Below the pieces are notes generated by a model. That model did no database searches, had not been told where the DNA came from, and was given only the letters and a program-made list of their open reading frames with translations. This document shows positions 1 through 64,000 of a stretch of DNA of 64,000 nt, piece after piece; the first letter of the stretch is position 1, and each line of letters begins with the position of its first letter. The stretch covers positions 96,470-160,469 of the forward strand of contig CAYYLC010000002.1 of NCBI GenBank assembly GCA_964472415.1, read 5' to 3'. Origin of the DNA: an uncultured Gammaproteobacteria bacterium (GTDB taxonomy: Bacteria; Patescibacteriota; Microgenomatia; Levybacterales; GWA1-39-11). The translations under genes were made by a program, and so were the position numbers.

Positions 1-152
1 TTTTTTTGCTCGTTTTTCCCAAAACACAATTACATCATGTATCTGTGGAGCATGAAGCACATACGGAAGACTACTCGCCAAAACATTATCACCTGGAGAA
101 AATTTCGGCATCATGCTATGTCCAGAAATTCGAAAAACTTTTAGAAGCATTT

Positions 153-617
153 TTATTTGTGAGAAACAAGCTCCCCTTCTGTAGGAAACCCGGAAGAAAT
201 TCGGATAGGCTCAAATCCTTTTGTTTTATAAAAGATTTCAGAAATCACTAAGCATTTTTCTACTAATTCTTTCGCAAGATCCACATCAACTTTCTGTCTA
301 GTTTTTGCAGATAATCCCACCGCTTCTTGCAGTAGCTTTTCGAGTTGCGGGTTTGCTTCATAATGCTCTGGCTTAAAATAATCATTTTTTAACGTCATAA
401 GTTCTTTTTCAACTGTTGATCCGTGGTCTTCTTTTACCCGTATGACTCTTGCTACATCATGCATTTGTGTATGCTCACCGAGAAGCTGGCTCATGCGCAA
501 AACTGTATGTGCTGCAATCTGGAGAGGAGTAGGCTCATAAATCCCACAGGGAATATCGCAATGAGCATACGCCGTATCGTAAGGAAGTATTGAAGATATC
601 AAACTGAGGACTTTCAT
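153..617 (-). CDS. sodN: Nickel superoxide dismutase precursor (Ni-SOD)
   Basis: After an 18-aa propeptide the sequence is HCDIPCGIYEPTP, i.e. the Ni-hook motif His-Cys-x-x-Pro-Cys-Gly-x-Tyr of the mature N-terminus. Size ~150 aa fits SodN. Confidence 0.75.
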   Translation of the reverse strand: MKVLSLISSILPYDTAYAHCDIPCGIYEPTPLQIAAHTVLRMSQLLGEHTQMHDVARVIRVKEDHGSTVEKELMTLKNDYFKPEHYEANPQLEKLLQEAVGLSAKTRQKVDVDLAKELVEKCLVISEIFYKTKGFEPIRISSGFPTEGELVSHK

Positions 618-618
618 T

Positions 619-1176
619 GTGTATAATGTATATCATAGAATGAAATTGTCGTCAAACGAGCTGGCATTAGTTCAGAGCATTTTTACGTTTTGCCCAAACT
701 GCGCAACGAAATTCAATACCACAAATCTCTCCTCGAAAACTTGTCCTCATTGTGATCTCCACTTCTACATTAACCCTTCACCCACTACAGGAATAGTTTT
801 ACGAAATGAAAAAGGCGAAATACTTCTGGTTAAACGGAAAATTGATCCAGGAAAAGGATTGTGGGATATTCCCGGAGGATTTGTAGACTTAAATGAGGAT
901 CTGGAAACATCTCTTGCAAGAGAATTAAAAGAGGAGCTCGGAATAGACATGCATAATTTTACCTATTTAAAATCTAAAATAGATATTTATCAATATGGTA
1001 ATCGATACCAGCAAACAATCGGGGTAATTTTTGAGGGGACTATATCTTCATCTGAAAAACTTTCCGCATCAGATGACATATCTGACTTTAAATTTTTTAC
1101 AAAAGAAAATTTTCCAATTGATAAAATTGCATTTAAAAGTCTTGAAGAATTCTTTAGAGAATATTTAAATTTATAA
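619..1176 (+). CDS. NUDIX hydrolase with N-terminal zinc ribbon
   Basis: CPNC...CPHC zinc ribbon, then Nudix box GGFVDLNEDLETSLARELKEELGI (GX5EX7REUXEEXGU). Confidence 0.7.
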   Translation: MYNVYHRMKLSSNELALVQSIFTFCPNCATKFNTTNLSSKTCPHCDLHFYINPSPTTGIVLRNEKGEILLVKRKIDPGKGLWDIPGGFVDLNEDLETSLARELKEELGIDMHNFTYLKSKIDIYQYGNRYQQTIGVIFEGTISSSEKLSASDDISDFKFFTKENFPIDKIAFKSLEEFFREYLNL

Positions 1177-1180
1177 ACGT

Positions 1181-2251
1181 ATGCTACAGAAACCATTTTA
1201 TGATCCTCAGAAAAGCTATGAAGAAAATTATGAAAACGGACCGTTCGGTGTATTCCAAAATAAAAAATTATACAAAAATTCTTCCCCTCCCAAATACAAC
1301 TTTCATGGATATAGGGTAAATCTTCCGTTTGGAATTCCAGCAGGACCACTCTTAAATAGCAAGTTTGTAAAAGGAGCATTTGAAAAAGGCTTTGATATCG
1401 CAGTATATAAAACTATTCGTACAAGATTTTTCCCGTGTCATCCGTTCCCAAATATTTTAAGCTTAAGCCTTACTGAAAATCTTACTCTCAAACGAGCAAA
1501 AACGCCACTTATCGCAACGAGCGATTACGGAGAGCCACTCTCAATCACAAATTCATTTGGTGTCCCTTCTAAGGATCCTTCTCTGTGGCAAGAAGATGTA
1601 GAAAAGGCAGTTTCCTATGCACAAGAAGGGCAGATTTTAGTACTCAGCTTTATGGGAACTATAAAAAAGGATCAAACACCAAAAGAATTCTTAGAAGACT
1701 TTAGTCTTGCCGCCAAACTTTCAAATGAAACAAACGCAAAAATCCTTGAAGCAAATCTCTCCTGCCCAAATATCGGGAATGAGGGACTGGTATGCTATGA
1801 CCTAAACATGACTCGAAAAATTACCGAAAAAATCCGCCGAAAAATTGGGAACAAACCGCTTATTCTAAAGGTAGGATACTACCAAAATAATTCTGACCTG
1901 GAAGAACTTGCGAGAATTGCCCATGATTACAGTGTATCAATCGCGTCTATCAATACTATTCCTGGGATAATTGTAAATAAAAACGGCAGTCAGGCACTTC
2001 CCGGGAATGTAGCACGACTCAGATCAGGTGTATGCGGAAGCGCTATTAAATGGGCAGGGATTGATCAAGTAAAAAGGCTGAAAACTATCCGAGAAAAAAA
2101 TGACTACAAGTTTTTTATCGAAGGAGTTGGTGGAGTTATGAACCCAGATGACTATCATGCATACAAAAATACTGGCGCTGATAGTGTTATGAGCGCAACG
2201 GGCAGCATGTGGAATCCGCTTCTCGCACAGGAAATAAAAGAAACTCTTTAA
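1181..2251 (+). CDS. Dihydroorotate dehydrogenase-family (class 1-like) flavoenzyme
   Basis: NLSCPN active-site motif and C-terminal IEGVGGV glycine motif typical of the DHOD/DHPD TIM-barrel family. Confidence 0.5.
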   Translation: MLQKPFYDPQKSYEENYENGPFGVFQNKKLYKNSSPPKYNFHGYRVNLPFGIPAGPLLNSKFVKGAFEKGFDIAVYKTIRTRFFPCHPFPNILSLSLTENLTLKRAKTPLIATSDYGEPLSITNSFGVPSKDPSLWQEDVEKAVSYAQEGQILVLSFMGTIKKDQTPKEFLEDFSLAAKLSNETNAKILEANLSCPNIGNEGLVCYDLNMTRKITEKIRRKIGNKPLILKVGYYQNNSDLEELARIAHDYSVSIASINTIPGIIVNKNGSQALPGNVARLRSGVCGSAIKWAGIDQVKRLKTIREKNDYKFFIEGVGGVMNPDDYHAYKNTGADSVMSATGSMWNPLLAQEIKETL

Positions 2252-3111
2252 GACTTTTGTGGAAGGGGGCAAATCATCTCAGCATCCTGCTTTGCTCGTT
2301 CCAGGTTTTCTTTATTGATTAACACATCTTGAAATGCTTCATCCTTCTTCTCCAACAAATCTCTGCATAGCACAATATCTTTTTCAATAAGTCGCTTCTT
2401 TTCAGTTTCTGATAATGAATTTAGGATCGTCACCGGATACATCTGAGGATCTTCGACTAAATCATGAAGGTTCCCCTCACCTGGGTAATTCCACGCAATT
2501 GCCGGAACTCCCTTACACTGCGTATATGCAGTTGCATCTTGTGAAAGTTTTGTATTCGTAATTAACCAAACATTATCAATATCATTTTTCTGTTTTACAT
2601 CCAAAAATCGAGCATAAGTATAGAGTGCAGTTTGGACATCACTTTTTGTACTATGTGAGTTATGAAACTTTGCCTCAACAATTTGCCGAGTATTATTTTT
2701 CATAAGCAATAAATCTATCTCGTGACTCACGCAGTCTCCCCGCATTGTAATCCCCACCTCAACACTATACCCTTGATCTCTAAAAATCCGAGCAAGATAC
2801 TGTTCGAAGGGAAACCCTGTAGGACCTAATTCAAAAATTGCCTGGCGAAGATTAAATCGAAGAGAAGACTTTCTATCTCTTGGCTCGAGAAAATTTACAA
2901 TTCTCTGATAAATTTCATCAGTTGTGATTTCTCCCTGCAGATCTTTCTTTATTTCCTGCATTACCTCATGCCGTAAATTATCCGGCACCCCAACACGACT
3001 CATAGAACGAAAGACTTTTTTTTCAGAGAACGGTTCTCGCTCTCCACTTCTTTTAACAACTACAATTTCGGGCATATGATCATCATAACAATAAAAGGAT
3101 TTAGAGAACAA
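2248..3111 (-). CDS. ATP-cone domain protein fused to restriction-endonuclease-like (Mrr-like) domain
   Basis: N-terminal ATP-cone pattern (VVKRSGEREPFSEKKVFRSM...), C-terminal PD-(D/E)xK-like region (HEIDLLL...EAKF). Confidence 0.45.
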   Translation of the reverse strand: MFSKSFYCYDDHMPEIVVVKRSGEREPFSEKKVFRSMSRVGVPDNLRHEVMQEIKKDLQGEITTDEIYQRIVNFLEPRDRKSSLRFNLRQAIFELGPTGFPFEQYLARIFRDQGYSVEVGITMRGDCVSHEIDLLLMKNNTRQIVEAKFHNSHSTKSDVQTALYTYARFLDVKQKNDIDNVWLITNTKLSQDATAYTQCKGVPAIAWNYPGEGNLHDLVEDPQMYPVTILNSLSETEKKRLIEKDIVLCRDLLEKKDEAFQDVLINKENLERAKQDAEMICPLPQKS

Positions 3112-3122
3112 GGAGTGTGAGG

Positions 3123-4922
3123 TTAAATATTTTTAAGAAGAAAATTTATTCTTCTTATCAAATATTCGTGTGCCGAATTCGAGACCTCTTTATTCCTCGT
3201 AAGGCTTTTTACACTGTTTTTTAAATCATGGAGATACCTTTTTTCTAGGGTATTATTCTTTTGTGCCCTCTGTGCCAATTTTGCTTTTGTAGAAATTTCA
3301 ATGTATGCTCCTAGCTTCAACTCTTTATCCTTATATAAAACTTTTATGTTTTTTATAAGTGTTGGATATGCAACAGTCTCCAACACATAACTATCTGAGC
3401 TCGTGTTTTTACTAAAATCTATATAATAAATATCTGTCTCTTTATTAACCTTTTCATTAAATGAGAATTGATTCACATTACCTCCCTCATCATAAAAATA
3501 CGTATCTAAATTATAGCTTGTTTTCTCACTTGCAGAAATCTCGATTCTATATTCTCCACTAGACGGCTTAGAAAGATATACGATCTTTAATGGCTTCGCA
3601 TTTGATACCGCCTCTCCTACAGGATCAGAAATGGGCTCTTCAATTACCAAGTCCCCCACTTCATTACCATCTCCATCAAACATCTTAATGTCTACATTTT
3701 CATCCACAACAAGCATTATGTATGAGAGGTCAGTATTTGAGGGAGCAAACTGTGAGATATTTTGAAACGAATTCGCATATAACGCAAGACTACCTCTATC
3801 ATAATAGGGATCATTTATAAGAATATCATCATCAACATATCCTTTTCCCACGACAAAGTGCCCAGGAACGCTCAATATCGATGGAATATTACCATCAATC
3901 CCATCTTTAACATACTGATGATTCGATGAGTTGATCCGAGAGTATTCAAGTGCATCAAAGCTTACGGCATTACGGTTTGCAATCTGCTTAGAAAGCCGGG
4001 ACAACGCGAGCCAATTAACAAGCCCACCTCGAACATATCCATCAGGCTGAGATCTGAGCCAAGTATTCATACTCCCCGGATCAAGCTGTACACCGCCCAA
4101 CATTGTGTCAAGTCCATAGAATTGAAAAACCATCGCAGCAGAAGTTACCGCACACCCCCACGTCGCCATATCCGTTCCACCCACCGCCCATAAATTTGCA
4201 GTATCATACAGGTCATCATTCCATGGAGAAGATGTTTGCTTGAGAGCTGGAACGGGAAGGGAGACACCATCAACATGATCAAGAGTAGTAACCCTTACAT
4301 TATCAAACCATGTCTCAGAATTGGGATTAGCGCCAGTTCCTATTCTCAAAGCAACTTTCCCTGCTGGCATATATACCGACAGCTGTGCTTCTCTCACCAG
4401 CTTATCATCTATATATGCTTTTAAATTTAATCCATCTACAACAACTTTTATGTGATACTGTCTACCTGCCTGATATCTTTCAACACTTGAATAAACAAGC
4501 TCTCCACCCCGCGGATATGTGAATTCGAATCCTCCCGGAATTTGAAAATGCAACTCATACAACTGTCCTACTGACGGCAGCATTCTATACACTAAATTAT
4601 GGTCAACGCCCACACCGAACCTCACATCTGCTTCAAAAATATAATCGCTAATTGGTGTAGGCCACACACTATCATTTGGCATGATATTGCTCAAACACGA
4701 ACCTCTATTCGTAATTCGAGAATAAGCTTCTCCATTTTGCACAACCCAATCAATAGGACAATTTTCTAAAACCTCAACCCATCGAGAAGGGAATGAGCCA
4801 TTCAGATACAAATCAAAATTATCTTCAAAAATTACTTCTGCACGTACACTTAATGGGAAAAGAAACAAAAGGATAAGCGGAAACAATAAGGATAATAGAA
4901 TATAATAAAATTTTCTTATCAC
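3123..4922 (-). CDS. Secreted protein, concanavalin/LamG-like domain plus putative C39-like cysteine peptidase domain
   Basis: N-terminal signal/TM (LLSLLFPLILLFLFPLSVRA). WGCAVTSAAMVFQFYG resembles a papain/C39-like catalytic Cys region. Confidence 0.4.
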   Translation of the reverse strand: MIRKFYYILLSLLFPLILLFLFPLSVRAEVIFEDNFDLYLNGSFPSRWVEVLENCPIDWVVQNGEAYSRITNRGSCLSNIMPNDSVWPTPISDYIFEADVRFGVGVDHNLVYRMLPSVGQLYELHFQIPGGFEFTYPRGGELVYSSVERYQAGRQYHIKVVVDGLNLKAYIDDKLVREAQLSVYMPAGKVALRIGTGANPNSETWFDNVRVTTLDHVDGVSLPVPALKQTSSPWNDDLYDTANLWAVGGTDMATWGCAVTSAAMVFQFYGLDTMLGGVQLDPGSMNTWLRSQPDGYVRGGLVNWLALSRLSKQIANRNAVSFDALEYSRINSSNHQYVKDGIDGNIPSILSVPGHFVVGKGYVDDDILINDPYYDRGSLALYANSFQNISQFAPSNTDLSYIMLVVDENVDIKMFDGDGNEVGDLVIEEPISDPVGEAVSNAKPLKIVYLSKPSSGEYRIEISASEKTSYNLDTYFYDEGGNVNQFSFNEKVNKETDIYYIDFSKNTSSDSYVLETVAYPTLIKNIKVLYKDKELKLGAYIEISTKAKLAQRAQKNNTLEKRYLHDLKNSVKSLTRNKEVSNSAHEYLIRRINFLLKNI

Positions 4923-4952
4923 TAAAATTAGTGTAGAATTATAAAATCTAAG

Positions 4953-5741
4953 ATGTCAATACGTAAAAACATATCAAACCTATCACCATATGACATAGAG
5001 CTTCTTCGCAACAAATTTGCAGAAAATAACCAGTATAAAAAATTCAAAGAGTTATATAAAAAAGGTGTCCCTGAAATTAAAAACAGAAATACCAATAACC
5101 TATGGAGTAAAAAATTTACAAAAATCGAAACAATTAACGAGAAAGATATGATGACAAAAGAAAAAATATCATATATCGCTAGCTTTCTGAAATCGCAGAA
5201 CGAAAAGTTTAAATTACTTGATATAGGAATTGGACAAGCATATCTGGAACAAGAGTTAACAAATAGGGGCATTAAGCTTCAGCTGTCTGCTGTAGATATC
5301 TCTGAATTAAGTATAGAACGAGTTAAGAAAAAATATAAAGGTGAGGCACATACTGCAGATGCTCTAACTATAAAGAAGCTATTTAAACCAAAATCGTTTG
5401 ATGTGATAGTAGCAATTGAAGTTATTGAGCACATTCCACCTCATCAGATCTTTTCACTTTACAAACAGGCTTACCAACTTTTAAAACCTGGAGGATTATT
5501 TATAATTTCAACTCCAACTAATGAAAATCTCTCAGAAATGAAAACTAATCCAAATGCCCATGTACGAGAATATACGATACCCATCCTAAAGACAGAATTT
5601 GAATTAAATAGATTCGAGATTCTAAATATCAAAACTCATGTAGCTTTTCAAACTCTTTATCGCTTTAAGAAAATACTCATGCACATCTTTCCTAATCGTT
5701 GGAAGCCAAACAACATCATAGTCATTGCTAAAAAAGTATAA
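4953..5741 (+). CDS. Class I SAM-dependent methyltransferase
   Basis: Motif I LLDIGIGQAYL and post-I LKPGGLFIISTP. Confidence 0.6.
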   Translation: MSIRKNISNLSPYDIELLRNKFAENNQYKKFKELYKKGVPEIKNRNTNNLWSKKFTKIETINEKDMMTKEKISYIASFLKSQNEKFKLLDIGIGQAYLEQELTNRGIKLQLSAVDISELSIERVKKKYKGEAHTADALTIKKLFKPKSFDVIVAIEVIEHIPPHQIFSLYKQAYQLLKPGGLFIISTPTNENLSEMKTNPNAHVREYTIPILKTEFELNRFEILNIKTHVAFQTLYRFKKILMHIFPNRWKPNNIIVIAKKV

Positions 5742-5841
5742 TAATTATTTCAAATAGTTTTATCGCATTCCCCTTTACAGAATAGGCTCAAACTTCAAAT
5801 GAACCCCTTAACAACTCACTAAAAAAGTGTAAACTATATAT

Positions 5842-6372
5842 ATGAAACTTATTCTTGTGATGGTAACCTCTCTGGATGGGAGATCCACGAAAGGCACTGT
5901 TTCAGACACGCATGTCTGGACATCTCCTGAAGATCAGAAACACTTTCTTACCATCCGCGACAACGCGTCACTTCTCATTATGGGAAGCAAGACTTATGAG
6001 GCAGTAAAGAAATCCATGACACACGCTCCAGAAAAATTGAGGGTAGTTATCACGAGAAATCCTGAGAAATACGCGAGTGAAAAAATCCCTGGCAAGCTTG
6101 AATTTTCAAGTGAAGATCCTCGTGATTTGATAGAGCGACTGGAAAAAAAGGGCTACATAGAAGGATATCTCGTGGGAGGCGCTCATACCAATACTGAATT
6201 TATTAAGCAGGGACTTGTAACCGAACTATGGCAAACACTAGAGCCAAAAATATTAGGGGTAGGGAATGGCATTATCGGAGAAGAACTATCTGAATCTTCA
6301 TGGAAACTGTTAAGTTACGAAAAACTCAATGAGACGGGAACGCTTCTTTTGAAGAATAAATTTTTAGAGTAA
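5842..6372 (+). CDS. Dihydrofolate reductase-family protein (RibD C-terminal domain-like)
   Basis: MKLILVMVTSLDGRS...LIMGSKTYEAV...YLVGGAHTNTEFIKQGLV pattern of the DHFR/RibD_C fold. Confidence 0.5.
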   Translation: MKLILVMVTSLDGRSTKGTVSDTHVWTSPEDQKHFLTIRDNASLLIMGSKTYEAVKKSMTHAPEKLRVVITRNPEKYASEKIPGKLEFSSEDPRDLIERLEKKGYIEGYLVGGAHTNTEFIKQGLVTELWQTLEPKILGVGNGIIGEELSESSWKLLSYEKLNETGTLLLKNKFLE

Positions 6373-7782
6373 TATTTGCTGACTATTTTTCTCCTCTAAA
6401 TTTTCTAGCGACACAATCTTTTTATAATTCTTTTCATCTTTCAGAAATGATCTCAGAATCTTATACACATCAAAATCTGTGAGTACGAGATCGGTATTTT
6501 TCTCACCATTCATAACCTCTTCATATTTTCCCAAATAACACCAATTATTAAAAACCAATCCTTCTGTTGATTCTCCATATTGTTCTCTTATCATAATAGG
6601 CCCGTTAAACGGCCAGGCGGTAAGCTTTGTTTTGGAAAACGCCATAACAAATCGAGCATTATAAATGGCAGGATTTTCTTTTCCTACACATGCTCCTTTA
6701 CACCAACCCAAATGGTAGGAAAAACAAGGACCGGAATTATTACTCATCCCGAGCATTTTCTCGCACAATGTGTAGTCTTTTAAAAGCGTTCGCAGGAGAG
6801 CAGTTGACTGCTTTTGGGATTTGGTTATCGCGAGAACATTTTCGATATTATCCACCTCTATTTCATTCGTAGTTTTTGTGAGAACAGAAAAATATCCATT
6901 CTTTTCAATTTGCTCCATATACGTAAGTCGCCTCGCGTATCTGAGCTTCCTATTATATATAGGCTGCAGTTTTTTAATCAGCTCTGACTCCAAAAGCAGG
7001 GCTCCTAATTCTCCTGATGTTTTAATTGACTCGATCCGTTTTATTTGCTGCGTTATCTCAAGTTCTCGAGAAGACTCGGTGTCGTTACTAAAGTGTGAGA
7101 GGACGCGTTCTTTTATATTCACACTCTTTCCGATATATAACGGGATCTCTCCATCTCCAAAAAACAAATACACTCCAGGCCCTTCAGGAAGTTTTTCAAT
7201 TTCTCCTACTAATAAATGTGGGGGAAGCGAGGGATTTTTGAGAATTTCAGCATATGCATTCTGGATTTTTTCCTCGGATACACTTTCTGGTATTTTTTGC
7301 AGAAAATCCCACACAACTTTTGCGTCATCAAGCGCTCGATGACGCCGTGCACATTCGATTCCAAATCGCTCAATAATATTATCCAGCGAATGTTTTCTAT
7401 ATGTGGGGAAAAGTGTACGAGAAAGTTTTACTGTACATAACTGCTTTGCACGAAACTCTCTATCATGACGTTTAAATTCACTCTTAACAAATGCGTAATC
7501 AAATCGAGAATTATGCGCTACAAATATTGCATCAGACAACATCTCTAAAAGCTCATCTTCAATATCTGAAAATGTAGGCATTGACACTAACTGTCCCGAA
7601 GAAATTCCAGTAAGATTTTCTATAAATGGAGAAATTGCTCCGCCAGGATTCAGAAGTGTTTCAAATGTTTTAACGACACTCCCTTTTTCGATTCGCAATA
7701 CGCCAATTTCAATAATTCGATCAAACGAACTACTTCCACCAGTAGTCTCTATGTCTACAACGGCAAGGTTATTGAGTCGCAT
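6364..7782 (-). CDS. DnaQ-like 3'-5' exonuclease fused to GIY-YIG nuclease domain (Cho/UvrC-homolog-like)
   Basis: Exo motifs VVDIETTG and HNSRFDYAF...ALDDAK, followed by GIY-YIG region GVYLFFGDGEIPLYIGKSVNIKERVLSHF. Confidence 0.7.
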   Translation of the reverse strand: MRLNNLAVVDIETTGGSSSFDRIIEIGVLRIEKGSVVKTFETLLNPGGAISPFIENLTGISSGQLVSMPTFSDIEDELLEMLSDAIFVAHNSRFDYAFVKSEFKRHDREFRAKQLCTVKLSRTLFPTYRKHSLDNIIERFGIECARRHRALDDAKVVWDFLQKIPESVSEEKIQNAYAEILKNPSLPPHLLVGEIEKLPEGPGVYLFFGDGEIPLYIGKSVNIKERVLSHFSNDTESSRELEITQQIKRIESIKTSGELGALLLESELIKKLQPIYNRKLRYARRLTYMEQIEKNGYFSVLTKTTNEIEVDNIENVLAITKSQKQSTALLRTLLKDYTLCEKMLGMSNNSGPCFSYHLGWCKGACVGKENPAIYNARFVMAFSKTKLTAWPFNGPIMIREQYGESTEGLVFNNWCYLGKYEEVMNGEKNTDLVLTDFDVYKILRSFLKDEKNYKKIVSLENLEEKNSQQILL

Positions 7783-7851
7783 AAAAGGCTTCTCAGAATA
7801 AATGATTTCAGATAAATTTGCAACAAAAATACTCCCTACAGAAAGTGCAGA

Positions 7852-8802
7852 CTAATGAATCAATATCTCTACAAAAACAAATAATAAATACAGCATCAAT
7901 AGCAAAAATCCTTCCAGTCGTGACACCGAATTATTGGTTCTTGAGAAATAGTAAAATACAATAAGCCCTACAATAAGAAAAAGCAAGCTTACTAAATAGC
8001 TATTAGATAAGTAAACGGGTTTTCCATGTAAAAAAGTAAGGAGTCCGAATATAAATGTATTAAATGCTGCTGAACCTACATAATCTCCAAAGGCTACTTG
8101 ATTACTTTTCATAAACATCGATCGAACAACTAACGTCAATTCTGGAATATTTGTTCCTATCCCAATTATTAATAAGCTAATTAAGAATGGAGAAACGTGG
8201 AGTAGTTCTGAAAAGAAAATTGTCTGATCAACAACAAACCTACTTGCAATAAATATTATAACTACTCCTAAGAGGATTTTTAAAAATTCACGGCCGGTTT
8301 TAATTGATGAAAGTTTTTTTAAACCATCATTCGCATTAAATAGTCCTCTTTTTGTTTGAATAATAATTACAAGTATGACGAATAGCGCCATTGCGACGAT
8401 GCCATCTGACTGACTGACTTCTCCGTCAATAGAAAGAAGTACGGGCATAGCAATCGTGACAAGTGACAGCACTAATGAAACGCCTCCAAATTCTTTTGTT
8501 ATTTTGATTTTACTTCCCGTTATAGCAAGCAACGGAACAATCATCATAAAAATTACAATTGTTGCACCGATAAGATTTCCTACATATATTTCTGGATCAT
8601 TTACAGTAAGTGCATTTACTCCCACGGAAAACTCGCTTAACGAGGTGAAAAATCCCAGAATTATAAACGAGAGTGCAAACGAAGAAAGCTTGAGGTTTTT
8701 TGAAAGCCTCTCAACAGAACTAATAGCAAGCCCGGCACCTACCCAAACACCTACAAAAGAAAGCAGGTAGATGAGAAGATTTGATAGAACCATACTAATC
8801 AA
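7852..8802 (-). CDS. Ca2+/Na+ antiporter family (CaCA, YrbG-like) membrane protein
   Basis: Multi-TM protein with two alpha-repeat-like motifs (GNLIGATIVI, GIGTNIPEL). Confidence 0.55.
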   Translation of the reverse strand: MISMVLSNLLIYLLSFVGVWVGAGLAISSVERLSKNLKLSSFALSFIILGFFTSLSEFSVGVNALTVNDPEIYVGNLIGATIVIFMMIVPLLAITGSKIKITKEFGGVSLVLSLVTIAMPVLLSIDGEVSQSDGIVAMALFVILVIIIQTKRGLFNANDGLKKLSSIKTGREFLKILLGVVIIFIASRFVVDQTIFFSELLHVSPFLISLLIIGIGTNIPELTLVVRSMFMKSNQVAFGDYVGSAAFNTFIFGLLTFLHGKPVYLSNSYLVSLLFLIVGLIVFYYFSRTNNSVSRLEGFLLLMLYLLFVFVEILIH

Positions 8803-8983
8803 TCATAACAGGTTTAAAAAAAAAGTGAAAATATCTCTGTTCAATAATATGCTGAATATATACATGTTTTTACAGGTTTTATAAAAAAACACATCGCTCC
8901 TATTGCTTGTTGGAGAAAGCTTCATCAGATATAATATGGGGACGGAATTAGAAGCTGAATATTTTTTAGTAAAATTCTTTTGT

Positions 8984-9073
8984 GGAGGAGTCGCATAGTT
9001 GGCCCATTGCGGGGGATTGCTAATCCCCTGAGTAGCAATACTCGCGCAGGTTCGAATCCTGTCTCCTCCGCCA
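8984..9073 (+). tRNA. tRNA-Ser (anticodon GCU), CCA encoded
   Basis: Cloverleaf by eye: acceptor GGAGGAG/CTCCTCC, 3-bp D stem with long D loop, anticodon stem GGGGA/TCCCC, loop TTGCTAA, long variable arm, T loop TTCGAAT. Confidence 0.8.
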
Positions 9074-9074
9074 C

Positions 9075-9157
9075 GGAGAGGTCGCATAGTGGACTAGTGC
9101 AGCGGTCTTGAAAACCGCCAACCGAAAGGTTCGGGGGTTCGAATCCCCCCCTCTCCG
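9075..9157 (+). tRNA. tRNA-Ser (anticodon UGA)
   Basis: Acceptor GGAGAGG/CCTCTCC, anticodon stem GCGGT/ACCGC, loop CTTGAAA, long variable arm, T arm GGGGG-TTCGAAT-CCCCC. Begins 1 nt after the previous tRNA. Confidence 0.8.
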
Positions 9158-9216
9158 CATATTCTCATAACCTACTTCTCTATTCATCGGTTGCCTGCTG
9201 TGCTATCATTATATAT

Positions 9217-9489
9217 ATGTACCAGCCTAAAAAACTTACTCCACATATCCAATATTCTAATACTTCAGCACTTCTTGAAATCGATGATGAACTAAATCCA
9301 TTTATCACGATACATCACGAAACATTAGACACCCATAACCTTCTTGAGTCACTCAATGATCTAAAAATCAGGCACTGCGGAGAACAGGTTCTTCTTACTC
9401 CTGATCTCACGATTCACGAAAACCAATTTGAACTATCCACAGACATTCCACCTCGACCTAAAAACTCTTTTCTGAGAAAAATATTTTAG
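9217..9489 (+). CDS. Hypothetical small protein upstream of VirD4-like gene
   Basis: 90-aa ORF ending 8 nt before the next CDS. No recognisable motif. Confidence 0.3.
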   Translation: MYQPKKLTPHIQYSNTSALLEIDDELNPFITIHHETLDTHNLLESLNDLKIRHCGEQVLLTPDLTIHENQFELSTDIPPRPKNSFLRKIF

Positions 9490-9496
9490 ACTGTCT

Positions 9497-11884
9497 ATGG
9501 AACCAATATCTACTGCAGAACTTCTGCAAATCATGACAACACTATTTGTAGGAATTTTTATTGCTGCACTTATCATTGGCGGAGGAGTGCTCTCTGTTTT
9601 TATTGCAGGCGTATGGTTTCGAGCCCGAGATAGACATAATAGATCTCTCAATTCTGTTCTCATCGAGGTAAAAATTCCTCGAGATAATGAGATAAAGATT
9701 GATGCCGCTGAACAACTCTTCTCAAGTTTTGCATCTATTGATGGTGTCGATGGAATTTTAGGGTTTTCCAAAGTCCCCGATAGTATTACTTTCGAGATTG
9801 TTGCGAAATCAGGAGATATTAGGTTTTATGTCGGCGTTCCCCGAAAACTCCAAGATATGGTAGAAAAACAAATTAATGGCGCATACCCAGACGCACACAT
9901 CCAAGAAGTCGAAGACTATAATATATTTGAGGCAGAGCAAGGAAAAGTCGCATTCACGGGGCTCAAACTAAAAAAATCTGATTACTTACCTATAAAAATG
10001 TACAAAGACCTGCCAGTTGACCCACTTGCAACGATCGTCAGCACTCTGGGGAAAATGCAAGAAGGAGAAGCTGCTGCTGTTCAATTCCTTATTAGCCCTG
10101 CCACCTCCAAGTGGAGTAAGGCAGGACGCTCCCATATATCAAGTGAAAAAAAGTCTGAAGCAGATCCGGAAACAGCAAGTTACTCATTAGACCAAAAAGA
10201 GCTCGAGGCAATAGAAAATAAAATCTCAAAGCCAGGATTTAATACATACATTAGAATCGTTACTGTCTCATCTACCAAAGAGGCTGCCAAAGCACACCTC
10301 TCAAATATCGTAGGTGCATTTACTCAATTTTCCTCTTTTAACGCATTCACAAAACAGAAACAGAGGCTGATGCAGAGCACGATGATGGTCGACTTTATTT
10401 ATCGTCATGTTCCACTCCTTACAAAAGGTTCAGTACTGAATGCGGAAGAACTCGCAACACTCTTCCATTTCCCAAATAAAAGCATTGAGAACCCACACAT
10501 CAATTGGCTTGCATCACGCACAGCTCCTGCTCCAGGAAAGATCCCGACCAGTGGGCTATACCTGGGAAAAAGTATTTATCGAAGCCAAGAGAGGAAAATC
10601 TATATCGGAAAAGATGACAGAAGGCGTCACATGTATATCATCGGAAAAACTGGTGTGGGGAAATCAGAATTTCTAAAAGACATGGTTCTTCAAGATATCA
10701 GGAATGGCGAAGGAGTCGCGGTAATCGATCCTCATGGAGATTTGATTGAGGATATTTTAAAGCTCATTCCCCCAAATCGTGCAGAGGACGTAATTTTATT
10801 TGATCCCTCTGACACAGAGCGCCCTATGGGGCTCAATATGCTTGAAGCTGATACTGAAGACCAAAAACATTTTGTGACTTCATCAATTATTAATCTAATG
10901 TACAAACTCTACGATCCACAAAAAACTGGCATTATCGGACCACGATTTGAACATGCTGTGAGGAATGCAATGCTTACTGTCATGGCTGAGAAGGGGAGCA
11001 CATTTGTTGAATTAGTGCGCGCACTTACTGATCAAAATTATGTACAGCGTCTACTCCCAAAAGTTGATGATCCTATTGTGAGACGCTATTGGACTGATCA
11101 AATCGCACAAACTTCTGACTTTCATAAATCAGAAACATTAGACTATATCGTCTCAAAGTTTGGCCGCTTTGTAACGAATAAAATGATCAGAAATATTATT
11201 GGACAATCAGAAAGTGCATTTAATTTTCGAACAGTTATGGATGAGCAAAAAATTCTTCTTGTGTCTTTAAATAAAGGGAGAATTGGAGAAGAGAATTCAA
11301 GCTTTTTAGGACTTATTTTAGTTCCTAAAATCTTAGTTGCTGCCATGAGTAGGCAAGACATTCCTCAAGATCAACGGAAAGATTTCTTCCTCTACGTCGA
11401 TGAGTTCCAAAACTTTGCAACACCTGATTTCGCACAAATTCTATCTGAAGCGCGAAAATATCGTCTCAACCTGACTGTCGCTAATCAATTTATTGGCCAA
11501 ATTGACGAGGAAGTGAAAAATGCAATTTTTGGAAATGTGGGAACAATTGCATCATTCCGTGTAGGAGTTAATGATGCAAACTATCTCCAGCATGAATTCC
11601 AACCCACTTTTTCAGAAGCTGACCTTATCAATGTCGAACGATTCCACGCATATGTAAAAACGTTGGTAGATGGAGAACCAACAACACCATTTTCTATGGA
11701 CTTAACGAGAAACATTGAGGAAGAAAAGGGGCTCGAGAATCCTCGTGTTGCAGAATTAGTAAAAGAATTATCACGCTTGAAATTTGGAAGGGCACGAGAT
11801 GTTGTGGAACGAGAAATAGAGGGTAGGTCTGATTTGGCGCTTCCCCAACCGCCCGGTGGTGGCCCTTCACCCTCTCGAAGATGA
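9497..11884 (+). CDS. Type IV secretion coupling-protein-like ATPase (VirD4/TraG/TraD family)
   Basis: N-terminal TM helix. Walker A IIGKTGVGKSEF followed by VAVIDPHGDL, and Walker B FLYVDEFQNF, as in TraG/VirD4 coupling proteins. Confidence 0.7.
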   Translation: MEPISTAELLQIMTTLFVGIFIAALIIGGGVLSVFIAGVWFRARDRHNRSLNSVLIEVKIPRDNEIKIDAAEQLFSSFASIDGVDGILGFSKVPDSITFEIVAKSGDIRFYVGVPRKLQDMVEKQINGAYPDAHIQEVEDYNIFEAEQGKVAFTGLKLKKSDYLPIKMYKDLPVDPLATIVSTLGKMQEGEAAAVQFLISPATSKWSKAGRSHISSEKKSEADPETASYSLDQKELEAIENKISKPGFNTYIRIVTVSSTKEAAKAHLSNIVGAFTQFSSFNAFTKQKQRLMQSTMMVDFIYRHVPLLTKGSVLNAEELATLFHFPNKSIENPHINWLASRTAPAPGKIPTSGLYLGKSIYRSQERKIYIGKDDRRRHMYIIGKTGVGKSEFLKDMVLQDIRNGEGVAVIDPHGDLIEDILKLIPPNRAEDVILFDPSDTERPMGLNMLEADTEDQKHFVTSSIINLMYKLYDPQKTGIIGPRFEHAVRNAMLTVMAEKGSTFVELVRALTDQNYVQRLLPKVDDPIVRRYWTDQIAQTSDFHKSETLDYIVSKFGRFVTNKMIRNIIGQSESAFNFRTVMDEQKILLVSLNKGRIGEENSSFLGLILVPKILVAAMSRQDIPQDQRKDFFLYVDEFQNFATPDFAQILSEARKYRLNLTVANQFIGQIDEEVKNAIFGNVGTIASFRVGVNDANYLQHEFQPTFSEADLINVERFHAYVKTLVDGEPTTPFSMDLTRNIEEEKGLENPRVAELVKELSRLKFGRARDVVEREIEGRSDLALPQPPGGGPSPSRR

Positions 11885-11980
11885 GAAAAACTTTGCTATA
11901 ATAACGACTATTGATGACCTTATAGCTCAGGGGGGGCCTGGCTTACAAAGCACGCTATTTTTTACCTCTGATTGCTGAAT

Positions 11981-12052
11981 GCGTCTGTAGCTCAGGGGTA
12001 GAGCGCCATTCTTATAAAATGGATGTCCTTGGTTCGAATCCAAGCAGACGCA
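11981..12052 (+). tRNA. tRNA-Ile (anticodon UAU)
   Basis: Acceptor GCGTCTG/CAGACGC, D arm TAGCTCAGGGGTAGAGC, anticodon stem CCATT/AATGG with loop CTTATAA (34-36 = TAT), T arm CTTGG-TTCGAAT-CCAAG. Confidence 0.7.
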
Positions 12053-12137
12053 CTTGTGAAACTTGGATACAGTAGGCTTCGAGGGTGACAGATTCAAAGG
12101 TCCACTCTGTTTTTATTCACCTGATATAATCAAGACT

Positions 12138-13829
12138 ATGAAAAAAATCCTTCTTCTTTCCTGCATGATAACACTATCAGTTTTTATGTTCTTCTATAAT
12201 CTTCACCCTGTTTTTTCAGACGAACTAGATGCACTAACAAAAGAAATTGCAGAACTCCAAGAAGCACTTGAAGCATCTCAAAAAGCCACCCGACCCCTCG
12301 AATCACAATTGAAAAATCTTGAATCTCGCTTAATAGGTATCGATGCACGAGTAACTGCAATAGAAACAGATATTATAGAAAAGCGAGAATATATTACAAA
12401 TGGCTATAAAGAACTCGAAGAACAAGAAGGGACTTTTAATGCAATCGTTAAAAACTCATATATAAAAACGTACTCGCTCTCGCCGCTCCTGCTATTTTTC
12501 TCAAGTGAAGATCCATCTGCTTTCATAAAATTTCTTACATACCAAAAACAAGACGCAGAGCGAGATAAAAAAGAAATTACTAATATCACAATGCTGCTCG
12601 TAGATTTAGAACGAAAAAAACTACAGCTTGAGGAAGAAGAGAAAACGCTTGCAAATGCGAAAGCGATTTTAGATAGAGAGCGCGCTGAGGTTGAAAGAGT
12701 AGTGCTGGGTGCAAAAGATTATCAATCAGAACTAACTGGTAAAATTGCAGACCTATCTGCCAAACAAACTGAAATTATTAACGCCCGATCAGGAGGATTC
12801 ACCTTTACCATTGGAAGTGGGGAGCTCGCTGATGAGTACCTATCTTCTATTAAAGGATTCAGAGAATCCGCACCTTCTGGTTCTTTTGCAATATTCTCAT
12901 TCGGTGCAAATACGCATAGAAAAGGCATGAGTCAGTACGGTGCACGAGGTCGTGCCCAGAGTGGACAAAACGTAAATCAAATTCTTAAAGCATACTATGG
13001 AAAGGAGCCGGTGCAGAAAGATACTAGCGGAACAATAAAGGTCTCCGGACATGGCGAGATGGATTTTGAAGGGAGATACCTCCTTGGAATTGCAGAAATG
13101 CCTTCATCATGGCATCCTGAAGCATTAAAGGCCCAGGCAATTGCTGCCAGAACCTACGCATATCGATATAAAATACAAAATAGCGAGATCTGCACTACAG
13201 AAGCATGCCAAGTATTCAACGCGGGAAAAGCAGACAATGCACCTGATTCGTGGAAAAAAGCAGTAGAAGATACAGAGGGAATGATCTTAGAAGATGTTGT
13301 AACATATTACGCATCAACGCATGGAGGTTTTGCAGATCCTATCGGATGGGACACCACTGATGGATCTGGCGGAGGAAACTTTATCGATAAAGCATACGAT
13401 AAAATTGGCGGGTCTCCTTGGCTCTATAAAGCATGGTGGAGACAGGGATACAGCAATAGCGGCGCCACATGTGGAAGATCAAATCCCTGGCTCTCTCCCA
13501 CGGAAATGGCAGATATTGTAAATGCAGCAATCGCTTTGAAAGATAGCAGTGGAATAGACACTGGGCGGATTACCCCAACAACCACTGAGTGCTGGGGTGG
13601 AAATCCATACAGCATAGATGAATTACGAAATCTTACTGCAGGAAAAGGTGGAATCTCTGCTGCAACAAGTGTCACTGTCACTCAAGGAAACGGAAACACC
13701 AACACAGTGACCATAAATGGTGTGTCATTAAGTGGCTCAGAGTTTAAAAAGGCTTTTAATTTACGTGCTCCAGGATATCTCTCTATCCCTCAAAGCTCAT
13801 TCGCATTCTTTAATGTCGAGAAAAAATAA
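12138..13829 (+). CDS. SpoIID/LytB-domain protein with N-terminal signal peptide and coiled coil
   Basis: MKKILLLSCMITLSVFMFF signal, then ~200 aa of heptad-rich sequence, then EALKAQAIAARTYAYRY (SpoIID/LytB signature). Start moved to the internal Met at 12138 because the track start overlaps the tRNA flank. Confidence 0.7.
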   Translation: MKKILLLSCMITLSVFMFFYNLHPVFSDELDALTKEIAELQEALEASQKATRPLESQLKNLESRLIGIDARVTAIETDIIEKREYITNGYKELEEQEGTFNAIVKNSYIKTYSLSPLLLFFSSEDPSAFIKFLTYQKQDAERDKKEITNITMLLVDLERKKLQLEEEEKTLANAKAILDRERAEVERVVLGAKDYQSELTGKIADLSAKQTEIINARSGGFTFTIGSGELADEYLSSIKGFRESAPSGSFAIFSFGANTHRKGMSQYGARGRAQSGQNVNQILKAYYGKEPVQKDTSGTIKVSGHGEMDFEGRYLLGIAEMPSSWHPEALKAQAIAARTYAYRYKIQNSEICTTEACQVFNAGKADNAPDSWKKAVEDTEGMILEDVVTYYASTHGGFADPIGWDTTDGSGGGNFIDKAYDKIGGSPWLYKAWWRQGYSNSGATCGRSNPWLSPTEMADIVNAAIALKDSSGIDTGRITPTTTECWGGNPYSIDELRNLTAGKGGISAATSVTVTQGNGNTNTVTINGVSLSGSEFKKAFNLRAPGYLSIPQSSFAFFNVEKK

Positions 13830-13864
13830 TATTCTCAAAGATTTCTAAAAACTTCTGATATAAT

Positions 13865-14557
13865 TTGCTTATGCCTGAAAAAATACTTTCTGGAGAATTT
13901 GAACTCGGAGGAAAATCTTCTTCTCAAAATACAGTAAATCCTTCTGAAAATAAAGACAAAACTATAATACAAACCTCTCAATCAAAAACTATTTCTCCTA
14001 AAAAACATGCAAAGTCTACTTCGCACTTCTTTTCTTCATTCGGATATTATCCAAAAAACATACGCTTCCAAAATCAAGAGAAAGAAGAAGAGATAATTCT
14101 CCTCATTAGAAGAAGGTTTATCGTTAACCTTCCCTGGATTGCCATTTCATTGCTCCTTGCGATTATCGGACCGTTTATTGTCTTTCTGAGCATAGCCTCC
14201 CTCCCCATAAACCCCATTACCCCCGTACAAAATTTTTCCATTATAGCATTTTATTATTTACTTATTTTAGGGTTTGTGATTATGAAATTTACTCTCTGGT
14301 ATTTCCATGTCGGACTTGTTACTAATAAACGCATTAAGGATATTGATATTCATGGAGTATTGTTTAAAGATGTCGCAGAAGCACGCATTGATCAAATACA
14401 AGATGTTTCTTTTACCCAAATCGGATTTATCCCATCACTTTTTAACTATGGTGATATTTTTGTCCAAACAGCAGGAGCAAATCCAAACATTGAATTTGAT
14501 AGAGCACCGGAGCCAACACGAATTGCTCAAATTATTAACGATTTACTCAAACAATAA
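13865..14557 (+). CDS. Membrane protein with bacterial PH (bPH_2/YdbS-like) domain
   Basis: Two TM helices followed by HVGLVTNKRIKDIDIHGVLFKDVAEARIDQIQDV...GDIFVQTAG. Confidence 0.4.
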   Translation: MLMPEKILSGEFELGGKSSSQNTVNPSENKDKTIIQTSQSKTISPKKHAKSTSHFFSSFGYYPKNIRFQNQEKEEEIILLIRRRFIVNLPWIAISLLLAIIGPFIVFLSIASLPINPITPVQNFSIIAFYYLLILGFVIMKFTLWYFHVGLVTNKRIKDIDIHGVLFKDVAEARIDQIQDVSFTQIGFIPSLFNYGDIFVQTAGANPNIEFDRAPEPTRIAQIINDLLKQ

Positions 14558-14562
14558 ATCAT

Positions 14563-14793
14563 ATGGAATTACTAGATATAATACAAGCATTTGGTCAAGA
14601 TCGATTTATATCATTTGTATTGCTCGTTTTTTTGATTGTATACGGATTTTTTGCAGTTGTCCTCTCTATTCAGATCAACTCCTATAATAGAATTCTGACA
14701 CAGTACGGCTTTGCAACGGTATTTAGTATTGTTGGATATATAAATGTAATTATCTCAATTGCACTCATTATTATCACACTGCTTACGTTATGA
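14563..14793 (+). CDS. Small two-TM membrane protein
   Basis: 76 aa, hydrophobic. ATGA overlap with the following CDS. Confidence 0.35.
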   Translation: MELLDIIQAFGQDRFISFVLLVFLIVYGFFAVVLSIQINSYNRILTQYGFATVFSIVGYINVIISIALIIITLLTL

Positions 14794-16577
14794 ATGATAT
14801 TTCTGTCTCGAAGATCGTCGGCTCACCAAATGAATTCGCGTGGTCACAAGCAAGCTCTACTGGGAGATTATATATTGCACTCAGTATCTTTACGGATAAT
14901 GCATCCTCTGAAATCATAAAAATTGGAAAAGAAACACTCGAACAGATCCAACGAGAATTTTTTGCACTTGATGAAAAAAAACTTTCTGATATAAAAATTG
15001 CTGTTGAAAAAGTTTTTTCAAGCCTTCGTCAAGACATTCAGTATTCAGGAGTAATTGCAAGCATCCATGATGACGCGCTCTACATAATAACTGCATCGGA
15101 AGGATTTGCATATATTGACCGAAACAATAATCTTGCAGAAATTGCGAGGGGAGAGGTGGGGAAGATTATTGGATTTTCTGGAAAAATTTTAAATGACGAC
15201 ATTATCACTATCGAAACAGGTGGATTCCAGAAACGAATTTCTCATAAGCTCCTTGCTGAATATACCAATCTCAGAAACAGCGAAAAAATTGCAGAAAATG
15301 TAGCACCATTCATCCTTGAAGATTCTCGCGGCCAAGAAGCAGCAGTTATTATCCATTATCAAAACTCTCCGAAAGCTCACCGAGAACAGCATGATAACTA
15401 TTCAACTCTTCCGGAAGCCCCTTCACGCAAAGAACCTCCTGCAAAGCGCTCAAAATTCTCCATATTGCTTCCTCAATTATCAAATTTCTGGAAAAATAAG
15501 CTCTCTCAAATCTCTACAAAACAAAAGCTGATCGCACTTATTGCAATTATAGTTATCGCGATTTTTATCGGAAGCCTCATTCTAGAGCGGATAAATGAAG
15601 CAAATAAAATAAAATCCCAAGAGTTTACAGCACTTTACGAAGAATCATCTGAAAAATTAGCAGGTGCAAAAAGTCTTATAAGTATAAATCGAGGACGCGC
15701 GCTCGAAGAAGCAACCTCCGCAATTCAGAGGATTGAGTCAAATCTTACAAAGTTCAACAATAACTCCTCCCAATATGAAAAACTTTCATCTCTCCTCTCA
15801 GAGCTAAAATCGACTCAGGATACACTTAGTGAAGGCGTCGACATCTCAGGAACCGTAATTTTTGAAACCAACTCATCAGAAATACTATCTAAAATTGACT
15901 CACTTTCAATCACCAATAATAATATTATTATAGTAGAGGAAAATGGCTATATAGTCCTGAATGAAAACGGCAAAGTTCAAAATGAAGAGAGAACTCATAT
16001 CGCATCTGTTCAAGACACTACTAGCAACAAAGACAAACTCTACGTTCTCACGAATAATTCCGTTGAACAAGTAACCATATCAAATGGCAGAGCTTCTCAG
16101 ATTATTGACAATAGTAGGGGAGCGACAGATATTGCACTCTTTGGTTCAAGCATATATCTTCTGGAAAATAGGGGAGTAGTGGGGAAATACAGCGGGAGCT
16201 CATTTGGAAGATCAAATTATTTTACCGATGACGTATCCCCTCCACAAGATGCAATATCGTTTGCAATCGAAGGATCTATCTACATAGCAAGCAAAAACAC
16301 ACTCAAAAAATTTACGCGTGGCGTTCCTGACACTGATTTTAAGACTGAAGACACACTCAATATTTCTCAGAATTCGATTCTGTACTCCCAAGAAGGATTT
16401 AACCATCTTTATATTCTTGATAAAGCAAGTGGTGCGCTCGCTCAACTCAATACTTCTGGTACCGTGATAAAACAATACACAACAAATATTGTAAGTATTC
16501 AATCATTTATAATTAACGATTCTGAAACAAAGGCATTTATTGCGACGCCTTCACAGGTTTATTCTTTTGACCTATAA
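14790..16577 (+). CDS. Hypothetical membrane-anchored protein
   Basis: Long ORF with a central TM (LIALIAIIVIAIFIGSLIL). C-terminal half has repeated beta-strand-like segments. Confidence 0.5.
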   Translation: MNDISVSKIVGSPNEFAWSQASSTGRLYIALSIFTDNASSEIIKIGKETLEQIQREFFALDEKKLSDIKIAVEKVFSSLRQDIQYSGVIASIHDDALYIITASEGFAYIDRNNNLAEIARGEVGKIIGFSGKILNDDIITIETGGFQKRISHKLLAEYTNLRNSEKIAENVAPFILEDSRGQEAAVIIHYQNSPKAHREQHDNYSTLPEAPSRKEPPAKRSKFSILLPQLSNFWKNKLSQISTKQKLIALIAIIVIAIFIGSLILERINEANKIKSQEFTALYEESSEKLAGAKSLISINRGRALEEATSAIQRIESNLTKFNNNSSQYEKLSSLLSELKSTQDTLSEGVDISGTVIFETNSSEILSKIDSLSITNNNIIIVEENGYIVLNENGKVQNEERTHIASVQDTTSNKDKLYVLTNNSVEQVTISNGRASQIIDNSRGATDIALFGSSIYLLENRGVVGKYSGSSFGRSNYFTDDVSPPQDAISFAIEGSIYIASKNTLKKFTRGVPDTDFKTEDTLNISQNSILYSQEGFNHLYILDKASGALAQLNTSGTVIKQYTTNIVSIQSFIINDSETKAFIATPSQVYSFDL

Positions 16578-16715
16578 TTATTTACCGTGAAAACTTATCC
16601 ACATTTTCGTGAAATATTATGTATAGTTTGATATAGTCTATAGTAATCACAGCCTCGTATTAGCAGCTACTACTCCCCTCTGCTCTTGTCCTATGCAGTA
16701 TAATATCTATCAGAC

Positions 16716-17168
16716 ATGCAAGAATTTAAAAAAATATATAACAAAACGGCACCTAAAAACTTCACTATAGAAGAAAAACTAATGGCAGGAATTGTTCTCG
16801 TGGGATCCGAAGTTAAAGCTATTCGCCTAGGACATATTGACCTCAATTCTTCCTATGTAAAAATTATAGGACGAGAAGCATTCCTCATTAATGCAAAGAT
16901 TTTTCCCTATAAATTTTCGAGAACTGAGAACTACCAAGAAGACAGATCCCGAAAGCTTCTTCTTCACAAAAAAGAGATCCAGGCTCTTAAAAGTAAGCTT
17001 GAGACTGGTAACTATACCCTCATTCCAATAAGCATCTTCCTCAGCAAAGGAAATTTTAAAATAGAAATTGCACTCTCTAAAGGGAAGAAAGTTTATGAAA
17101 AAAGACGCGATAGTAAACGAGCTGCGCTTGAGCGTGTCGCAGAACGTGAACTCAAAAATACGTATTAA
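16716..17168 (+). CDS. smpB: SsrA-binding protein SmpB
   Basis: GIVLVGSEVKAIR...LLLHKKEIQALKSKLETGNYTLIPISIFLSKGNFKIEIALSKGKK. Confidence 0.9.
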   Translation: MQEFKKIYNKTAPKNFTIEEKLMAGIVLVGSEVKAIRLGHIDLNSSYVKIIGREAFLINAKIFPYKFSRTENYQEDRSRKLLLHKKEIQALKSKLETGNYTLIPISIFLSKGNFKIEIALSKGKKVYEKRRDSKRAALERVAERELKNTY

Positions 17169-17308
17169 CTTGATTCTATAGGATAATTTTTATATAATAC
17201 TCTCACCCTTCACTCAAGGCTATTTATAGTTTTGATTAGGAGGAAATTGATATATAAATCACGCACTTTAAGCGAAATAAAAAGTTATATAATCAAGTTT
17301 CAACATAA

Positions 17309-17694
17309 GGGGATGCATTGATTCGACAGAATTTGTACTTTAAAAACTGCAAGCCGACAATGATTACATGTCGTTAAAATTGATCAAAAATACATGCTAA
17401 ATCTCAATTTAGCGGCGTAAAGCGATTTTTTGCTGATCGCATGCCAGCATCTCATGTTGGCTTTGCACCAGCATTCGCATAAAAGCCTGTTCGTTTTCAT
17501 CCGCTTCTCGCACGAGAAAACGAGCATAAACCTGCGAGAAAAACTTAACGGGGCTGGTCAGACCGTTTCGTATAAGACCTTTGCTTAATTTTTCCCGTCA
17601 GTAGGAACAAAATTAAGTGAGCTGAAATACTGACTAAGCTTGTAGATGTTTCAAGGGCAATTTTTGGACGCCGAGTCACTCTCGGCCATCTCCA
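17309..17694 (+). ncRNA. ssrA: tmRNA (SsrA)
   Basis: 5' GGGGATGCATTGATTCGACAG (tRNA-Ala-like, G3 opposite U). 3' GGACGCCGAGTCACTCTCGGCCATCTCCACA, i.e. T arm plus acceptor CATCTCC pairing with GGGGATG. Internal ORF ending ...FAPAFA-TAA at 17480-17482. Sits directly downstream of smpB. Confidence 0.8.
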
Positions 17695-17696
17695 CA

Positions 17697-18407
17697 TCAT
17701 CTTTCCATTGCAAACGCAAGGCCAAAAACTTGCGTTGCTCCCGCTTCCTTCAAAATCTTCCCACATTCACGCAGCGTTGCACCGCTTGTAAATACATCGT
17801 CCACAATGAAAATCGCTTTACCTTTTATTTTATCCCTATATCGTTTCTTCAACTCAAATGCCCCTTGAATATTCTTCTCTCTTTCTTCTTTCTTGAGTTC
17901 AAATTGAGGTCGGGTATCTCGAGATCTTCTCATAAATACAAAATTTGCTCGCATACCTAAACCCTGTGCAATGCCTCTTCCTAATAGTTCTCCCTGATTA
18001 TATCCTCTTACATTTAGCCGAAGCGGATGGAGTGGCACACAAGTTATCCACATATTATCGGACGCGCCTATTACTTTTTGCAGTACTTCATTTTGAATGT
18101 AAGATTCAAACATAAGCCTCACCAATGTATTACTCAAATTATAAATATAGGGCTCGTATTTAAAACTGTGAATTGCCTTTTTAATTACCGATGTGTACTC
18201 TACTGCCACAAATATTCCATCTAAACTATTTCGTGTTCTGCATTTTTTATGCGTTAAGCCACTTATACACGGCCTCATACATTCCGGACACTTTGCAGAT
18301 TCAAGGAAATGAATGTGTGTAAAACAATTATCACAGATATACTTTCCAAACTCTCCACACCCTACGCATCGCTTCGGAAAAAACAACGACATAATAAGAT
18401 CCTTCAT
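17697..18407 (-). CDS. comF: ComF-family protein (phosphoribosyltransferase domain with N-terminal zinc finger)
   Basis: CVGCGEFGKYICDNC...CPEC zinc finger. PRTase motif IFIVDDVFTSGATL. Confidence 0.75.
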   Translation of the reverse strand: MKDLIMSLFFPKRCVGCGEFGKYICDNCFTHIHFLESAKCPECMRPCISGLTHKKCRTRNSLDGIFVAVEYTSVIKKAIHSFKYEPYIYNLSNTLVRLMFESYIQNEVLQKVIGASDNMWITCVPLHPLRLNVRGYNQGELLGRGIAQGLGMRANFVFMRRSRDTRPQFELKKEEREKNIQGAFELKKRYRDKIKGKAIFIVDDVFTSGATLRECGKILKEAGATQVFGLAFAMER

Positions 18408-18527
18408 TAGGATTATTATAAATAAGAGAGCCTGAAAAAACAGTAACCTTTTGAGGTGAAACTATGAGCCTGCTATATAAAGTTGTCTGCATGTTATCCA
18501 CAAATGTGTATTTATACTATAAGACAT

Positions 18528-18689
18528 CTATACCGTTTTAGCTTCATTTCTCACGTTTTCTCCCGGCTTCCACTCACACATAGGACACGCTCTCATAACT
18601 CCTTGTTGAATTTTTATAACATCAGACTCTGATGCTTCCCACTGGCAACTTTTGCAAATTATTTTGTAGCACACTTTACAACCATTCAT
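18528..18689 (-). CDS. Putative small zinc-ribbon protein
   Basis: MNGCKVCYKIICKSCQW...ACPMCEW has four CxxC pairs. Start 5 nt after the upstream CDS stop. The long track ORF 18528..18812 overlaps the upstream gene. Confidence 0.3.
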   Translation of the reverse strand: MNGCKVCYKIICKSCQWEASESDVIKIQQGVMRACPMCEWKPGENVRNEAKTV

Positions 18690-18693
18690 AGCT

Positions 18694-19836
18694 TTAACAC
18701 GCAACTTTTGTACTCTTGCAATACTGACAACGATCAAGCAATTTATTATATGGCCTTTTGTTTTCTTTCCTACAAGAGGGACACTTGAAGTTTCTTTCAC
18801 CGTACTTATCACTTCCTACCCCAAATTCAATAACACTAAATGGAGAACTGCTCGCCTCTCTAGAGACATTATACCCACCAGACAGCCCACATCCCGCACT
18901 TACCACCTTCACTTCCTGATATCCATAATATTCAATATCTTGCTGCTCATCATAATCGTCATAAAAATTTATTGATGCTCTAAAATTTTCTAAACCATCC
19001 CCTTGAATACCTCTGGCTATCACATCTGCTTTGTTGAGCACTGCGTTATACAAAATCCGATGCTCTTGAGTAAAATCAGGCCGTTCCACGACAGCTTCTG
19101 CATATCTCTCTATTAAACAAGAAACGTTTTCTTTAATAAGAGTAAACGTCTCCTCATCCATGTGTTCATGTTCTTTATATAAATAAAATTTCAAATCGTC
19201 TGGAGTCAAGGTGTTTTCTATCGCAATAGGATTTTCTAAAAAATATGCACCAGGATCATCAAAGTCTATTGCAATCTCTGCAAATGCAGAAATTTTTTCT
19301 CCATATTCTTCAATAGAGAGACCTGAACTAACCCTCTGACTCTCTACGTACACTTCGCCACTCTCCTGTATTTTTTTTGTATGAATATCAATAAAATTAT
19401 GGCTATACGTAGAGCCTTCTAGCCCCGGAGGAGAAACGGAAAGCATCATAGTACCTATTGGCGTATCCTCATCTGTCATTACGTCCTGGATCTTTTTAAA
19501 TCCAATAACCTCTGCATCCTCTCTTCGATAATCGATGCTACTCCCATACTCTCTCCTATAGTCTCTGCCGCGCTTCAGAGATTGCATAAATGGCTCACCC
19601 ATATCTTTCCCCCACAATTCCCCATCTCGCACATCATAACTATAAGTACTCAAAATCACGTTATACCGCTCAGAAAGATTCGTCACCATCTGGTCTTTGT
19701 TATAAGAAACTAATTCATTTTTTTTCCGCTGATAATCTTCAAGCGAAGCAGCCTCTGCAAGGCCCTCTTGAGCTCTTTTTACATCAAGGGCTACATCATA
19801 GTTTCGTAATACTTCTACCATTATCGTTTCTTCCAA
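18694..19836 (-). CDS. Hypothetical protein with C-terminal zinc ribbon
   Basis: 380 aa. C-terminus FKCPSCRKENKRPYNKLLDRCQYCKSTKVAC. Confidence 0.5.
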   Translation of the reverse strand: MEETIMVEVLRNYDVALDVKRAQEGLAEAASLEDYQRKKNELVSYNKDQMVTNLSERYNVILSTYSYDVRDGELWGKDMGEPFMQSLKRGRDYRREYGSSIDYRREDAEVIGFKKIQDVMTDEDTPIGTMMLSVSPPGLEGSTYSHNFIDIHTKKIQESGEVYVESQRVSSGLSIEEYGEKISAFAEIAIDFDDPGAYFLENPIAIENTLTPDDLKFYLYKEHEHMDEETFTLIKENVSCLIERYAEAVVERPDFTQEHRILYNAVLNKADVIARGIQGDGLENFRASINFYDDYDEQQDIEYYGYQEVKVVSAGCGLSGGYNVSREASSSPFSVIEFGVGSDKYGERNFKCPSCRKENKRPYNKLLDRCQYCKSTKVAC

Positions 19837-20375
19837 ATAGTCTCTGCCTTATCTTCTCCATGATTGACATATCTACTCATCGTAAAAAACAAATCAGACA
19901 ATCGGTTTACATATTGCACCACGTCACCGTCTACTCTCTCTTTTTTAATAAGTGCTACAAGCTTTCTTTCTGCCCTTCTACTAACTGCACGTGCAAGCTG
20001 TAGATGTGCACCAACAAGCGATCCGCCCGGGAGAATAAAATTCTCTAACACAGGAAGCTTTTCTGTCATTTCATCAATTTGGGCCTCTAAATCTATCGTG
20101 TGCTCTGATAAATGCAGCACTAATTCTTTATTTGCTGGATTTGCAAGATATGATCCGATACAAAATAAATCATTTTGGATTATTATTATAATCTCCAGAA
20201 AATGCCGCGCGTATTTTCTATTCACCAAACCAAGCTCTGCCGCAATCACTCCTAGTAACGCATTTAATTCATCAATCGTTCCATAACTTTCCACCCGCCT
20301 ACTGTCCTTCCAAATTCGAACGCCGCTCCCCAACGAAGTCCGGCCTTTGTCCCCCTTTTTTGTATAAATTGCCAT
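19821..20375 (-). CDS. PduO-type ATP:cob(I)alamin adenosyltransferase
   Basis: MAIYTKKGDKGRTSL...ESYGTIDELNALLG N-terminal signature of PduO/MMAB. Start trimmed to the Met preceded by a GGGGAGG RBS. Confidence 0.75.
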   Translation of the reverse strand: MAIYTKKGDKGRTSLGSGVRIWKDSRRVESYGTIDELNALLGVIAAELGLVNRKYARHFLEIIIIIQNDLFCIGSYLANPANKELVLHLSEHTIDLEAQIDEMTEKLPVLENFILPGGSLVGAHLQLARAVSRRAERKLVALIKKERVDGDVVQYVNRLSDLFFTMSRYVNHGEDKAETIWKKR

Positions 20376-20533
20376 AAAAAAAACCTCCCCATTACTCGAG
20401 AAGGTCACAAAAATTTGTGCTTGCTCGAGCAAAAATAGTTAATTAGTTTTCCGTCTGTACGGTAGCGGCACTGAGAGGGAATTTTCGCTTCATTGTAAAA
20501 CGCGAGTCACCCTACTTACCTAAATTAACTAAA
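20376..20533 (-). promoter_or_regulatory. Structured intergenic leader/terminator region with nested palindromes
   Basis: Perfect 12-nt palindrome TTGCTCGAGCAA (20421-20432), a second CTCGAG at 20395-20400, and an inner CACAAA/TTTGTG inverted repeat. On the minus strand the stem is followed by a GGGGAGG RBS and a U-run. Confidence 0.3.
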
Positions 20534-22918
20534 CTAACATTCAGCATGACCACATGCATAGCATTTGGCACAGCCTTCTTCATGTACAAAACTTGCAGAT
20601 CCACACTCCGGACAAATATCTCCGTGAGCAACTTCTTCAGAAATTGGTGAAATCATCTGTGCTGTAGATTGCATGCCTCCTGATTCTCCAAGTGGCATAT
20701 CTACTGGGTTTGAAGATTGTTTTTTTAATGCACCATTTCCATTCCCACTTGCCTGTTTTCCATCTGGATATTTATCTTCAATTCTTCCATTCACCTTGAA
20801 TTCATACACTTCAGCAAGAGTTTTTGCGACTGCGTCTGGAAGAGACCTCACTCTATTTTCTCCAAACCCTACACTTCGCTGCCCACCTATTCCGATAAGC
20901 TGCGCAACAATTTGCCGCATACGTTCACGATGCTCGATAGGGCTCTGCATCCGGAGAACGAGAGAGATTACGCGTCCTAAAGCCTCCGCCATCGCCGACA
21001 CATCAGATCCTGATTTTCCCATTGTCATAAAAAGCTCAAATGGATTCCCATTTTCATCCTGATTTATTGTTACAAAAGTATTCCCGAGTGGTGTTTTCTT
21101 CTCTACAGTAAACCCCTGCAACATCGATGGTCGTTTCAGAATCGGCTGCTTTTTTACCTCTTCTTCTTGCTTTTTCTCATCAACACGCTCCAGGACTCCT
21201 TGGCGAGATCCATCTCGCATATAGGTAATTCCTTTCAGTCCCATATCATAAGCAAGCATGTAGAGTGTTTTTACATCTTCAATAGTATGGGCATTCGGCG
21301 CATTTACAGTTTTTGAGATTGATGAATCGATATATTTTTGCGCGACAGCCTGCACCTTTGCATGTTCAATTGGCGTTAGGTCATTTGCAGAAACGAAGTA
21401 CTCAGGAATCTCTCTTTCTGGATTTGCCTTTTTCCACTCCTCAAATAATGGATGATATATTGTCTCTTCTCCACCGCGCCATCTCCTTTTGAAAACGAAT
21501 TCATATACTGGTTCAATGCCTGACGACACTCCAGAAACAAGGCTCGTAGTGCCAGTTGGCGCAATAGTAAGCAATACTGCATTACGGATTCCTTGTGCTT
21601 CAATTTTTTCTCTAATTTTCTTCGGGAGTGCTTTTATATGATATCCTTGGAGGTATTTATCTTTCTCAAATTTTGGGAACGAGCCCTTTTCTTTTGCAAT
21701 ATCACTTGACGCTTCATACGCACTATCTCTCAATGTTTTAAATATCTTTTCAATCTCCCCCTGCGCCTCTTCGCTCCCATACCGAAGCTCAAGCTTAATT
21801 AGTGTATCTGCAAGACCCATGATCCCCAATCCGGTTCTCCTAATTTCCTTCGCACATTTCTCGTTCTCTTTGAAAAAATAATACGTATCATCAATAACAT
21901 TATCCAAAAGCCTCATAGCAACTTTTACGTCTTGTGAAAAGCTTTCGTAATCAAACTTTCGATCTTTTACGTATTGTGACAAATTCATCGCACCCAAATT
22001 ACACACTGCCCATCCTGATAACGGCTGCTCTCCACACGGATTTGTTGCAATAAGCTTTTCAAAATACCATGTGTTTGACTGCTTGTTTGAGCGCTCGAGA
22101 AAGTGGAGTCCAGGTTCGGCACTCTTCCACGCTGCTGTACAAATTTTGTCCCACAACTCACGAGCTTTTACTGTTTTATATACTTTTACTTCTTTTCCCA
22201 ACTCTCTCCATGAACTCAAGTCTCCATCCCACTTCTCATCATAATCCGGATCAGTAAGATCTGGATACAGCAAATCCCAATCACCATCTTCTTTCACCGC
22301 TTTCATAAATCCATCTGATACACAAACCGATAAATTTGCACCATTTATCTTTGTAAGATCCTCTTTTACTGTAATAAACTCTTCTACATCTGGATGCCAA
22401 TCCCACAACATAAGCATCGTTGCACCACGACGAGTCCCCCCTTGTTGCACCACGTCATGCGTTGCATAAGAGAACAGCCCCGCCCAGGTGACAGGGCCAG
22501 ACGAGGTGCCATTCACTTTCTTAACCCGGGCGCCTCTGGGACGCAAAGACGAAAGATTAAGTCCAACTCCACCAGACCTACTCTGAATTTCAACTAATTG
22601 CTTCAGGCTGTCAATAATACCTTCTCGGGAATCTTTCGGGGATGGAATAACAAAACAATTAAAATAAGTTACTTCGTACTCAGTTCCTGCACCAGAGAGG
22701 ATGCGCCCTCCAGGGACAAATTTAAAATCGGCAAGGACATCATAAAACTTTACCTCCCATCGCTCTCTATCTTTTGCCTTCTCTTGACTGGCAATACCTC
22801 GAGCAACGCGTCGCCACATCTGTTCAGGAGTAGTCTCGAGCAAGCTTCCATCCTTATCTTTAAGGGCGTATCTATCTAAAAATACTTTTTTTCGAATTCC
22901 GTCTAGCTGTGTATCCAT
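20534..22918 (-). CDS. nrdJ: Adenosylcobalamin-dependent ribonucleotide reductase, class II
   Basis: 794 aa. NPCGEQPL active-site region. C-terminal zinc-ribbon tail CPECGSASFVHEEGCAKCYACGHAEC. Immediately downstream of nrdR. Confidence 0.7.
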   Translation of the reverse strand: MDTQLDGIRKKVFLDRYALKDKDGSLLETTPEQMWRRVARGIASQEKAKDRERWEVKFYDVLADFKFVPGGRILSGAGTEYEVTYFNCFVIPSPKDSREGIIDSLKQLVEIQSRSGGVGLNLSSLRPRGARVKKVNGTSSGPVTWAGLFSYATHDVVQQGGTRRGATMLMLWDWHPDVEEFITVKEDLTKINGANLSVCVSDGFMKAVKEDGDWDLLYPDLTDPDYDEKWDGDLSSWRELGKEVKVYKTVKARELWDKICTAAWKSAEPGLHFLERSNKQSNTWYFEKLIATNPCGEQPLSGWAVCNLGAMNLSQYVKDRKFDYESFSQDVKVAMRLLDNVIDDTYYFFKENEKCAKEIRRTGLGIMGLADTLIKLELRYGSEEAQGEIEKIFKTLRDSAYEASSDIAKEKGSFPKFEKDKYLQGYHIKALPKKIREKIEAQGIRNAVLLTIAPTGTTSLVSGVSSGIEPVYEFVFKRRWRGGEETIYHPLFEEWKKANPEREIPEYFVSANDLTPIEHAKVQAVAQKYIDSSISKTVNAPNAHTIEDVKTLYMLAYDMGLKGITYMRDGSRQGVLERVDEKKQEEEVKKQPILKRPSMLQGFTVEKKTPLGNTFVTINQDENGNPFELFMTMGKSGSDVSAMAEALGRVISLVLRMQSPIEHRERMRQIVAQLIGIGGQRSVGFGENRVRSLPDAVAKTLAEVYEFKVNGRIEDKYPDGKQASGNGNGALKKQSSNPVDMPLGESGGMQSTAQMISPISEEVAHGDICPECGSASFVHEEGCAKCYACGHAEC

Positions 22919-22919
22919 A

Positions 22920-23372
22920 TTATTTTTTGATTAATTTTTTAACTTCTTTCTCAAAATCTTCAACATCCACAAAATGCTTAAAAACGCTGGCAAATCGAAT
23001 GTAGGCAACCTTATCAAGTTTTTTGAGCCTCTGTGCAACGGCCTGCCCAATTTTTGAACTTTCTATCTCGACTGACTCTCTCCCGCGTAAATCTCGTTCT
23101 ACCGCATCTACTATATCTTCTACGTGCTCTGGGGTTACGGTGGTCTTTTCTACAGACTTTAAAATCCCTCCTTTTAGCTTTTCACGATTAAATTGTTCAG
23201 CCTTACTGCCTTTCTTCCTCACAATCAACGTCACATTCTCCACGCGCTCATAGGTCGTAAAACGCTTCCGACACGAACAACAAAGTCTTCGTCTTCGGAT
23301 ATTGTTTCGTTCATCAGAAACTCGAGTCTCGACTACTTCGGTTTGATCGCTGTTACAGTATGGACAATGCAT
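22920..23372 (-). CDS. nrdR: Transcriptional repressor NrdR
   Basis: MHCPYCNSDQTEVVETRVSDERNNIRRRRLCCSCRKRFTTYERVE zinc ribbon plus ATP cone. Confidence 0.85.
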   Translation of the reverse strand: MHCPYCNSDQTEVVETRVSDERNNIRRRRLCCSCRKRFTTYERVENVTLIVRKKGSKAEQFNREKLKGGILKSVEKTTVTPEHVEDIVDAVERDLRGRESVEIESSKIGQAVAQRLKKLDKVAYIRFASVFKHFVDVEDFEKEVKKLIKK

Positions 23373-23469
23373 ATTAAAAATTAAAAAGGGTTGTAATTGC
23401 AGCAGAAATATTATAAAAGTCTAGCAATTCCTTCTGCCACTTTCTTACTCACCGCAACTTGTAAAAGAA

Positions 23470-23508
23470 CTGTATTTAGTGTCGCAATCCATCGTAGTAC
23501 ACTAAATC
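23470..23508. promoter_or_regulatory. 9-bp perfect inverted repeat ATTTAGTGT-N16-ACACTAAAT upstream of nrdR (NrdR-box-like)
   Basis: Seen directly, ~100-135 nt upstream of the nrdR start. Each half resembles the acaCwAtATaTwGtgt NrdR-box half-site. Confidence 0.3.
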
Positions 23509-23649
23509 GGCTCCGTCAACTATTATTTTCTATATCAAAACTGAGCAAAGTATTATTTGAACGTGGGCAATTTTATAAAAAAATTTTCTGCTTAACCTTG
23601 TACTTTTTCTGTACAAAACAAACGGATCTCCTTGTCTCTATAGCTTAAT

Positions 23650-24210
23650 TTAATTTACCAATTTCTCAAACTCTTCGAGGCGCTCCGACTCAAGATCCAC
23701 TCTATTCTCCAAACTTTCTGAGATGTGAGGGACAAGTTGTCGTGAAACAACCTGTTGATGCTTTTTCACAGAAGTATGGAGAGATCCTTGCATTGAATGA
23801 ATATCTCTGCCTTTTTCTTTTGCACGATCAAGCGCTAAGATCGCCTCGTGAAAATAATTATTACTTTTTGAAAGTGTATCCACTGCCAATTCTTCTTTCC
23901 CTTTTTCTACTAAAAGTACTGCTGCATAGATTCGCTTGTCAGAAGTGAGGAGGTTAAATTCGGCGCGTTTAATCGGGTCAGTTATTAAAAAACTTACAAC
24001 CCTATCTCTTATAGTTTTTAAAAAGTAAAGCGGATTATCTGGAAGCATGCCCGGATAAGGCAACTCATACTGTACAAATATCTCAGCAGAATCTGAGGCA
24101 CTTTCGGGCTCTGAATGATCGTGTCCTGGATGCGAAAACACAAAACCAACTGAAAAGGAGAAAAATAATAGCGTAAGAAACGAAATAAAACTAGCCCTAA
24201 CCATGTTCAC
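23650..24210 (-). CDS. Secreted hypothetical protein
   Basis: N-terminal signal peptide MNMVRASFISFLTLLFFSFSVGFVFS. Acidic helical remainder. Confidence 0.45.
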   Translation of the reverse strand: MNMVRASFISFLTLLFFSFSVGFVFSHPGHDHSEPESASDSAEIFVQYELPYPGMLPDNPLYFLKTIRDRVVSFLITDPIKRAEFNLLTSDKRIYAAVLLVEKGKEELAVDTLSKSNNYFHEAILALDRAKEKGRDIHSMQGSLHTSVKKHQQVVSRQLVPHISESLENRVDLESERLEEFEKLVN

Positions 24211-24306
24211 TTATAGTACTCTCACCTTCAAATAATGTCAAGAAAATTATGTACTGAAAACTTGATTTTCGTACTCATAAATTGTCATACTGAAATATAG
24301 GCTTAT

Positions 24307-26442
24307 ATGAAAAAGGCGGTTATACTATTCGCGCTTTTTATCAGCGCACTCTTTTATCTTACGAGGGGAAATATCTCCTTTGCCCAATCATATGCTGATC
24401 AAGTTGCGACAGCATCCTCCAACACTGGTAGCCCGCAAACGCTTCCTCTGAACACGAACCCTGATGTGCCTCAAAATCTCTCAACGTATACACAAAGTGT
24501 TTTTATCGAGCTACTGGGCACTGCATCGTGTTTTTTGGGCGGGAAAAATATTATATATGGAGACACGAAATGCCTCGGAATAGATCCTGAGACAAAAAAA
24601 CTTACCTATGTAGAGGATTCCGGAGGTCTCACCGGCATGATGGGAGACATGATCGCCTATACATTTTCTATCCCAGCGTCTTCGTCTGACTATGTGAGAT
24701 ATATTGCGGGTAATTTCGGAATCGCACAAGACACAACCGCCCAGGAAGCTGAAGGGGAAGTAGGCCTCACAAAAGGAGCCGGATTTGACCAGCTCAGACC
24801 GATCCTGCCACTCTGGACCACCATGAGAAACCTCACCTACCTTATGTTTGTGATTGTATTTATCATCCTCGGACTGGGAATCATGTTCCGCCTTCAAATA
24901 GACCCGCGGGCGGTTATGACTATCCAAAGCCAGATCCCGAAAATTGTTATCGCACTCGTTCTAATCACGTTCTCGTATGCCATCGCTGGATTTTTTGTCG
25001 ACATGATGTACCTCTCGCTCTACCTTATTATTGATATCTTTAGCGCTCATGGCATTGAAAAAACCGCATCACTTGCTGGAAATCCACTGGAAGCAGTAGG
25101 CGGAGTTGGCGGCATCGGTGGAATTTCGTGGGACGCCTCAAAAGGAGTCGCAGGAGTTATGAGCAACCTTTTTGATGGAAATACTTTCGCAGAAGTGATT
25201 CGATTTATTATTAATTCAGTCGCCGGAACGCTTTTGGGTGGTGCCATCGGCATGGTCGGGGGTCCCGTAGGAATGATCGTAGGAGGATTGATAGGCGGCA
25301 TTGGAGGAAATCTTCTAGGATTTATTCCTGGCTTAGGAGATCCGTTCACGCTTATTATTGGAGGGGTTGCCTGGCTTATTATCGTCATCGCGATGCTTAC
25401 CGCGCTCTTTCGACTCTGGTTTATCCTGATAAAAACATACATATTTATTCTTGTAAATATTATATTTGCGCCATTTTATATTTTATTTGGGCTCTTCCCC
25501 GGAAGCTCGCTCTCATTTGGCGGATGGGTCCGCTCATTAGTATCAAATTTAGCGGCATTTCCAGTTGTGCTGATGCTTTTTACGCTCGGGAAGGCGCTGC
25601 AGGATGGATTTATTGAGAGTCCTGGCGGATTCACTCCACCCTATGTCGGAGACCCAGGAGACATGAAGATATTTGCAGGACTCATCGGTCTGGGGATTAT
25701 TTTACTCGCACCAGAGGCAGTAAATATGACCAAGTCTATCTTTAAGGCTCCAGACTTCAAGTTTGGCGGTGCGATCGGACAGCCGCTCGGAACAGGACAA
25801 AAGATTGTCGGTAAGACACTGAGCGGAACCAAGAATGCCCTCTGGCATACAAATCCGTACACGAATGAGCCAAGCAGATTTAAGGCCGCAGTAAAAGAAC
25901 AATTCGGCGCAGGAACTGACAAGATTCCCGGCGTACGCAAGGTAAAGGATAAGTTTAATCAAAGATTTCCTTCATATAAAGCTCGACAGCAAGCAAGGGC
26001 AGATACAGCAGCAAAAAGAACCCAGGCAATAGAAAGAGAGTCTGAAAGGCTGAAAACAGAACATCCAGACTGGGGTACAGATCAAATAAGAGAAGATGCT
26101 GAGCGAAGAGTTAGTGAGAATGAGAAAAAAGAACAAGCAGAACAAAAAAACAAAAGCCTCGTGAGAAGAACTCTCCGAAAGGTCATAAGAAGAGGAGAAG
26201 GCGCTCAGCAAGGCGAAGACGAGACAACAACGGCTCCACCCCCATCAGGGCATCAACCTTCCGCCTCACCACATGCATGGAATAAGGAAGATCTTGATCG
26301 ATCAGTTGAAGAAGAATTTAAAAAACGGACAGCTGGTCAACCATACCTTAGCGCCACCGATAAAACACAGCTCCGCATAAATATCCGGGAAGAATTAATA
26401 AAGCGTGGACCAGACACTGACGACACTAGTGGAACCTCCTAA
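24307..26442 (+). CDS. VirB6/TrbL-like polytopic membrane protein (putative T4SS channel component)
   Basis: Signal peptide, ~170-aa exodomain, at least 6 TM helices with glycine-zipper runs (GGAIGMVGGPVGMIVGGLIGGIGGNLLG), and a long charged C-terminal tail, as in ConG/TcpH/TrbL. Confidence 0.45.
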   Translation: MKKAVILFALFISALFYLTRGNISFAQSYADQVATASSNTGSPQTLPLNTNPDVPQNLSTYTQSVFIELLGTASCFLGGKNIIYGDTKCLGIDPETKKLTYVEDSGGLTGMMGDMIAYTFSIPASSSDYVRYIAGNFGIAQDTTAQEAEGEVGLTKGAGFDQLRPILPLWTTMRNLTYLMFVIVFIILGLGIMFRLQIDPRAVMTIQSQIPKIVIALVLITFSYAIAGFFVDMMYLSLYLIIDIFSAHGIEKTASLAGNPLEAVGGVGGIGGISWDASKGVAGVMSNLFDGNTFAEVIRFIINSVAGTLLGGAIGMVGGPVGMIVGGLIGGIGGNLLGFIPGLGDPFTLIIGGVAWLIIVIAMLTALFRLWFILIKTYIFILVNIIFAPFYILFGLFPGSSLSFGGWVRSLVSNLAAFPVVLMLFTLGKALQDGFIESPGGFTPPYVGDPGDMKIFAGLIGLGIILLAPEAVNMTKSIFKAPDFKFGGAIGQPLGTGQKIVGKTLSGTKNALWHTNPYTNEPSRFKAAVKEQFGAGTDKIPGVRKVKDKFNQRFPSYKARQQARADTAAKRTQAIERESERLKTEHPDWGTDQIREDAERRVSENEKKEQAEQKNKSLVRRTLRKVIRRGEGAQQGEDETTTAPPPSGHQPSASPHAWNKEDLDRSVEEEFKKRTAGQPYLSATDKTQLRINIREELIKRGPDTDDTSGTS

Positions 26443-26516
26443 AGAAAGAGGATCAGGTGCCTAGTGACCAAACAGAAAACGCGGAAAATCGATTTGGCGG
26501 AGGGTTCAATACTTTT

Positions 26517-29500
26517 TTAGTCGAACAGGTCATCAAACACATCATCGATAAATATCATAAATGCCGCAGGAAGAACCTCTACTGCTATGTCACCCATGCT
26601 ATGAAGCGCATCCTCCCGGAATAAGTGCCACCGCGTAGTATTTGAGTGCTTCCTGATCCACTCAATATCTTCTTCAGAGAAAAACTGAGAATTTGGGATT
26701 TCAATCTCTTTTCCAGTTGCTGGATCCTCTATATATTGTGGCATAGACCGAAGCGCCTGATAAAATTTTCTTATCGTATGCGCATCCCACCGATCATCAA
26801 CGCTCGCCCTATTCCGGTGCGCCTTGAGCTGCGCTGCAAGCCCGGCCCGGCAGACATTTTTTAAAATTCTTGTTCGCGCATCCTGAGAGTTAAGATATCC
26901 TGCAAACGTTCCATGTTTTTCTTTTGGATTATACTCACCATCCCCTGTCCAAGCCCTTTTTTCTTTTTCATTTCCATCTTCATCTGCTGCCTTATACTTT
27001 AGTTTCCCTGCATACCAATCACGTCGAATAGAACCGATCACTACATCTCCGAACATCGCTTCTGCAAGATACATATCTTTATACTCATATTTTTCGCTTC
27101 CGTCTTTTACCGTACCGTCTTTATTAAATTCCACCGCAGTTCGCACTCTCATGCGCGTTAAAGCTCCATAATTTATCGCGTTGTTTGAAGAAAACGCATA
27201 TCGTCTTTTTTTAATAAATGTATCTTTTACGATTTCCTCAAATTTTGCCCTATCAAATTTCAAAACGCCCCAGTCATTTCGCTTTATGATTTCGTTAAAT
27301 TTGATGTCCTCTGTATCTAACACATCATGCCACACTTCTGACTGACGCTTAATACCGTTTGCTGCCCAGTCAGACTGTGTAAATCGAGGAAATCGCAGTA
27401 CATCGTATAACGCATCTTTCTGCTGCACGAGCCGCTCCTTCAAAGCTTTTTGTTCATCAGTTAAATTTTCATCCTTCGGCAAGCTATAGAGCTGAATATT
27501 TACCTTGTGAATATTGTCAAATACTTCCTGCACTGACTCGCCTGACTCTGTTCGTATCGCAAGCCACATATCAGGAGATAGCATTCGAAATATCTGCATA
27601 TCCTCAGGATTTCCGATAGGACCCGATGTTCTGGAGCCAGATTGACGCTCTCGATAGTACTGCATATACATTTTCGTCCATGCGTCATATCCTCGATAGT
27701 TCGTATCATTTCGCGCAGCAACTCCACTCCACCGTTGCTCCGACCAGGAGTTAATTTCTGCCCATTCCAAATTAATTCGTGACAGTTTTCGGTATTCCTC
27801 CACTGATAAATCTTGCCCATGCCTCTTTTTAAACTTTTCATATTGAGCCTTATCAGATCCTGTATGAAAACCCACAATTTTTGCAGCGGTTTGTTTTACA
27901 ATTTCTCGTACCAACACCTCACTCGTCTCTTCAGGGTTTGCCGATGGGAAAAAATTCAAATATTTTATAAGCGCTTTATCACTCGTTAATTTCCCATTTT
28001 CATCAAAAATAACTGTCCTGATTTTTGTTTGGGGGTCTATGTGATAAATCTTTTCACCTTCAAACCGATAATTTCCGTATTCGGTAAGCTCTTCGTCAAA
28101 ATCCATCCCCTTTATTGCCCGCACTGCATCACGAAAACCTTTTGCTGTATACAAAAGCGCATCAGGGGGCAATATGTTTCGTAAATTTTTCTCGTCTGAT
28201 AAATTTCTATATATTTGATTCATTATAAGAAGCGAGTCTCCTACTCTATTGTCTGCCTTTCCATCAGTATCCCTACTATACTCATCTGCCATCCGCAACA
28301 TATTTGCAAGCGTAGAACCAGATGTGTGATCATTCCTCGAATTTATTTCAACCAGCCTGTCAAACAAGTTAGAGTCGCTTGTCATCACCTGCTTATACGC
28401 CAAATCATTATTGCGCCGCACACCAAATAACCACGCCTCATTAATAACCTCGTTATACAAATGCTCTAATACCTGACCAGTATTTGGATCGCTGAAATAT
28501 CGCTGCTTGTTGTATTTCATTTCTACCAAATTAACTGGCCGAAAGAGTGTCTGAATAGCCACTTTGTCTAACGGACTCATGGGGTCATTCGGATTATCAT
28601 AATGAAGCTCAAGCATTTTATTTCTTACCCATTTCAAAAAGTTTTCTTCCTGAAAAATCACTTTTTTAACCTCCATTTTTTCTCGCCTTCCAGTTTCAGG
28701 ATTTATCTTCTCGACCTCTTCTGTTTCATCTTCAGAGCGAGTAAAAAGCGGATACGGCCCATTCGGAGACCAAATTTTCGCATCATCAGTCGCAATAATC
28801 CACAGTGCAAGCTCGCGGATATTTCCCGGCTCGCGCCCAAATATACTTTCATCAGCAAAATCTATATCCTCGTCAAAACTAAAATTCATCCCTCTTCTGT
28901 TTATCTTCTCTCCTCGCGCTAACCTTTTTGCGGCATCTTTCTCTTCTACACTTAGCTGCCTCTCCATCTGCTCTGTTGCTCTATTAAACAATCTAGACAT
29001 AAATTCACTCACATTCTGCTTGTAGCTATACACATTGTCATCATCATTGAGGCCTTCCCACCTTGTTAACTCCTCCTGAATATCTAGTGGATTCTGCCCG
29101 TAAGCTAAATTCGCCAAGTATCGGACATAGTCATCTTTAACATATGCAGCTTTAAAACGCTTAAACGCATCTTCATCATCCTCTGGAATATTTTGAATAC
29201 CCTCTAAAAATTCCTCATAACGCTTTTTTTCCATATTTGGATCTCCATCTGCTCCGCCCTCTATTGGAGGACTCCCTCGCTCAGCAAGGCTTCGAATTGC
29301 CTCTATCTCGTCTTCTGTGAGGTTCCTTTTCTTTTTTATTTCCTCAACCACCTTTTCCCATGCCCTTTTCGCGGCCTTAACACGATCAGGATCTGGAATT
29401 TTCGGAGCATCTTCTTTTTCTTTTCGCTCGATATCTCGCACTAATGCGGATAATCCTTTTTTCACATTGAGAGCCTCCCCGCTCGTAATTTTTCTCAATC

Positions 29501-30347
29501 GTTCAGAATATTCATCTCTATCTGGAATATCTCCTAATAACAGCGAAAGCATCAACTCCCCAGCTTTTCCACTCATTACCTGTCTTAAAGATTCCGCATC
29601 GATTTTTTCTGTTGAAGTGAGAAACGCATCGAATCGCTTTGGTTCATTTACGATTTTTTCAATCATCTGTATCTGACTCTCAAATCGCTTTGCACTTTCC
29701 GTAGTGCTTGAAAGATTTTCGCCCCGCATTGCTCTACCAAATTCCTGTTCAGTAAGTTTTCGACCAAATGCGTGCTCAAAAACAACCCGTGACGCCTGTG
29801 CCTCCTCAGCTGATAATCCTCTCTTTTTTCGCAGTGCCACAATCGCAGAAACGTCCTGCAATAATTCTTTGTCTTCAGATCTTGCCTCACCGAGCCGCTC
29901 TTCGACGACAACCTCATTTAAATACGCTGAAAAATTTCTGGCCCAGTTATCCGAAACCATCCCAAACTGCACACCTTTAGTAAGATCACCCTGGACACCT
30001 TCTAGAAATTTGTCGTCAATCTTATTTTGCCTCCCCGCAATTTGGACTTTCTTTGCTAATTCTTCTAAATAGGAGTTGTCTTTGAATCTATTTATGTCAA
30101 ATCTTGCAAACCCTCCTGCGGGCGCATCATTACCCATAAATCCAGGCTCTCTTTCGTCCCCTTTTTGCCGTTGAGATTCAACGCGTGATCTTGTTTCTCC
30201 CGCTTTATCCTGATGCTTTCCCCTCCTCTGTACAATTTCGGCGATTCTCGCTTCAGGATTTTTACTAACTGATCGTTCTGATTCTGCTTCCATAATGCTC
30301 CTACTTACAGGATATGTCAGCTCGGATGTATGTGTCAATCGCTCCAT
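26517..30347 (-). CDS. Giant hypothetical protein (1276 aa)
   Basis: Uninterrupted 3.8-kb ORF, highly charged, no TM or recognisable catalytic motif. Confidence 0.6.
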   Translation of the reverse strand: MERLTHTSELTYPVSRSIMEAESERSVSKNPEARIAEIVQRRGKHQDKAGETRSRVESQRQKGDEREPGFMGNDAPAGGFARFDINRFKDNSYLEELAKKVQIAGRQNKIDDKFLEGVQGDLTKGVQFGMVSDNWARNFSAYLNEVVVEERLGEARSEDKELLQDVSAIVALRKKRGLSAEEAQASRVVFEHAFGRKLTEQEFGRAMRGENLSSTTESAKRFESQIQMIEKIVNEPKRFDAFLTSTEKIDAESLRQVMSGKAGELMLSLLLGDIPDRDEYSERLRKITSGEALNVKKGLSALVRDIERKEKEDAPKIPDPDRVKAAKRAWEKVVEEIKKKRNLTEDEIEAIRSLAERGSPPIEGGADGDPNMEKKRYEEFLEGIQNIPEDDEDAFKRFKAAYVKDDYVRYLANLAYGQNPLDIQEELTRWEGLNDDDNVYSYKQNVSEFMSRLFNRATEQMERQLSVEEKDAAKRLARGEKINRRGMNFSFDEDIDFADESIFGREPGNIRELALWIIATDDAKIWSPNGPYPLFTRSEDETEEVEKINPETGRREKMEVKKVIFQEENFLKWVRNKMLELHYDNPNDPMSPLDKVAIQTLFRPVNLVEMKYNKQRYFSDPNTGQVLEHLYNEVINEAWLFGVRRNNDLAYKQVMTSDSNLFDRLVEINSRNDHTSGSTLANMLRMADEYSRDTDGKADNRVGDSLLIMNQIYRNLSDEKNLRNILPPDALLYTAKGFRDAVRAIKGMDFDEELTEYGNYRFEGEKIYHIDPQTKIRTVIFDENGKLTSDKALIKYLNFFPSANPEETSEVLVREIVKQTAAKIVGFHTGSDKAQYEKFKKRHGQDLSVEEYRKLSRINLEWAEINSWSEQRWSGVAARNDTNYRGYDAWTKMYMQYYRERQSGSRTSGPIGNPEDMQIFRMLSPDMWLAIRTESGESVQEVFDNIHKVNIQLYSLPKDENLTDEQKALKERLVQQKDALYDVLRFPRFTQSDWAANGIKRQSEVWHDVLDTEDIKFNEIIKRNDWGVLKFDRAKFEEIVKDTFIKKRRYAFSSNNAINYGALTRMRVRTAVEFNKDGTVKDGSEKYEYKDMYLAEAMFGDVVIGSIRRDWYAGKLKYKAADEDGNEKEKRAWTGDGEYNPKEKHGTFAGYLNSQDARTRILKNVCRAGLAAQLKAHRNRASVDDRWDAHTIRKFYQALRSMPQYIEDPATGKEIEIPNSQFFSEEDIEWIRKHSNTTRWHLFREDALHSMGDIAVEVLPAAFMIFIDDVFDDLFD

Positions 30348-30438
30348 AATGCCACCACTATACCGCGTTGTCCTGCGTTATGCCTGACAGCAATGTAACA
30401 CTTGCTTTACAGCAACTTTTCAGTGGTAATATATATAC

Positions 30439-31758
30439 ATGTCGCTTACTCCATTAAAATATTTTGAGTCGTTGTATCCTGAAAACACTCGAGAAAAAGA
30501 AATCCGAGAATATCTCGATTTTTTAAAAAAAGGGCTCTCAGTACAGGTTATCGGACTTCCCGGAATAGGAAAAAATAATTTACTTCGCCTGCTTGCATAC
30601 AATATCGATGCCAGGCGATATCACCTAAAAGAATATGAAAAATTTATGCATTTTGTGTACATCGACTCTGCTGAGGCGAAAAACAGGCCACAGATAGACC
30701 TTATTAAATTGATTCTTTCATCAATCGCATTTTCTCTAGGCGAGAGGAGTATGCTTGATGAATCACTAAAAATAAACACCCTCCTCCAAGAAGGTGTCAG
30801 CCTGAATGACGAATTTCTTATATTCCAGTATCTAAAAAAAGCGATAGATTACCTTACAATAGAAAAAAAGCTTTCCGTAGTTCTACTATTTGATAGATTT
30901 GATACGATCGCACCAAATCTTACTGAGGATTTCTTCTCAAACCTAAAAACGCTTCGCAATAACTCAAAATATCGATTTGGCGTTGTGTTTTCTCTCAAAA
31001 GACCGCTTGAAGAAACTGTTGATCCGCGCCTCATTTCAGATTTTTCCGATATCATTGCAAAGAACGAAATTTATGCATCGCTCTCTGACCCCATTGCGCT
31101 CAAATTCCGCACAGAATATATAGAAAAAGCTGCCAGAAATGCGCTCTCAAAAGATCTCCGCGAGAAAATCATTACGCTCACCGGCGGTCATGCAAAACTC
31201 ACCAAGCTCGCCTTTGAAAAAATCGTTTCTGAAAATAAACCCATAGATGATCTAAAGAAATACCTATTCAACCAACCTACTATAATAAGTGCACTTAATG
31301 AGCTCTGGGAGAGCTTGCTACCGAGCGAAAAATCTGCACTAAAAACCAGCTCAGCTCCCGATGACTCATATCTCGTAAAATCAGGCTTAGTTAAAAAAGG
31401 AAAAATTGTAATCCCACTCTTCTCAGAATTTATCGAAGGAAAAGATATCGAGACAAGCGAAAAAATAACATATGACAGCATAAAAAATGAAATAATAAAA
31501 GGAGACACTTCTATTTCGCATCTACTCTCTTCTTCTGAATTTAAACTCTTGAAATTTTTTATTGAGCACAACGAAAAAATTCTTACCAAAGATGAAATTA
31601 TCTCTATTATCTGGTCTGATCAAAGAACGCAAGAAGGAGTTACTGACCAAGCGCTTGACCAAGTCCTCTATAGGCTTCGGAAAAAAATTGAAAGAAACCC
31701 TAGTAATCCTCAATTTATCCATACTATAAAAGGCACGGGATATAAATTTACGAGTTAA
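30439..31758 (+). CDS. P-loop ATPase fused to C-terminal OmpR/PhoB-type winged-helix DNA-binding domain
   Basis: Walker A VIGLPGIGKNNLLRLL and Walker B-like VVLLFDRFD. C-terminus LTKDEIISIIW...ALDQVLYRLRKKIE...IHTIKGTGYKF matches trans_reg_C. Confidence 0.6.
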   Translation: MSLTPLKYFESLYPENTREKEIREYLDFLKKGLSVQVIGLPGIGKNNLLRLLAYNIDARRYHLKEYEKFMHFVYIDSAEAKNRPQIDLIKLILSSIAFSLGERSMLDESLKINTLLQEGVSLNDEFLIFQYLKKAIDYLTIEKKLSVVLLFDRFDTIAPNLTEDFFSNLKTLRNNSKYRFGVVFSLKRPLEETVDPRLISDFSDIIAKNEIYASLSDPIALKFRTEYIEKAARNALSKDLREKIITLTGGHAKLTKLAFEKIVSENKPIDDLKKYLFNQPTIISALNELWESLLPSEKSALKTSSAPDDSYLVKSGLVKKGKIVIPLFSEFIEGKDIETSEKITYDSIKNEIIKGDTSISHLLSSSEFKLLKFFIEHNEKILTKDEIISIIWSDQRTQEGVTDQALDQVLYRLRKKIERNPSNPQFIHTIKGTGYKFTS

Positions 31759-31798
31759 TTTCTTGACTTTATAGCAACTCCCCTCATATCATAAATAT

Positions 31799-33268
31799 AT
31801 GAAACGATTCCTCGCACTACTGGGTGGATTTTTATTTTCCTTTACACTCTGTGTCGCATTTCTTCCTCCTCAAAGCTCCGAAGCGCAACAAGAACCAATC
31901 TCCCCAGAGACGTCAGAAAATACTGAGACATCAGAAGACACACCTACCACAAACTGTGGTGGTGAAAACTGGACTATTGACCCCTGCCCACTAGAAATTG
32001 ACGGAAATACAGAGAAAGTTACGATCAAATTTTTTGGTCTTGATGAAGACGTAGACTGGCGCACCTGCTCTATCCGAAAAGGGTGCGATTTGGCACGAGA
32101 CAAAGCAAAAGAAATAGGGGCATTTGAAAATGGAGTTTTGACCATTGTAGTCTGTGGCGCAAACGAAGGAAAACTAAAAGAAGTAGGGGATGAGGGATGT
32201 GGCGATGATGACTACTTTCACGAAGGACGCGTGTATCAGATGGCGCTCTTTGAAGATGAAGAGCAAGAGATAAAAGGACCCATTGCTTCATTTTTTGTAA
32301 ATCACTATTACCCCAAAATAGCCGTTAACAACGGCGCAAGTAGCAATGGCATCCTAGAAGGAGCAAATAGTTTTCTCGAGGTAAAAGTGTTTGGAGACTT
32401 ACGCCGAGGCGGCGGCAATCGCAATAACTATCAAATAGTCGTTGAAGGAAAGGATAACTATGGAAACACCTACAAGCAAGATGAATGCATAGAGGTTAAA
32501 AGTACAGAGGGCAATTCAGCATTTTTTTCCAGGAATCAAGATAAGGAGGGCGAAACTGGAAGATCCCTCAATAAAGGAAAATACGTTATAAAAGTAAATG
32601 AACAGGTCAATGAAGGCACACTCGGCAAGCTCAAGACACTGGCAGACAAGTGTAACGGTGGCTTCACCTACTGGCATATCAACATCGAAATTGATGAAGT
32701 CGGAAATATCATCGGCACCCCCCCCTTCTGCTCCCCAAGCGAAACCACTGGTATATCAATTGATAATGATGTATGCATTCAAGATCCAAATATAAGCGAC
32801 GTTGGAAAATATAAAGATTTTATCGATTCGCTCTTTGAAGGCAGTGAAGTTCCGCTTCCGTGCGCTGACACTCCAGAGAATGTAGCAGGCAAGGGATTTT
32901 GTGGCATGGTAGATACCGCAATCGGCACCATCCCCACAAATTTCCAGGGCTTTGTAAATAGACTCTTTACGATCGTTCTTTCTGTCGCAGGCGTATCAGC
33001 ACTTGGCCTCATCATCTATGGCGGGTATACTTATATGACCTCTCGAGGCGACACTGAAAAAATCAAACATGGGCGAGAAATCATCACAGCTGCCATTATC
33101 GGACTCTTGTTTATCATATTTTCTTTTGTAATACTACAAGTAATAACCGGAGAGATTTTACGAATTCCAGGATTTAACAATCCAGAATATAGCCCAGAGA
33201 CTGGAGTGGATAGGGTTGATGATGGAACGGTGCCAGGAAGCGAACTGCCACCAGAACTATTTCAATAA
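31799..33268 (+). CDS. VirB2/TrbC-like pilin-domain protein with ~400-aa N-terminal extracellular extension
   Basis: Signal peptide, Cys-containing exodomain, then C-terminal two-TM module LIIYGGYTYMTSRGDTEKIKHGREIITAAIIGLLFIIF that shares the signature of the three downstream pilin-like ORFs. Confidence 0.5.
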   Translation: MKRFLALLGGFLFSFTLCVAFLPPQSSEAQQEPISPETSENTETSEDTPTTNCGGENWTIDPCPLEIDGNTEKVTIKFFGLDEDVDWRTCSIRKGCDLARDKAKEIGAFENGVLTIVVCGANEGKLKEVGDEGCGDDDYFHEGRVYQMALFEDEEQEIKGPIASFFVNHYYPKIAVNNGASSNGILEGANSFLEVKVFGDLRRGGGNRNNYQIVVEGKDNYGNTYKQDECIEVKSTEGNSAFFSRNQDKEGETGRSLNKGKYVIKVNEQVNEGTLGKLKTLADKCNGGFTYWHINIEIDEVGNIIGTPPFCSPSETTGISIDNDVCIQDPNISDVGKYKDFIDSLFEGSEVPLPCADTPENVAGKGFCGMVDTAIGTIPTNFQGFVNRLFTIVLSVAGVSALGLIIYGGYTYMTSRGDTEKIKHGREIITAAIIGLLFIIFSFVILQVITGEILRIPGFNNPEYSPETGVDRVDDGTVPGSELPPELFQ

Positions 33269-33270
33269 TT

Positions 33271-33603
33271 ATGCAAGAATATATAGCACAACTGAGAGTT
33301 CCGGGAGCCAACGGAACTCCAATCGAGATACGACCACCAGAAAATGTCCCTCAAGGAGGAGAAGGAATGTTAGAAAAGATTCTCTCACTCGGTATCCAGG
33401 TCTTTCTCATAGTGGTAATCATCGCAGCACTCTTCTATCTCGTATGGGCCGGCATCAGATGGGCGCAGTCAGGAGGAGATTCTTCAAAGCTTCAGGCAGC
33501 ACGGCAACAAATCGTATTTGCAATTATCGGAATCGTTGTTGCATTTCTTGGATTTGCCATCATAACATTCATGGGTGGAATTTTCGGCGTAAGCCTTCTA
33601 TAA
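33271..33603 (+). CDS. T4SS pilin-like protein (VirB2/TrbC-like family)
   Basis: TM1 - WAGIRWAQSGGDSSKLQAARQQIVFAIIGIVVAFLGF - TM2. Paralogous motif x-[ST]-[SQ]-GGD-x-x-K-x-x-x-A[RK]-x-x-I-x-x-A-I-[IV]-G. Confidence 0.55.
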   Translation: MQEYIAQLRVPGANGTPIEIRPPENVPQGGEGMLEKILSLGIQVFLIVVIIAALFYLVWAGIRWAQSGGDSSKLQAARQQIVFAIIGIVVAFLGFAIITFMGGIFGVSLL

Positions 33604-33612
33604 AACTCCTTA

Positions 33613-34131
33613 TTGACAAGAATTATGAAAGCTGTAACAATAGTTAAAAGCATTATGAAAAGACTAGTTGCCCTTCTCGCTGCACCGCTTACACTTATTG
33701 CCCCTCAACTTGTCTATGCGCAAGAAAGTGATCTGGATCTTTGTCCTGAAACTCAATTTAACATCCTTTGCAAAATCGAAACAGGAGATTTTGGTGGAAT
33801 CCTCGGAACCGCAATTGTAATTATGTTTATCGTTGCAATCATCATCGCGCTCCTCTGGCTTATATTAGGAGGCATTAAGTGGATCACTTCTGGAGGAGAC
33901 TCTAGTAAAGTAGAAGGCGCACGAAATCAGATCATCGCAGCAGTTATCGGGCTCGTCGTTGTGTTTCTTTCGTACTTTATCCTGAATTTCGTGTTAACAC
34001 TCTTTGGGATCCCTGGGGTAGGCGGCTTAAAAATCCCAACAATTAAGCCGATTGTTGAGGGAAGTAGCGCAGGAGGTTCAGTTAATGATGGCATTGATAC
34101 TATAAGAGATCGAGTTGAAAATCAACGGTAA
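33613..34131 (+). CDS. T4SS pilin-like protein (VirB2/TrbC-like family), paralog
   Basis: Signal peptide, then ILGGIKWITSGGDSSKVEGARNQIIAAVIGLVVVFL. Confidence 0.55.
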   Translation: MTRIMKAVTIVKSIMKRLVALLAAPLTLIAPQLVYAQESDLDLCPETQFNILCKIETGDFGGILGTAIVIMFIVAIIIALLWLILGGIKWITSGGDSSKVEGARNQIIAAVIGLVVVFLSYFILNFVLTLFGIPGVGGLKIPTIKPIVEGSSAGGSVNDGIDTIRDRVENQR

Positions 34132-34152
34132 TAAAACCATCTCCTCAAAATT

Positions 34153-34455
34153 ATGCCTTGGGACTCATGTATAGATCCATCCACCGGAATAGCGACTCTT
34201 CGCTGCATTCCAGTTGTTATAAAAAACCTCGTAAACTGGGCGCTCATTTTTGCGGGAGTTGTCGCACTCTTTCTCATCGTCTACGCAGGATTTAAATTCG
34301 TAACCAGTCAAGGAGACTCCACACAGGTAGACAGTGCAAAAAAAACGCTTACCTATGCAATCGTCGGACTACTTCTGATCCTACTCTCTTTCGCAATTCT
34401 AAACCTAATAGCAGGCCTTACTGGAGTGGATCAAATCACAAACCCTGCATTCTAA
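34153..34455 (+). CDS. T4SS pilin-like protein (VirB2/TrbC-like family), paralog
   Basis: YAGFKFVTSQGDSTQVDSAKKTLTYAIVGLLLILL. Confidence 0.55.
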   Translation: MPWDSCIDPSTGIATLRCIPVVIKNLVNWALIFAGVVALFLIVYAGFKFVTSQGDSTQVDSAKKTLTYAIVGLLLILLSFAILNLIAGLTGVDQITNPAF

Positions 34456-34498
34456 ACTCATTGACAAAATAACATCTTCTAGTATATTCTCTTATAGT

Positions 34499-34807
34499 AT
34501 GGATACGACAGCTCAAATCCCTGAACAGGAAAAAAATGCGCTTTATAAAAAAATCGCTGATATCATGCTCACAGAATTAAAGACTGGTTCACTCTCCTCT
34601 GAAGATGTAGAGGACATTTCCTTCTTTACGCTTGAAAACCTAGATAACGCCACAAATTCGAGCTATCTTGAGGCATTCACCGAAGAACTGGCCAAGCGTT
34701 GGCCCAGCTTTACCCCACTCGCACACCCTATTAAACAGCAGGAATCGATTCAAAAAGATCAAAAAAATATCGAGGCAATAACTAGCGAAATAAAAAACTT
34801 ATCATAA
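34499..34807 (+). CDS. Small acidic hypothetical protein
   Basis: 102-aa ORF, stop 1 nt before the next CDS (coupled). Confidence 0.4.
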   Translation: MDTTAQIPEQEKNALYKKIADIMLTELKTGSLSSEDVEDISFFTLENLDNATNSSYLEAFTEELAKRWPSFTPLAHPIKQQESIQKDQKNIEAITSEIKNLS

Positions 34808-34808
34808 C

Positions 34809-36851
34809 ATGCCGGACGCACCAGCAGAAATACAACCAACAGACATACTTCTTGACAGAGAACATGATGCAACACTCAGTATTCAGATGGGAGGCAACAA
34901 CGCACAAAGGGAAATGGAGGCTGCAAACGCTAGATCAACTCGAATTAATGAAATTGTCCAGAATAACCCCGACAACCTCCGCGCAGTATTTGTATCAGAA
35001 TCCAGTCCGCCGGATTATACGGAAGCGGATTTCGACGCTACCATTGGAAAGCTTAAATCCACCGAAGGAAACGCTAACACTGATTCCCGCATCAAAACAT
35101 TAGAAGAGGACATAGAACCACTCGCCGCCTATCTTGAGGCAGTACGGAAATCAAAACTTGAAGGAATTACCCTCGATAAGGCTCTAGGCTCTGATGCAGA
35201 AACTACAAAAAGCAAGGTGGCAGCAACGCTTATACACCGCGGGAGGCTCTTGGAAAAATTTCCAGAGATCGCTGAGGCATACCGCAATGAAGTTGATCGG
35301 CTCAAGTTTGTCGAGCAGCTTATCGCACGAGACCCTCGCTTTGTGAGTGAAATGGCACGAGAGCTTTCAGAAATCCGGGACGAAGCGAAGGAACTAGACG
35401 AAACTACATCTGATCCCAAAAGGCTTTCAGAGCAAAAAACTACGCTCGACGAACTTCAAACGTCTCTGGTAACACAAATTCAGAAAACACTCGAGGATCA
35501 CGGGCTCGATCAAGCCGGACAAGAAGAAATCAAGAATCTAATTGAAATGGGCATGGACCCTCAATCGATTATCGAAATGGCAAAAGTTAACTTAAAACTT
35601 GATCCGACCTTTGAAAGGTATAGCGATCTTAAGGAAGCTTATGACGTGCAGAGAATTGAAAAAGAAACCTATGAGAAGTTAATTGCGGATGAAAAGGCAA
35701 ATACTGACTCAAAGGGCAAGCCAAAAAGGCCTGATGAGATTAAAAGACTTCAGGATCTTCTAATACAGGCAAACGGTCGCATGGAAACAGTACGCAATCA
35801 CATGATGGCTGAGCAGAATGCCTATACATTAAGAACAGAAACTACCAAAGAGGACTTTGAAGGCAAATACCAAAAGCACTTAATAAAAGCCTCCCTCTTA
35901 AGAGAAAATGGCCCTCTTGCAAAACTTATAGAAGCTTCCACAAAAAATCAGTCCAAAATAACAGAACTGGGGTCTCAAATTGAACAAGCTAAATCTAACC
36001 CTGAGAAAGAAGACGCAGAAAAAAAGAAGGCGGAACTTATTAGGCGCCTAGAAGCATCTGTTGACAAAGCCATGGCACAATTTCTCACAAAAAAATACGA
36101 CGACTACCTCTCTCGTCAAAATATCATGGTAGATGCGGCCATAAAAGAGGCTGAGAAAGACAATGAACCCAACATGGCAAACATGACAAGACGACTGCAG
36201 GAAAGTATGGATATATGGAGTCATTTTGATACAGGGACGAGAAAGATAGTCCGCAACCGCACACAGCTTGGCACAGACATAAAAAACCTTGTCACATATG
36301 CCTCCGAAGGACCAGACGGCATACGACGTATGATCGCGGAAAAGGTTGAATTCAAAGAAGACAAAGGCGAACTAAACGATCATCTCGCTGGAGAGTTTGG
36401 CGGAGAGGGCGCCACATACGACTCGCTTTCAGCGTTTGACAAAGCGAAAGTAGATTCTCTAGCTGTTCAGAGGCGAAACGAGTTTGATAGACTCGTTACT
36501 GAACAAGGGGACGCATTTACAAAACGTTTGCTTGCAGAATATGCAGCAAACAGAGGTGTTATAGACAAGCTGACTGAAGTGGGATATCTCTCATTAAATA
36601 ATGACGAAATCAATATACTTAATTCTCAATTCGGACCTCTCATGGACCAAGAACTCTCCCGTACGGGCATTCTTGCAATGCTCAAAGAAAAAGGCATTAA
36701 CATGGGCCCTAAAACAAGACTAACCCTATTCCTCCTCATACTTCTCGGCGGAGCTGCGGCAATTAGCGCGATCGGGGTCGCACCGGCAGCTGTTATGGCT
36801 GGACAAGCAGCAAAAGAAGTAGGAACTGCAACCTGGAAAGGCTGGGCATAA
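34809..36851 (+). CDS. Coiled-coil protein with C-terminal membrane anchor
   Basis: 680 aa, highly charged heptad-rich sequence, single C-terminal TM LTLFLLILLGGAAAISAIGVAPAAV. Confidence 0.5.
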   Translation: MPDAPAEIQPTDILLDREHDATLSIQMGGNNAQREMEAANARSTRINEIVQNNPDNLRAVFVSESSPPDYTEADFDATIGKLKSTEGNANTDSRIKTLEEDIEPLAAYLEAVRKSKLEGITLDKALGSDAETTKSKVAATLIHRGRLLEKFPEIAEAYRNEVDRLKFVEQLIARDPRFVSEMARELSEIRDEAKELDETTSDPKRLSEQKTTLDELQTSLVTQIQKTLEDHGLDQAGQEEIKNLIEMGMDPQSIIEMAKVNLKLDPTFERYSDLKEAYDVQRIEKETYEKLIADEKANTDSKGKPKRPDEIKRLQDLLIQANGRMETVRNHMMAEQNAYTLRTETTKEDFEGKYQKHLIKASLLRENGPLAKLIEASTKNQSKITELGSQIEQAKSNPEKEDAEKKKAELIRRLEASVDKAMAQFLTKKYDDYLSRQNIMVDAAIKEAEKDNEPNMANMTRRLQESMDIWSHFDTGTRKIVRNRTQLGTDIKNLVTYASEGPDGIRRMIAEKVEFKEDKGELNDHLAGEFGGEGATYDSLSAFDKAKVDSLAVQRRNEFDRLVTEQGDAFTKRLLAEYAANRGVIDKLTEVGYLSLNNDEINILNSQFGPLMDQELSRTGILAMLKEKGINMGPKTRLTLFLLILLGGAAAISAIGVAPAAVMAGQAAKEVGTATWKGWA

Positions 36852-36979
36852 ATTATTCTCCTTGCCCCTTTTCACACTACCCTCAAATTATCACATAGTT
36901 TGCACTACTCTGATACGCTTGATTTGAAAATTTTCACGGGATAAGCTGTGTAGGTACGCCAAAGGCGTTATCATTTGTT

Positions 36980-38098
36980 ATGGAAAATCATCCAATACCG
37001 CAAGATGTTACAGGGTTCAAGTTCCGACTCATAGGGTCTGTCACCATCAAACAATTTCTCTATATTCTGGGTGCAGGAGCCTTTTGTGGCATAATATTTA
37101 TCTTGCCTATCTCCTTTTTAATCAAACTCCCACTCATCACTTTTATTGCAGGGATAGGAGCAGGTCTTGCATTTCTCCCTATTGAAGGGCGCCCTATGGA
37201 CGTTATGCTGATGAATTTTCTGAAAGCACTCCCTGCTGAGAATCGATATATTTTCCGCAAACAAGGAACGCAGACACTCTTGCACAAATACTTCACCCTC
37301 CAGGAGCCCAAGACTGTGGTAAAAAAGGAAGGACCTACTCAAAAGGATAATCGTCGCGAACTCCTTATAAATCGACTTGTACGTAAAAGCGCACCATATA
37401 GAGCTGACGACTCCGAACGCAAGCAAATTACCAACATTCAGGGAATTTTTGATAATGCTGACACGCCGGTTACTGGACTGCCCGGAGTAAATACAAGCCC
37501 TCTTGCCCAACGCGCGTATAGTACGGTCGTCAAACCACCAAGCTCTCCTGCGCAAAAGGACGCCACTAAGCCCATTGCAACAATCCAACCTGCCCAAAAA
37601 ACGCCGCCGCATCCTATTGTCCAACCAGAACCACCACACGCACCCATAGATACACTTCCTAAGCCAAATCATGTGCAGTCACCACAAAAAATACACACCC
37701 CCATTTCTTCAACGAGTGCAAAGACTGTTGCACCAGAAAATCAGATCGCAAGTGGCTTTCCCCACATCCCCGACACGCCGAATGTAGTGCTCGGTATTGT
37801 AAAAGATCCACGGGGAAAAGTGCTTCCCAATATCATTGTTGAGGTGGTTGACGAAAACAAGAATCCTGTTCGTGCATTTAAAACAAATGCACTCGGACAA
37901 TTCGCCTCAGCAACACCTCTTTCTGCAGGAAAATACTTTATGATGCTTGAAGACACACGACACATCCATGAATTTAGCCCGATTGAGATTCAGATGAAAA
38001 ATGAAATCTTCCAGCCACTTGAGATAATTTCTACTGACCAACGAGAAAAACTGCGACAAGAGCTCTTTGGCAGTGCGCACCCAGCAACCCAACAATAA
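36980..38098 (+). CDS. PrgI/VirB3-like membrane protein with Pro-rich linker and C-terminal beta-sandwich-like domain
   Basis: N-terminal ~100 aa (FKFRLIGSVTIKQFLYILGAGAFCGIIF...IAGIGAGLAFLPIEGRPMD) resembles the two-TM VirB3/PrgI module that precedes VirB4 in Gram-positive T4SS. Then a PxxP-rich region and a VVLGIVKDPRGKVLPNIIVEVVDENKNPV...GQF carboxypeptidase-regulatory-like motif. Confidence 0.45.
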   Translation: MENHPIPQDVTGFKFRLIGSVTIKQFLYILGAGAFCGIIFILPISFLIKLPLITFIAGIGAGLAFLPIEGRPMDVMLMNFLKALPAENRYIFRKQGTQTLLHKYFTLQEPKTVVKKEGPTQKDNRRELLINRLVRKSAPYRADDSERKQITNIQGIFDNADTPVTGLPGVNTSPLAQRAYSTVVKPPSSPAQKDATKPIATIQPAQKTPPHPIVQPEPPHAPIDTLPKPNHVQSPQKIHTPISSTSAKTVAPENQIASGFPHIPDTPNVVLGIVKDPRGKVLPNIIVEVVDENKNPVRAFKTNALGQFASATPLSAGKYFMMLEDTRHIHEFSPIEIQMKNEIFQPLEIISTDQREKLRQELFGSAHPATQQ

Positions 38099-38104
38099 CA
38101 ACCT

Positions 38105-38737
38105 ATGGCAAAGAAGCAAATAAAATCAACAACACAAGGCTTTACTGAGATTGTCGATATCGTAGAAGATGTCGTGCTTTTAAAAAACAAGCGCGCGTGT
38201 ATGCTTATAGAGGTGTCTTCTGTAAACTTTTTTCTGCTTGCAGCAGACGAACAAAATGCGCGCGTGTATGGCTACATGTCCCTCATAAACTCTCTCTCTT
38301 TTGCAATCCAGATCTTAATCGTTTCAAGGAAAGTGGACATGGATACATACATTGAGACGATTGATAAGAAAATATCCACTGTTCAACACCAGCAAACAAA
38401 GGAGCATTTGATGTATTACAAAGAATTTATTCTAGAATTAGTAAAAGAAGAAGGGCTTTTAGATAAAAAAGTATACCTTGTTATCCCCTACTCATACCTT
38501 GAGGGGAACTCGGGCGCTGCGCAAAAAAACAAAACAGGGACAGTTAGCTTTGGCGACCAAGCAAAAGCAGCGCTGCTTTCTAAATCTCAGCTAATAATGT
38601 CTCAGGTGCAACGCATGGGACTAACTGCAAGACGCCTTGGCCACGAAGAACTTATTAAGGTGTTTTATGAAGTCCTCAATGACGACCAAATAAACCTGGA
38701 TTTTGAATCGAATGATATAAAAAATATAATTCTATAA
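38105..38737 (+). CDS. Hypothetical protein resembling the VirB4 N-terminal domain
   Basis: IVDIVEDVVLLKNKRACMLIEVSSVNFFLLAADEQNARVYGYMSLINSLSFAIQILIVSRKVD resembles the conserved start of TraC/VirB4 N-domains. Lies between the VirB3-like and VirB4 genes. Confidence 0.4.
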   Translation: MAKKQIKSTTQGFTEIVDIVEDVVLLKNKRACMLIEVSSVNFFLLAADEQNARVYGYMSLINSLSFAIQILIVSRKVDMDTYIETIDKKISTVQHQQTKEHLMYYKEFILELVKEEGLLDKKVYLVIPYSYLEGNSGAAQKNKTGTVSFGDQAKAALLSKSQLIMSQVQRMGLTARRLGHEELIKVFYEVLNDDQINLDFESNDIKNIIL

Positions 38738-38740
38738 TTT

Positions 38741-40999
38741 ATGTTTGGACTCGGCAAAAAAACACAACAACAAACACAACAGGTACCCCCGACTAATACC
38801 CCTGTGCAACAAAATCCGCAACAACAAGGACAGACTCCTACTACCCCAAACCCGCAACCCCCTCACCAGACACCTCCTCCGCCACAAGTACCCCAAAAAG
38901 GGCGAAAGCCTTCTCCGAACGCACATATGGAAGAACTCAAGAATGGATCTGTTTCCATTGTGGACATCATTGCCCCATCTTCAGTGGAAGTAGATTTCCG
39001 GCACATTCGCGTCGGAGACAAATTCTATCGTACCTTTTTTGTGGTTGACTATCCTCGCCAAGTTTCTCCGAACTGGCTGTCTATCCTTATCGATCACAAA
39101 GAGACAATGAACATTTCTATGTACCTATATCCGGTAGAAAGCAAAGATGTGCTATCAAATCTACGACGAAAGATCGCTGAAATGGAGGCAACACTCCAGT
39201 CAGATGCCCAAAACGGTGTCATCCCGGACCCAAAAATCCAAGCCTCTCTTGAAGACGCGATCTCGCTCCGTGAAGAACTTGCCCGAGGACTTGAGCGGTT
39301 TTTCCAGTTCGGGCTCTATGTCACAATTTCCGCAGAGAACATTGAAGCACTCAATATGAAGTCAAAAGAACTTATCTCACTACTTGCCTCAAACCTACTC
39401 GTCGTAAAGCCCGCAACACTCCAAATGGAAGAAGGCTTTAAAACCACCCTGCCTCAAGGAAATGATAAGCTTCTCATCACTCGCAACATGGACACAACCT
39501 CTGTTGCATCCACATTTCCATTCACCGGCTATGAAATCTCTCATCCCAATGGGATACTATACGGAATAAACACGCTTAATAACTCACTGGTTATCGTAGA
39601 CAGATTTTCTCTTGAGAATGCAAACGAAGTTGTGTTTGGAAAATCTGGATCTGGAAAGTCTTTCCTCATAAAGCTCGAACTCATGCGTCAATATATGTTT
39701 GATGCAGAAATCATCATCATCGATCCAGAGGACGAATACAAGACGCTCTGTCAATCACTCGGCGGGGAATATATTACATTCTCTAAAGATTCGGAGGTAA
39801 AAATAAACCCATTCGCGCTTCTTCTTGACGACACCTCTGAAAACCAACTGAGCTTAAAGATTCTTGCAGTCCATGGCCTATTAAAGTCCATGCTTGGCGA
39901 AATGACGGCAACCCAAGAAGCGATTCTCGACCGTGCAGTAGTTCTTGCCTACAAACAAAAAGGCATTACACCAAATCCGTCAACCTATAAAAATGAGCCG
40001 CCAATTTTAGAAGATTTATATAAAACCCTCCTCAACATGGAGGAGGCAGAGGCAAAGGAGCTTGCATTCCGTCTCGAAAAATATGTAAAGGGAGGCTTTT
40101 CAGGCCTTTTCAACCACCAAACAAACTATGATGTCCACAATAAAATGACCGTATTCTCTCTCAGGCAGCTTGAGGATGTGCTGAGGCCAATTGCCATGCA
40201 TGTTATTTTAGATTTTATATGGTCGCGTGTCAGGACGAAACTCAAAAAAAGAATTCTCGTCGTTGATGAGGCCTGGTATATGATGCGCTACCCAGACTCT
40301 GCCGCATTTCTTCAAGGAATCGCGAAGCGCGCACGAAAATACTATCTAGGCGTGACCACGCTCACACAAGACATCCAAGACTTTCTATCGAGTGATTATG
40401 GACGTGCAATTCTCTCCAACTCTTCAATTCAAATCCTTCTCAAACAAGGCTCTTCAGAAGTGGAAACGCTCGCCAAAACACTAAACCTATCAGGCGGAGA
40501 GAAACAATACCTACTAACCGCACAGGTCGGAGAAGGGCTACTCTTTGCGGGACAGAATCATGTAACCGCACAGTTTATTTCTTCTCAATTCGAGTATGAT
40601 CTTATCACCTCCAAACCTCAAGACATATTGAATCAGCAATCCGAAGATACTCCGCCTCCGCCACCACTAGAACCAGAACCACTTACCCCTTCACAGGGTG
40701 ATACCTTCGCTGTGCCTGGCCAATCAAGCACACCGCAACAACCTTTCCCGCAAACACCAAGCGCTCCTCCTCTACCATCCACCACTCCAGAAGTGGGGCT
40801 AAATGCAAATGTCATGCCAGACCAACTTCAACCACAAACAACTGGGATCAATACCACAAATCCACAGAGCACCCCGCCCATACCTCAAAGAGGCTTTACA
40901 GCGCCCACACAAAACGTGCTAGAAGGCTCGCAAGTTCCCGCCCAACCGCAACAATCGATAACAAACAACTCTGCCACAGATCAACCCACTCGTTCATAA
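38741..40999 (+). CDS. virB4: VirB4/TrbE/CagE-family T4SS ATPase
   Basis: Walker A VVFGKSGSGKSFLIK, IIIIDPEDEY, Walker B RILVVDEAWYMM, GVTTLTQDIQDF. N- and C-termini are Gln/Pro-rich low complexity. Confidence 0.85.
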   Translation: MFGLGKKTQQQTQQVPPTNTPVQQNPQQQGQTPTTPNPQPPHQTPPPPQVPQKGRKPSPNAHMEELKNGSVSIVDIIAPSSVEVDFRHIRVGDKFYRTFFVVDYPRQVSPNWLSILIDHKETMNISMYLYPVESKDVLSNLRRKIAEMEATLQSDAQNGVIPDPKIQASLEDAISLREELARGLERFFQFGLYVTISAENIEALNMKSKELISLLASNLLVVKPATLQMEEGFKTTLPQGNDKLLITRNMDTTSVASTFPFTGYEISHPNGILYGINTLNNSLVIVDRFSLENANEVVFGKSGSGKSFLIKLELMRQYMFDAEIIIIDPEDEYKTLCQSLGGEYITFSKDSEVKINPFALLLDDTSENQLSLKILAVHGLLKSMLGEMTATQEAILDRAVVLAYKQKGITPNPSTYKNEPPILEDLYKTLLNMEEAEAKELAFRLEKYVKGGFSGLFNHQTNYDVHNKMTVFSLRQLEDVLRPIAMHVILDFIWSRVRTKLKKRILVVDEAWYMMRYPDSAAFLQGIAKRARKYYLGVTTLTQDIQDFLSSDYGRAILSNSSIQILLKQGSSEVETLAKTLNLSGGEKQYLLTAQVGEGLLFAGQNHVTAQFISSQFEYDLITSKPQDILNQQSEDTPPPPPLEPEPLTPSQGDTFAVPGQSSTPQQPFPQTPSAPPLPSTTPEVGLNANVMPDQLQPQTTGINTTNPQSTPPIPQRGFTAPTQNVLEGSQVPAQPQQSITNNSATDQPTRS

Positions 41000-41002
41000 C
41001 GC

Positions 41003-42343
41003 ATGACTAACATAACTTCTGACATGATGCCCCCGGGAGCAAATATGGGTGATGACCCGCCCGAAGAGAAAGACGCGCAAAAGAAAAAACGTGGCGACAA
41101 CATCGCAGAGCGGTATGTTAAGAAAAAGATTCGAAAAACTGCCACAAAAACCGCAAAGGGGATTGGGAGGCGAATTACTACCCGCATGGCCACTCAAGCA
41201 GCAGTAAGCGTAGTACGAGGAGCAGCAACAGCAGTCGTAAGCTCTCCGGTGGGATGGATTATCGCAGCAATTATTATTGTAATTATTATTCTCATGTTTT
41301 TCTTTTTTAACATGAGCGGATCAAACAATAACCCGGATGAGTCTGAGACAACTCCGGGCATTGGCCAAACCACACCACCTATCCCTGGATTTACGCTTCG
41401 TCTAGAGGGTCCAGAGGGTGTTGAAAATGGCACCCTCATTCGATACATCATAACCTACACCTATAACGAATCAGGCACTGTCCCGCTTGACAGTATTACG
41501 ATTTACAATGACATCCCCTCCACCGTCTCGTTTGTGAACGCAACGGGAAACTATTCCAGGTCGGGAAACACTATTTCATGGCCACTCGAAGGACTGTCCA
41601 ATTCAGGTTCTTTTGAGATAACGTTTCGGCCCTCAGGTGATGATGTCTTCGTAATTAACAAAGCATACGCCCGAACTACGGTATCCGTAATTGGTGGAGG
41701 AAATCTAGGCAACCTCCTCCCGGCAATATCTGGCGCATCAACAACCGCAGACGAGCAACAACAAGCGATTGCAAATATCATAAAATCAAACCCAGAACTA
41801 CTCAACGCATACCAAACAGGTGAGGCTGCAACAGGCGTTCCCTGGCAAATTCTTGCAGCACTTCACTATCGTGAAGGGAGCCTCGACCCCAATGTTTCGC
41901 TTGCAAGTGGAAGGAGGATCGGCGAAAACGAGCCAGACATTATTCGCGGGGGAGGATGTAGCGCGACATATACCCCAGGAGAACCAGTTGCGTCTGGCGG
42001 AGGATGCATCTTTAGATCATTTGCCGACAGTGTTATTTGGGCAGCAAATCACTTCAAGGGAAAGGTCGGAGGACAAATGCCCACCACCTACCAAGGGCTC
42101 TCAAAAGCGCTTGCTTGCTACAACGGCTGTCCAGGAAATGCGAATTGTCCCAATGGAACTCCTTATAACGCTTGCCCTGCACGATTTGTTGGAGATGACA
42201 ATCCTTACGTAATGAATTATTACGACCAAATGCACGCATCGATGTATATTATTTATTGCGCTGACTTAACTCGCTGCAACCCTCCAGCTCGAGACCAAAG
42301 ACCAGGAACACTCTCTGTTATACTGGGATTAACGCGATTTTAA
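41003..42343 (+). CDS. Membrane-anchored protein with putative cell-wall hydrolase-like C-terminal domain
   Basis: Basic N-terminus, one TM (IIAAIIIVIIILMFFFF), a beta-rich middle, and a C-terminal Cys-rich domain (QILAALHYREGSL...GGGCSATYTPGEP...GGGCIF). Confidence 0.4.
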   Translation: MTNITSDMMPPGANMGDDPPEEKDAQKKKRGDNIAERYVKKKIRKTATKTAKGIGRRITTRMATQAAVSVVRGAATAVVSSPVGWIIAAIIIVIIILMFFFFNMSGSNNNPDESETTPGIGQTTPPIPGFTLRLEGPEGVENGTLIRYIITYTYNESGTVPLDSITIYNDIPSTVSFVNATGNYSRSGNTISWPLEGLSNSGSFEITFRPSGDDVFVINKAYARTTVSVIGGGNLGNLLPAISGASTTADEQQQAIANIIKSNPELLNAYQTGEAATGVPWQILAALHYREGSLDPNVSLASGRRIGENEPDIIRGGGCSATYTPGEPVASGGGCIFRSFADSVIWAANHFKGKVGGQMPTTYQGLSKALACYNGCPGNANCPNGTPYNACPARFVGDDNPYVMNYYDQMHASMYIIYCADLTRCNPPARDQRPGTLSVILGLTRF

Positions 42344-42352
42344 ACCATCATC

Positions 42353-42919
42353 ATGAATAAAAAATACATTCTTATCACCCTTCTCCTCGGCACTCTTTTG
42401 CTGCTTATCTTTTTAACCATTTTTTTCTTATCACGGGTCGTTCAACCTACCACCCCGCATGATATACACCCAACGCCAACACTAATCCAAACTATTTCTA
42501 TCACAGGAAAGCCGGACAGTACGCTTGAGGTCCCAACAAATTCTCCCGAGGAAGGCGGAGGAGTCGATTTGGAAGCTGACAGGACGCAACAATCAATTCA
42601 GGAAATCGAAAAAATTAGGCCATATCTTCCGTATTATGAAACGCTCTCACTCTCAACAGGAATAGATGTAGACGTATCTATCCCAAATAATCTCGTAGAC
42701 GCACGGCCATGGATACTTACTGTCTATATAAATGGCATTGATTTCCAGATTCCTGAAAATCTTCCTGCATACGATCTCTACAGAACATCATTTCGAGAAG
42801 CAGCCGGCAAAACCCTCACATTCTTACAAGAAAATGGTGTGAACACTTCCCTCGTCTTTATCAACTGGGGAAATGAATCGTATGTCCAAGAGCGCGCTGA
42901 ACAATGGCTAACAGAATAA
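42353..42919 (+). CDS. Bitopic membrane protein (VirB8-like topology)
   Basis: N-terminal TM then ~150-aa exodomain. Size and topology fit VirB8-like T4SS components. No sequence motif. Confidence 0.35.
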   Translation: MNKKYILITLLLGTLLLLIFLTIFFLSRVVQPTTPHDIHPTPTLIQTISITGKPDSTLEVPTNSPEEGGGVDLEADRTQQSIQEIEKIRPYLPYYETLSLSTGIDVDVSIPNNLVDARPWILTVYINGIDFQIPENLPAYDLYRTSFREAAGKTLTFLQENGVNTSLVFINWGNESYVQERAEQWLTE

Positions 42920-44133
42920 TAACTATCAACTCTTTATCCTTTTTTGTTTTTATGCTGTTTTTTTTGTGCACTCTCTTTTTTATACAAATTCCGAAAGCAC
43001 TATCTCAGACAAACTCTATTACCATTATCGGTGATTCTCTTACTGTTGGGGCGAGAAGTGCACTCCAGGAGGCATATCCTAACGCTACCATAGATGCAGA
43101 GGTCGGTCGCCAGTGGGCTACTGGCATATCAGTCCTGAGAAATCTTAATTCGCAGGGATCAGTTGGAAATACCATTATTTTTCCCCTTGGATCAAATGGG
43201 CCTGTTACCAAAGGGGATATTGACACCCTAGTAGGCCTAGCTAATGGAAAAGCCATAGTTCTTATCACACTCTTTACGACAGATCAAAGCCTTGCCTGGA
43301 TTCAGCCTAACAACACAATTATCAGAAATGCCGCACAGGAGTATTCAAATATAAAAATTGCAGACTGGGCGAGTATCGCCTCCAACAACCCATCTCTTAT
43401 TAGCTCTGATGGTATCCATCCAACCCTTGAAGGTTACACCCGACTTGCCCAGACCATCATAACCACTACTGGGCAAGGATCATCAAATTCAAAGGGCTCG
43501 AACAATACAGGATCACCTTCTCTTTCGTACCGAAGCGACAGCAATGAAATACGAACACGGGTCGGTAATCCGAAAATAGCAGCTCCAGGCGCAGACAGCC
43601 TCGTGGGAGTAGGTCTTACCATAAAACAAGCGTATGACACTTGCTCTGGAGGAGATTCACATCAACCTCCTGCCTCACTCTCTTGTCTTCAAAACCAATT
43701 AAGAGATTCTGGGTTTTCTGAAACGCAAATCAACGCTTTCTCACAGACATATCCGACAAGACTCGTAGGTTCCCCAATTGGACGAAGCGCGAGCTGTATT
43801 CAATGTCTCGGATTTGCTGGGCTCGTTCTTTCCACATACACAAACGATGGAGGCACTCTTCGGTACGCGAGCCCTAGTCAGATGACTGGACTGCAATCGT
43901 TTTCAGCCGGAGGAATTGTCTTTCAAAGACTTCCCTCAGGAACGAAGCCACAACCTGGAGATGTCGGCGTTCACGGTGGGGGAACCTTCGGACATATTGT
44001 ATTTGTGATCGAGAGTGTTGGAAACGTCCGATTTAAAGCATTAGAATCAAATGGAAATGCAGATTGCCGGATAACCGACAATCGGGATATACTGATAGAT
44101 AACTATGGATACACATTTTTCAGACAACAATAA
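42904..44133 (+). CDS. Secreted bifunctional hydrolase: SGNH/GDSL domain + CHAP domain
   Basis: TIIGDSLTVGA (GDSL block I) ... DGIHPT (block V). C-terminal CHAP-like catalytic Cys (SCIQCLGFAGLV) and His (FGHIVFVIES). Confidence 0.6.
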   Translation: MANRIITINSLSFFVFMLFFLCTLFFIQIPKALSQTNSITIIGDSLTVGARSALQEAYPNATIDAEVGRQWATGISVLRNLNSQGSVGNTIIFPLGSNGPVTKGDIDTLVGLANGKAIVLITLFTTDQSLAWIQPNNTIIRNAAQEYSNIKIADWASIASNNPSLISSDGIHPTLEGYTRLAQTIITTTGQGSSNSKGSNNTGSPSLSYRSDSNEIRTRVGNPKIAAPGADSLVGVGLTIKQAYDTCSGGDSHQPPASLSCLQNQLRDSGFSETQINAFSQTYPTRLVGSPIGRSASCIQCLGFAGLVLSTYTNDGGTLRYASPSQMTGLQSFSAGGIVFQRLPSGTKPQPGDVGVHGGGTFGHIVFVIESVGNVRFKALESNGNADCRITDNRDILIDNYGYTFFRQQ

Positions 44134-44851
44134 TTACAACACAAACGAAAGTCCGAGTTTTATCCGAAGGAATCTTCCTTTTATTTTAGTTGGAGCGCTG
44201 TTGTTACTTATCGCCACTGTCTTTCTTGTCTTAACGTTTTTTGCAAAAAATACTACAGACCCTCACCCTCACACACCTGATAATATTAATACTACTCCTA
44301 CTGCAGTGCAGCCCATAAACTTCTCTATAACTAACACGTCACCAGCAGACAACGAATCAGATGTTTATCCGGGAGAAATATCCATAACATTTACCACAAA
44401 CACTCCCCTTCTCTCTCAAGAAGATTACTTATTTCGCATGACTCCATCCCCAGAAGAAACCCCTATTATTCAAAACGAATTCCCCTCGCAAGAGATATCC
44501 TATGGAATTGTGGGAAATCTTTCCCCCGACACAACATATACCGTAGGTATTTATAATACTTCAAGCCTTCTGGTCCACTCCTGGTCATTTACCACATCAA
44601 GTGAGACGCCAGAGTCATCCTCTCGCGCAGTAAAGCTTGAACAAGAGAACGCAATAAGAAATTTTTATCCACTATTCTATGACCTTCCCTACGAAACAGA
44701 TACATTTAAAATCGACTATACTGACAGGCTTACATTAGAGGTTATTATGTATTCTGGAAACCAAACAAACACAGCACCTGCAATAGAATCCTGGATACAA
44801 GACCGCGGCGTAGATCCTGCAACCCACACGATAAACTATATTCAAAACTAA
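44105..44851 (+). CDS. Bitopic membrane hypothetical protein
   Basis: One N-terminal TM (LPFILVGALLLLIATVFLVLTFF), Thr/Pro-rich exodomain. Confidence 0.4.
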   Translation: MDTHFSDNNNYNTNESPSFIRRNLPFILVGALLLLIATVFLVLTFFAKNTTDPHPHTPDNINTTPTAVQPINFSITNTSPADNESDVYPGEISITFTTNTPLLSQEDYLFRMTPSPEETPIIQNEFPSQEISYGIVGNLSPDTTYTVGIYNTSSLLVHSWSFTTSSETPESSSRAVKLEQENAIRNFYPLFYDLPYETDTFKIDYTDRLTLEVIMYSGNQTNTAPAIESWIQDRGVDPATHTINYIQN

Positions 44852-45942
44852 TCCGTTCGGATTGGCATGATTACATGCTGAAATGAAGACGTATTATCTG
44901 AAAAGAGTGCTGGCTGCATCGGACTTTTTAACCTCATCGTTACTCGATCACCTTCAAAATTCCGCAACACATCCATTAAATACCGAATATTAAATGCGAT
45001 AGCATTATCCTCTCCCTCTTTTTCACAATCTAATAAAAACTCTCCTTCTCCAACCCCAGAAGCTTTCGAAACCAGCTTCATCTCGGAGCCGGAAACAGTA
45101 ATATTCACAATATTTGATTGATCTTTTGCAAACACACTTGCAAGCTTCACTTCTTGAATAAATGCCTCCTTATCAACTACTACTGATGTTATCGTGTCTT
45201 GTGGAACAACTTTCTCATACGGTGGAAATCTCCCCTCGATAATCCTCCCCACTAAAATAACATCACCACCTTCAAATAACACTTGATTTTCCTCGTCATT
45301 CACATACATATCGATCGTGTCTGACTTAATATTCATTGCTTCAGTAATAACCTGAATCGAGATAATGATTGGTTCCGTTATTTTTGCCACAGCAGAATCG
45401 GCAATTGTCTTTATCGTAAGTCTATATCCATCAGTTGTAACCAGATCCACACCACTCTCTTTTTTCACTACGTATACGCCCGTTAAATGGGGCCTCACGT
45501 CGTCTGATGACGCAGAGAAGGATAGATGATCAAAGAGACTATCAAACTCCTCCTTTTTTAAAGAAATTATCTTCTCACCCTTTGACTTCATAAGCTCAGG
45601 GAACTCTAAAGCACTAAGCGTCTGGAACGACATCTTGCTTCCCCGAATCGAAAACCTGAGCGTTTGTTTGTCTTCAAAAATACGCAGCTTGTCTTTTGGG
45701 AGACTATTCACTACTTCTATAAATTGCTTTCCAGGAATGCTCACACTTCCCTCTTTATCTATCTTTGCTGGGATTTTAAAAATTACCCCCATTTCAAGAT
45801 CTGTTGCTTTTATAAAAAATCCATTGTTATTTGCAACAAATAAAACGTTATTTAGTATTGGCACCTGAGAATTAGTTGGGAGAATTCTAGAAAGAATTGG
45901 TAAATAGCGTTCTATATTTTCTGTTAAAAGTTCTACTTCCAT
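44848..45942 (-). CDS. dnaN: DNA polymerase III beta sliding clamp
   Basis: 364 aa, three-domain beta-clamp pattern. Immediately downstream of dnaA. Confidence 0.85.
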   Translation of the reverse strand: MEVELLTENIERYLPILSRILPTNSQVPILNNVLFVANNNGFFIKATDLEMGVIFKIPAKIDKEGSVSIPGKQFIEVVNSLPKDKLRIFEDKQTLRFSIRGSKMSFQTLSALEFPELMKSKGEKIISLKKEEFDSLFDHLSFSASSDDVRPHLTGVYVVKKESGVDLVTTDGYRLTIKTIADSAVAKITEPIIISIQVITEAMNIKSDTIDMYVNDEENQVLFEGGDVILVGRIIEGRFPPYEKVVPQDTITSVVVDKEAFIQEVKLASVFAKDQSNIVNITVSGSEMKLVSKASGVGEGEFLLDCEKEGEDNAIAFNIRYLMDVLRNFEGDRVTMRLKSPMQPALFSDNTSSFQHVIMPIRTD

Positions 45943-46072
45943 ATATATTTATTAGTATTAGTAGTAGTATAGGTGGACAAGTGGATATACGCAAGAACGC
46001 GTGCGTGAAAACATGTTGAAAAGCTGTGTAAAAAATTGTGTAAAGAATGTTGATATGAAAAGTACGTCATTT
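45943..46072. promoter_or_regulatory. Putative oriC segment (dnaA-dnaN intergenic) with DnaA-box-like sites and AT-rich stretch
   Basis: GGTGGACAA and GTGGATATA (45972-45989) approximate TGTGGATAA. AT-rich ATATATTTATTAGTATTAGTAGTAGTAT at 45943-45970. Confidence 0.45.
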
Positions 46073-47413
46073 TTATTGTGAAAAACCTTCCTGAAGTTGC
46101 TTTTTTATAAACACGATTTCCTCATTGACTGCGTTTCCGTTTGAACTCAATGTTCTAATCTTATCCACACCATGCATGACGGTTGTGTGATCTCTTCCTC
46201 CTAAAATATTCCCAATATCTACATAGGTAAGCCCTAGCTCTTCTTTGAGCAAGAACATGCAAATCTGACGGGAATAAACAAGACTTGCAGTGCGCCGTGT
46301 TCCTTTTAGTTGTGTAGGACGAATATCAAAATAATCACAAATTATATCTATTACGTCATCGGGGTGGACGCGCTTGCGCTCGAGTTGTTTTTCACCGATT
46401 GCGCGGTTTACGATTTCTTCGGTTATCTCACTTGTGCCATTTGCTGCCAGAAGACCAGTAAGTTTTAGTATGATTCCTTCAAGCCCTCGTGTGTCTTTAA
46501 TCTTTTCAGCAATTTTCTTTGCAAGCTCAATAGGGATCTCAATCCCCCGCTTTTCACTTTTTAGAAGAATGATTGCAGTTCTGAGCTCGTCATCCGGTGG
46601 TTGGATGTCAATATTTAATCCTCCTTCAAGGCGGGACGTTATTCTCGGTTCTAGTTTTTTTATTTCATCTGGTGCACGATCTGAAGAAAAGACAACCTGC
46701 TTATTTTTTTCGATGAGTGTATTGAATGTGTGAAATAATTCTTCTTGGACCTTTTCTTTTCCAGAGAGAAACTGAATGTCGTCAAGAAGCAGGAGGTCTA
46801 CATTTCTGAACTTTTTTCGCATCTGGACCGTTTGTTTGTTCTGGATAGACTCGACGATTTCGTTGGTAAATTCTTCAGTGGTGAGATATAAGATTTTTGA
46901 ACGGGGATTTTTTTCGAACAGGTCGTTTGCGATAGCATTCATAAGATGCGTTTTTCCCACCCCCACAGTGCCATAGAGATAGAGCGGGTTGTATTTGGTT
47001 CCTGGTTCAAGTGCTACTGCAGACGCTGCAGTATAGGCAAGTTGATTACTTTCCGACACGGCAAGGTCGTCAAATGTAAAGTCTGCCTTGATTCGAGGGG
47101 GGCGATTGTGTGTGGTTGGTGTTTGTGGTGCTTGAACAAAAAGTGGTCCTACTTCTGGGGTGGCCCCTGCGGCTGTTCTTCTTATCACAAACACAAGACT
47201 CGTGTTTTTTTTAGTTTTTTTATCAAGCGACTGTTTAATAAGTGCGTGATAACGCTTTTCGAGGTAGTCAGATGTCATGGTGGTGGGAGACGCGATCGTT
47301 GCGACAGAATCTTCAAGCGATACCAATGATGCACCTTTAAAAAAGGTGATGTATTGTGGCCTACTAACTTGTACTTCAATCTCAGCAAGTACTGCTTTCC
47401 AAAGTTCGTCCAT
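46073..47413 (-). CDS. dnaA: Chromosomal replication initiator DnaA
   Basis: Walker A LYGTVGVGKTHL, box VII/sensor motifs, C-terminal DNA-binding signature DIGNILGGRDHTTVMHGVDKI. Confidence 0.9.
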   Translation of the reverse strand: MDELWKAVLAEIEVQVSRPQYITFFKGASLVSLEDSVATIASPTTMTSDYLEKRYHALIKQSLDKKTKKNTSLVFVIRRTAAGATPEVGPLFVQAPQTPTTHNRPPRIKADFTFDDLAVSESNQLAYTAASAVALEPGTKYNPLYLYGTVGVGKTHLMNAIANDLFEKNPRSKILYLTTEEFTNEIVESIQNKQTVQMRKKFRNVDLLLLDDIQFLSGKEKVQEELFHTFNTLIEKNKQVVFSSDRAPDEIKKLEPRITSRLEGGLNIDIQPPDDELRTAIILLKSEKRGIEIPIELAKKIAEKIKDTRGLEGIILKLTGLLAANGTSEITEEIVNRAIGEKQLERKRVHPDDVIDIICDYFDIRPTQLKGTRRTASLVYSRQICMFLLKEELGLTYVDIGNILGGRDHTTVMHGVDKIRTLSSNGNAVNEEIVFIKKQLQEGFSQ

Positions 47414-47461
47414 AAATATATGAGCAGGTGATACACAAAGAGTCGTACGACAGTATATGAA

Positions 47462-47470
47462 TGTGGATAA
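47462..47470 (-). promoter_or_regulatory. Consensus DnaA box (TTATCCACA) upstream of dnaA
   Basis: TGTGGATAA on the plus strand is the reverse complement of TTATCCACA, ~50 nt upstream of the dnaA start. Confidence 0.5.
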
Positions 47471-47498
47471 CTTTTTGTCAAGGGGTGAGACTGCCCTT

Positions 47499-48485
47499 TT
47501 AGTTTGTGCTACGTATGTTTTTATAAACTACAACAAGCAGTGATATAAATGGAATTGAAAGAAGTGCTCCCGCAATGCCAAAAAATTGCCCTCCGATTGT
47601 AATTCCAAGAATTACCACAATCGGACTCAGCCCAACAGCTCTTTGCATAATACGGGGGACAAGAATGTTGTTTTCAAGAATCTGAATTCCTGCGTAAATA
47701 AGGATGAGCATTACGGCAAGCGTTGGTGAAATGCTCAGTCCGATGATTACTGCAGGAATAGCTGCTAGAATGGGTCCAACAGTCGGTACTATTTCTAAAA
47801 CCCCCGCAAGCACTGCTAAAGGAAGTGCATATTGACCCAATTGCAGCGCGGTGAGAACAAGCCAGGTGATTGATCCGATGAAAAGAGACAGAATGATCTG
47901 TCCACGCGCCCATGCACCGAGCTTGTCTTCAGCCTGATTTACTATGGACTCCACTTTCTCTCTTCGACTTCTCGGAAAAAATCCTACAAATCCACCCCGT
48001 ATTGACTTGTAATCAACAGAGAGATAAATACTAATCACAAATGCGGCAATTACAGAAAATACGCCTCCAAACACTCCGCCCGCGAATGCAAAGACATTTT
48101 GCCCAATATCCTCAGTGCGAAATGCTCGGGCTACGCTTTGTTGGTCAACATCTAGTCCAAACGCCTCTCCTGCGCTGTTTATGTATGTTGGGAAGTTAAC
48201 GTAGAGATTGTTTACTTGTCCTGCAAAAAATGGGACGAGCGGAAAGATGAGGAGGATAAGAAACAGCAATACTGAAACATACGAGATGGCAATTGCGGCA
48301 ATGCGGGGGATTTTGCGAGACTGCATCCACAGGGTGATTGGTTTGAGCGCTGCCATAATAACATATGAAGCGAACAGGACAATCACAATTTCAATAACCT
48401 GAAAAAAGAGCCATACAATCGCAAGAAATAAAATCCCTGCGACAAACTGGTTCTTAACTAGGTATTTTACAAACTCACTGATCAC
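47499..48485 (-). CDS. AI-2E family transporter (UPF0118/PerM-like)
   Basis: 328 aa, ~8 TM helices with the characteristic central loop of the family. Confidence 0.55.
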   Translation of the reverse strand: MISEFVKYLVKNQFVAGILFLAIVWLFFQVIEIVIVLFASYVIMAALKPITLWMQSRKIPRIAAIAISYVSVLLFLILLIFPLVPFFAGQVNNLYVNFPTYINSAGEAFGLDVDQQSVARAFRTEDIGQNVFAFAGGVFGGVFSVIAAFVISIYLSVDYKSIRGGFVGFFPRSRREKVESIVNQAEDKLGAWARGQIILSLFIGSITWLVLTALQLGQYALPLAVLAGVLEIVPTVGPILAAIPAVIIGLSISPTLAVMLILIYAGIQILENNILVPRIMQRAVGLSPIVVILGITIGGQFFGIAGALLSIPFISLLVVVYKNIRSTN

Positions 48486-48486
48486 T

Positions 48487-49287
48487 TTGCTTATTATAAC
48501 GGCTGCCTCTTTAAATGTATATGTTACAATTCCGGGGATGATTATCCTTTACAAGCCGCGTGGTGTCACTCCCTATCAGGCAATTATGCTTTTGAAAGAA
48601 AAAGAGCCAGGGCTTTTAAGAGAAACAGTTTCATATGCAGGACGACTTGACCCAATGGCAGAAGGATTATTACTCCTTCTTGTGGGAGACGAGAATAAAG
48701 AAAGAAGACAATATGAGAAGCTGGAGAAGGTCTACGAGTTCGAAGCTGTTTTGGGAGTCTCTTCAGATAGTTATGACCTTTTGGGGGTCGCAAAACTTCA
48801 CGAAGCAGCCTCTTATTCAGCGAGACAAGTACAGTCATTTATAGAAAGTCGCAAGGGGAAAATTGTCCAAACGTACCCCCCTTATTCTTCGGTGAAAATT
48901 CAAGGTAGGCCGCTGTATTGGTGGACGAGAAATAAAAAGCGCGTTACCTTACCTAAGAAAGAAGTGGAGATCCTAGAGTTCGAATTTCTGAAAGAACAAG
49001 AAATTAGCAAGGGGCAGCTGGGAAAATTAGTGTCAGACACAATCCCAAATATTGTGGGGGATTTTCGTCAGAAGGAAATTATAGATACCTGGGAAAGCTT
49101 GCTCCACAAGCTCCCTGAAAAGAAATCCTTTTCAGTGCTTTCATTTCGAATGAAATGCTCTGCGGGCGCGTATGTGCGAAGCATGGTACAAGAGTTTGGA
49201 GAATATTTAGGATGTGGTGCGATTACGCTTTCCATAAAACGGACTCAGATTGGAGAGTATGCGCTTATAGATGCAGTGCGCATATGA
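48487..49287 (+). CDS. truB: tRNA pseudouridine(55) synthase TruB
   Basis: ILYKPRGVTPY ... YAGRLDPMAEGLLLLLVG (catalytic Asp motif). Confidence 0.8.
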   Translation: MLIITAASLNVYVTIPGMIILYKPRGVTPYQAIMLLKEKEPGLLRETVSYAGRLDPMAEGLLLLLVGDENKERRQYEKLEKVYEFEAVLGVSSDSYDLLGVAKLHEAASYSARQVQSFIESRKGKIVQTYPPYSSVKIQGRPLYWWTRNKKRVTLPKKEVEILEFEFLKEQEISKGQLGKLVSDTIPNIVGDFRQKEIIDTWESLLHKLPEKKSFSVLSFRMKCSAGAYVRSMVQEFGEYLGCGAITLSIKRTQIGEYALIDAVRI

Positions 49288-49361
49288 TTTACATGATTCT
49301 TACATCTCTCCCACTGCTTCTTTATAAAATTACCCGATAATATAGGTGATAAAGGTAAAAT

Positions 49362-49682
49362 ATGGGAATTTCTCGAGTTATCTACTTTTTGATAAATTTA
49401 TTATTTGCAATTATTGGCTTCTTATTAGGGCTGCGTATTTTACTGCGGTTTTTCGGGGCAAATTCAGAGACACCATTTGTTGCTTGGGTGTATGAATCAT
49501 CCGACTCCCTTCTTGCGCCGTTTGCTGGTATTTTCCCCATTACGAGAATTGAGGGCGGGTTTGTCATTGACTTCCCTGCAATATTTGCGCTGGTAGTGTA
49601 CGTATTTATCGGGTATTTAATCCTAGAGGCCGTTTCCATTGTTGCTGCACGATCTGAAGAACGATTAGAGAAACGGAAATAA
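49362..49682 (+). CDS. YggT-family membrane protein
   Basis: 106 aa, two hydrophobic halves with the LRILLRFF...P...AP YggT pattern. Confidence 0.55.
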   Translation: MGISRVIYFLINLLFAIIGFLLGLRILLRFFGANSETPFVAWVYESSDSLLAPFAGIFPITRIEGGFVIDFPAIFALVVYVFIGYLILEAVSIVAARSEERLEKRK

Positions 49683-49838
49683 AAGGACCCTTTCAGAGGA
49701 AAATATGTAGCCTGCGTCACCCCATCTGAGTATTTAAAAATGTAGTTGTTTTTCTATCTGGCATTTTTTATAAAACAAAAGCACTCTAACGCGAGCATGC
49801 AGAAGCAGCAAATCTTTTGGTATCATGGATGTTGTCGT

Positions 49839-50972
49839 ATGAATATAAATTGGAAGACTGGTTTTCAAAAGATAGCGCTTTTTCCCTATGCACTCCTTTT
49901 TGTTGCCTTTTTTACTACTCTTCTTGAGCTATTTCTTTATCGTGGAGCTCTTGTAAACAATATTGGGGTTTCTTTACAAATGGTTTTATGGGCAGTATTT
50001 GCAAGTCTTGTTGTGGGACGGCTATTTTTGAAGATAAGCGTATCAGAGAGATTTTTTATTTGGTACGCTTTTTTGTTTACGCCCCTGGTTGCAATCCTTG
50101 CTGTCGGTGCAAATTTAGCAAATGCTTTTTTCTATCCCAATTTTATCTATAGTACATTCCACATAGACACAAGCGTGCTCATTGATAGTGCATTTTTTAT
50201 GGCTCTGTTTACTGTTCCCCTACTTCAGCTCCGTGTTGTAGGAGCGTATTGGCGACAGGCAATTTTTGTGTCAGGTGTTGTGGTGTTTTTTCTGTATGTC
50301 TTGATGAAGTGGAGGTTTCCAGACGTATTCTATGCTCTTGATCAGGAGGATGGTTTTCTTGAATATGCGCAGAGCATTTTCTTTTTGAGTGCGGCAGTTT
50401 TCTCTGCGCTTTCTTTTTATCATGTGATGCGTCTTCGCATAAAAAAACATCTTCAAGTGGTATGGCTTGTTTTGTTTGGTCTGAGCGCTGTTATGCTTTT
50501 TATAATTGCAGGGGAAGAAGTTTCTTGGGGACAGAGAATATTCAACATAGAAACGCCAGAAAGATTGTCAGAGATAAATCAGCAGAATGAGACGACGCTT
50601 CATAATGTGAGTTTTGTTTTTCGTTACGTATACGATGCATATTTACTAATGGGTGTATGGGGGCTGGTTTCATGGATAGCCTTTTATATTCGTGGAAAAG
50701 TCTTTAATGTTCCGATTTATGATTATGTGCGCCCCGTGCTTTCTCGTTGGTACCTTGCCCCCTTTTTTCTGGTAATAATTGGATACGTGGTATGGCGATA
50801 TGCACTAACGAGCTTCTATGAGATTACTGCAGGATATTTTGGCCAAGGGCTGGTCGATAATTCATTTGATGTATGGGAAGAGGCGGCAGAGACTTTTCCG
50901 GCCATCGCGATTTGTATTATTTTTTTACGCGGATTTCTGTTTGTGAAAAGCTATGCTGCAAAAAAGCACTAA
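49839..50972 (+). CDS. Polytopic membrane hypothetical protein
   Basis: About 10 predicted TM helices. Start set at the internal Met (MNINWKTGF). The upstream track extension is possible. Confidence 0.45.
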   Translation: MNINWKTGFQKIALFPYALLFVAFFTTLLELFLYRGALVNNIGVSLQMVLWAVFASLVVGRLFLKISVSERFFIWYAFLFTPLVAILAVGANLANAFFYPNFIYSTFHIDTSVLIDSAFFMALFTVPLLQLRVVGAYWRQAIFVSGVVVFFLYVLMKWRFPDVFYALDQEDGFLEYAQSIFFLSAAVFSALSFYHVMRLRIKKHLQVVWLVLFGLSAVMLFIIAGEEVSWGQRIFNIETPERLSEINQQNETTLHNVSFVFRYVYDAYLLMGVWGLVSWIAFYIRGKVFNVPIYDYVRPVLSRWYLAPFFLVIIGYVVWRYALTSFYEITAGYFGQGLVDNSFDVWEEAAETFPAIAICIIFLRGFLFVKSYAAKKH

Positions 50973-51391
50973 CTACAATCCAGGAGACTAAGCCCTGTCT
51001 CGTTATCGTGCTTGCGGTGTATGTCAGTATCCAGTTTTGTAAGATACACCTCGCATGTCACGCCAATTACTGCATCTTTAACGTGTCCGCCTTTGCACAC
51101 GAGATTTTCGTCAGAAAAAATGCCGTGGGCGTGAATGAACGGAGTGTTTTTTACGAGAGAGATGTTTCCAGAAAGGCTTACTATTTCGTGAGGCGTTGTG
51201 AGAGTGTGGCTTTGATACTCTTTCCTTTCAAGATCATAAAAGCTTAGTGTGGCATGTTCGGTTGCGCCGATTCCGGTAAAAAATCCTGCTGTGATATCCT
51301 CCCCTTCACAAAGTTTGGCGAGTGAATCTATGAGTTCTTCACCCTTCATGAGGCGGATTACAAAAACGTTCTCAGATGAGATGTGCTGCAT
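50969..51391 (-). CDS. PPC/DUF296-domain protein
   Basis: VFVIRLMKGEELIDSLAKLCEGEDITAGFFTGIGA...HAHGIF pattern. Start trimmed to MQHISSENV. Confidence 0.5.
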   Translation of the reverse strand: MQHISSENVFVIRLMKGEELIDSLAKLCEGEDITAGFFTGIGATEHATLSFYDLERKEYQSHTLTTPHEIVSLSGNISLVKNTPFIHAHGIFSDENLVCKGGHVKDAVIGVTCEVYLTKLDTDIHRKHDNETGLSLLDCS

Positions 51392-51451
51392 AGATTTATT
51401 ATAGCAAATGAAAAACTTGTGAGTTTTGAAAGAATAAAATAAAATGAGATC

Positions 51452-51922
51452 ATGGAGCCACAGGAAAGTGTTGAGCAGGATGAAGTTGCGGATAGAATGC
51501 AAGAAGAGTTTAAGGTGAGCCTGCCGGGTCAGAACCTCCCTACGCCGATGCGCTTCATTGCATTTTTTACCCTCATTGGCGGATTTAGTATTATTGGGAG
51601 TTTATTTGTAGATATTGTACGTCCCATGGGGGAAGATTTGTCATCTTTTATCCTAAGAATCACAGCAGGTATAATCGCGATCGCAACTGCGTATGGAATT
51701 ATTGAACACAGGCGGTGGTCGATTTGGCTGTATGGGATGTTTGCGTTGCTGGCAATACTCACTAATCCTCTCCTTTCCATAATTCCGCTTGCCGTCGTCG
51801 TATATCTTTGTGTTCAGCGGAAATACTTGAAGCCATCATTTTTGGATGTCGTGCTTGCGCGGATAGTTTGGAATATAAAAAACCGACTTGGATTTAAAAA
51901 TAGTGATGAGATGCTCTCTTAA
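51452..51922 (+). CDS. Membrane hypothetical protein
   Basis: Four hydrophobic segments. No motif. Confidence 0.4.
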   Translation: MEPQESVEQDEVADRMQEEFKVSLPGQNLPTPMRFIAFFTLIGGFSIIGSLFVDIVRPMGEDLSSFILRITAGIIAIATAYGIIEHRRWSIWLYGMFALLAILTNPLLSIIPLAVVVYLCVQRKYLKPSFLDVVLARIVWNIKNRLGFKNSDEMLS

Positions 51923-52072
51923 GCCTACTTCTAAGAGATTTATTTTTTAGGAGCGTTTAGAAGAAAGGTGCATCAATAAAAAGCAAAACAATCGAAGATT
52001 GGACAGTAGAAATAGCCAAGATAATTTATAACATACACGGTGTGCTTATTTGAAAAAAGTGCGATGGGTGGA

Positions 52073-52570
52073 TTACTCCAGAGCTTTTTCAAGCTTATCT
52101 AGGCTCGTCATCCAGCCTTCTTTCATGCCGGATTTGAGCATTGCGTCCATTTGTTCTTGCGTCTTAGGCCTTGGATAGATGATTGAAAGCTTTGTTCTTT
52201 TACCTCCCAAATCTTCAAATAGCACGGTTACCGTAGTTACTTCTGGAAAATTTTTATCTTGACCCTCTTGAGAAGGTTTAATCATATTTCCTTCGGAATC
52301 TGAAAAATAGTCAGTTACTACGAGTTTTTCGTTTGGGACAATTTCTTTATATTCTCCTGCGGAATACATATTATGGTCCCACTCGCTCCCTTCTGGCCCA
52401 TGCATTGCAAAGATATATCTCCCTCCTTCGCGAAGATCAACTTTTATAGATGGTGCAGTAAACCCTTCTGGTCCCCACCACTTTTTAAGAAGCTCAGGTT
52501 CAGTCCATGCTTTCCACACTGCCTCTCGTGGCGCATTTAGTATTTGTTCAATTACAACTCCTTTGTCCAT
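52073..52570 (-). CDS. SRPBCC-superfamily protein (AHSA1/activator-of-Hsp90-ATPase-like)
   Basis: EAVWKAWTEPELLKKWWGPEGFT...DLREGGRYIF. Confidence 0.6.
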   Translation of the reverse strand: MDKGVVIEQILNAPREAVWKAWTEPELLKKWWGPEGFTAPSIKVDLREGGRYIFAMHGPEGSEWDHNMYSAGEYKEIVPNEKLVVTDYFSDSEGNMIKPSQEGQDKNFPEVTTVTVLFEDLGGKRTKLSIIYPRPKTQEQMDAMLKSGMKEGWMTSLDKLEKALE

Positions 52571-52737
52571 TATTTTGTTATCACCTCCTTTGCTCTACCT
52601 AGTTTATTAAATCGATTATCCAAAGCCTTTTTATTCTCTTTGTCTCCACATGAATCCATGCACTTATAATAAATAATGCGTTTAATTAAGTAAATAGTTA
52701 AATATGGAAGGTATTTGTAGCGTGTTATAATAATTCT

Positions 52738-53346
52738 ATGCTCAGAAAAATCAATCCAAGCGTGCTCCTTGTTGTAGGAATAGCGGGAGTTTTTATTGTT
52801 GGATTGCTTTTATGGAGAAGTCCATTGGGAATGCCCAATATTTTTACTGATACTTCTAGGGCAAGTGTTGTGAAAGAGATTCAGGGTCTAAATCGTCTAG
52901 AGACTGCGTCCTACACAGTTGAGAAAATTGTAGAGGCAGGCCAGGAAGGAAACGTGTTTCAGGATTTACTTTATGGTGATAGATTGCTTTTGATTGCGCA
53001 TGGAAAGGTGACTGCTGGGATAGACTTATCACAAATTACTGAGGAGGATATTTCTGTGAATGGTGATAAGCTTATTGTTCACACGCCTGCGCCGATGATT
53101 TTTAGCAGTAGTCTAGATAACTCCCAGACTAGTGTGTATGACAGGAGTCAGGGGATTTTAAGTAGCGGTAATAAGGATTTGGAATCGGAAGCAAGGCGTG
53201 CTGCAGAAAGATCTATTTGGCAGGCGGCGTGTGATGCAGGAATATTGGATGAGGCGCGCAGGAATGCTCAGGAACGTCTTGCGCAACTATTTCAGTTCGC
53301 AGGATTTATTGAAGTTGTTATTACAGTGCCGGAAGGAAGCTGTTAA
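52738..53346 (+). CDS. DUF4230-like membrane-anchored protein
   Basis: N-terminal TM then LLLIAHGKVTAGIDLSQI...LIVHTPAP. Confidence 0.4.
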   Translation: MLRKINPSVLLVVGIAGVFIVGLLLWRSPLGMPNIFTDTSRASVVKEIQGLNRLETASYTVEKIVEAGQEGNVFQDLLYGDRLLLIAHGKVTAGIDLSQITEEDISVNGDKLIVHTPAPMIFSSSLDNSQTSVYDRSQGILSSGNKDLESEARRAAERSIWQAACDAGILDEARRNAQERLAQLFQFAGFIEVVITVPEGSC

Positions 53347-53492
53347 GAGAGTTTCTTGATATATTTTTCACCCAAGTCCTACGTTGTTATTAAGAAGGTG
53401 GTAATGTAGATTGTCATAGTTAGGATGTAATGCGAAAATATCTCCGCGAGATTAAAATTATCCTGAGAAAAAGTAACTAGGTTGGCAGGGTT

Positions 53493-53936
53493 TTACTGGA
53501 AGACTCTCTGTTCCTTTAAAATTTTAATTATTTTTCCTCGTGTTCCGATTGTTCTGCCGATCATAACTCCAGCAACAAGAGACATGCTAAACCCACCGAT
53601 AGCAGGCCCGTGGATAAAATATCCCACAATTCTCCCTCGAAAAATACTGAATAATATATATAGTGCAAGTATCGCTATTCCAAAGACATCGAGTTGTGAT
53701 GCAACTTGTTTCGCATCATGATTCCATGAAATGCGAAACATGCGAGCAACTATAACTCCCAGCACTGCACCGAGTATTATTGCTACAAAAGCAAGTGGAA
53801 TGGTGACGGCGTGGGTAATTATTTCAAAGATCACAACCCCCAGCATCGCAAATGATATAAGAAAATATATCTTCAGCCTGAAGCGAAGCTTTTTATCTGT
53901 ATGTTTTTCTGCTAATTTCCGCTGTTCTTTTTTCAT
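53493..53936 (-). CDS. Membrane hypothetical protein
   Basis: Four TM helices. No motif. Confidence 0.4.
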   Translation of the reverse strand: MKKEQRKLAEKHTDKKLRFRLKIYFLISFAMLGVVIFEIITHAVTIPLAFVAIILGAVLGVIVARMFRISWNHDAKQVASQLDVFGIAILALYILFSIFRGRIVGYFIHGPAIGGFSMSLVAGVMIGRTIGTRGKIIKILKEQRVFQ

Positions 53937-54135
53937 TGTTTATCGGTTTGCGTATATGCAATTTGTGATGGTGACAATGATTCCATAACAAATAGCCAGG
54001 AATAAATCCTAGGAGGTTTCCTCAAGTTTGCAACCAGGATGCCACAGGGTGAAGAGAATAAAAATGATTGTGATAAATGCGACGTTGTGAGTGCCTTTCT
54101 GGACATTAAGAAATTATATCAAGACAGAGGTGTTG

Positions 54136-54264
54136 TTATTTCTTCTTGCCACCACGCTTTTTTGCCTTTTCAGCAAGCATCTCTGCTTTAATTGCAAGAC
54201 GTTTTGCAGTTTTTGGAGAGCGGATTTTTTTTCGTTTTCCGACCCCTGTTGGTCTTTTTGCCAT
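54136..54264 (-). CDS. Putative small very basic protein (42 aa)
   Basis: Minus-strand translation MAKRPTGVGKRKKIRSPKTAKRLAIKAEMLAEKAKKRGGKKK. Not in the ORF track because it is under 60 aa. Confidence 0.25.
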   Translation of the reverse strand: MAKRPTGVGKRKKIRSPKTAKRLAIKAEMLAEKAKKRGGKKK

Positions 54265-54307
54265 GTGGAGGTATTATATACTATTTTCTTATTTTGTGCC
54301 CGGGTTT

Positions 54308-55849
54308 TTAAAATGTAATATTTTTGAGGTCTTTTGGGGTTTTTATCACAAAGTCTGGATTATTTTTCATTAAGCCCTTTTCGGAGTTAAATCCCCACGT
54401 GACGCTTGCAATTTTTATATGAGCCTCGCGTGCAGCGTCTATGTCTCGCACTTCGTCTCCAATGTAGAGTACGTTATTCTTTGGATAGTTATATTTTTTT
54501 AATAATTTTTTAATAATTTTTCCTTTTCCGAATAGACTTCCATCAGAATAAACAAAATCAAAATGATCCATGTTATGGGTAATCAAAAACTCTTTCACGG
54601 TAGTAGGATCATTTGATGTGACGATCCCGAGAGTATACTGCTTAGAGAGCTGCGGAAGGATCGATGCAAGCTCAGGGAACGGCTTAATGTCTGCGATATG
54701 TTTTATAAATTCTTTTTTCCCCTCCATAAAGAGTATCGGTAGCTTGTACTTTGCGATAGGAAGTTTTCCTATAACTTCGCGAGCGCTTAGTCCGCGCATC
54801 TGCTCAATACTTTCTGGAGTAGCTGGTGCAAATTTATGTTTTTTAGAAAGCTTTTTATAAATGGAAACCATCATCTGAAAAGAATCAGCAAGGGTCCCGT
54901 CGAAATCAAATAGTAATACTTTTTTCTCTTTTTGGGGCTTTGTAATAATTTCGGGGCTAGTTAGGATGGTAACTGCCTTTGGGATAATCTCCACAGAAAG
55001 AGAGTTTGTCGGTGGGAAATATTCGCCATCGCACTGGTATGCTCGTTTTTCGTGGAGGAGGGTTATTTTTATTTTTTTTGCGATATATTTGTCATAGTAT
55101 GTGCTTTTATCTGCTTGCTTGAATATAGTGTTTGTGATAACGCTTATCCAGGATGCGAGAGAGCGCGTTTTTATTATGCCTATTGTTAATACTCCGCTTT
55201 GTGGGTCTGCTTCGGGAACTATTTCAACTCCTTTTATTAGTGCTCCAATGTTTGAGACAAGGACTGCCTTTGCCCTCACGGTAAATGGCTTTTTATTATC
55301 AAGTGCTACTTTAAATAGTGAGGATTTATTGTTGAGATTTTTCAATGCAGATAATATGTATGCAAATATGCTCAGCTTGTTTTTATCTTCTCTTGTTGTA
55401 GATTGCATCATGTCTCCCATAAGGCCAATTCCGGCAAGTATACTAAAGTAATGATTGTTTACTTTCCCAATATCTATCTGCTTAGGATTTCCGAGGAGTG
55501 CAGTTTTTAGCGCCTCTTTTAGGCTTAACGGAAGGGAGAGGCTCCTTGCAAGAATGTTTGCAGTACCGAGTGGAACAATGCCAAGTGTAACATTTTTATT
55601 AATAATCATGCTTATTGCCTCCATGGCAGTCCCATCTTCACCACATACAACAATATGTTTTACACCCCTTTTTATTTCCTCTTTGACAAGTGTTTGTGTC
55701 GATTCTTTTTCTGTAGTTTCGCAATAACGCCCTATCCATCCTAGACTTTTTGCGGTTGTTTGCAATTGTTCACGACGTTTATCCGGATTGCCTTGTCCGC
55801 TTGCTGGATTTGCAATAAGACTTGCTGTAAGAAGTTCCTTCATTTCCAT
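54308..55849 (-). CDS. Fusion protein: diacylglycerol/lipid kinase catalytic domain + HAD-superfamily phosphatase
   Basis: N-terminal half: HIVVCGEDGTAMEA and GIVPLGTANILARSL (DAGK_cat). C-terminal half: HAD motifs I LLFDFDGTLADS, II GIVTSND, III/IV K...YIGDEVRDIDAA. Confidence 0.7.
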   Translation of the reverse strand: MEMKELLTASLIANPASGQGNPDKRREQLQTTAKSLGWIGRYCETTEKESTQTLVKEEIKRGVKHIVVCGEDGTAMEAISMIINKNVTLGIVPLGTANILARSLSLPLSLKEALKTALLGNPKQIDIGKVNNHYFSILAGIGLMGDMMQSTTREDKNKLSIFAYILSALKNLNNKSSLFKVALDNKKPFTVRAKAVLVSNIGALIKGVEIVPEADPQSGVLTIGIIKTRSLASWISVITNTIFKQADKSTYYDKYIAKKIKITLLHEKRAYQCDGEYFPPTNSLSVEIIPKAVTILTSPEIITKPQKEKKVLLFDFDGTLADSFQMMVSIYKKLSKKHKFAPATPESIEQMRGLSAREVIGKLPIAKYKLPILFMEGKKEFIKHIADIKPFPELASILPQLSKQYTLGIVTSNDPTTVKEFLITHNMDHFDFVYSDGSLFGKGKIIKKLLKKYNYPKNNVLYIGDEVRDIDAAREAHIKIASVTWGFNSEKGLMKNNPDFVIKTPKDLKNITF

Positions 55850-55883
55850 GGATTTAGTATAGCAGGCGGAAGATATGCGCGGG

Positions 55884-56279
55884 TTATTGAGACGAGAATT
55901 GTTGCTTTTTGCCCTTTGCCTTATTTTCGTTTAATGTTATTTGTGCCCTGACAAGCCTTTTTATTATCAAAGCGGGGATGGCCTGGTCATATCTAATTTG
56001 AAAGGTGACGCTTCCGGTCTTATAGCCCTTTTTTTCAAGTTCTTTCCGATCTTTATCAGGTAGCCCATCCCAGACCTCAAAGCCAATATGATTCTTGTAC
56101 GCATCAAATCCTGCAATCCAACCATGGTATTTGTAGTACGGTTTGCCATAGCCCACCCTTTCTTCAGCTTGCGGTATGGCAGACTCCACTACGGTTCTTA
56201 TTTCTTTCAGGTGGGAACGAGCCCTTTTCGGTGCGGCTGAGATGTACTCGTCAACATTTTTAGCTGAGTAGTTTGTCAT
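55884..56279 (-). CDS. DUF1801 (YdhG-like) domain protein
   Basis: VDEYISAAPKRARSHLKEIRTVVESAIPQAEERVGYGKPYY. Confidence 0.5.
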   Translation of the reverse strand: MTNYSAKNVDEYISAAPKRARSHLKEIRTVVESAIPQAEERVGYGKPYYKYHGWIAGFDAYKNHIGFEVWDGLPDKDRKELEKKGYKTGSVTFQIRYDQAIPALIIKRLVRAQITLNENKAKGKKQQFSSQ

Positions 56280-56408
56280 GGTCTTATTTTAACAAACTAT
56301 CGCAAGTATTCTCGCGTAGTGATGCATTGGGTGCGTAGATATCTAGTTTGCCCTGAGGGCTGCATCATATTAGAACTTATAAACAAATACCTCTCTATAA
56401 TACTAGCT

Positions 56409-56909
56409 TTATTCCCCGGCTTTTCGGATTGCTTCAAGATCAAGCTTTTTCATTGGCATAAAGGCAGCGGTTACTGCTTCGGTTTTTTCAGGATCGCGCA
56501 TATACTCATCCAAAATTCTTGGTACTACTTGCCACGTGACGCCAAATTTATCTGTGCACCATCCGCACTGCTCCGCTTCAGGAACTGCAGAGAGCTTCTC
56601 CCAGAAGTAGTCAATTTCTTCTTGTGTTTCACATTCAATAATGTAGGATGTTGCGCCATTAAGCTTGAATTGATCAACAGGGCCTCCGTTAAGAGCCATG
56701 AAGCTTATTCCATCGAGTTCGTATTCAGCTGTCAGAATGGACCCCTCAGGTCTGCCAGAAATTTCCTCAGATGCCTTAGGTGATTTTGTTATGTCGCCTA
56801 TTTTTGCGGTGTGATCACCCGGTGCGGAATTGAAAGTATCTATGTAGTAATTTGCTGCTTCTTCACCATCATTGTTTTCAAACCAGATGCAGGTAATTAG
56901 TCTGTTCAT
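56409..56909 (-). CDS. VOC-family protein (PhnB/3-demethylubiquinone-9 3-methyltransferase-like fold)
   Basis: ITCIWFENNDGEEAANYYIDTF...FMALNGGP...GWCTDKFGVTWQV. Confidence 0.55.
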   Translation of the reverse strand: MNRLITCIWFENNDGEEAANYYIDTFNSAPGDHTAKIGDITKSPKASEEISGRPEGSILTAEYELDGISFMALNGGPVDQFKLNGATSYIIECETQEEIDYFWEKLSAVPEAEQCGWCTDKFGVTWQVVPRILDEYMRDPEKTEAVTAAFMPMKKLDLEAIRKAGE

Positions 56910-57080
56910 GTTTTGTTTATTCTAGCACGCCGCAAGATTCTTTTTTGTATTAGTTTTGCAAGAATATTGATAATGGATATTTGCCGTATTTGGTTTGAGT
57001 CCGATTTGCCAGAAGTTCTGTAGCCTGTTCCAGGCTTGTATTGCTTGAGGATCGTGATAGCATAGCCAGCAACGGCTATA

Positions 57081-57440
57081 TTATGAGTTCATTTTGCGAT
57101 GCTCTCTAACTCTAGTCCTGATAACTTTCACAATAATTGACATCGGTAAAAGTTCGCCTAGTGGGAACTGGAGTGTTCCCTTTCCCGATTTATATTTACC
57201 AATTTGTTTTACCGCATCTTCTACTGCTTGAGTAACAGGATAGAGACTAACATGACTTTTATACCCAGCAAAATATACTAAGTATTTTCCATTTAATGTT
57301 GTAGTTGGTATTCCATAGCTAATTTTCTCTTCAACCTCCGGTGCCTCATCTTTAATAGCGTGTCTAATTTCTTTTAGTTTATCCTGAACTTCCTTAGGAA
57401 AACTAGCAATGTATTCATCTACGCTTTTATAAGACTTCAT
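57081..57440 (-). CDS. DUF1801 (YdhG-like) domain protein, second copy
   Basis: VDEYIASFPKEVQDKLKEIRHAIKDEAPEVEEKISYGIPT. Confidence 0.5.
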   Translation of the reverse strand: MKSYKSVDEYIASFPKEVQDKLKEIRHAIKDEAPEVEEKISYGIPTTTLNGKYLVYFAGYKSHVSLYPVTQAVEDAVKQIGKYKSGKGTLQFPLGELLPMSIIVKVIRTRVREHRKMNS

Positions 57441-57646
57441 AGTAATAAGTTGAGTATACCAAGTCGAAATATAGAATGACCAATATTGAAGATTAAGGGA
57501 TATGAGTTGCTATATTAGGTATTGCTCGACTTTGATAAAATCAATTCTACCTTATTTTGCTCCCCCTGATTGATATGTTCAGGAACAGAGAAATAGAGTT
57601 TGGCTTTACTCTGCAAAGCATACAAACGGTCTTTGAAGAACTAAAA

Positions 57647-58423
57647 TTACCCTCCTTGGAATGCGCTTCGTAGTGTTTCTCTATAAGTATCATACTCTGC
57701 CTCAACCTCTTCGTATTCCTTTTGCCATTCTCTGGAGAGATACTTCTTGAATACTTCTCTAAATACAGATAGAAACTTTAAGTAAGCATGAATATAGTAG
57801 TTAATACACCTTTTGAGATTAAGTTCATCTTCAAAATCGCAATAAGTAAAGACAACCTGATTATCAGTTTGCATTCTACCGAACCCGCTAAAAAAGATTG
57901 AACTTTTGAAGCTAGGATGTCTTCCGTATTCGGACATAAGCTCATAGATATTAAAAATGTCTGGGTATACGAGTCTGTCTTCTTCTGGGAACAGTTTTCC
58001 AAGAATACGCCTAAAAGGTTGCGATGTATCTTTCTCAGCCTTTATCCATTCTTCAATCTTTTCTGGGTTAACTGACATTTTACGAGCAGAAGCCACTGCT
58101 TCTGCAGACCTGCTTATAATAGCTGAAGCTTCTGGAATATGGGCTTGGAATATGAGTTGTCCACTTATTAGATAACCTCTAAGACAAGCCCAATACATTT
58201 GAAGTATAGGTGTTAATTCTCTTGGGTATGTATTTAGGTTGTTTGCAAGGTTCTGATACAAGTATAAAATCTTATCTGCATATTTCATTTCTTCAGGATG
58301 GCGGTTTGCTGTAGCTCTAAAGTTATTTATCTCTTCTTCTGAAACAGTTGCGAATTTTTTTGACTTAGGGTTTTTCATAAGGTGTGAATATTCTACCAAA
58401 AATTGATAAAATACGATAAACAA
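57647..58423 (-). CDS. Hypothetical protein
   Basis: 258-aa ORF. No motif. Confidence 0.45.
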   Translation of the reverse strand: MFIVFYQFLVEYSHLMKNPKSKKFATVSEEEINNFRATANRHPEEMKYADKILYLYQNLANNLNTYPRELTPILQMYWACLRGYLISGQLIFQAHIPEASAIISRSAEAVASARKMSVNPEKIEEWIKAEKDTSQPFRRILGKLFPEEDRLVYPDIFNIYELMSEYGRHPSFKSSIFFSGFGRMQTDNQVVFTYCDFEDELNLKRCINYYIHAYLKFLSVFREVFKKYLSREWQKEYEEVEAEYDTYRETLRSAFQGG

Positions 58424-58443
58424 ACATAAGTATTGAAGATGTT

Positions 58444-59523
58444 ATGACATACGAAGAAAAACTTGAACTTATACTGCAGGCATTAAGTGAAGCTCAGAAA
58501 TTCACACGCAAGGGCTATTTCACAAAGCTCTACTTTACTCGTGACAATGGCTTAAAAGATATAAACCTAAATGAAATTCACGATATTCTCTTGAAAATTC
58601 AGGACGAAGAAAAAGTAATAACGGTAAAAGAAATTCCAAGCAAAATTAAGTCTAATCTGGAATTTGATATAGATAAGGTAGAATATTTTTTGATTGATAC
58701 TCCTGAAGAATTTTCCCTTTGGTATGAGGCGCACATTTTTGAAAATATGCACAAAATTGAAAATATGGACTGGATAAACTTGCTTAAAATTTATGATGTT
58801 GCCTTAGATATAAACCAACAGCTTCAAATAGCAGGCTCTAACACAGTTTTTATTCCTTCTTTGCCTCATATGGTCAGGTTTCCTCTCTTGTTTCCTCAGG
58901 ATAGTATCGGAACAAGACGGACTTACCAAGACTATCGTATGGAAGGTGCAGACTTTTTGAGTAAAAGAGGCGGAGTTTTAGAATACAAATACATAGACAG
59001 TATGGACTTTGGGTATGGGGAAGTTAAAATTGTCGTTGACCTAATCAATTTCAGAGATTTTTTATTAAGAATTGGAAACGAGTATAAGAGGAGAAACGAA
59101 AAATACGAGAAGACACAAAAAGAGCCTAAAGTTGAAAAGCCTGTAAAGAAAATGGCAGATAAGCCACCCGAAGAAGAAAAAAAGATAGACACTGTATATG
59201 AGATTTTTTACTCTAAGCAGAGGCAGGTTCTATTAAATAATATAGAAATCGCAAGACCAGATTTTGACAGTGAGAACGAGCTTGTATTCTCTTTTTTAAT
59301 GGATAATTCCAATAAAAAGCATACAAAAGCCGAAATTGAAAAAGCTGTTGGTAAGCCGCTTACCAAAACGCTTCACAAAATCGTTGAAAACCTTGGCTTT
59401 AAGGGCGAAATAAGACAGGCATTTTTTGATGTAAGTAAGGACAGCATATGTTTTAGGAACCCAATAAGAAAAGAAGACTTGGACAAACTAGGAATTACAA
59501 AGCTAAAACTTCCCAAACAATAA
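58444..59523 (+). CDS. Hypothetical protein
   Basis: 359-aa ORF, Lys/Glu-rich linker. No motif. Confidence 0.45.
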   Translation: MTYEEKLELILQALSEAQKFTRKGYFTKLYFTRDNGLKDINLNEIHDILLKIQDEEKVITVKEIPSKIKSNLEFDIDKVEYFLIDTPEEFSLWYEAHIFENMHKIENMDWINLLKIYDVALDINQQLQIAGSNTVFIPSLPHMVRFPLLFPQDSIGTRRTYQDYRMEGADFLSKRGGVLEYKYIDSMDFGYGEVKIVVDLINFRDFLLRIGNEYKRRNEKYEKTQKEPKVEKPVKKMADKPPEEEKKIDTVYEIFYSKQRQVLLNNIEIARPDFDSENELVFSFLMDNSNKKHTKAEIEKAVGKPLTKTLHKIVENLGFKGEIRQAFFDVSKDSICFRNPIRKEDLDKLGITKLKLPKQ

Positions 59524-59604
59524 GTTTATAGGTCTGCGTTCCCTTTTATACCCAACTTATCCTACCACAACGACAGCCTTTTATTGCCGTGCTAACTTTT
59601 TGAC

Positions 59605-59757
59605 ATGGCAAGTAATGAAAAGCTAAAGTCGTTCTTAGAGCAGATGTATGGACACCCCATAAGCGATGACGAATTATCTGAATACAAAGAAAAGATAGTT
59701 AGGATATTTTCCCTACTTATAGAAGTTGATAAGAGAAATAAGAAGAAAAGTAAATGA
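59605..59757 (+). CDS. Putative small protein (51 aa) coupled to SpoVG-like gene
   Basis: ATGGCAAGTAATGAAAAG... ORF whose TGA overlaps the SpoVG-like ATG (ATGA). Under 60 aa so absent from the track. Confidence 0.3.
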   Translation: MASNEKLKSFLEQMYGHPISDDELSEYKEKIVRIFSLLIEVDKRNKKKSK

Positions 59758-60044
59758 AAATATCTGAAGTCCAAATTATTCCTGTTAAACCTCAAGATGG
59801 CTTGGTCGCTTTCGTCAGCTTTGTTCTTGATGAAAGTATTTATCTAGGTTCTATTGCAATTCTCACAAGACGAGAAGGCGGTTATAGGCTCGTATATCCT
59901 ACTAAAAAAGTTGGGTTCAGGAGCATGAATATCTTTCACCCAATAAAGAAAGAATTTGCAAACCTTATTGAAAAGGAGGTCATCAGTAAATTTGAAGATG
60001 TAATGAAAAAATATGATAGATACGATGAAGCTGACGCTAGATAA
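59754..60044 (+). CDS. SpoVG-family protein
   Basis: MKISEVQIIPVKPQDGLVAFVSFVLDESIYLGSIAILTRREGGYRLVYPTKK matches the SpoVG pattern. Confidence 0.6.
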   Translation: MKISEVQIIPVKPQDGLVAFVSFVLDESIYLGSIAILTRREGGYRLVYPTKKVGFRSMNIFHPIKKEFANLIEKEVISKFEDVMKKYDRYDEADAR

Positions 60045-61149
60045 AAATATGTTTTGGATAAAGGACATAGACCGTTTTCAAAAAGAAAGGCAAAATGCCA
60101 CAAGAGGCTATTTTACTTTGGTGCAAAATCCAACTAAATCTGAGCTCAAGAGTGGAATTTATAAGCCACGACTAACCATTACAAAAAGGTTTAATGTTTC
60201 TGGTAGATTTGAGCAAACCTTATCAATTGAGCTCTCGCTTCCCAAACTGCTTTACGGGAATAACTTTGATGAACTCCAAGACAGCGATTTGTCCTTGATT
60301 GTTGATAAACTTAGAGAGGTATTAAAGGAAATGGGCGTAAGGGTTTTTAAAACCATACTTAAATCTGCTCCTATTTCTACGGTTCACTATTCAAAAAATG
60401 TCCCACTTACTAATGGGCTTACCCCGCATTTTCTTATAGGTAAAATCAAAGAGGCAAATATCCCACTTTCCCTTGATATTAACCAGACAGACTACCGTAA
60501 TGACGGACACAGCTATAAATGGCACAGCAATTCCTATGAAGTTGCTTTCTATGACAAAATTAAAGACCTTGAGATGGCTGTGAAAAGTGATAAAAGAGCT
60601 ATTGAGAAAGACAACAGCCCACAGCTTCATCTCTTTCAGGAGCTTAGAATGAGGAAAAAGGAAGTTTTACGCATGGAAGTAAGACTTAATAATAGGCAAA
60701 AGATGAAACAACTTTTTAACAACCTCAAGCTACAAAATGAGTTTACTCTTGAGGGTTTATTTAAGACGGAAATAGCAAAGTGCATACTCCTGCACTATTT
60801 AGACGAGTTAGAAAATCAGCGACCCAAAATGCTTGATTATATTTCAAAAAATCCAAAGTCCCTTTTGGCTGAAATAATTGTGAGTAATCCCAACTTAGGA
60901 ACACTAAAGACAATTCAGGCATTTGGATTAAAACTTGCTCTTGATGCTCTCACGCCCCGTGAATTAAGAGCAATGTTTGGAAAATATCACAAAAGAAGTT
61001 GGTATAGATTATTTGCAGAAGCAAAAACTGTTCAACTCCCAAGTATAAAAAATCCTTTTGAAGTTATGAGGAAAAACCTGATAGACTTTGTGCCACTTAA
61101 ACTAGTTGACTACAATACTAAAATGATAAATAATGATAAATATAATTAG
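60013..61149 (+). CDS. Hypothetical protein, possible replication-initiation/relaxase-like (Rep-like)
   Basis: 378-aa ORF in the mobile-element context. No firm motif. Alternative start at 60025. Confidence 0.35.
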   Translation: MIDTMKLTLDKNMFWIKDIDRFQKERQNATRGYFTLVQNPTKSELKSGIYKPRLTITKRFNVSGRFEQTLSIELSLPKLLYGNNFDELQDSDLSLIVDKLREVLKEMGVRVFKTILKSAPISTVHYSKNVPLTNGLTPHFLIGKIKEANIPLSLDINQTDYRNDGHSYKWHSNSYEVAFYDKIKDLEMAVKSDKRAIEKDNSPQLHLFQELRMRKKEVLRMEVRLNNRQKMKQLFNNLKLQNEFTLEGLFKTEIAKCILLHYLDELENQRPKMLDYISKNPKSLLAEIIVSNPNLGTLKTIQAFGLKLALDALTPRELRAMFGKYHKRSWYRLFAEAKTVQLPSIKNPFEVMRKNLIDFVPLKLVDYNTKMINNDKYN

Positions 61150-61150
61150 T

Positions 61151-61327
61151 ATGTCAGGAGAGCAATATTACTCTATTGAAGAAGTTGCAGAAACCCTAAA
61201 GGTCGCATATTTAACTGTTTATCGCTGGGTTCAATCAGATAAGTTAATTTCTCATAAGGCAGGAAAGCAATATAGAATTAAAAAATCGGATTTAGACAGT
61301 TTTTTAACAGTTTATAAACGAAAATAG
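61151..61327 (+). CDS. Small helix-turn-helix DNA-binding protein (excisionase/Xis-like)
   Basis: YSIEEVAETLKVAYLTVYRWVQSDKLISHKAGKQYRIKKSDL, a MerR/Xis-type HTH. Start set at the Met just after the upstream stop. Confidence 0.5.
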   Translation: MSGEQYYSIEEVAETLKVAYLTVYRWVQSDKLISHKAGKQYRIKKSDLDSFLTVYKRK

Positions 61328-61328
61328 C

Positions 61329-62129
61329 ATGGATAACGATTTAAAAATACCAGTTGAGCAAAAAGATTACGATGAGTGCTCTACTCTTGTAAGAAGAGAG
61401 ATAAGCGAAATTATTAAAACATGTATAGATAAAGGAGAAAACAAAATCTTCATTCATACAAACTTAAAAAGAGGGCTACCGCTTGAAAATATCAATAAGG
61501 TAGCAGGTCCTTTCGTAGAAGCATGGGCTGTAGAAAAGTTTGAAGCAATTGCAGATGACCCGAATAACAAATATAAATTAATTAATGTAGAGCCAGGCGT
61601 AAGACTTGCTCCATATGATATTATCTTGCAATTCAAAAAGAAAAGAGATGGTGCTTCTGATATTGCAACTGCCAATGTGGATGTAAAAGCAACATCTGAT
61701 GATATACCTACTTCAGGTCGTAGTCCAAATATTACATCATACGGAAGAATAAGGACAGAGTATGTTAATGACCCCGATTATATATTTATAATTCTTTCTC
61801 TAAAGCATAAGGTTTATGGCGAAAGAGATGAAAAAACCGCCATGACAAACGGAATAATGGAGGTTACTTCGTATTCTGTTTATGACCTGAAATATGTAGG
61901 AGAAAGGGATATAAGCTACAATCCAGCACTAGGAACTGGTCAGTTGCAGATTAGAGATATTCACTATGTTACTGAAATAAAACGAACAACATGGGAATTT
62001 TGCCAAATGCTTGATAAAAAATATATTAATTCAAAAGGACAAGAGCCTTGGAAGAGGCTGGCAGTGTTACATGGTTGGTTGAAAGGAACAGAGCCAAAAA
62101 TTGAAGTTGCAGCAGAAGAAGTAGTATGA
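61329..62129 (+). CDS. Putative type II restriction endonuclease (PD-(D/E)xK)
   Basis: APYDIIL ... ANVDVKAT fits PD-x(n)-(D/E)xK. Overlaps the downstream methyltransferase by 4 nt. Confidence 0.45.
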   Translation: MDNDLKIPVEQKDYDECSTLVRREISEIIKTCIDKGENKIFIHTNLKRGLPLENINKVAGPFVEAWAVEKFEAIADDPNNKYKLINVEPGVRLAPYDIILQFKKKRDGASDIATANVDVKATSDDIPTSGRSPNITSYGRIRTEYVNDPDYIFIILSLKHKVYGERDEKTAMTNGIMEVTSYSVYDLKYVGERDISYNPALGTGQLQIRDIHYVTEIKRTTWEFCQMLDKKYINSKGQEPWKRLAVLHGWLKGTEPKIEVAAEEVV

Positions 62130-62926
62130 AAACAAACATATTCATATGTGAAGATGCATTAGCGCAAATGAGAAAGTTGCCAAGTGAGTCAGTAGATTTG
62201 GTAGCTACCGACCCACCTTATAACTTAGGCAAAGACTATGGGAACTCCATTGACTATAAAGAATGGCATGATTATCAGTTATTTACAGAACAGTGGCTAA
62301 CAGAAGCTATTAGGTTATTGAAGCCTAATGGAAGCATTTATATTTTCATGGGTGTTAGGTTTATCTCTAAGCTATTTACTTTACTTGAAGAAAAAGGGCT
62401 ACTCTTTAATGGTTGGATTACATGGCATTACACGCAAGGAATGGGAAGAAAAAAAGGATTTTCTCCTAGGCATGAAGATGTTCTATATTTTACGAAATCT
62501 TCCAATTTTACTTTTAATCTAGATAATGTAAGAGTTCCTCAAAAATATTTTAGGAAAAGAAACAATATGGCTGGAGCTAATCCAGGCGATGTATGGCAAT
62601 TCTCCCATGTGCATTATTCAAATCCTGAAAGGCAACCACATCCAACTCAAAAGCCACTTGCTGTAATGGAAAGGATTATTAAGGCTAGCTCAAATGAAAA
62701 TGATGTTGTGCTTGACCCATTTGTTGGGAGTGGAACGACTTGCGTAGCTGCAAATGCTCTGAAAAGAAAGTGGATAGGTATTGATACTAACCCAGATTAC
62801 ATTAAGATGTCAGAAAAAAGAGTAAAGGCTAAATATGAACTAGACTCATTTGACCCAAGAGAAGCAAGAGTGCCTAAAGATATAAAGGGGTTGGAAAAGC
62901 AAGTAAATTCTCTTCTTGAATTATGA
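62126..62926 (+). CDS. DNA N6-adenine/N4-cytosine methyltransferase (beta class, DPPY)
   Basis: Motif IV LVATDPPYNLG near the N-terminus, motif I VVLDPFVGSGTT near the C-terminus. Confidence 0.8.
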   Translation: MKTNIFICEDALAQMRKLPSESVDLVATDPPYNLGKDYGNSIDYKEWHDYQLFTEQWLTEAIRLLKPNGSIYIFMGVRFISKLFTLLEEKGLLFNGWITWHYTQGMGRKKGFSPRHEDVLYFTKSSNFTFNLDNVRVPQKYFRKRNNMAGANPGDVWQFSHVHYSNPERQPHPTQKPLAVMERIIKASSNENDVVLDPFVGSGTTCVAANALKRKWIGIDTNPDYIKMSEKRVKAKYELDSFDPREARVPKDIKGLEKQVNSLLEL

Positions 62927-64000
62927 AGACGATAGTAATCGCTAGGGTAAGCACGGAAGAACAAAAAGAAGCGGGAAACTCGCTACCCGCTCAAATAGCC
63001 CGTCTCAAAAAATATTCTCAAAATAACGGTTTTGAAATCATTAAAGAAGTGAGTTTTGATGAAAGTGCATATAAAACAAAGAGAAACGATTTTGACAATA
63101 TTCTTGATTTTATTCTTGGACAAAAGGAAAAAATAGCGGTCTGTTTTGACAAGGTAGATAGGTTATCACGCAACATCTTTGATAAAAGAATAGCTGACCT
63201 CTATGATATGGCTTTGAAAGATGAAATTGAATTGCATTTTGTATCAGATGGTCAGGTTATAAATAGTCATTTGTCAGCAGTAGAAAAATTTAACTTCAGC
63301 ATAAGTCTTGGGCTTGCAAAATACTATTCAGATGCAATAAGCGACAATGTGAAGCGAGCTCAGGAGCAAATGCTAAGAAGCGGAATATATCCCACTAAGC
63401 CTTCATTTGGCTACAAAAGAGTTCCTGTAAGTAAAGATAAAACTGAAATAGTTGTAGATGAATATGCTTCTCGCATTATTCAAAAGGCTTATGAGTTATA
63501 CGCAACAGGTAGTTTTTCAATGGATTTACTGCGAAAGAAATTCAAAGAAGACTATGGCGTTAATTGGTCACATGGCTGGACAGATAAAATCCTCAAAGAC
63601 CATTTCTATTATGGTGTTATGACTTGGAATAAAAAACAATATCCGCATAAATACGAGCCTATTATTTCAAAGGCACTCTTTGACCAAGTTCAACAAATAA
63701 AGGCGGGTTTTAATAAGAAAAGGTTCAAATATGCGGGCTTACCCTACATATACCGTGGGTTGCTAAGGTGTGGGCAATGCGGCCTCTCTATAACGCCAGA
63801 AAAGCAAAAGGGGCATGTGTATTACCACTGCACTCAATATAAGGGTAAACACGGTGCGGAATGGCTACGAGAGGAAGAAATTACTAACCAGATAGGAAAT
63901 GTTTTTAAGAACCTACAGCTTCCTGAAGAAGTCCTAGGGCAAATCGTTGAAGCATTAAGCACCACTCATCAGAGCAAGATGGAATTTCAAAATAAGCAGT
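62923..64000 (+). CDS. Large serine recombinase (partial, continues beyond window)
   Basis: IVIARVSTEEQ catalytic Ser region, resolvase domain, recombinase domain, zinc ribbon CGQCG...C. Confidence 0.8.
   Translation, partial: MKTIVIARVSTEEQKEAGNSLPAQIARLKKYSQNNGFEIIKEVSFDESAYKTKRNDFDNILDFILGQKEKIAVCFDKVDRLSRNIFDKRIADLYDMALKDEIELHFVSDGQVINSHLSAVEKFNFSISLGLAKYYSDAISDNVKRAQEQMLRSGIYPTKPSFGYKRVPVSKDKTEIVVDEYASRIIQKAYELYATGSFSMDLLRKKFKEDYGVNWSHGWTDKILKDHFYYGVMTWNKKQYPHKYEPIISKALFDQVQQIKAGFNKKRFKYAGLPYIYRGLLRCGQCGLSITPEKQKGHVYYHCTQYKGKHGAEWLREEEITNQIGNVFKNLQLPEEVLGQIVEALSTTHQSKMEFQNKQ

Follow-up and report, generated by a model that had tools for sequence, protein, structure and literature searches.

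A four-gene array of pilin-like proteins in a Patescibacteria type IV secretion cluster, with a conserved exodomain fusion in the first

Four adjacent genes of an uncultured, ultrasmall bacterium from the Patescibacteria (CPR), resembling Levybacteria, can be read, with slightly better than even confidence, as the pilin subunit set of a type IV secretion system (T4SS), in which the first protein, pilin 1, would display a large exodomain for host contact. Each protein contains a two-helix pilin module, and in pilin 1 this module is preceded, within a single polypeptide, by a signal peptide, a cysteine-containing secreted domain and a short neck. The genes were found in a stretch of 64,000 nucleotides, here called the window, and their coordinates and those of their neighbours are collected in Table 1.

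Table 1. Features of the pilin array and of the surrounding cluster (positions in the window)
Feature	Length or residues	Position	Strand	Remarks
Polytopic membrane protein	711 aa	24307..26442	+	~8-10 hydrophobic segments; conserved, syntenic in most loci
Putative regulator	439 aa	30439..31758	+	AAA/STAND-like NTPase region, then OmpR-type winged helix
Pilin 1	489 aa	31799..33268	+	signal peptide, exodomain, neck and pilin hairpin in a single protein
Pilin 1, signal peptide	~residues 1-29	31799..31885	+	cleavage between MKRFLALLGGFLFSFTLCVAFLPPQSSEA and QQ, read by eye, not by SignalP
Pilin 1, exodomain	residues 30-353	31886..32857	+	six of the eight invariant cysteines
Pilin 1, neck	residues 354-381	32858..32941	+	P-C-x12-C loop, then TAIGxIPT
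Pilin 1, pilin hairpin	residues 382-454	32942..33160	+	helix 1, S-R-G-D turn (415-418), helix 2
Pilin 1, C-terminal tail	residues 455-489 and stop codon	33161..33268	+	pLDDT < 50
Pilin 2	110 aa	33271..33603	+	without signal peptide or cysteines; N-tail ~36 aa
Pilin 3	172 aa (from TTG)	33613..34131	+	signal peptide, C-x10-C loop, hairpin, C-terminal tail ~45 aa
Pilin 4	100 aa	34153..34455	+	without signal peptide; C6-x11-C18 loop, hairpin
PrgI/VirB3-like protein	372 aa	36980..38098	+	CarboxypepD_reg-like domain; PF12666 2e-6
TrsD-like protein	210 aa	38105..38737	+	NF041427 1.1e-5, NF045975 1.1e-9; resembles the N-terminal part of VirB4
VirB4-type ATPase	752 aa	38741..40999	+	P-loop_TraG 1.8e-36, CagE_TrbE_VirB 3.5e-3
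Secreted hydrolase	409 aa	42904..44133	+	N-terminal hydrophobic segment
dnaN		44848-45942
dnaA		46073-47413

Genomic context of the array

The array is chromosomal and origin-proximal, since it lies within a T4SS cluster beside dnaN and dnaA, and the cumulative GC-skew minimum falls at 44-46 kb. The genes for the PrgI/VirB3-like, TrsD-like and VirB4-type proteins follow it on the same strand, an arrangement kept in related loci, in many of which the PrgI/VirB3-like gene starts within ~100 bp after pilin 4. A T4CP-like gene is found 20 kb away (9497-11884), and no relaxase family was matched among the window proteins scanned, which cover part of its ORFs. Judging from gene content and profile matches, the array belongs to the chromosomal, MPF-FATA-related T4SS of Patescibacteria.

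Several neighbouring genes may participate in the same system. The putative regulator, which in most related loci is the immediate upstream neighbour of pilin 1 and may control the array, matches Trans_reg_C (2.2e-19), gives only weak AAA matches and has no receiver-domain match. The polytopic membrane protein, with a faint match to TrbL/VirB6 (E = 1), would be a candidate VirB6-like channel subunit, and the secreted hydrolase, whose matches to Lipase_GDSL_2 (7.7e-5) and CHAP (3.3e-3) are both under the cut-offs, is a candidate wall hydrolase of the VirB1 type.

Homology of the four pilin modules

Matches to the family PF18895 (T4SS_pilin) are placed at the predicted hairpin in all four proteins, with 28.5 bits for pilin 1 (residues 382-449), 23.5 for pilin 2, 29.5 for pilin 3 and 38.5 for pilin 4. 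Pilins 1, 3 and 4 clear the gathering score of 26.6 bits and are family members by that criterion; pilin 2 alone is narrowly under it (E 6e-5), and aligns with the other three modules with z-scores of 11.8-24.1. The same family is matched by 56 of the 57 position-1 orthologues and by all 39 position-4 orthologues. An alignment of the four modules contains ten invariant columns, including G58, S64, G66, D67, A81 and G84 (numbering of the first row), and each of the six pairwise Smith-Waterman scores beats 500 out of 500 composition-preserving shuffles, with z-scores of 11.8-24.2 that are somewhat generous because a global shuffle destroys the structure of the transmembrane segments. By these comparisons the four modules are shown to be homologous, as the earlier note had claimed in describing four paralogues. 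The signature that it proposed, [WF]-x-[ST]-[SQ]-GGD, holds approximately, the 489-aa protein having Y-M-T-S-R-G-D and the 100-aa protein F-V-T-S-Q-G-D; what is truly conserved is the core S-x-G-D ... A-x-x-G.

The individual short pilins differ in detail. Pilin 4 is the best of the four against pilin models; AF2 predicts it as a helical hairpin at 19-51 and 56-90 (pLDDT 81), and all 39 orthologues retain its C6 and C18. In pilin 3, hydrophobic segments were detected, and translation probably starts at an ATG, at 33625 (the public gene call, 168 aa) or at 33655, rather than at the TTG.

Beyond PF18895, the best NCBIfam match for all four proteins is NF045849 (the Mbov_0395 family), which comprises pilin-like proteins of mycoplasma ICEs, likewise of monoderm hosts and of MPF-FATA type. 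E-values range from 1e-8 to 4e-4 (1.4e-7 for pilin 1, 1.4e-4 for pilin 2 and 1.1e-8 for pilin 4), and all scores are under the 40-bit cut-off (31.1-34.7 bits for the 489-aa and 100-aa proteins, 19.9-21.5 for the other two), so that by profile score the four are related to this family and not members of it. The related family NF045848 (MMCAP2_0566) contains larger proteins with a similar hairpin, but with the extra sequence after the hairpin, whereas here it stands before it. Unlike the array described here, the mycoplasma proteins of both families are encoded on mobile elements that conjugate DNA.

Architecture and reality of the pilin 1 fusion

In pilin 1, the signal peptide contains a hydrophobic segment at residues 4-22, modelled by AF2 as a helix (2-21), and the family consensus of this region ends in ...FAQ. 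The exodomain is predicted to comprise an acidic disordered linker (30-49) and two tandem beta-sandwich domains (~55-170 and 172-300), with a pLDDT of ~90 across most of residues 58-300. In Foldseek searches against the PDB it retrieves tandem FN3 and cytokine-receptor domains, at a best E of 6e-5, although the TM-scores are low. Tandem FN3/Ig-like folds are common in adhesins and receptors; they are generic folds, by which adhesion is not proven. The neck that follows is kept in all position-1 pilins irrespective of their exodomain, with P354, C355, C368, T373 and G376 invariant or nearly so in 57 proteins, and a similar C-x10-11-C loop precedes the first transmembrane segment (TM1) in the 172-aa and 100-aa pilins. 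The hairpin consists of predicted helices at 382-414 and 419-454, with hydrophobic segments at 389-407 and 428-446, and the tail carries a motif, TG[VI]DRVDDGT.PG.E[LI]PP, common to a subset of homologues. Altogether 381 residues precede TM1, of which ~29 form the signal peptide and ~20 the disordered linker; the folded part amounts to ~300 aa plus the 28-aa neck, less than the ~400-aa exodomain of the earlier description.

The fusion itself is real and conserved. The exact protein is also encoded on contigs from SRR8449813, ERZ27247376 and SRR6484323, and ~32 full-length homologues have the same architecture; of its 13 cysteines, eight are invariant across 33 homologues. The proposal that a large Cys-containing secreted domain stands ahead of a pilin module is borne out by these data and by the AF2 model, in which a signal helix, two beta-sandwich domains and a two-helix hairpin can be recognised. 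Relatives of the array are found in Levybacteria and other Microgenomatia MAGs. The exodomain family is small, with no more than 106 representative clusters in a set of 1.84 billion proteins. Among 94 newly returned relatives, 89 have the pilin module, four are short and end inside the exodomain, and one is a weak match of 2556 aa. Two exodomains of other genomes contain PG_binding_1 (E 1.2e-15).

It might still be asked whether the array is an artefact, due to a chance likeness of hydrophobic segments or to a frame-shift or assembly fusion that created the 489-aa ORF. Short hydrophobic hairpins do draw spurious matches, for example weak ones to unrelated membrane families; however, the polar turn motif is conserved with z-scores of 12-24, an identical ORF occurs in independent assemblies, 32 full-length homologues retain the eight cysteines and the exodomain is folded confidently by AF2. 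This explanation is contradicted on each of these counts and its probability is negligible; a sequencing-derived fusion, in particular, is ruled out by the identical protein in independent samples and by the homologues.

Fixed gene order and hypervariability of the exodomain

In 50 related loci that each contain four pilin ORFs and no more, 195 of 200 pilins have their best match in another genome at their own position of the array. Identity between proteins at the same position is 58, 41, 52 and 51% for pilins 1 to 4, against 32-41% across positions, with the position-1 hairpin being the most conserved, and same-position orthologues were found for pilin 2 in 47 and for pilin 3 in 49 of the 50 loci. 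The positions also differ in architecture. Position 1 has a median N-tail of 341 aa and, with few exceptions, both a signal peptide and a cysteine-rich exodomain, a rule that is shown for this Microgenomatia-centred set, all of whose loci were found via the position-1 hairpin. A signal-peptide-like segment is present in none of the 93 pilins with an N-tail of < 45 aa and in 44 of the 49 with one of at least 120 aa, and the cysteine counts of the N-tails are mostly even, both of which are in keeping with an outside location of the long N-tails. Paralogues within one genome are ~32-45% identical, no DNA-level repeat was found between the four copies, and several related loci contain five to seven pilin ORFs. 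Fixed orthologous positions, distinct architectures and the lack of a DNA repeat make up the pattern of subfunctionalised subunits, and these comparisons indicate that the four genes are ancient, non-redundant orthologous groups in a fixed order, not recent copies. The earlier note had called the fusion unusual; this stands against textbook VirB2 and the studied Saccharibacteria pilins, but not within this lineage, where a position-1 fusion is the rule.

A different interpretation, already suggested for Patescibacteria VirB2 arrays by analogy with the Trw system of Bartonella (PMC12102498), regards the genes as interchangeable variants of one pilin, serving antigenic or host-range variation. 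The low identity among paralogues of a genome is in keeping with this idea, as are the extra copies of some genomes, including, in four loci, tandem position-1 genes whose exodomains differ. It is nevertheless very unlikely for the array described here, given that each position forms its own orthologous group, in the same order across many species-level genomes, that the positions differ in signal peptide, cysteine loop and tail lengths, that the copies share no DNA-level repeat, and that the variation sits in the position-1 exodomain and not in the set of four.

The extent of this variation is considerable, as 80 exodomains fall into 37 BLAST clusters. Between two loci (L070 and L080), identity reaches 97.5% in the regulator, 95.3% in the polytopic membrane protein and 97.4% in hairpin and neck, but 24.8% in the exodomain; the breakpoint is sharp and lies just upstream of the cysteine loop, with high identity starting eight residues before the loop cysteine. 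Similarly, in the four genomes with tandem position-1 copies, the hairpins are 90-100% identical and the exodomains share at most a short stretch, which in three of the four is the signal peptide. At the level of sequence comparison, the exodomain is shown to be hypervariable against a conserved hairpin and conserved flanks. Relaxed constraint, instead of host selection, could also produce such divergence.

Relation to known systems

Arrays of PF18895 pilins near virB4 have already been published for Patescibacteria (PMC12102498; PMC10633639); they lie on the chromosome not far from dnaA, beside the genes for PrgI/VirB3, TrsD and VirB4 (Quinonero-Coronel et al. 2025, PMC12102498), and Microgenomatia are named as a class rich in them (PMC12102498). 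In Southlakia epibionticum, the array SEML1_0014-0019 is essential (Wang et al. 2023, PMC10633639). The published arrays share with the present one the tandem PF18895 hairpins, the low mutual identity of the paralogues and the neighbouring genes. In the Southlakia pilins the module begins at or before residue 115, the genes with listed coordinates measure 381-417 nt and none has a large N-terminal domain; one of the two array papers reports having detected no adhesins of the PrgB kind (PMC12102498 or PMC10633639). Exodomain fusions, fixed orthologous positions and exodomain hypervariability are not mentioned in these papers, and no description of the fixed four-position orthology, of the position-1 exodomain or of its hypervariability was found in the literature searched.

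Two further systems provide partial parallels. The Trw T4SS of Bartonella has several divergent pilin genes and is thought to serve host-specific adhesion, not conjugation (PMC12857230). The likeness lies in these multiple variable copies, of trwL (VirB2) and trwJ (VirB5), which however are lineage-specific tandem amplifications of short pilins, whereas here there are four ancient types and the variability is in the exodomain. Pam pili are CPR-specific surface filaments of Saccharimonadia and Microgenomatia, made of Sec-exported, disulfide-containing Ig-like proteins; they are encoded by the pam operon and assembled by donor-strand exchange with PapD-like chaperones from a two-domain Ig-like pilin with a donated linker strand, and their anchor, PamR, has tandem FnIII domains and a membrane helix (Troman et al. 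2026, bioRxiv 10.64898/2026.03.03.709456). As described, they are set apart from the present proteins, which have a membrane hairpin and a T4SS cluster, while Pam pilins have no such hairpin and that paper nowhere uses the terms T4SS, VirB or type IV secretion.

The relation to canonical VirB2/TrbC/TraA pilins (T-pilus, RP4, F) is more difficult to establish. These are small two-helix hairpins with a short polar turn, a shape that AF2 also predicts for the modules of pilins 1 and 4; like the present genes, theirs adjoin virB3/virB4, and some of them are synthesised with an N-terminal leader. Canonical VirB2, TraA and TrbC have long leaders and are processed, some of them at both ends, and then cyclised (T-pilin, RP4 TrbC). 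The present array differs from them in its monoderm host without an outer-membrane core complex, in two of the four proteins having no leader at all, and in a folded domain of ~300 aa, which would have to be removed before head-to-tail cyclisation could take place. The claim of a VirB2-like nature has PF18895 and the virB3/virB4 adjacency in its favour; profile similarity to PF04956 or VirB2 is weak or missing. For window proteins, PF04956 gave no match at E <= 1, and among orthologues it matches weakly 5 of 57 at position 1 (best 1.8e-5) and 8 of 39 at position 4 (best 1.7e-3). By hhalign, the position-4 profile was compared with a profile of five annotated VirB2/TrbC proteins of the Agrobacterium type, with a negative outcome (probability 0.5%); this VirB2 profile was narrow (Rhizobiales and Acetobacteraceae only). 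Foldseek matches of the hairpin in the PDB are not significant, the Aeropyrum conjugation pilus (8dfu), the best match to a pilus, ranking third (E 1.8, TM 0.56/0.64).

Proteins at pilus tips offer a functional comparison. VirB5/TraC is located at the tips of T-pili as a separate helical protein, not fused to VirB2, and type IV pili and type II secretion systems have minor-pilin tip complexes, for example one with GspK, the largest subunit, at the tip. Distinct subunits, one of them with a large extra distal domain for contact, would follow the same proposed logic, although the fold and machinery of type IV pilins are unrelated to those here and a tip location for pilin 1 is purely what we infer. 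No VirB5 family match was obtained among the proteins scanned, and the exodomain, predicted as all-beta with FN3-type matches and not as a helical bundle, was rejected as a VirB5-type tip protein.

Proposed function of the array

In the favoured reading, each pilin would insert into the membrane as a helical hairpin, its two ends exposed outside and its short S-x-G-D ... A-[RK] turn on the cytoplasmic face. Pilin 1, a hairpin with a Sec signal peptide, would hold its disulfide-rich exodomain of ~300 aa on the outside-facing N-terminus through the cysteine-loop neck. The VirB4, VirB3-like and candidate VirB6-like proteins would build the hairpins into a conduit or pilus across the wall, which pilin 1 would join by its conserved hairpin, so that the exodomain may reach the cell surface and contact a host bacterium or its wall. 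As the hairpin stays constant and the exodomain is replaced or diverges fast, the latter would determine the partner recognised. Outside topology, polymerisation, adhesin function and location at tip or shaft all enter this reading as suppositions. The tip adhesin suggested earlier would fit an outside topology and a hypervariable exodomain; pilin 1 may instead lie along a shaft or just in the membrane. The term pilin for PF18895 is itself an annotation derived from fold and context. A domain of 35 kDa on every subunit would crowd a helical fibre of the VirB2 type, and pilin 1 could therefore be a minor component only.

Instead of building a fibre, pilin 1 might be a membrane-anchored surface protein, with the hairpin as a two-helix anchor or a membrane-embedded part of the T4SS channel and the exodomain active at the cell's own envelope, for instance in binding or arranging the wall around the machine; none of the four proteins would then form an extracellular fibre. 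We know of no pilus of PF18895 proteins observed in any organism, homology to true VirB2 is not demonstrable, and the PG_binding_1 domains of two relatives could bind their own wall; moreover, T4SSs of the Gram-positive type are generally without pili (PMC12102498; PMC12857230). We consider this alternative rather unlikely, since parts acting at the own envelope are usually conserved, yet the exodomain varies more than anything else in a locus that is otherwise 95-97% identical. In addition, the high conservation of the position-1 hairpin suggests tight packing contacts beyond anchoring, and the shared fold and fixed gene order of the four modules resemble those of co-assembling subunits.

The exodomain might also be a long pro-region or cargo, cut off near the neck after export, which would set free a soluble secreted protein and leave a short mature pilin. 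Such processing would recall the long leaders of VirB2, TraA and TrbC, the neck with its cysteine loop is similar to the N-terminal end of pilins 3 and 4, both short, and the disordered C-terminal tail with its conserved motif could be a processing signal; cyclisation or N-terminal processing of the T-pilin and TrbC kind would remove the exodomain. This is improbable, given that the hydrophobic segment required by signal peptidase I is missing before the neck, that, the cysteine loop itself aside, no sequence is recognisable as a conserved cleavage motif, and that the exodomain family hardly ever occurs except in fusion with the hairpin, which speaks for a function linked to the anchor.

Returning to the reading of a subunit set with a displayed exodomain, a more specific version can be proposed tentatively, as a possibility that we would not yet favour. 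The four distinct VirB2-like subunits would form one short fibre or conduit in which pilin 1 takes the distal end, standing in functionally for VirB5 or a minor-pilin tip complex, with its exodomain as the host determinant, and recombination at the cysteine-loop neck would exchange exodomain cassettes between lineages and between tandem copies. If this is true, the exodomain would be the host-recognition determinant of a T4SS that is essential in the one species tested, and the exchange of cassettes would re-target the epibiont to new hosts.

A shared module in four adjacent pilin genes

The pilin array consists of four consecutive genes spaced 2-43 nt apart, and the C-terminal part of each encoded protein contains two strongly hydrophobic segments with a short polar turn between them (the hairpin, or module). 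PF18895 (T4SS_pilin) scores 28.5, 23.5, 29.5 and 38.5 bits in pilins 1 to 4 against a gathering score of 26.6, which places the 489-, 172- and 100-aa proteins within the family and leaves the 110-aa protein borderline; NCBIfam NF045849 (mycoplasma ICE pilin-like conjugal transfer protein) also matches all four, each below its cut-off. An alignment of the four modules shows ten invariant columns, including G58, S64, G66, D67, A81 and G84 (numbering of the first row), and in Smith-Waterman comparisons all module pairs score above 500 of 500 composition-preserving shuffles (z = 11.8-24.2). On these two grounds the common module that an earlier note had proposed stands, together with its turn motif, although the latter had been drawn too strictly, as the 489-aa protein reads S-R-G-D and not GGD. 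Neither DNA-level repeats among the four paralogues nor a DGR-like template repeat was found. For pilin 3, the ATG at 33625 or 33655 is a more likely start than the TTG from which its length is counted.

Features of the pilin array and its surroundings, in window positions unless residues of pilin 1 are indicated
Feature	Position	Strand	Remark
Coupling-protein-like ATPase, 795 aa	9497-11884	+	TrwB_AAD_bind 1.1e-8; NCBIfam TraD/VirD4-like matches
tRNA-Ile, anticodon TAT (UAU)	11981-12053	+	ARAGORN
g711, 711-aa polytopic membrane protein	24307-26442	+	conserved
g1276, 1276-aa protein	26517-30347	-	without hydrophobic segment
Regulator, AAA/STAND-like NTPase region then OmpR-type winged helix	30439-31758	+	upstream of pilin 1
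Promoter-like site TTGACT-18-TATCAT	31763-31792	+	ends 7 nt before pilin 1 ATG
Pilin 1, 489 aa	31799-33268	+	ORF
Signal-peptide helix	residues 2-21		AF2 model
Acidic disordered linker	residues 24-49		AF2 model
Two beta-sandwich domains	residues about 55-170, 172-300		AF2 model
Helix before neck	residues 333-346		AF2 model
Small cysteine-loop neck	residues 354-381		AF2 model
Two long hairpin helices	residues 382-414, 419-454		AF2 model
Disordered C-terminal tail after hairpin	33161-33265	+	AF2 model
Pilin 2, 110 aa	33271-33603	+	ORF
Pilin 3, 172 aa counted from TTG	33613-34131	+	ORF
Pilin 4, 100 aa	34153-34455	+	ORF
Promoter-like site TTGACA-16-TATATT	34461-34488	+	ends 11 nt before ATG of 102-aa gene
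102-aa acidic protein and 680-aa protein	34499-36851	+	between pilin 4 and PrgI-like gene
PrgI/VirB3-like protein	36980-38098	+	
TrsD-like protein	38105-38737	+	
VirB4 ATPase	38741-40999	+	
Secreted proteins	42904-44133	+	one with weak GDSL/CHAP matches
dnaN and dnaA	44848-47413	-	

Anatomy and predicted topology of the first pilin

A database search with pilin 1 retrieved about 32 full-length homologues (31-51% identity), nearly all with a C-terminal PF18895 module, and about 35 further proteins of 270-550 aa that have the C-terminal module only in common. Across the 33 full-length proteins aligned, the whole hairpin and eight cysteines (C90, C96, C119, C134, C230, C285, C355 and C368) are invariant or nearly so, which bears out the fusion of a pilin module to a large cysteine-containing secreted domain described in the earlier note. 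A fusion derived from sequencing is contradicted by the identical 489-aa protein on contigs from three independent assemblies (SRR8449813, ERZ27247376 and SRR6484323). With the exodomain alone (residues 50-354), only 106 matches were obtained among 1.84 billion representative proteins, and 89 of the 94 new ones carry the pilin module, indicating that an exodomain of this type occurs essentially only as a pilin fusion. Of the other five, four are short (194-293 aa) and stop before the exodomain is complete, and the fifth is a weak match of 2556 aa.

The AlphaFold (AF2) model suggested in the earlier note has a mean pLDDT of 76.8, rising to ~90 across most of the exodomain, and predicts a folded exodomain followed by two long hairpin helices; the folded part covers ~300 aa, less than the ~400 aa first estimated. 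According to Foldseek against the PDB, the exodomain resembles tandem FN3 or cytokine-receptor-type domains (best E 6e-5), at low TM-scores that make this fold assignment only generic. Against viral structures, the model of the whole protein gave nothing significant, only generic FN3 and tail-protein matches (E > 1e-3), and a PDB sequence search with the whole protein returned nothing relevant. Homology of the exodomain to VirB5 was rejected, as the modelled exodomain is predicted to be all-beta.

After the hairpin, a subset of the homologues has the tail motif TG[VI]DRVDDGT.PG.E[LI]PP in common, and the long tail of the 172-aa pilin contains a stretch, G-I-D-T-I-R-D-R-V, loosely like it. The motif may act as a signal in processing or in an interaction; a sortase signal was rejected, since the tail has neither an LPxTG consensus across homologues nor a hydrophobic segment after it.

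Signal-peptide-like segments are found in none of the 93 pilins whose N-tail (the residues before the module) is shorter than 45 aa and in 44 of the 49 with an N-tail of at least 120 aa, a split that is expected if the N-terminus crosses the membrane, unaided when short and via Sec targeting when long. N-tail cysteine counts are mostly even (80-100%, by position), and the pilins at positions 1, 3 and 4 all have a C-x(10-12)-C loop directly ahead of helix 1. From these sequence features we infer that both pilin ends would lie outside the cell, with the S-x-G-D turn inside.

Genomic neighbourhood and expression signals

In most related loci the regulator, in which no receiver domain was matched, keeps its place directly before pilin 1, and it may control the pilin operon as a one-component switch. 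The membrane protein g711 is a candidate VirB6, judging from its topology and a faint match, while g1276 has no family match, and PDB sequence searches with both gave nothing relevant. The two genes are kept beside the regulator and the array in many related loci, and they may encode uncharacterised parts of the same system. Neither the 102-aa nor the 680-aa protein has a family match; the latter has one C-terminal hydrophobic segment and is probably a coiled-coil protein. Among the related loci (L004-L083), the stretch from pilin 4 to the PrgI-like gene is ~100 bp in many and holds different genes, up to 6.5 kb, in others, which makes it a site of variable insertion within the operon.

The cluster ends at dnaN/dnaA, beside which the cumulative GC skew reaches its minimum (44-46 kb), so that the replication origin adjoins the T4SS cluster. 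Left of the origin the plus strand, on which the T4SS genes lie, is poor in G, and the skew suggests that these genes are transcribed head-on to replication. The coupling-protein-like gene is located ~20 kb from the pilins, beside two genes for tRNA-Ser, and the window proteins scanned included no relaxase. The tRNA-Ile has a UAU anticodon, which is uncommon in bacteria, where AUA is usually read by a lysidine-modified CAU tRNA.

Promoter-like sites were no commoner in the scan than in shuffles, and terminator-like sites numbered 24 versus 15.5 +/- 4.0. The two promoter-like sites within the cluster end so close to the following ATGs that leaderless or near-leaderless mRNAs would result. No Shine-Dalgarno motif is visible before any cluster gene, so that the expression of the four pilins cannot be ranked on this basis.

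Fixed positions and a variable exodomain in related loci

A module HMM was built and 80 related loci, all of them gathered via the position-1 hairpin, were then scanned. Most contain this cassette with its genes in unchanged order, and the fusion for which the earlier note had proposed a search recurs at position 1 as a protein of 130-650 aa with the module at its extreme C-terminus. Pilins of ~110, ~135-155 and ~100-110 aa follow, and the same neighbour genes recur. Fifty loci have exactly four pilin ORFs; among them, 195 of the 200 best matches in another genome occupy the corresponding place in the array, with same-position identities of 58, 41, 52 and 51% (positions 1-4) versus 32-41% between positions. 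Such same-position orthology, with no DNA-level repeat, argues for ancient, subfunctionalised subunit types rather than recent amplifications.

BLAST sorts the exodomains of the 80 position-1 proteins into 37 clusters, that of the window having 26 members. Pfam finds little besides the pilin module in 57 position-1 proteins: two of them carry PG_binding_1 (E 1.2e-15), and the other matches are single and weak, for example to an EGF-like domain. Between loci L070 and L080, identity is 97.5% in the regulator, 95.3% in g711 and 97.4% in hairpin plus neck, but 24.8% in the exodomain; in both L070 and L076 compared with L080 the breakpoint is sharp, high identity starting just upstream of the cysteine loop. 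The sharp breakpoint, and an exodomain this divergent between conserved flanks, point to a cassette that can be replaced or evolves fast, carried by an anchor that stays constant. Tandem pairs of position-1 genes (L049, L058, L070 and L074) have hairpins that are 90-100% identical and exodomains with at most a short stretch in common, which in three of these four genomes is the signal peptide. Such pairs suggest that the gene was duplicated and that either its cassette was exchanged or its anchor underwent gene conversion.

The fusion protein has relatives in MAGs of Candidatus Levybacteria, Microgenomates, Daviesbacteria, Gottesmanbacteria and Pacebacteria. Many MAG records with a CPR-type locus (L004, L011-L013 and others) are titled 'uncultured Gammaproteobacteria bacterium', and further ones Lysobacterales, Limnocylindrales or Nitrospirota; these titles look placeholder or mis-binned, since the gene order matches that of Levybacteria records.

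Relation to known pilins and secretion systems

Of the two families named in the earlier note, only PF18895 was recovered from the four pilins (below cut-off in the 110-aa protein); PF04956 (TrbC/VirB2) matched no window protein and gave sporadic weak matches among orthologues. Profile-profile comparison of the pilins with five annotated VirB2/TrbC sequences was negative. The VirB2 probe, an Agrobacterium sequence, is 99% identical to an annotated virB2 in the plasmid collection, and a tblastn search of 72,556 plasmids with the 100-aa pilin gave no match. A structure model of pilin 4 was built from an alignment of the window paralogues and database matches. The search of the PDB with the hairpin fold was not significant, the Aeropyrum conjugation pilus (8dfu) coming third with E 1.8, and a PDB sequence search with the position-4 profile yielded nothing relevant. 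Canonical TrbC/VirB2 membership was rejected on sequence and profile comparison, and 'VirB2-like' is here a description of architecture and context rather than a claim of homology.

The array belongs to a chromosomal, origin-proximal, MPF-FATA-related T4SS as described for Patescibacteria. The role of the T4SS in CPR/Patescibacteria has been called completely unknown, and the system is essential in the one species tested (PMC11665869). In Southlakia epibionticum, an array of six pilins is essential (PMC10633639; PMC12857230); unlike in pilin 1, the PF18895 module of these pilins starts at or before residue 115. A survey detected no adhesins such as PrgB with these systems (PMC12102498), and exodomain fusions are not mentioned in the papers searched on them. 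Pam pili, which are specific to CPR bacteria, assemble by donor-strand exchange and form a different system, for which no connection with the T4SS is stated. The class of pilin array is thus already published, and what is new is the cassette-like, exodomain-bearing first pilin within a fixed four-subunit set.

Proposed function and alternatives

Jointly, and with high confidence, the locus comprises four homologous T4SS-encoded hairpins, the first of which is a conserved fusion to a secreted domain, and only that domain is hypervariable. In the proposed mechanism, the hairpins would co-assemble into a wall-spanning conduit or pilus, driven by VirB4, VirB3 and the VirB6-like protein; pilin 1 would enter the assembly via its hairpin and display the exodomain outside the cell, where it would bind the host cell or wall and set partner specificity. 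On steric grounds, crowding would favour pilin 1 as a minor subunit. No VirB5 was detected among the proteins scanned, which makes a distal role, such as the tip position suggested in the earlier note, or an initiating one attractive. The evidence tips slightly towards the whole of this chain, from hairpin assembly to host contact.

The foremost of the alternatives, which we nevertheless regard as unlikely, is that pilin 1 is a membrane-anchored surface protein that does not polymerise; its near-invariant hairpin would then serve as an anchor, and we know of no fibre of PF18895 proteins that has been observed. It is improbable that the exodomain is a cleaved pro-region or secreted cargo, a reading to be set beside its near-exclusive occurrence as a pilin fusion. 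More doubtful still is that the four pilins are interchangeable variants: antigenic variation has been proposed for Patescibacteria pilin arrays (PMC12102498), and the fixed orthologous types seen in the position-by-position comparison do not fit such variation among interchangeable copies. An artefact, given the three assemblies with an identical protein, can be practically discounted.

Possible significance for host recognition

Little is known about the means by which ultrasmall CPR/Patescibacteria find their host cells and attach to them. The window locus and the ~80 related ones offer a host-contact candidate, perhaps overlooked because it is filed as 'pilin', which combines a conserved hairpin with a secreted disulfide-rich domain, the single hypervariable element of a conserved cluster. 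If host contact is its true role, this domain would provide a sequence marker for host-range prediction from metagenomes and a soluble domain for expression and for fishing the hosts of uncultured lineages. It would also mean that a VirB2-type subunit can bear a large passenger domain, a point relevant to the construction of such fibres where cells lack an outer membrane. In this sense, the exodomain-bearing pilin is a concrete candidate, open to testing, for the recognition of hosts by an uncultured CPR lineage.

Follow-up and report, generated by a model that had tools for sequence, protein, structure and literature searches.

A probable site-specific integrative element at a tRNA-Asn gene of a CPR genome, with a serine recombinase reading frame that crosses its attachment site

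The 64,000-nucleotide stretch of DNA analysed here (the window) very probably (roughly 0.8) carries the left 6.4 kb of a site-specific integrative element of about 6.8 kb, whose insertion site is the 3′ terminus of a tRNA-Asn(GTT) gene in a CPR (Microgenomates/Levybacteria-like) host; this estimate includes the layout and mechanism set out below. The element is one of a large family that spans CPR and Dependentiae. The reading frame of its large serine recombinase (LSR) crosses attP, and the circular form would encode a protein of 520 aa. No published description was found of the element family or of an LSR gene split by integration.

Boundaries, layout and insertion site

The element extends from 57557 to window-equivalent position 64379. 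Its features within the window are as follows.

57557–57566, no strand: attL core, TTGCTCCCCC, identical to attR over 10 bp
57560–57673, + strand: 3′ part of the recombinase gene, now detached: 36–37 codons starting at the crossover (LPLIDMFRNREIEFGFTLQSIQTVFEELKLPSLECAS) and a stop
57647–58423, − strand: left-end accessory ORF of 258 aa (243 aa from the ATG of the public gene call)
58444–59523, + strand: semi-conserved 359-aa ORF in the left part of the element
59605–59757, + strand: small conserved 50-aa protein, no family match
59754–60044, + strand: SpoVG-fold protein, 96 aa (PF04026, E 2.3e-10)
60013–61149, + strand: 378-aa core protein (p378), probable rolling-circle replication initiator (nickase)
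61133–61327, + strand: HTH_17/excisionase-family DNA-binding protein, 58–64 aa (PF12728, 1.6e-13)
61329–62129, + strand: Type II restriction endonuclease, 266 aa (PADLOC REase_II PDLC03492, E 1.5e-90)
62126–62926, + strand: Type II N6-adenine (DPPY, beta-class) DNA methyltransferase (N6_N4_Mtase PF01555, 4.6e-66)
62923–64000, + strand: LSR with Resolvase, Recombinase and Zn_ribbon_recom domains

The right end is supplied by a public contig (L001) that shares 9,420 identical bp with the window and adds 424 bp, reaching into the 3′ half of the tRNA gene. At positions 9790–9799 of this contig (window-equivalent 64370–64379), TTGCTCCCCC recurs over the last bases of tRNA-Asn, which places the second att copy about 370 bp outside the window, where the minus-strand tRNA-Asn(GTT) gene has its 3′ end; the tRNA is left intact by the insertion. 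In L074, a second sequence that gives the full LSR ORF, a complete tRNA-Asn(GTT) gene at 1462–1534 on the minus strand overlaps the final 34 nt of the LSR ORF, and a host DUF378 gene lies beyond the tRNA and the LSR stop. The preliminary description of this DNA had placed a putative integrative element at 59605–64000 and considered its att sites not identifiable within the window. That interval does lie inside the element, and its seven co-oriented genes are all present on the + strand; however, the element starts about 2 kb further upstream, at an attL inside the window, and the two genes at 57647–58423 (−) and 58444–59523 (+) had been missed. Contig extension and a search for flanking repeats, both proposed at that stage, yielded the tRNA end and the repeat at both element ends.

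To the right of attL, the sequence matches the conserved left end of the element in 9–10 related loci. Across the 66 loci compared for synteny, the left end was detected by peptide HMM in about 55, and both ends are present in 38, with element sizes of 4.3–13.4 kb. The GC content of the element is 0.33–0.37, versus about 0.40 for the window. The gene order (attL, two accessory genes, 50-aa ORF, SpoVG, p378, HTH_17, cargo slot, LSR, attR/tRNA) is tightly packed from 59605 onward, neighbouring ORFs overlapping or lying 1–4 nt apart, and is therefore operon-like.

This layout, with SpoVG, a G2P-like Rep, HTH and LSR as the family core, is repeated in dozens of CPR genomes, and a simplified form (p378, cargo and LSR) occurs in Dependentiae. 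The LSR gene overlaps a tRNA 3′ end in 35 of the 49 loci that carry both p378 and LSR (Asn, 14; Asp, 9; Arg, 5; Gln, 4; Glu, 3). The target tRNA differs by lineage and the site is always the CCA/acceptor end; a single MAG holds three copies, at tRNA-Asp, tRNA-Arg and tRNA-Glu. Because tRNAs, cargo and flanks differ across phyla and several copies occur in single MAGs, a core-genome reading is inapplicable, as is that of an isolated invertase, because the gene encodes a full LSR and adjoins an att site. In metagenome contigs, exact-pattern scans found neither attB nor the circular junction (attP) of this element, and the nearest relative represented by a long contig is not syntenic.

The split recombinase gene

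The window contains the first 359 of 493 LSR codons; the gene runs to window-equivalent 64404 and stops inside tRNA-Asn, the full ORF being read from L001 and L074. The protein matches the phrog_95 integrase family (1.7e-61) and has homologues of up to 85% identity, with the equivalent position occupied in 49 loci. A large serine recombinase at the element edge, as first described, is borne out.

When the LSR ORF is joined to the detached tail at the common core, the two are in frame and give a 520-aa protein, and the same reconstruction gives 509–520 aa in 9 of 10 loci. Integration swaps the final 36–37 codons for nine tRNA-antisense codons, yielding the 493-aa form. The detached tail doubles as the attP P′ arm. 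Reconstruction of attP shows dyad symmetry, GTCAAC-N14-GTTGAC, about the bases that match the tRNA; across 27 reconstructed attP sites the dyad centre falls on the crossover bases, predicted here to be the TC at 57561–57562, and always within the attP/attB identity block.

Codon-level comparison indicates that the detached tail is under purifying selection as protein. Among nine loci, pairwise differences at codon positions 1, 2 and 3 number 176, 103 and 337, and of the codon pairs that differ, about 50% are synonymous when read in the LSR frame, versus 3–37% in the other five. A leave-one-out HMM of the tail finds this segment uniquely in the window (E 2.6e-18; runner-up 2.2). In the integrated state no conserved start codon lies upstream of the tail; since only the circular form would allow translation of this segment, selection on it implies that the element has recently cycled through a circle. 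The only proven circle, a 12,648-bp molecule recovered in three assemblies that are circular permutations of one another (L071–L073), carries an intact LSR (64% identical) whose tail is of the same kind; its replication module differs (Toprim/DUF3987, without p378). Another contig (L069), with SpoVG, p378 and a 522-aa LSR, is probably not circular.

These data bear on whether the locus is a fixed, immobile genomic island, in which recombinase and Rep are undergoing decay or have been domesticated and the restriction-modification (R-M) pair is the sole working part. Such an island would fit the failure to find an empty site or circle for this copy, and some relatives have decayed (frameshifted p378 or LSR in six loci; a 2-nt attL defect in L036). 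It is nonetheless unlikely, as all ten ORFs in the window, both att sites (whose 10-bp core is perfect) and the detached tail are intact, the tail being also in frame and apparently selected.

Replication candidate, accessory genes and cargo

By modelled fold and transitive HMM evidence, p378 is probably distant kin of the inovirus G2P/gene II rolling-circle initiator, in line with the replication function first suggested for this ORF. Pfam, PHROG, NCBIfam and PADLOC models give no direct match to the window protein, which has 1,204 homologues (1,235 clusters at 50% identity); Pfam Phage_CRI matches 8 of 67 diverse family members (best E 5.9e-7). The top BFVD matches to its AF2 model (pLDDT 90) have E values of 1e-8 to 4e-6, prob 1.0 and TM of about 0.45–0.5, and include ‘Replication-associated protein G2P [Inoviridae sp.]’. 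Foldseek with the same model found no match in the PDB, and hhalign against IKe gpII was weak (prob 10%). The family resembles inovirus gene II (G2P, Phage_CRI) and rolling-circle plasmid initiators in fold and length (355–382 aa), and the residues invariant within it (Y180-D181-K182 and R220-x-E222-x-R224) follow a Y-x-K and R-x-E-x-R pattern that these proteins share. Unlike inovirus G2P, it has no relatives in GenBank phages, deposited plasmids or IMG/VR viral contigs. Neither a replication origin nor a nick site was identified.

Rolling-circle initiators and relaxases share chemistry, and the preliminary description had suggested ‘replication/relaxase’ for p378. The protein could accordingly be read as a mobilisation relaxase (Rep_trans-type MOB_T, as in streptococcal ICEs/IMEs) of an IME that borrows a conjugative pore, and a low-confidence model did have the Rep_trans protein 4cwe_A as its top PDB match (prob 0.98). 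This is improbable: the match was lost with the pLDDT-90 model, the Rep_trans and Rep_3 HMMs proposed as a check were negative for the window protein, Rep_trans was essentially negative across the family (1 of 67 members, E 0.13), and neither a coupling protein nor any type IV secretion gene is encoded in the element. Also counting against it, we know of no conjugation system in CPR or Dependentiae. A filamentous (inovirus-like) prophage, cryptic or defective, with a G2P-like initiator, an LSR integrase and diverged structural or morphogenesis genes as its unknown ORFs is very unlikely: the fold, the Phage_CRI matches and the 6.8-kb size, typical of inoviruses, agree with it, and inoviruses reportedly integrate by tyrosine, serine or DDE recombinases, but no library revealed a pI/Zot-type morphogenesis ATPase or a coat-like small membrane protein among the ten ORFs, the 50-aa ORF is hydrophilic, p378 has no relative in GenBank phages or IMG/VR viral contigs, and the variable slot holds R-M/TA cargo, not structural genes.

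The SpoVG-like and Xis-like labels of the preliminary description are upheld. The SpoVG-fold protein scores 40.9 bits against PF04026 (gathering cut-off, 29.6 bits) and 32.5 bits against the NCBIfam equivalog, far under its 108-bit cut-off. Its ORF overlaps the start of the p378 gene by 32 nt; in about 30 loci the gene directly precedes p378, and it is a core gene in the CPR branch. It might be a nucleic-acid-binding accessory or regulator. The HTH_17 protein matches the TIGR01764 excisionase-family domain (4.9e-15) and phrog_66 excisionase (6e-8), and its gene always follows p378 in CPR loci, regardless of cargo; we would guess at a recombination directionality factor or regulator.

The cargo slot between HTH and LSR is between 0.1 and 8.4 kb long and is mostly occupied by genes for R-M or other defence systems; in the present element it carries an R-M pair, as previously proposed, and this pair is of Type II. 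The REase_II match covers residues 4–237 of 266, and a PD...(D/E)xK-like motif (PYD...VDVK) can be seen in the protein; the gene overlaps the start of the methyltransferase gene (PADLOC MTase_II, 8.4e-84) by 4 nt. The 258-aa and 359-aa ORFs have no match in Pfam, PHROGs, NCBIfam or PADLOC. Homologues of the former (74–75% identity) directly adjoin attL in two loci, those of the latter (36–53%) lie upstream of SpoVG in nine, and tblastn places the 50-aa ORF at the equivalent position in five (46–57%).

Proposed mechanism and comparison with known systems

In the proposed cycle, the LSR would excise the element as a circle, probably aided by the HTH_17 protein as directionality factor. The G2P-like protein would then nick an origin and drive rolling-circle replication, with the SpoVG-fold protein as a putative nucleic-acid-binding accessory, and full-length LSR made from the circle would insert the element at the tRNA end in the next host. 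Protection of the host, and stabilisation of the element via post-segregational killing, may fall to the R-M cargo. As no conjugation or virion genes were found in the element, natural transformation or hitch-hiking is guessed as the route between cells.

Serine-integrase prophages, LSR islands and IMEs (phiC31, Bxb1, A118; SCCmec Ccr; streptococcal IMEs) share the Resolvase, Recombinase and Zn-ribbon LSR, the recombinase gene at the extreme edge, accessory cargo, a small DNA-binding protein as possible directionality factor, and short, dyad-symmetric attP and attB with few bases in common around a 2-bp crossover. The present element differs in its new gene set (G2P-like Rep plus SpoVG-fold protein, without phage or conjugation genes), its CPR and Dependentiae hosts, its target (a tRNA CCA/acceptor end, re-programmed between lineages) and the passage of the LSR coding sequence through attP.

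An att site inside the int gene is known from archaeal ‘suicidal’ SSV-type tyrosine integrases, which a review states to occur exclusively in archaea (PMC8371274). Both systems have a compact integrase-plus-att module that targets tRNA genes, and in both the att site within the recombinase gene causes integration to split it. Here, in contrast, the enzyme is a serine recombinase in bacterial hosts, and since the final 36–37 codons alone are detached, the integrated LSR keeps all catalytic and DNA-binding domains.

In mycobacteriophage BPs, attP lies inside the repressor gene, giving integration-dependent immunity, and integration removes a 33-residue repressor tail with an ssrA-like degradation tag (PMC4557955). 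BPs uses a tyrosine integrase and alters its repressor, whereas here the serine recombinase itself is affected. In both cases integration alters the C-terminus of an element-encoded protein, and integrated and free forms thus make different isoforms.

Element Boundaries and tRNA Target

A public contig found by exact-protein look-up (L001, 9,844 bp) shares 9,420 bp with the window at full identity and runs on for a further 424 bp, thereby giving the complete large serine recombinase (LSR), which in the integrated state is 493 aa long. Its final codons (...CCCTTGCTCCCCCGCGTGGATTCGAACCACGAACCTTGA) correspond, in reverse complement, to the T-arm and acceptor end of a tRNA. In a second contig (L074), a complete minus-strand tRNA-Asn(GTT) overlaps the last 34 nt of the LSR ORF; an ordinary DUF378 gene comes next. 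This arrangement places the right end of the element about 370 bp beyond the window, at the 3′ end of tRNA-Asn. The principal features are as follows (window-equivalent coordinates continue the numbering past the window end):

57557–57566: attL (left element end in the chromosome), a 10-bp match to the tRNA end, between a DUF1801 gene and the ORF at 57647–58423
57647–58423, minus strand: 258-aa ORF
60013–61149, plus strand: ORF for the 378-aa protein (p378)
61133–61327: HTH_17 protein gene
62923 onward, plus strand: LSR gene
Window-equivalent 64370–64379: attR (right element end), inside tRNA-Asn

The stretch of the tRNA end that is repeated in the window is only 10 bp (TTGCTCCCCC), and a 30-mer scan allowing up to three mismatches revealed no longer copy of the tRNA 3′ end in the window; sharing of merely a 10-mer is as expected for a serine recombinase. 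By itself, a 10-mer match is insignificant (about ten are expected by chance), and a generic search for the longest direct repeat in related loci was swamped by chance 8–9-mers, so that the boundary is clear only via the conserved end of the element. To the right of the attL 10-mer lies a left end conserved in related elements (GCTCCCC[CT]T.GT..AC..TT....AAC.GAGA.AT.GAG...), and a profile of this end built without the window has a single match in the 64 kb, at 57560 (E = 2.6e-18; the next match has E = 2.2). As judged from these sequences, the element extends from about 57557 to window-equivalent 64379 (about 6.8 kb), with a GC content of 0.33–0.37 vs about 0.40 in the window. The preliminary description, which had the element begin at 59605 and held att sites to be unidentifiable within the window, is thus corrected on both points: the element begins at attL, which is present at 57557–57566. 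The contig extension and flanking-repeat search that it recommended yielded the full LSR, the attR in tRNA-Asn and the 10-bp repeat.

For 27 elements, attP (the joined site on the circle) was reconstructed by joining the element-side arm of attR to that of attL, and the consensus is ..GAT.GTCAAC..TGG-[6 nt]-CT.GT.GAC.ATTCAGGAAC. GTCAAC and GTTGAC form an inverted repeat with 14 nt between them (GTCAAC-N14-GTTGAC), and the six variable bases copy the acceptor end of the targeted tRNA (CTCCCC for Asn, CGG... for Asp, TGTG... for Arg, CTG... for Gln and CGTC... for Glu). The dyad centre lies two bases after TGGC, always within the 6–10-bp block common to attP and the tRNA, which would place the crossover of the window element at TC, 57561–57562. 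The reconstructed attP of this element contains ...TATCAACCCTTGCTCCCCCTGATTGATATG..., and its reconstructed attB (the empty tRNA target) contains ...CCTTATTTTGCTCCCCCGCGTGGATTCG.... Serine integrases such as phiC31, Bxb1, and A118 use short dyad sites with a small central identity, and attP here is likewise a short imperfect dyad of this type.

Gene Content and the 378-aa Protein

The seven co-oriented ORFs of the preliminary description are present exactly as given there; neighbors overlap or are 1–4 nt apart, so that they look like one operon. Two element genes had been omitted from it, those for the 258-aa ORF on the minus strand and for a 359-aa ORF. The SpoVG-like ORF matches the SpoVG domain (PF04026, 2.3e-10; 40.9 bits vs the Pfam cut-off of 29.6 bits), and its score against the NCBIfam equivalog model, 32.5 bits, is far under the cut-off of 108 bits; these scores point to a SpoVG-fold protein and not to a SpoVG orthologue. 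The R-M pair is real: the 266-aa ORF, which has no Pfam match, matches a REBASE-derived Type II restriction-enzyme model (REase_II, E = 1.5e-90), and the adjoining methyltransferase gene, which overlaps it by 4 nt, encodes an N6_N4 DNA methyltransferase (PF01555, 4.6e-66) that also matches the Type II model MTase_II (8.4e-84). The cargo here is therefore predicted to be a Type II R-M system. The LSR combines Resolvase (PF00239, 4.3e-18), Recombinase (PF07508, 1.9e-11), and zinc-ribbon (PF13408, 2.3e-7) domains in one polypeptide and matches the phrog_95 integrase (1.7e-61), in agreement with its original naming as a large serine recombinase. The 50-aa and 378-aa ORFs have no direct match in Pfam, PHROGs, NCBIfam, or PADLOC, and Rfam has no match within 56900–64000.

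Serine integrases integrate alone, and excision requires a directionality factor. The Xis-like label given earlier to the small HTH protein agrees with family searches, which assign it to HTH_17 (PF12728, 1.6e-13) and the excisionase family (TIGR01764, 4.9e-15), making this gene a candidate for the directionality factor. The same protein matches the MAD1 HTH component of MADS, the methylation-associated defence system (NF047737, 4.6e-13, under the cut-off) and PADLOC mad1 (7.7e-7), and mad2 is matched by eleven cargo ORFs of related elements; these matches probably reflect generic HTH and methyltransferase similarity.

The 378-aa protein is assigned, remotely and with a probability of roughly 0.7, to the G2P-type rolling-circle initiators. 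A structural model built from 67 diverse sequences (pLDDT 90, pTM 0.89) was searched against predicted viral structures (BFVD), where the top six matches have E values of 1.1e-8 to 7.2e-6 and probability 1.0, with TM scores of 0.44–0.51 for matches at 1.1e-8 to 4.2e-6; the top matches are mostly of similar length (303–468 aa) and one is annotated as G2P of Inoviridae sp., so that p378, as modelled, shares its fold with G2P. The Phage_CRI family (PF05144, the N-terminal part of G2P) is matched by 8 of the 67 diverse homologues (best 5.9e-7), although the p378 of the window has no match to PF05144 even at E ≤ 10. An hhalign comparison with gene II of IKe (gpII) is weak yet colinear, pairing EVLRMEVRLN with GLVRFEARLH. 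Y180-D-K and R220-x-E-x-R are invariant in the p378 family, and the former motif is a candidate catalytic tyrosine site.

Two other affiliations of p378 and its element have been considered. The preliminary description had proposed Rep_trans (PF02486) or Rep_3 models for this ORF; a Rep_trans structure (4cwe_A) was indeed the top PDB match of a first model from 20 sequences (pLDDT 72). This match depends on that model, as a PDB search with the pLDDT-90 model returned no match, 4cwe_A included. The window protein matches neither family, and Rep_trans is matched by 1 of the 67 members, at 0.13. An inovirus or filamentous prophage is argued against by the ten ORFs, among which Pfam, PHROGs, NCBIfam, and PADLOC searches found no pI/Zot ATPase or small hydrophobic coat proteins, and by the lack of element relatives in phage or IMG/VR collections; p378 itself has no relatives in GenBank phages, PLSDB plasmids, or IMG/VR. 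ORF301 of Pf3, tried as a relative of G2P, proved to be a P-loop protein and has no bearing on the comparison. The region upstream of the SpoVG-like gene, examined for an origin, showed neither a significant local repeat or hairpin nor a non-coding motif that is conserved. Promoter and terminator scans were near background.

A Recombinase Gene Split by its Own Attachment Site

When attR and attL are joined at the shared core, the LSR frame continues to the right of attL: ...DYQPLLP is followed by LIDMFRNREIEFGFTLQSIQTVFEELKLPSLECAS* and the joined LSR has 520 aa, vs 493 aa in the integrated state of the window. The joined frame is open in 9 of 10 loci (509–520 aa). In the integrated LSR, this tail is swapped for a few tRNA-antisense codons (RVDSNHEP in the window), and most LSR homologues in databases (485–499 aa) end in such codons. 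Among nine elements, pairwise differences in the 27 tail codons number 176, 103, and 337 at codon positions 1, 2, and 3, respectively, and synonymous pairs make up half of the codon pairs that differ in the LSR frame, vs 3–37% in the other five frames. This pattern indicates that the detached tail is conserved as protein. In the integrated state, no conserved start codon lies upstream of the detached tail; hence the tail can be consistently translated only as the LSR terminus encoded by the excised circle.

Circular molecules do encode the long form. An LSR with 64% identity, ending in ...PLVDAFRNGKVEFTISLSHIQSTF..., is intact (516 aa) on a 12,648-bp molecule known from three assemblies (L071, L072, and L073; sources ENA, Logan, and JGI) that are circular permutations of one another, and L071 has a terminal overlap of 141 bp. 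This circle carries two ankyrin-repeat genes and a Toprim/DUF3987 primase and has no p378 homologue; its replication module is thus Toprim/DUF3987, not p378. A 6,948-bp contig (L069) with SpoVG, p378, and a 522-aa LSR had been suggested as a further circle by an ORF reading across its ends; this is unsupported, because the merged protein is a DUF4238/HXXEE chimera. In the closest relative (L036, LSR 85% identical), the attL region at 7690–7720 reads CTCTCCGTAGTTGAC instead of CTCCCCCTAGTTGAC, which puts the detached tail out of frame, and this copy is possibly decayed or immobilized.

A second recombinase gene lies immediately to the left of attL in L006, L007, L009, L010, L020, and L024 (at about 5.2–7.8 kb in each), and also in L016 and L048. 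Its product is only 22–33% identical to the element LSR. Its frame runs on into the detached LSR tail, and the resulting ORFs are about 540–600 aa long; the junction arm on its side differs from the GTCAAC arm of the family, but both have the core TGGCTCCCC. Two different element families thus seem to have accumulated in tandem at one tRNA-Asn.

Integrases with an att site inside their own gene have been stated to be exclusive to archaea in a review of archaeal tyrosine recombinases (PMC8371274). The LSR shares this placement with the archaeal suicidal integrases; however, those are tyrosine recombinases whose gene is inactivated, whereas here a serine recombinase exchanges only its C-terminal tail. 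The split LSR is a partial serine-recombinase analogue, in bacteria, of the suicidal integrases. Among serine recombinases, it is new for the gene to cross its own att site while selection still acts on the detached tail as protein. In mycobacteriophage BPs, the repressor loses a 33-residue tail with a degron upon integration (PMC4557955); by analogy, the LSR tail may control recombinase stability or directionality. A more far-reaching and rather doubtful proposal is that tail exchange acts as a built-in state sensor, in which the 520-aa circle-only and 493-aa chromosome-only forms would differ in stability or directionality, with the tail serving as a degron or an intramolecular directionality module. 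The LSR would then be the first bacterial serine-recombinase counterpart of suicidal integrases and integration-dependent immunity, in a hitherto undescribed family of integrative replicons that can be retargeted to other tRNAs and that spread defence genes through the candidate phyla radiation (CPR) and Dependentiae.

Distribution, Cargo, and Mobility of the Element Family

Homologues of p378 number 1,204 in a collection of 5.8 billion proteins (the best 120 at 59–74% identity), and the family comprises 1,235 cluster representatives at 50% identity; Pfam domains and informative names are lacking throughout. Related recombinases number more than 2,000. The 66 loci compared, fetched from species-representative genomes, represent Levy-, Woese-, Roizman-, and Pacebacteria, further CPR, Dependentiae/Babeliales, and a few other MAGs. 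As determined by tblastn, the gene order in CPR is fixed, namely (359-aa gene), (50-aa gene), SpoVG, p378, HTH, variable region, LSR, and that in Dependentiae is p378, variable region, LSR. In 35 of the 49 loci where a complete LSR lies downstream of p378, the 3′ end of the LSR gene overlaps the 3′ end of a minus-strand tRNA, the targets being tRNA-Asn (14), Asp (9), Arg (5), Gln (4), and Glu (3). Both element ends are present in 38 loci, with sizes of 4.3–13.4 kb.

The distance from p378 to the LSR gene ranges from 108 to 8,447 bp. This cargo slot holds 112 ORFs, mostly for defence and addiction functions: components of Type I, II, and IIG R-M systems, a C5 methylase with Vsr, GmrSD and HNH nucleases, and HigBA-like toxin–antitoxin pairs. 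One Dependentiae-type MAG (CAWBEW010000001/2) has three copies (L029, L030, and L068), at tRNA-Asp, tRNA-Arg(TCT), and tRNA-Glu, the third with frameshifted p378 and LSR genes. An att-bounded module found at five tRNA species, in differing genomes and with differing cargo, bears out the earlier reading as an integrative element; core genome and an isolated invertase, the two alternatives named with that reading, are both at odds with the variable slot and the several tRNA targets, which indicate a mobile element that carries a cargo slot.

The attB and attP reconstructed for the window element have no exact match in the metagenome contigs scanned. The comparison with an empty site that had been recommended found none in the relatives searched; with the left-flank DUF1801 protein as query, the best long contig (71% identity) lacks synteny with the window. 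In that closest relative (L075, 50–918; GCA_964458085.1), a SpoVG gene lies about 7 kb away on the opposite strand, together with a small ORF and a truncated neighbor of 130 aa, and this group may be a further copy of the element family.

In the proposed cycle, the LSR would release the element in circular form, the HTH_17 protein probably serving as directionality factor; the G2P-like protein would replicate the circle by a rolling-circle mode, with the SpoVG-fold protein as an accessory; and the full-length LSR would put the circle back into the chromosome. The R-M cargo would provide defence and addiction. Pfam, PHROGs, NCBIfam, and PADLOC searches found no conjugation or virion genes in the element.

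LSR-driven integrative elements are of a known kind; what is new is the combination of gene set, hosts, a repeatedly re-programmed tRNA-end target, and a recombinase gene spanning its own att site. A full-text literature search, incomplete in coverage and thus compatible with an earlier description, found none of this element family. The CPR (Patescibacteria) and Dependentiae are large lineages of symbionts, most of which are uncultured. To our knowledge, their mobile elements are barely charted and their genetic manipulation is very hard. The element family is abundant and appears to be a main vehicle for R-M and other defence genes in these lineages. Its compact module of recombinase and site, with a tRNA target re-programmed several times, offers a natural series on the change of serine-integrase specificity, and the LSR, the predicted 50-bp attP, and the tRNA attB would be ready-made parts of integration vectors for CPR and Dependentiae. 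The split LSR suggests a simple route to different recombinase isoforms in the free and integrated states.

Elsewhere in the window, two tRNA-Ser genes (GCT and TGA) lie at 8984–9158 with 1 nt between them, and a tRNA-Ile gene with the anticodon TAT (UAU) lies at 11981–12053; the UAU anticodon is an uncommon means of reading AUA in bacteria.
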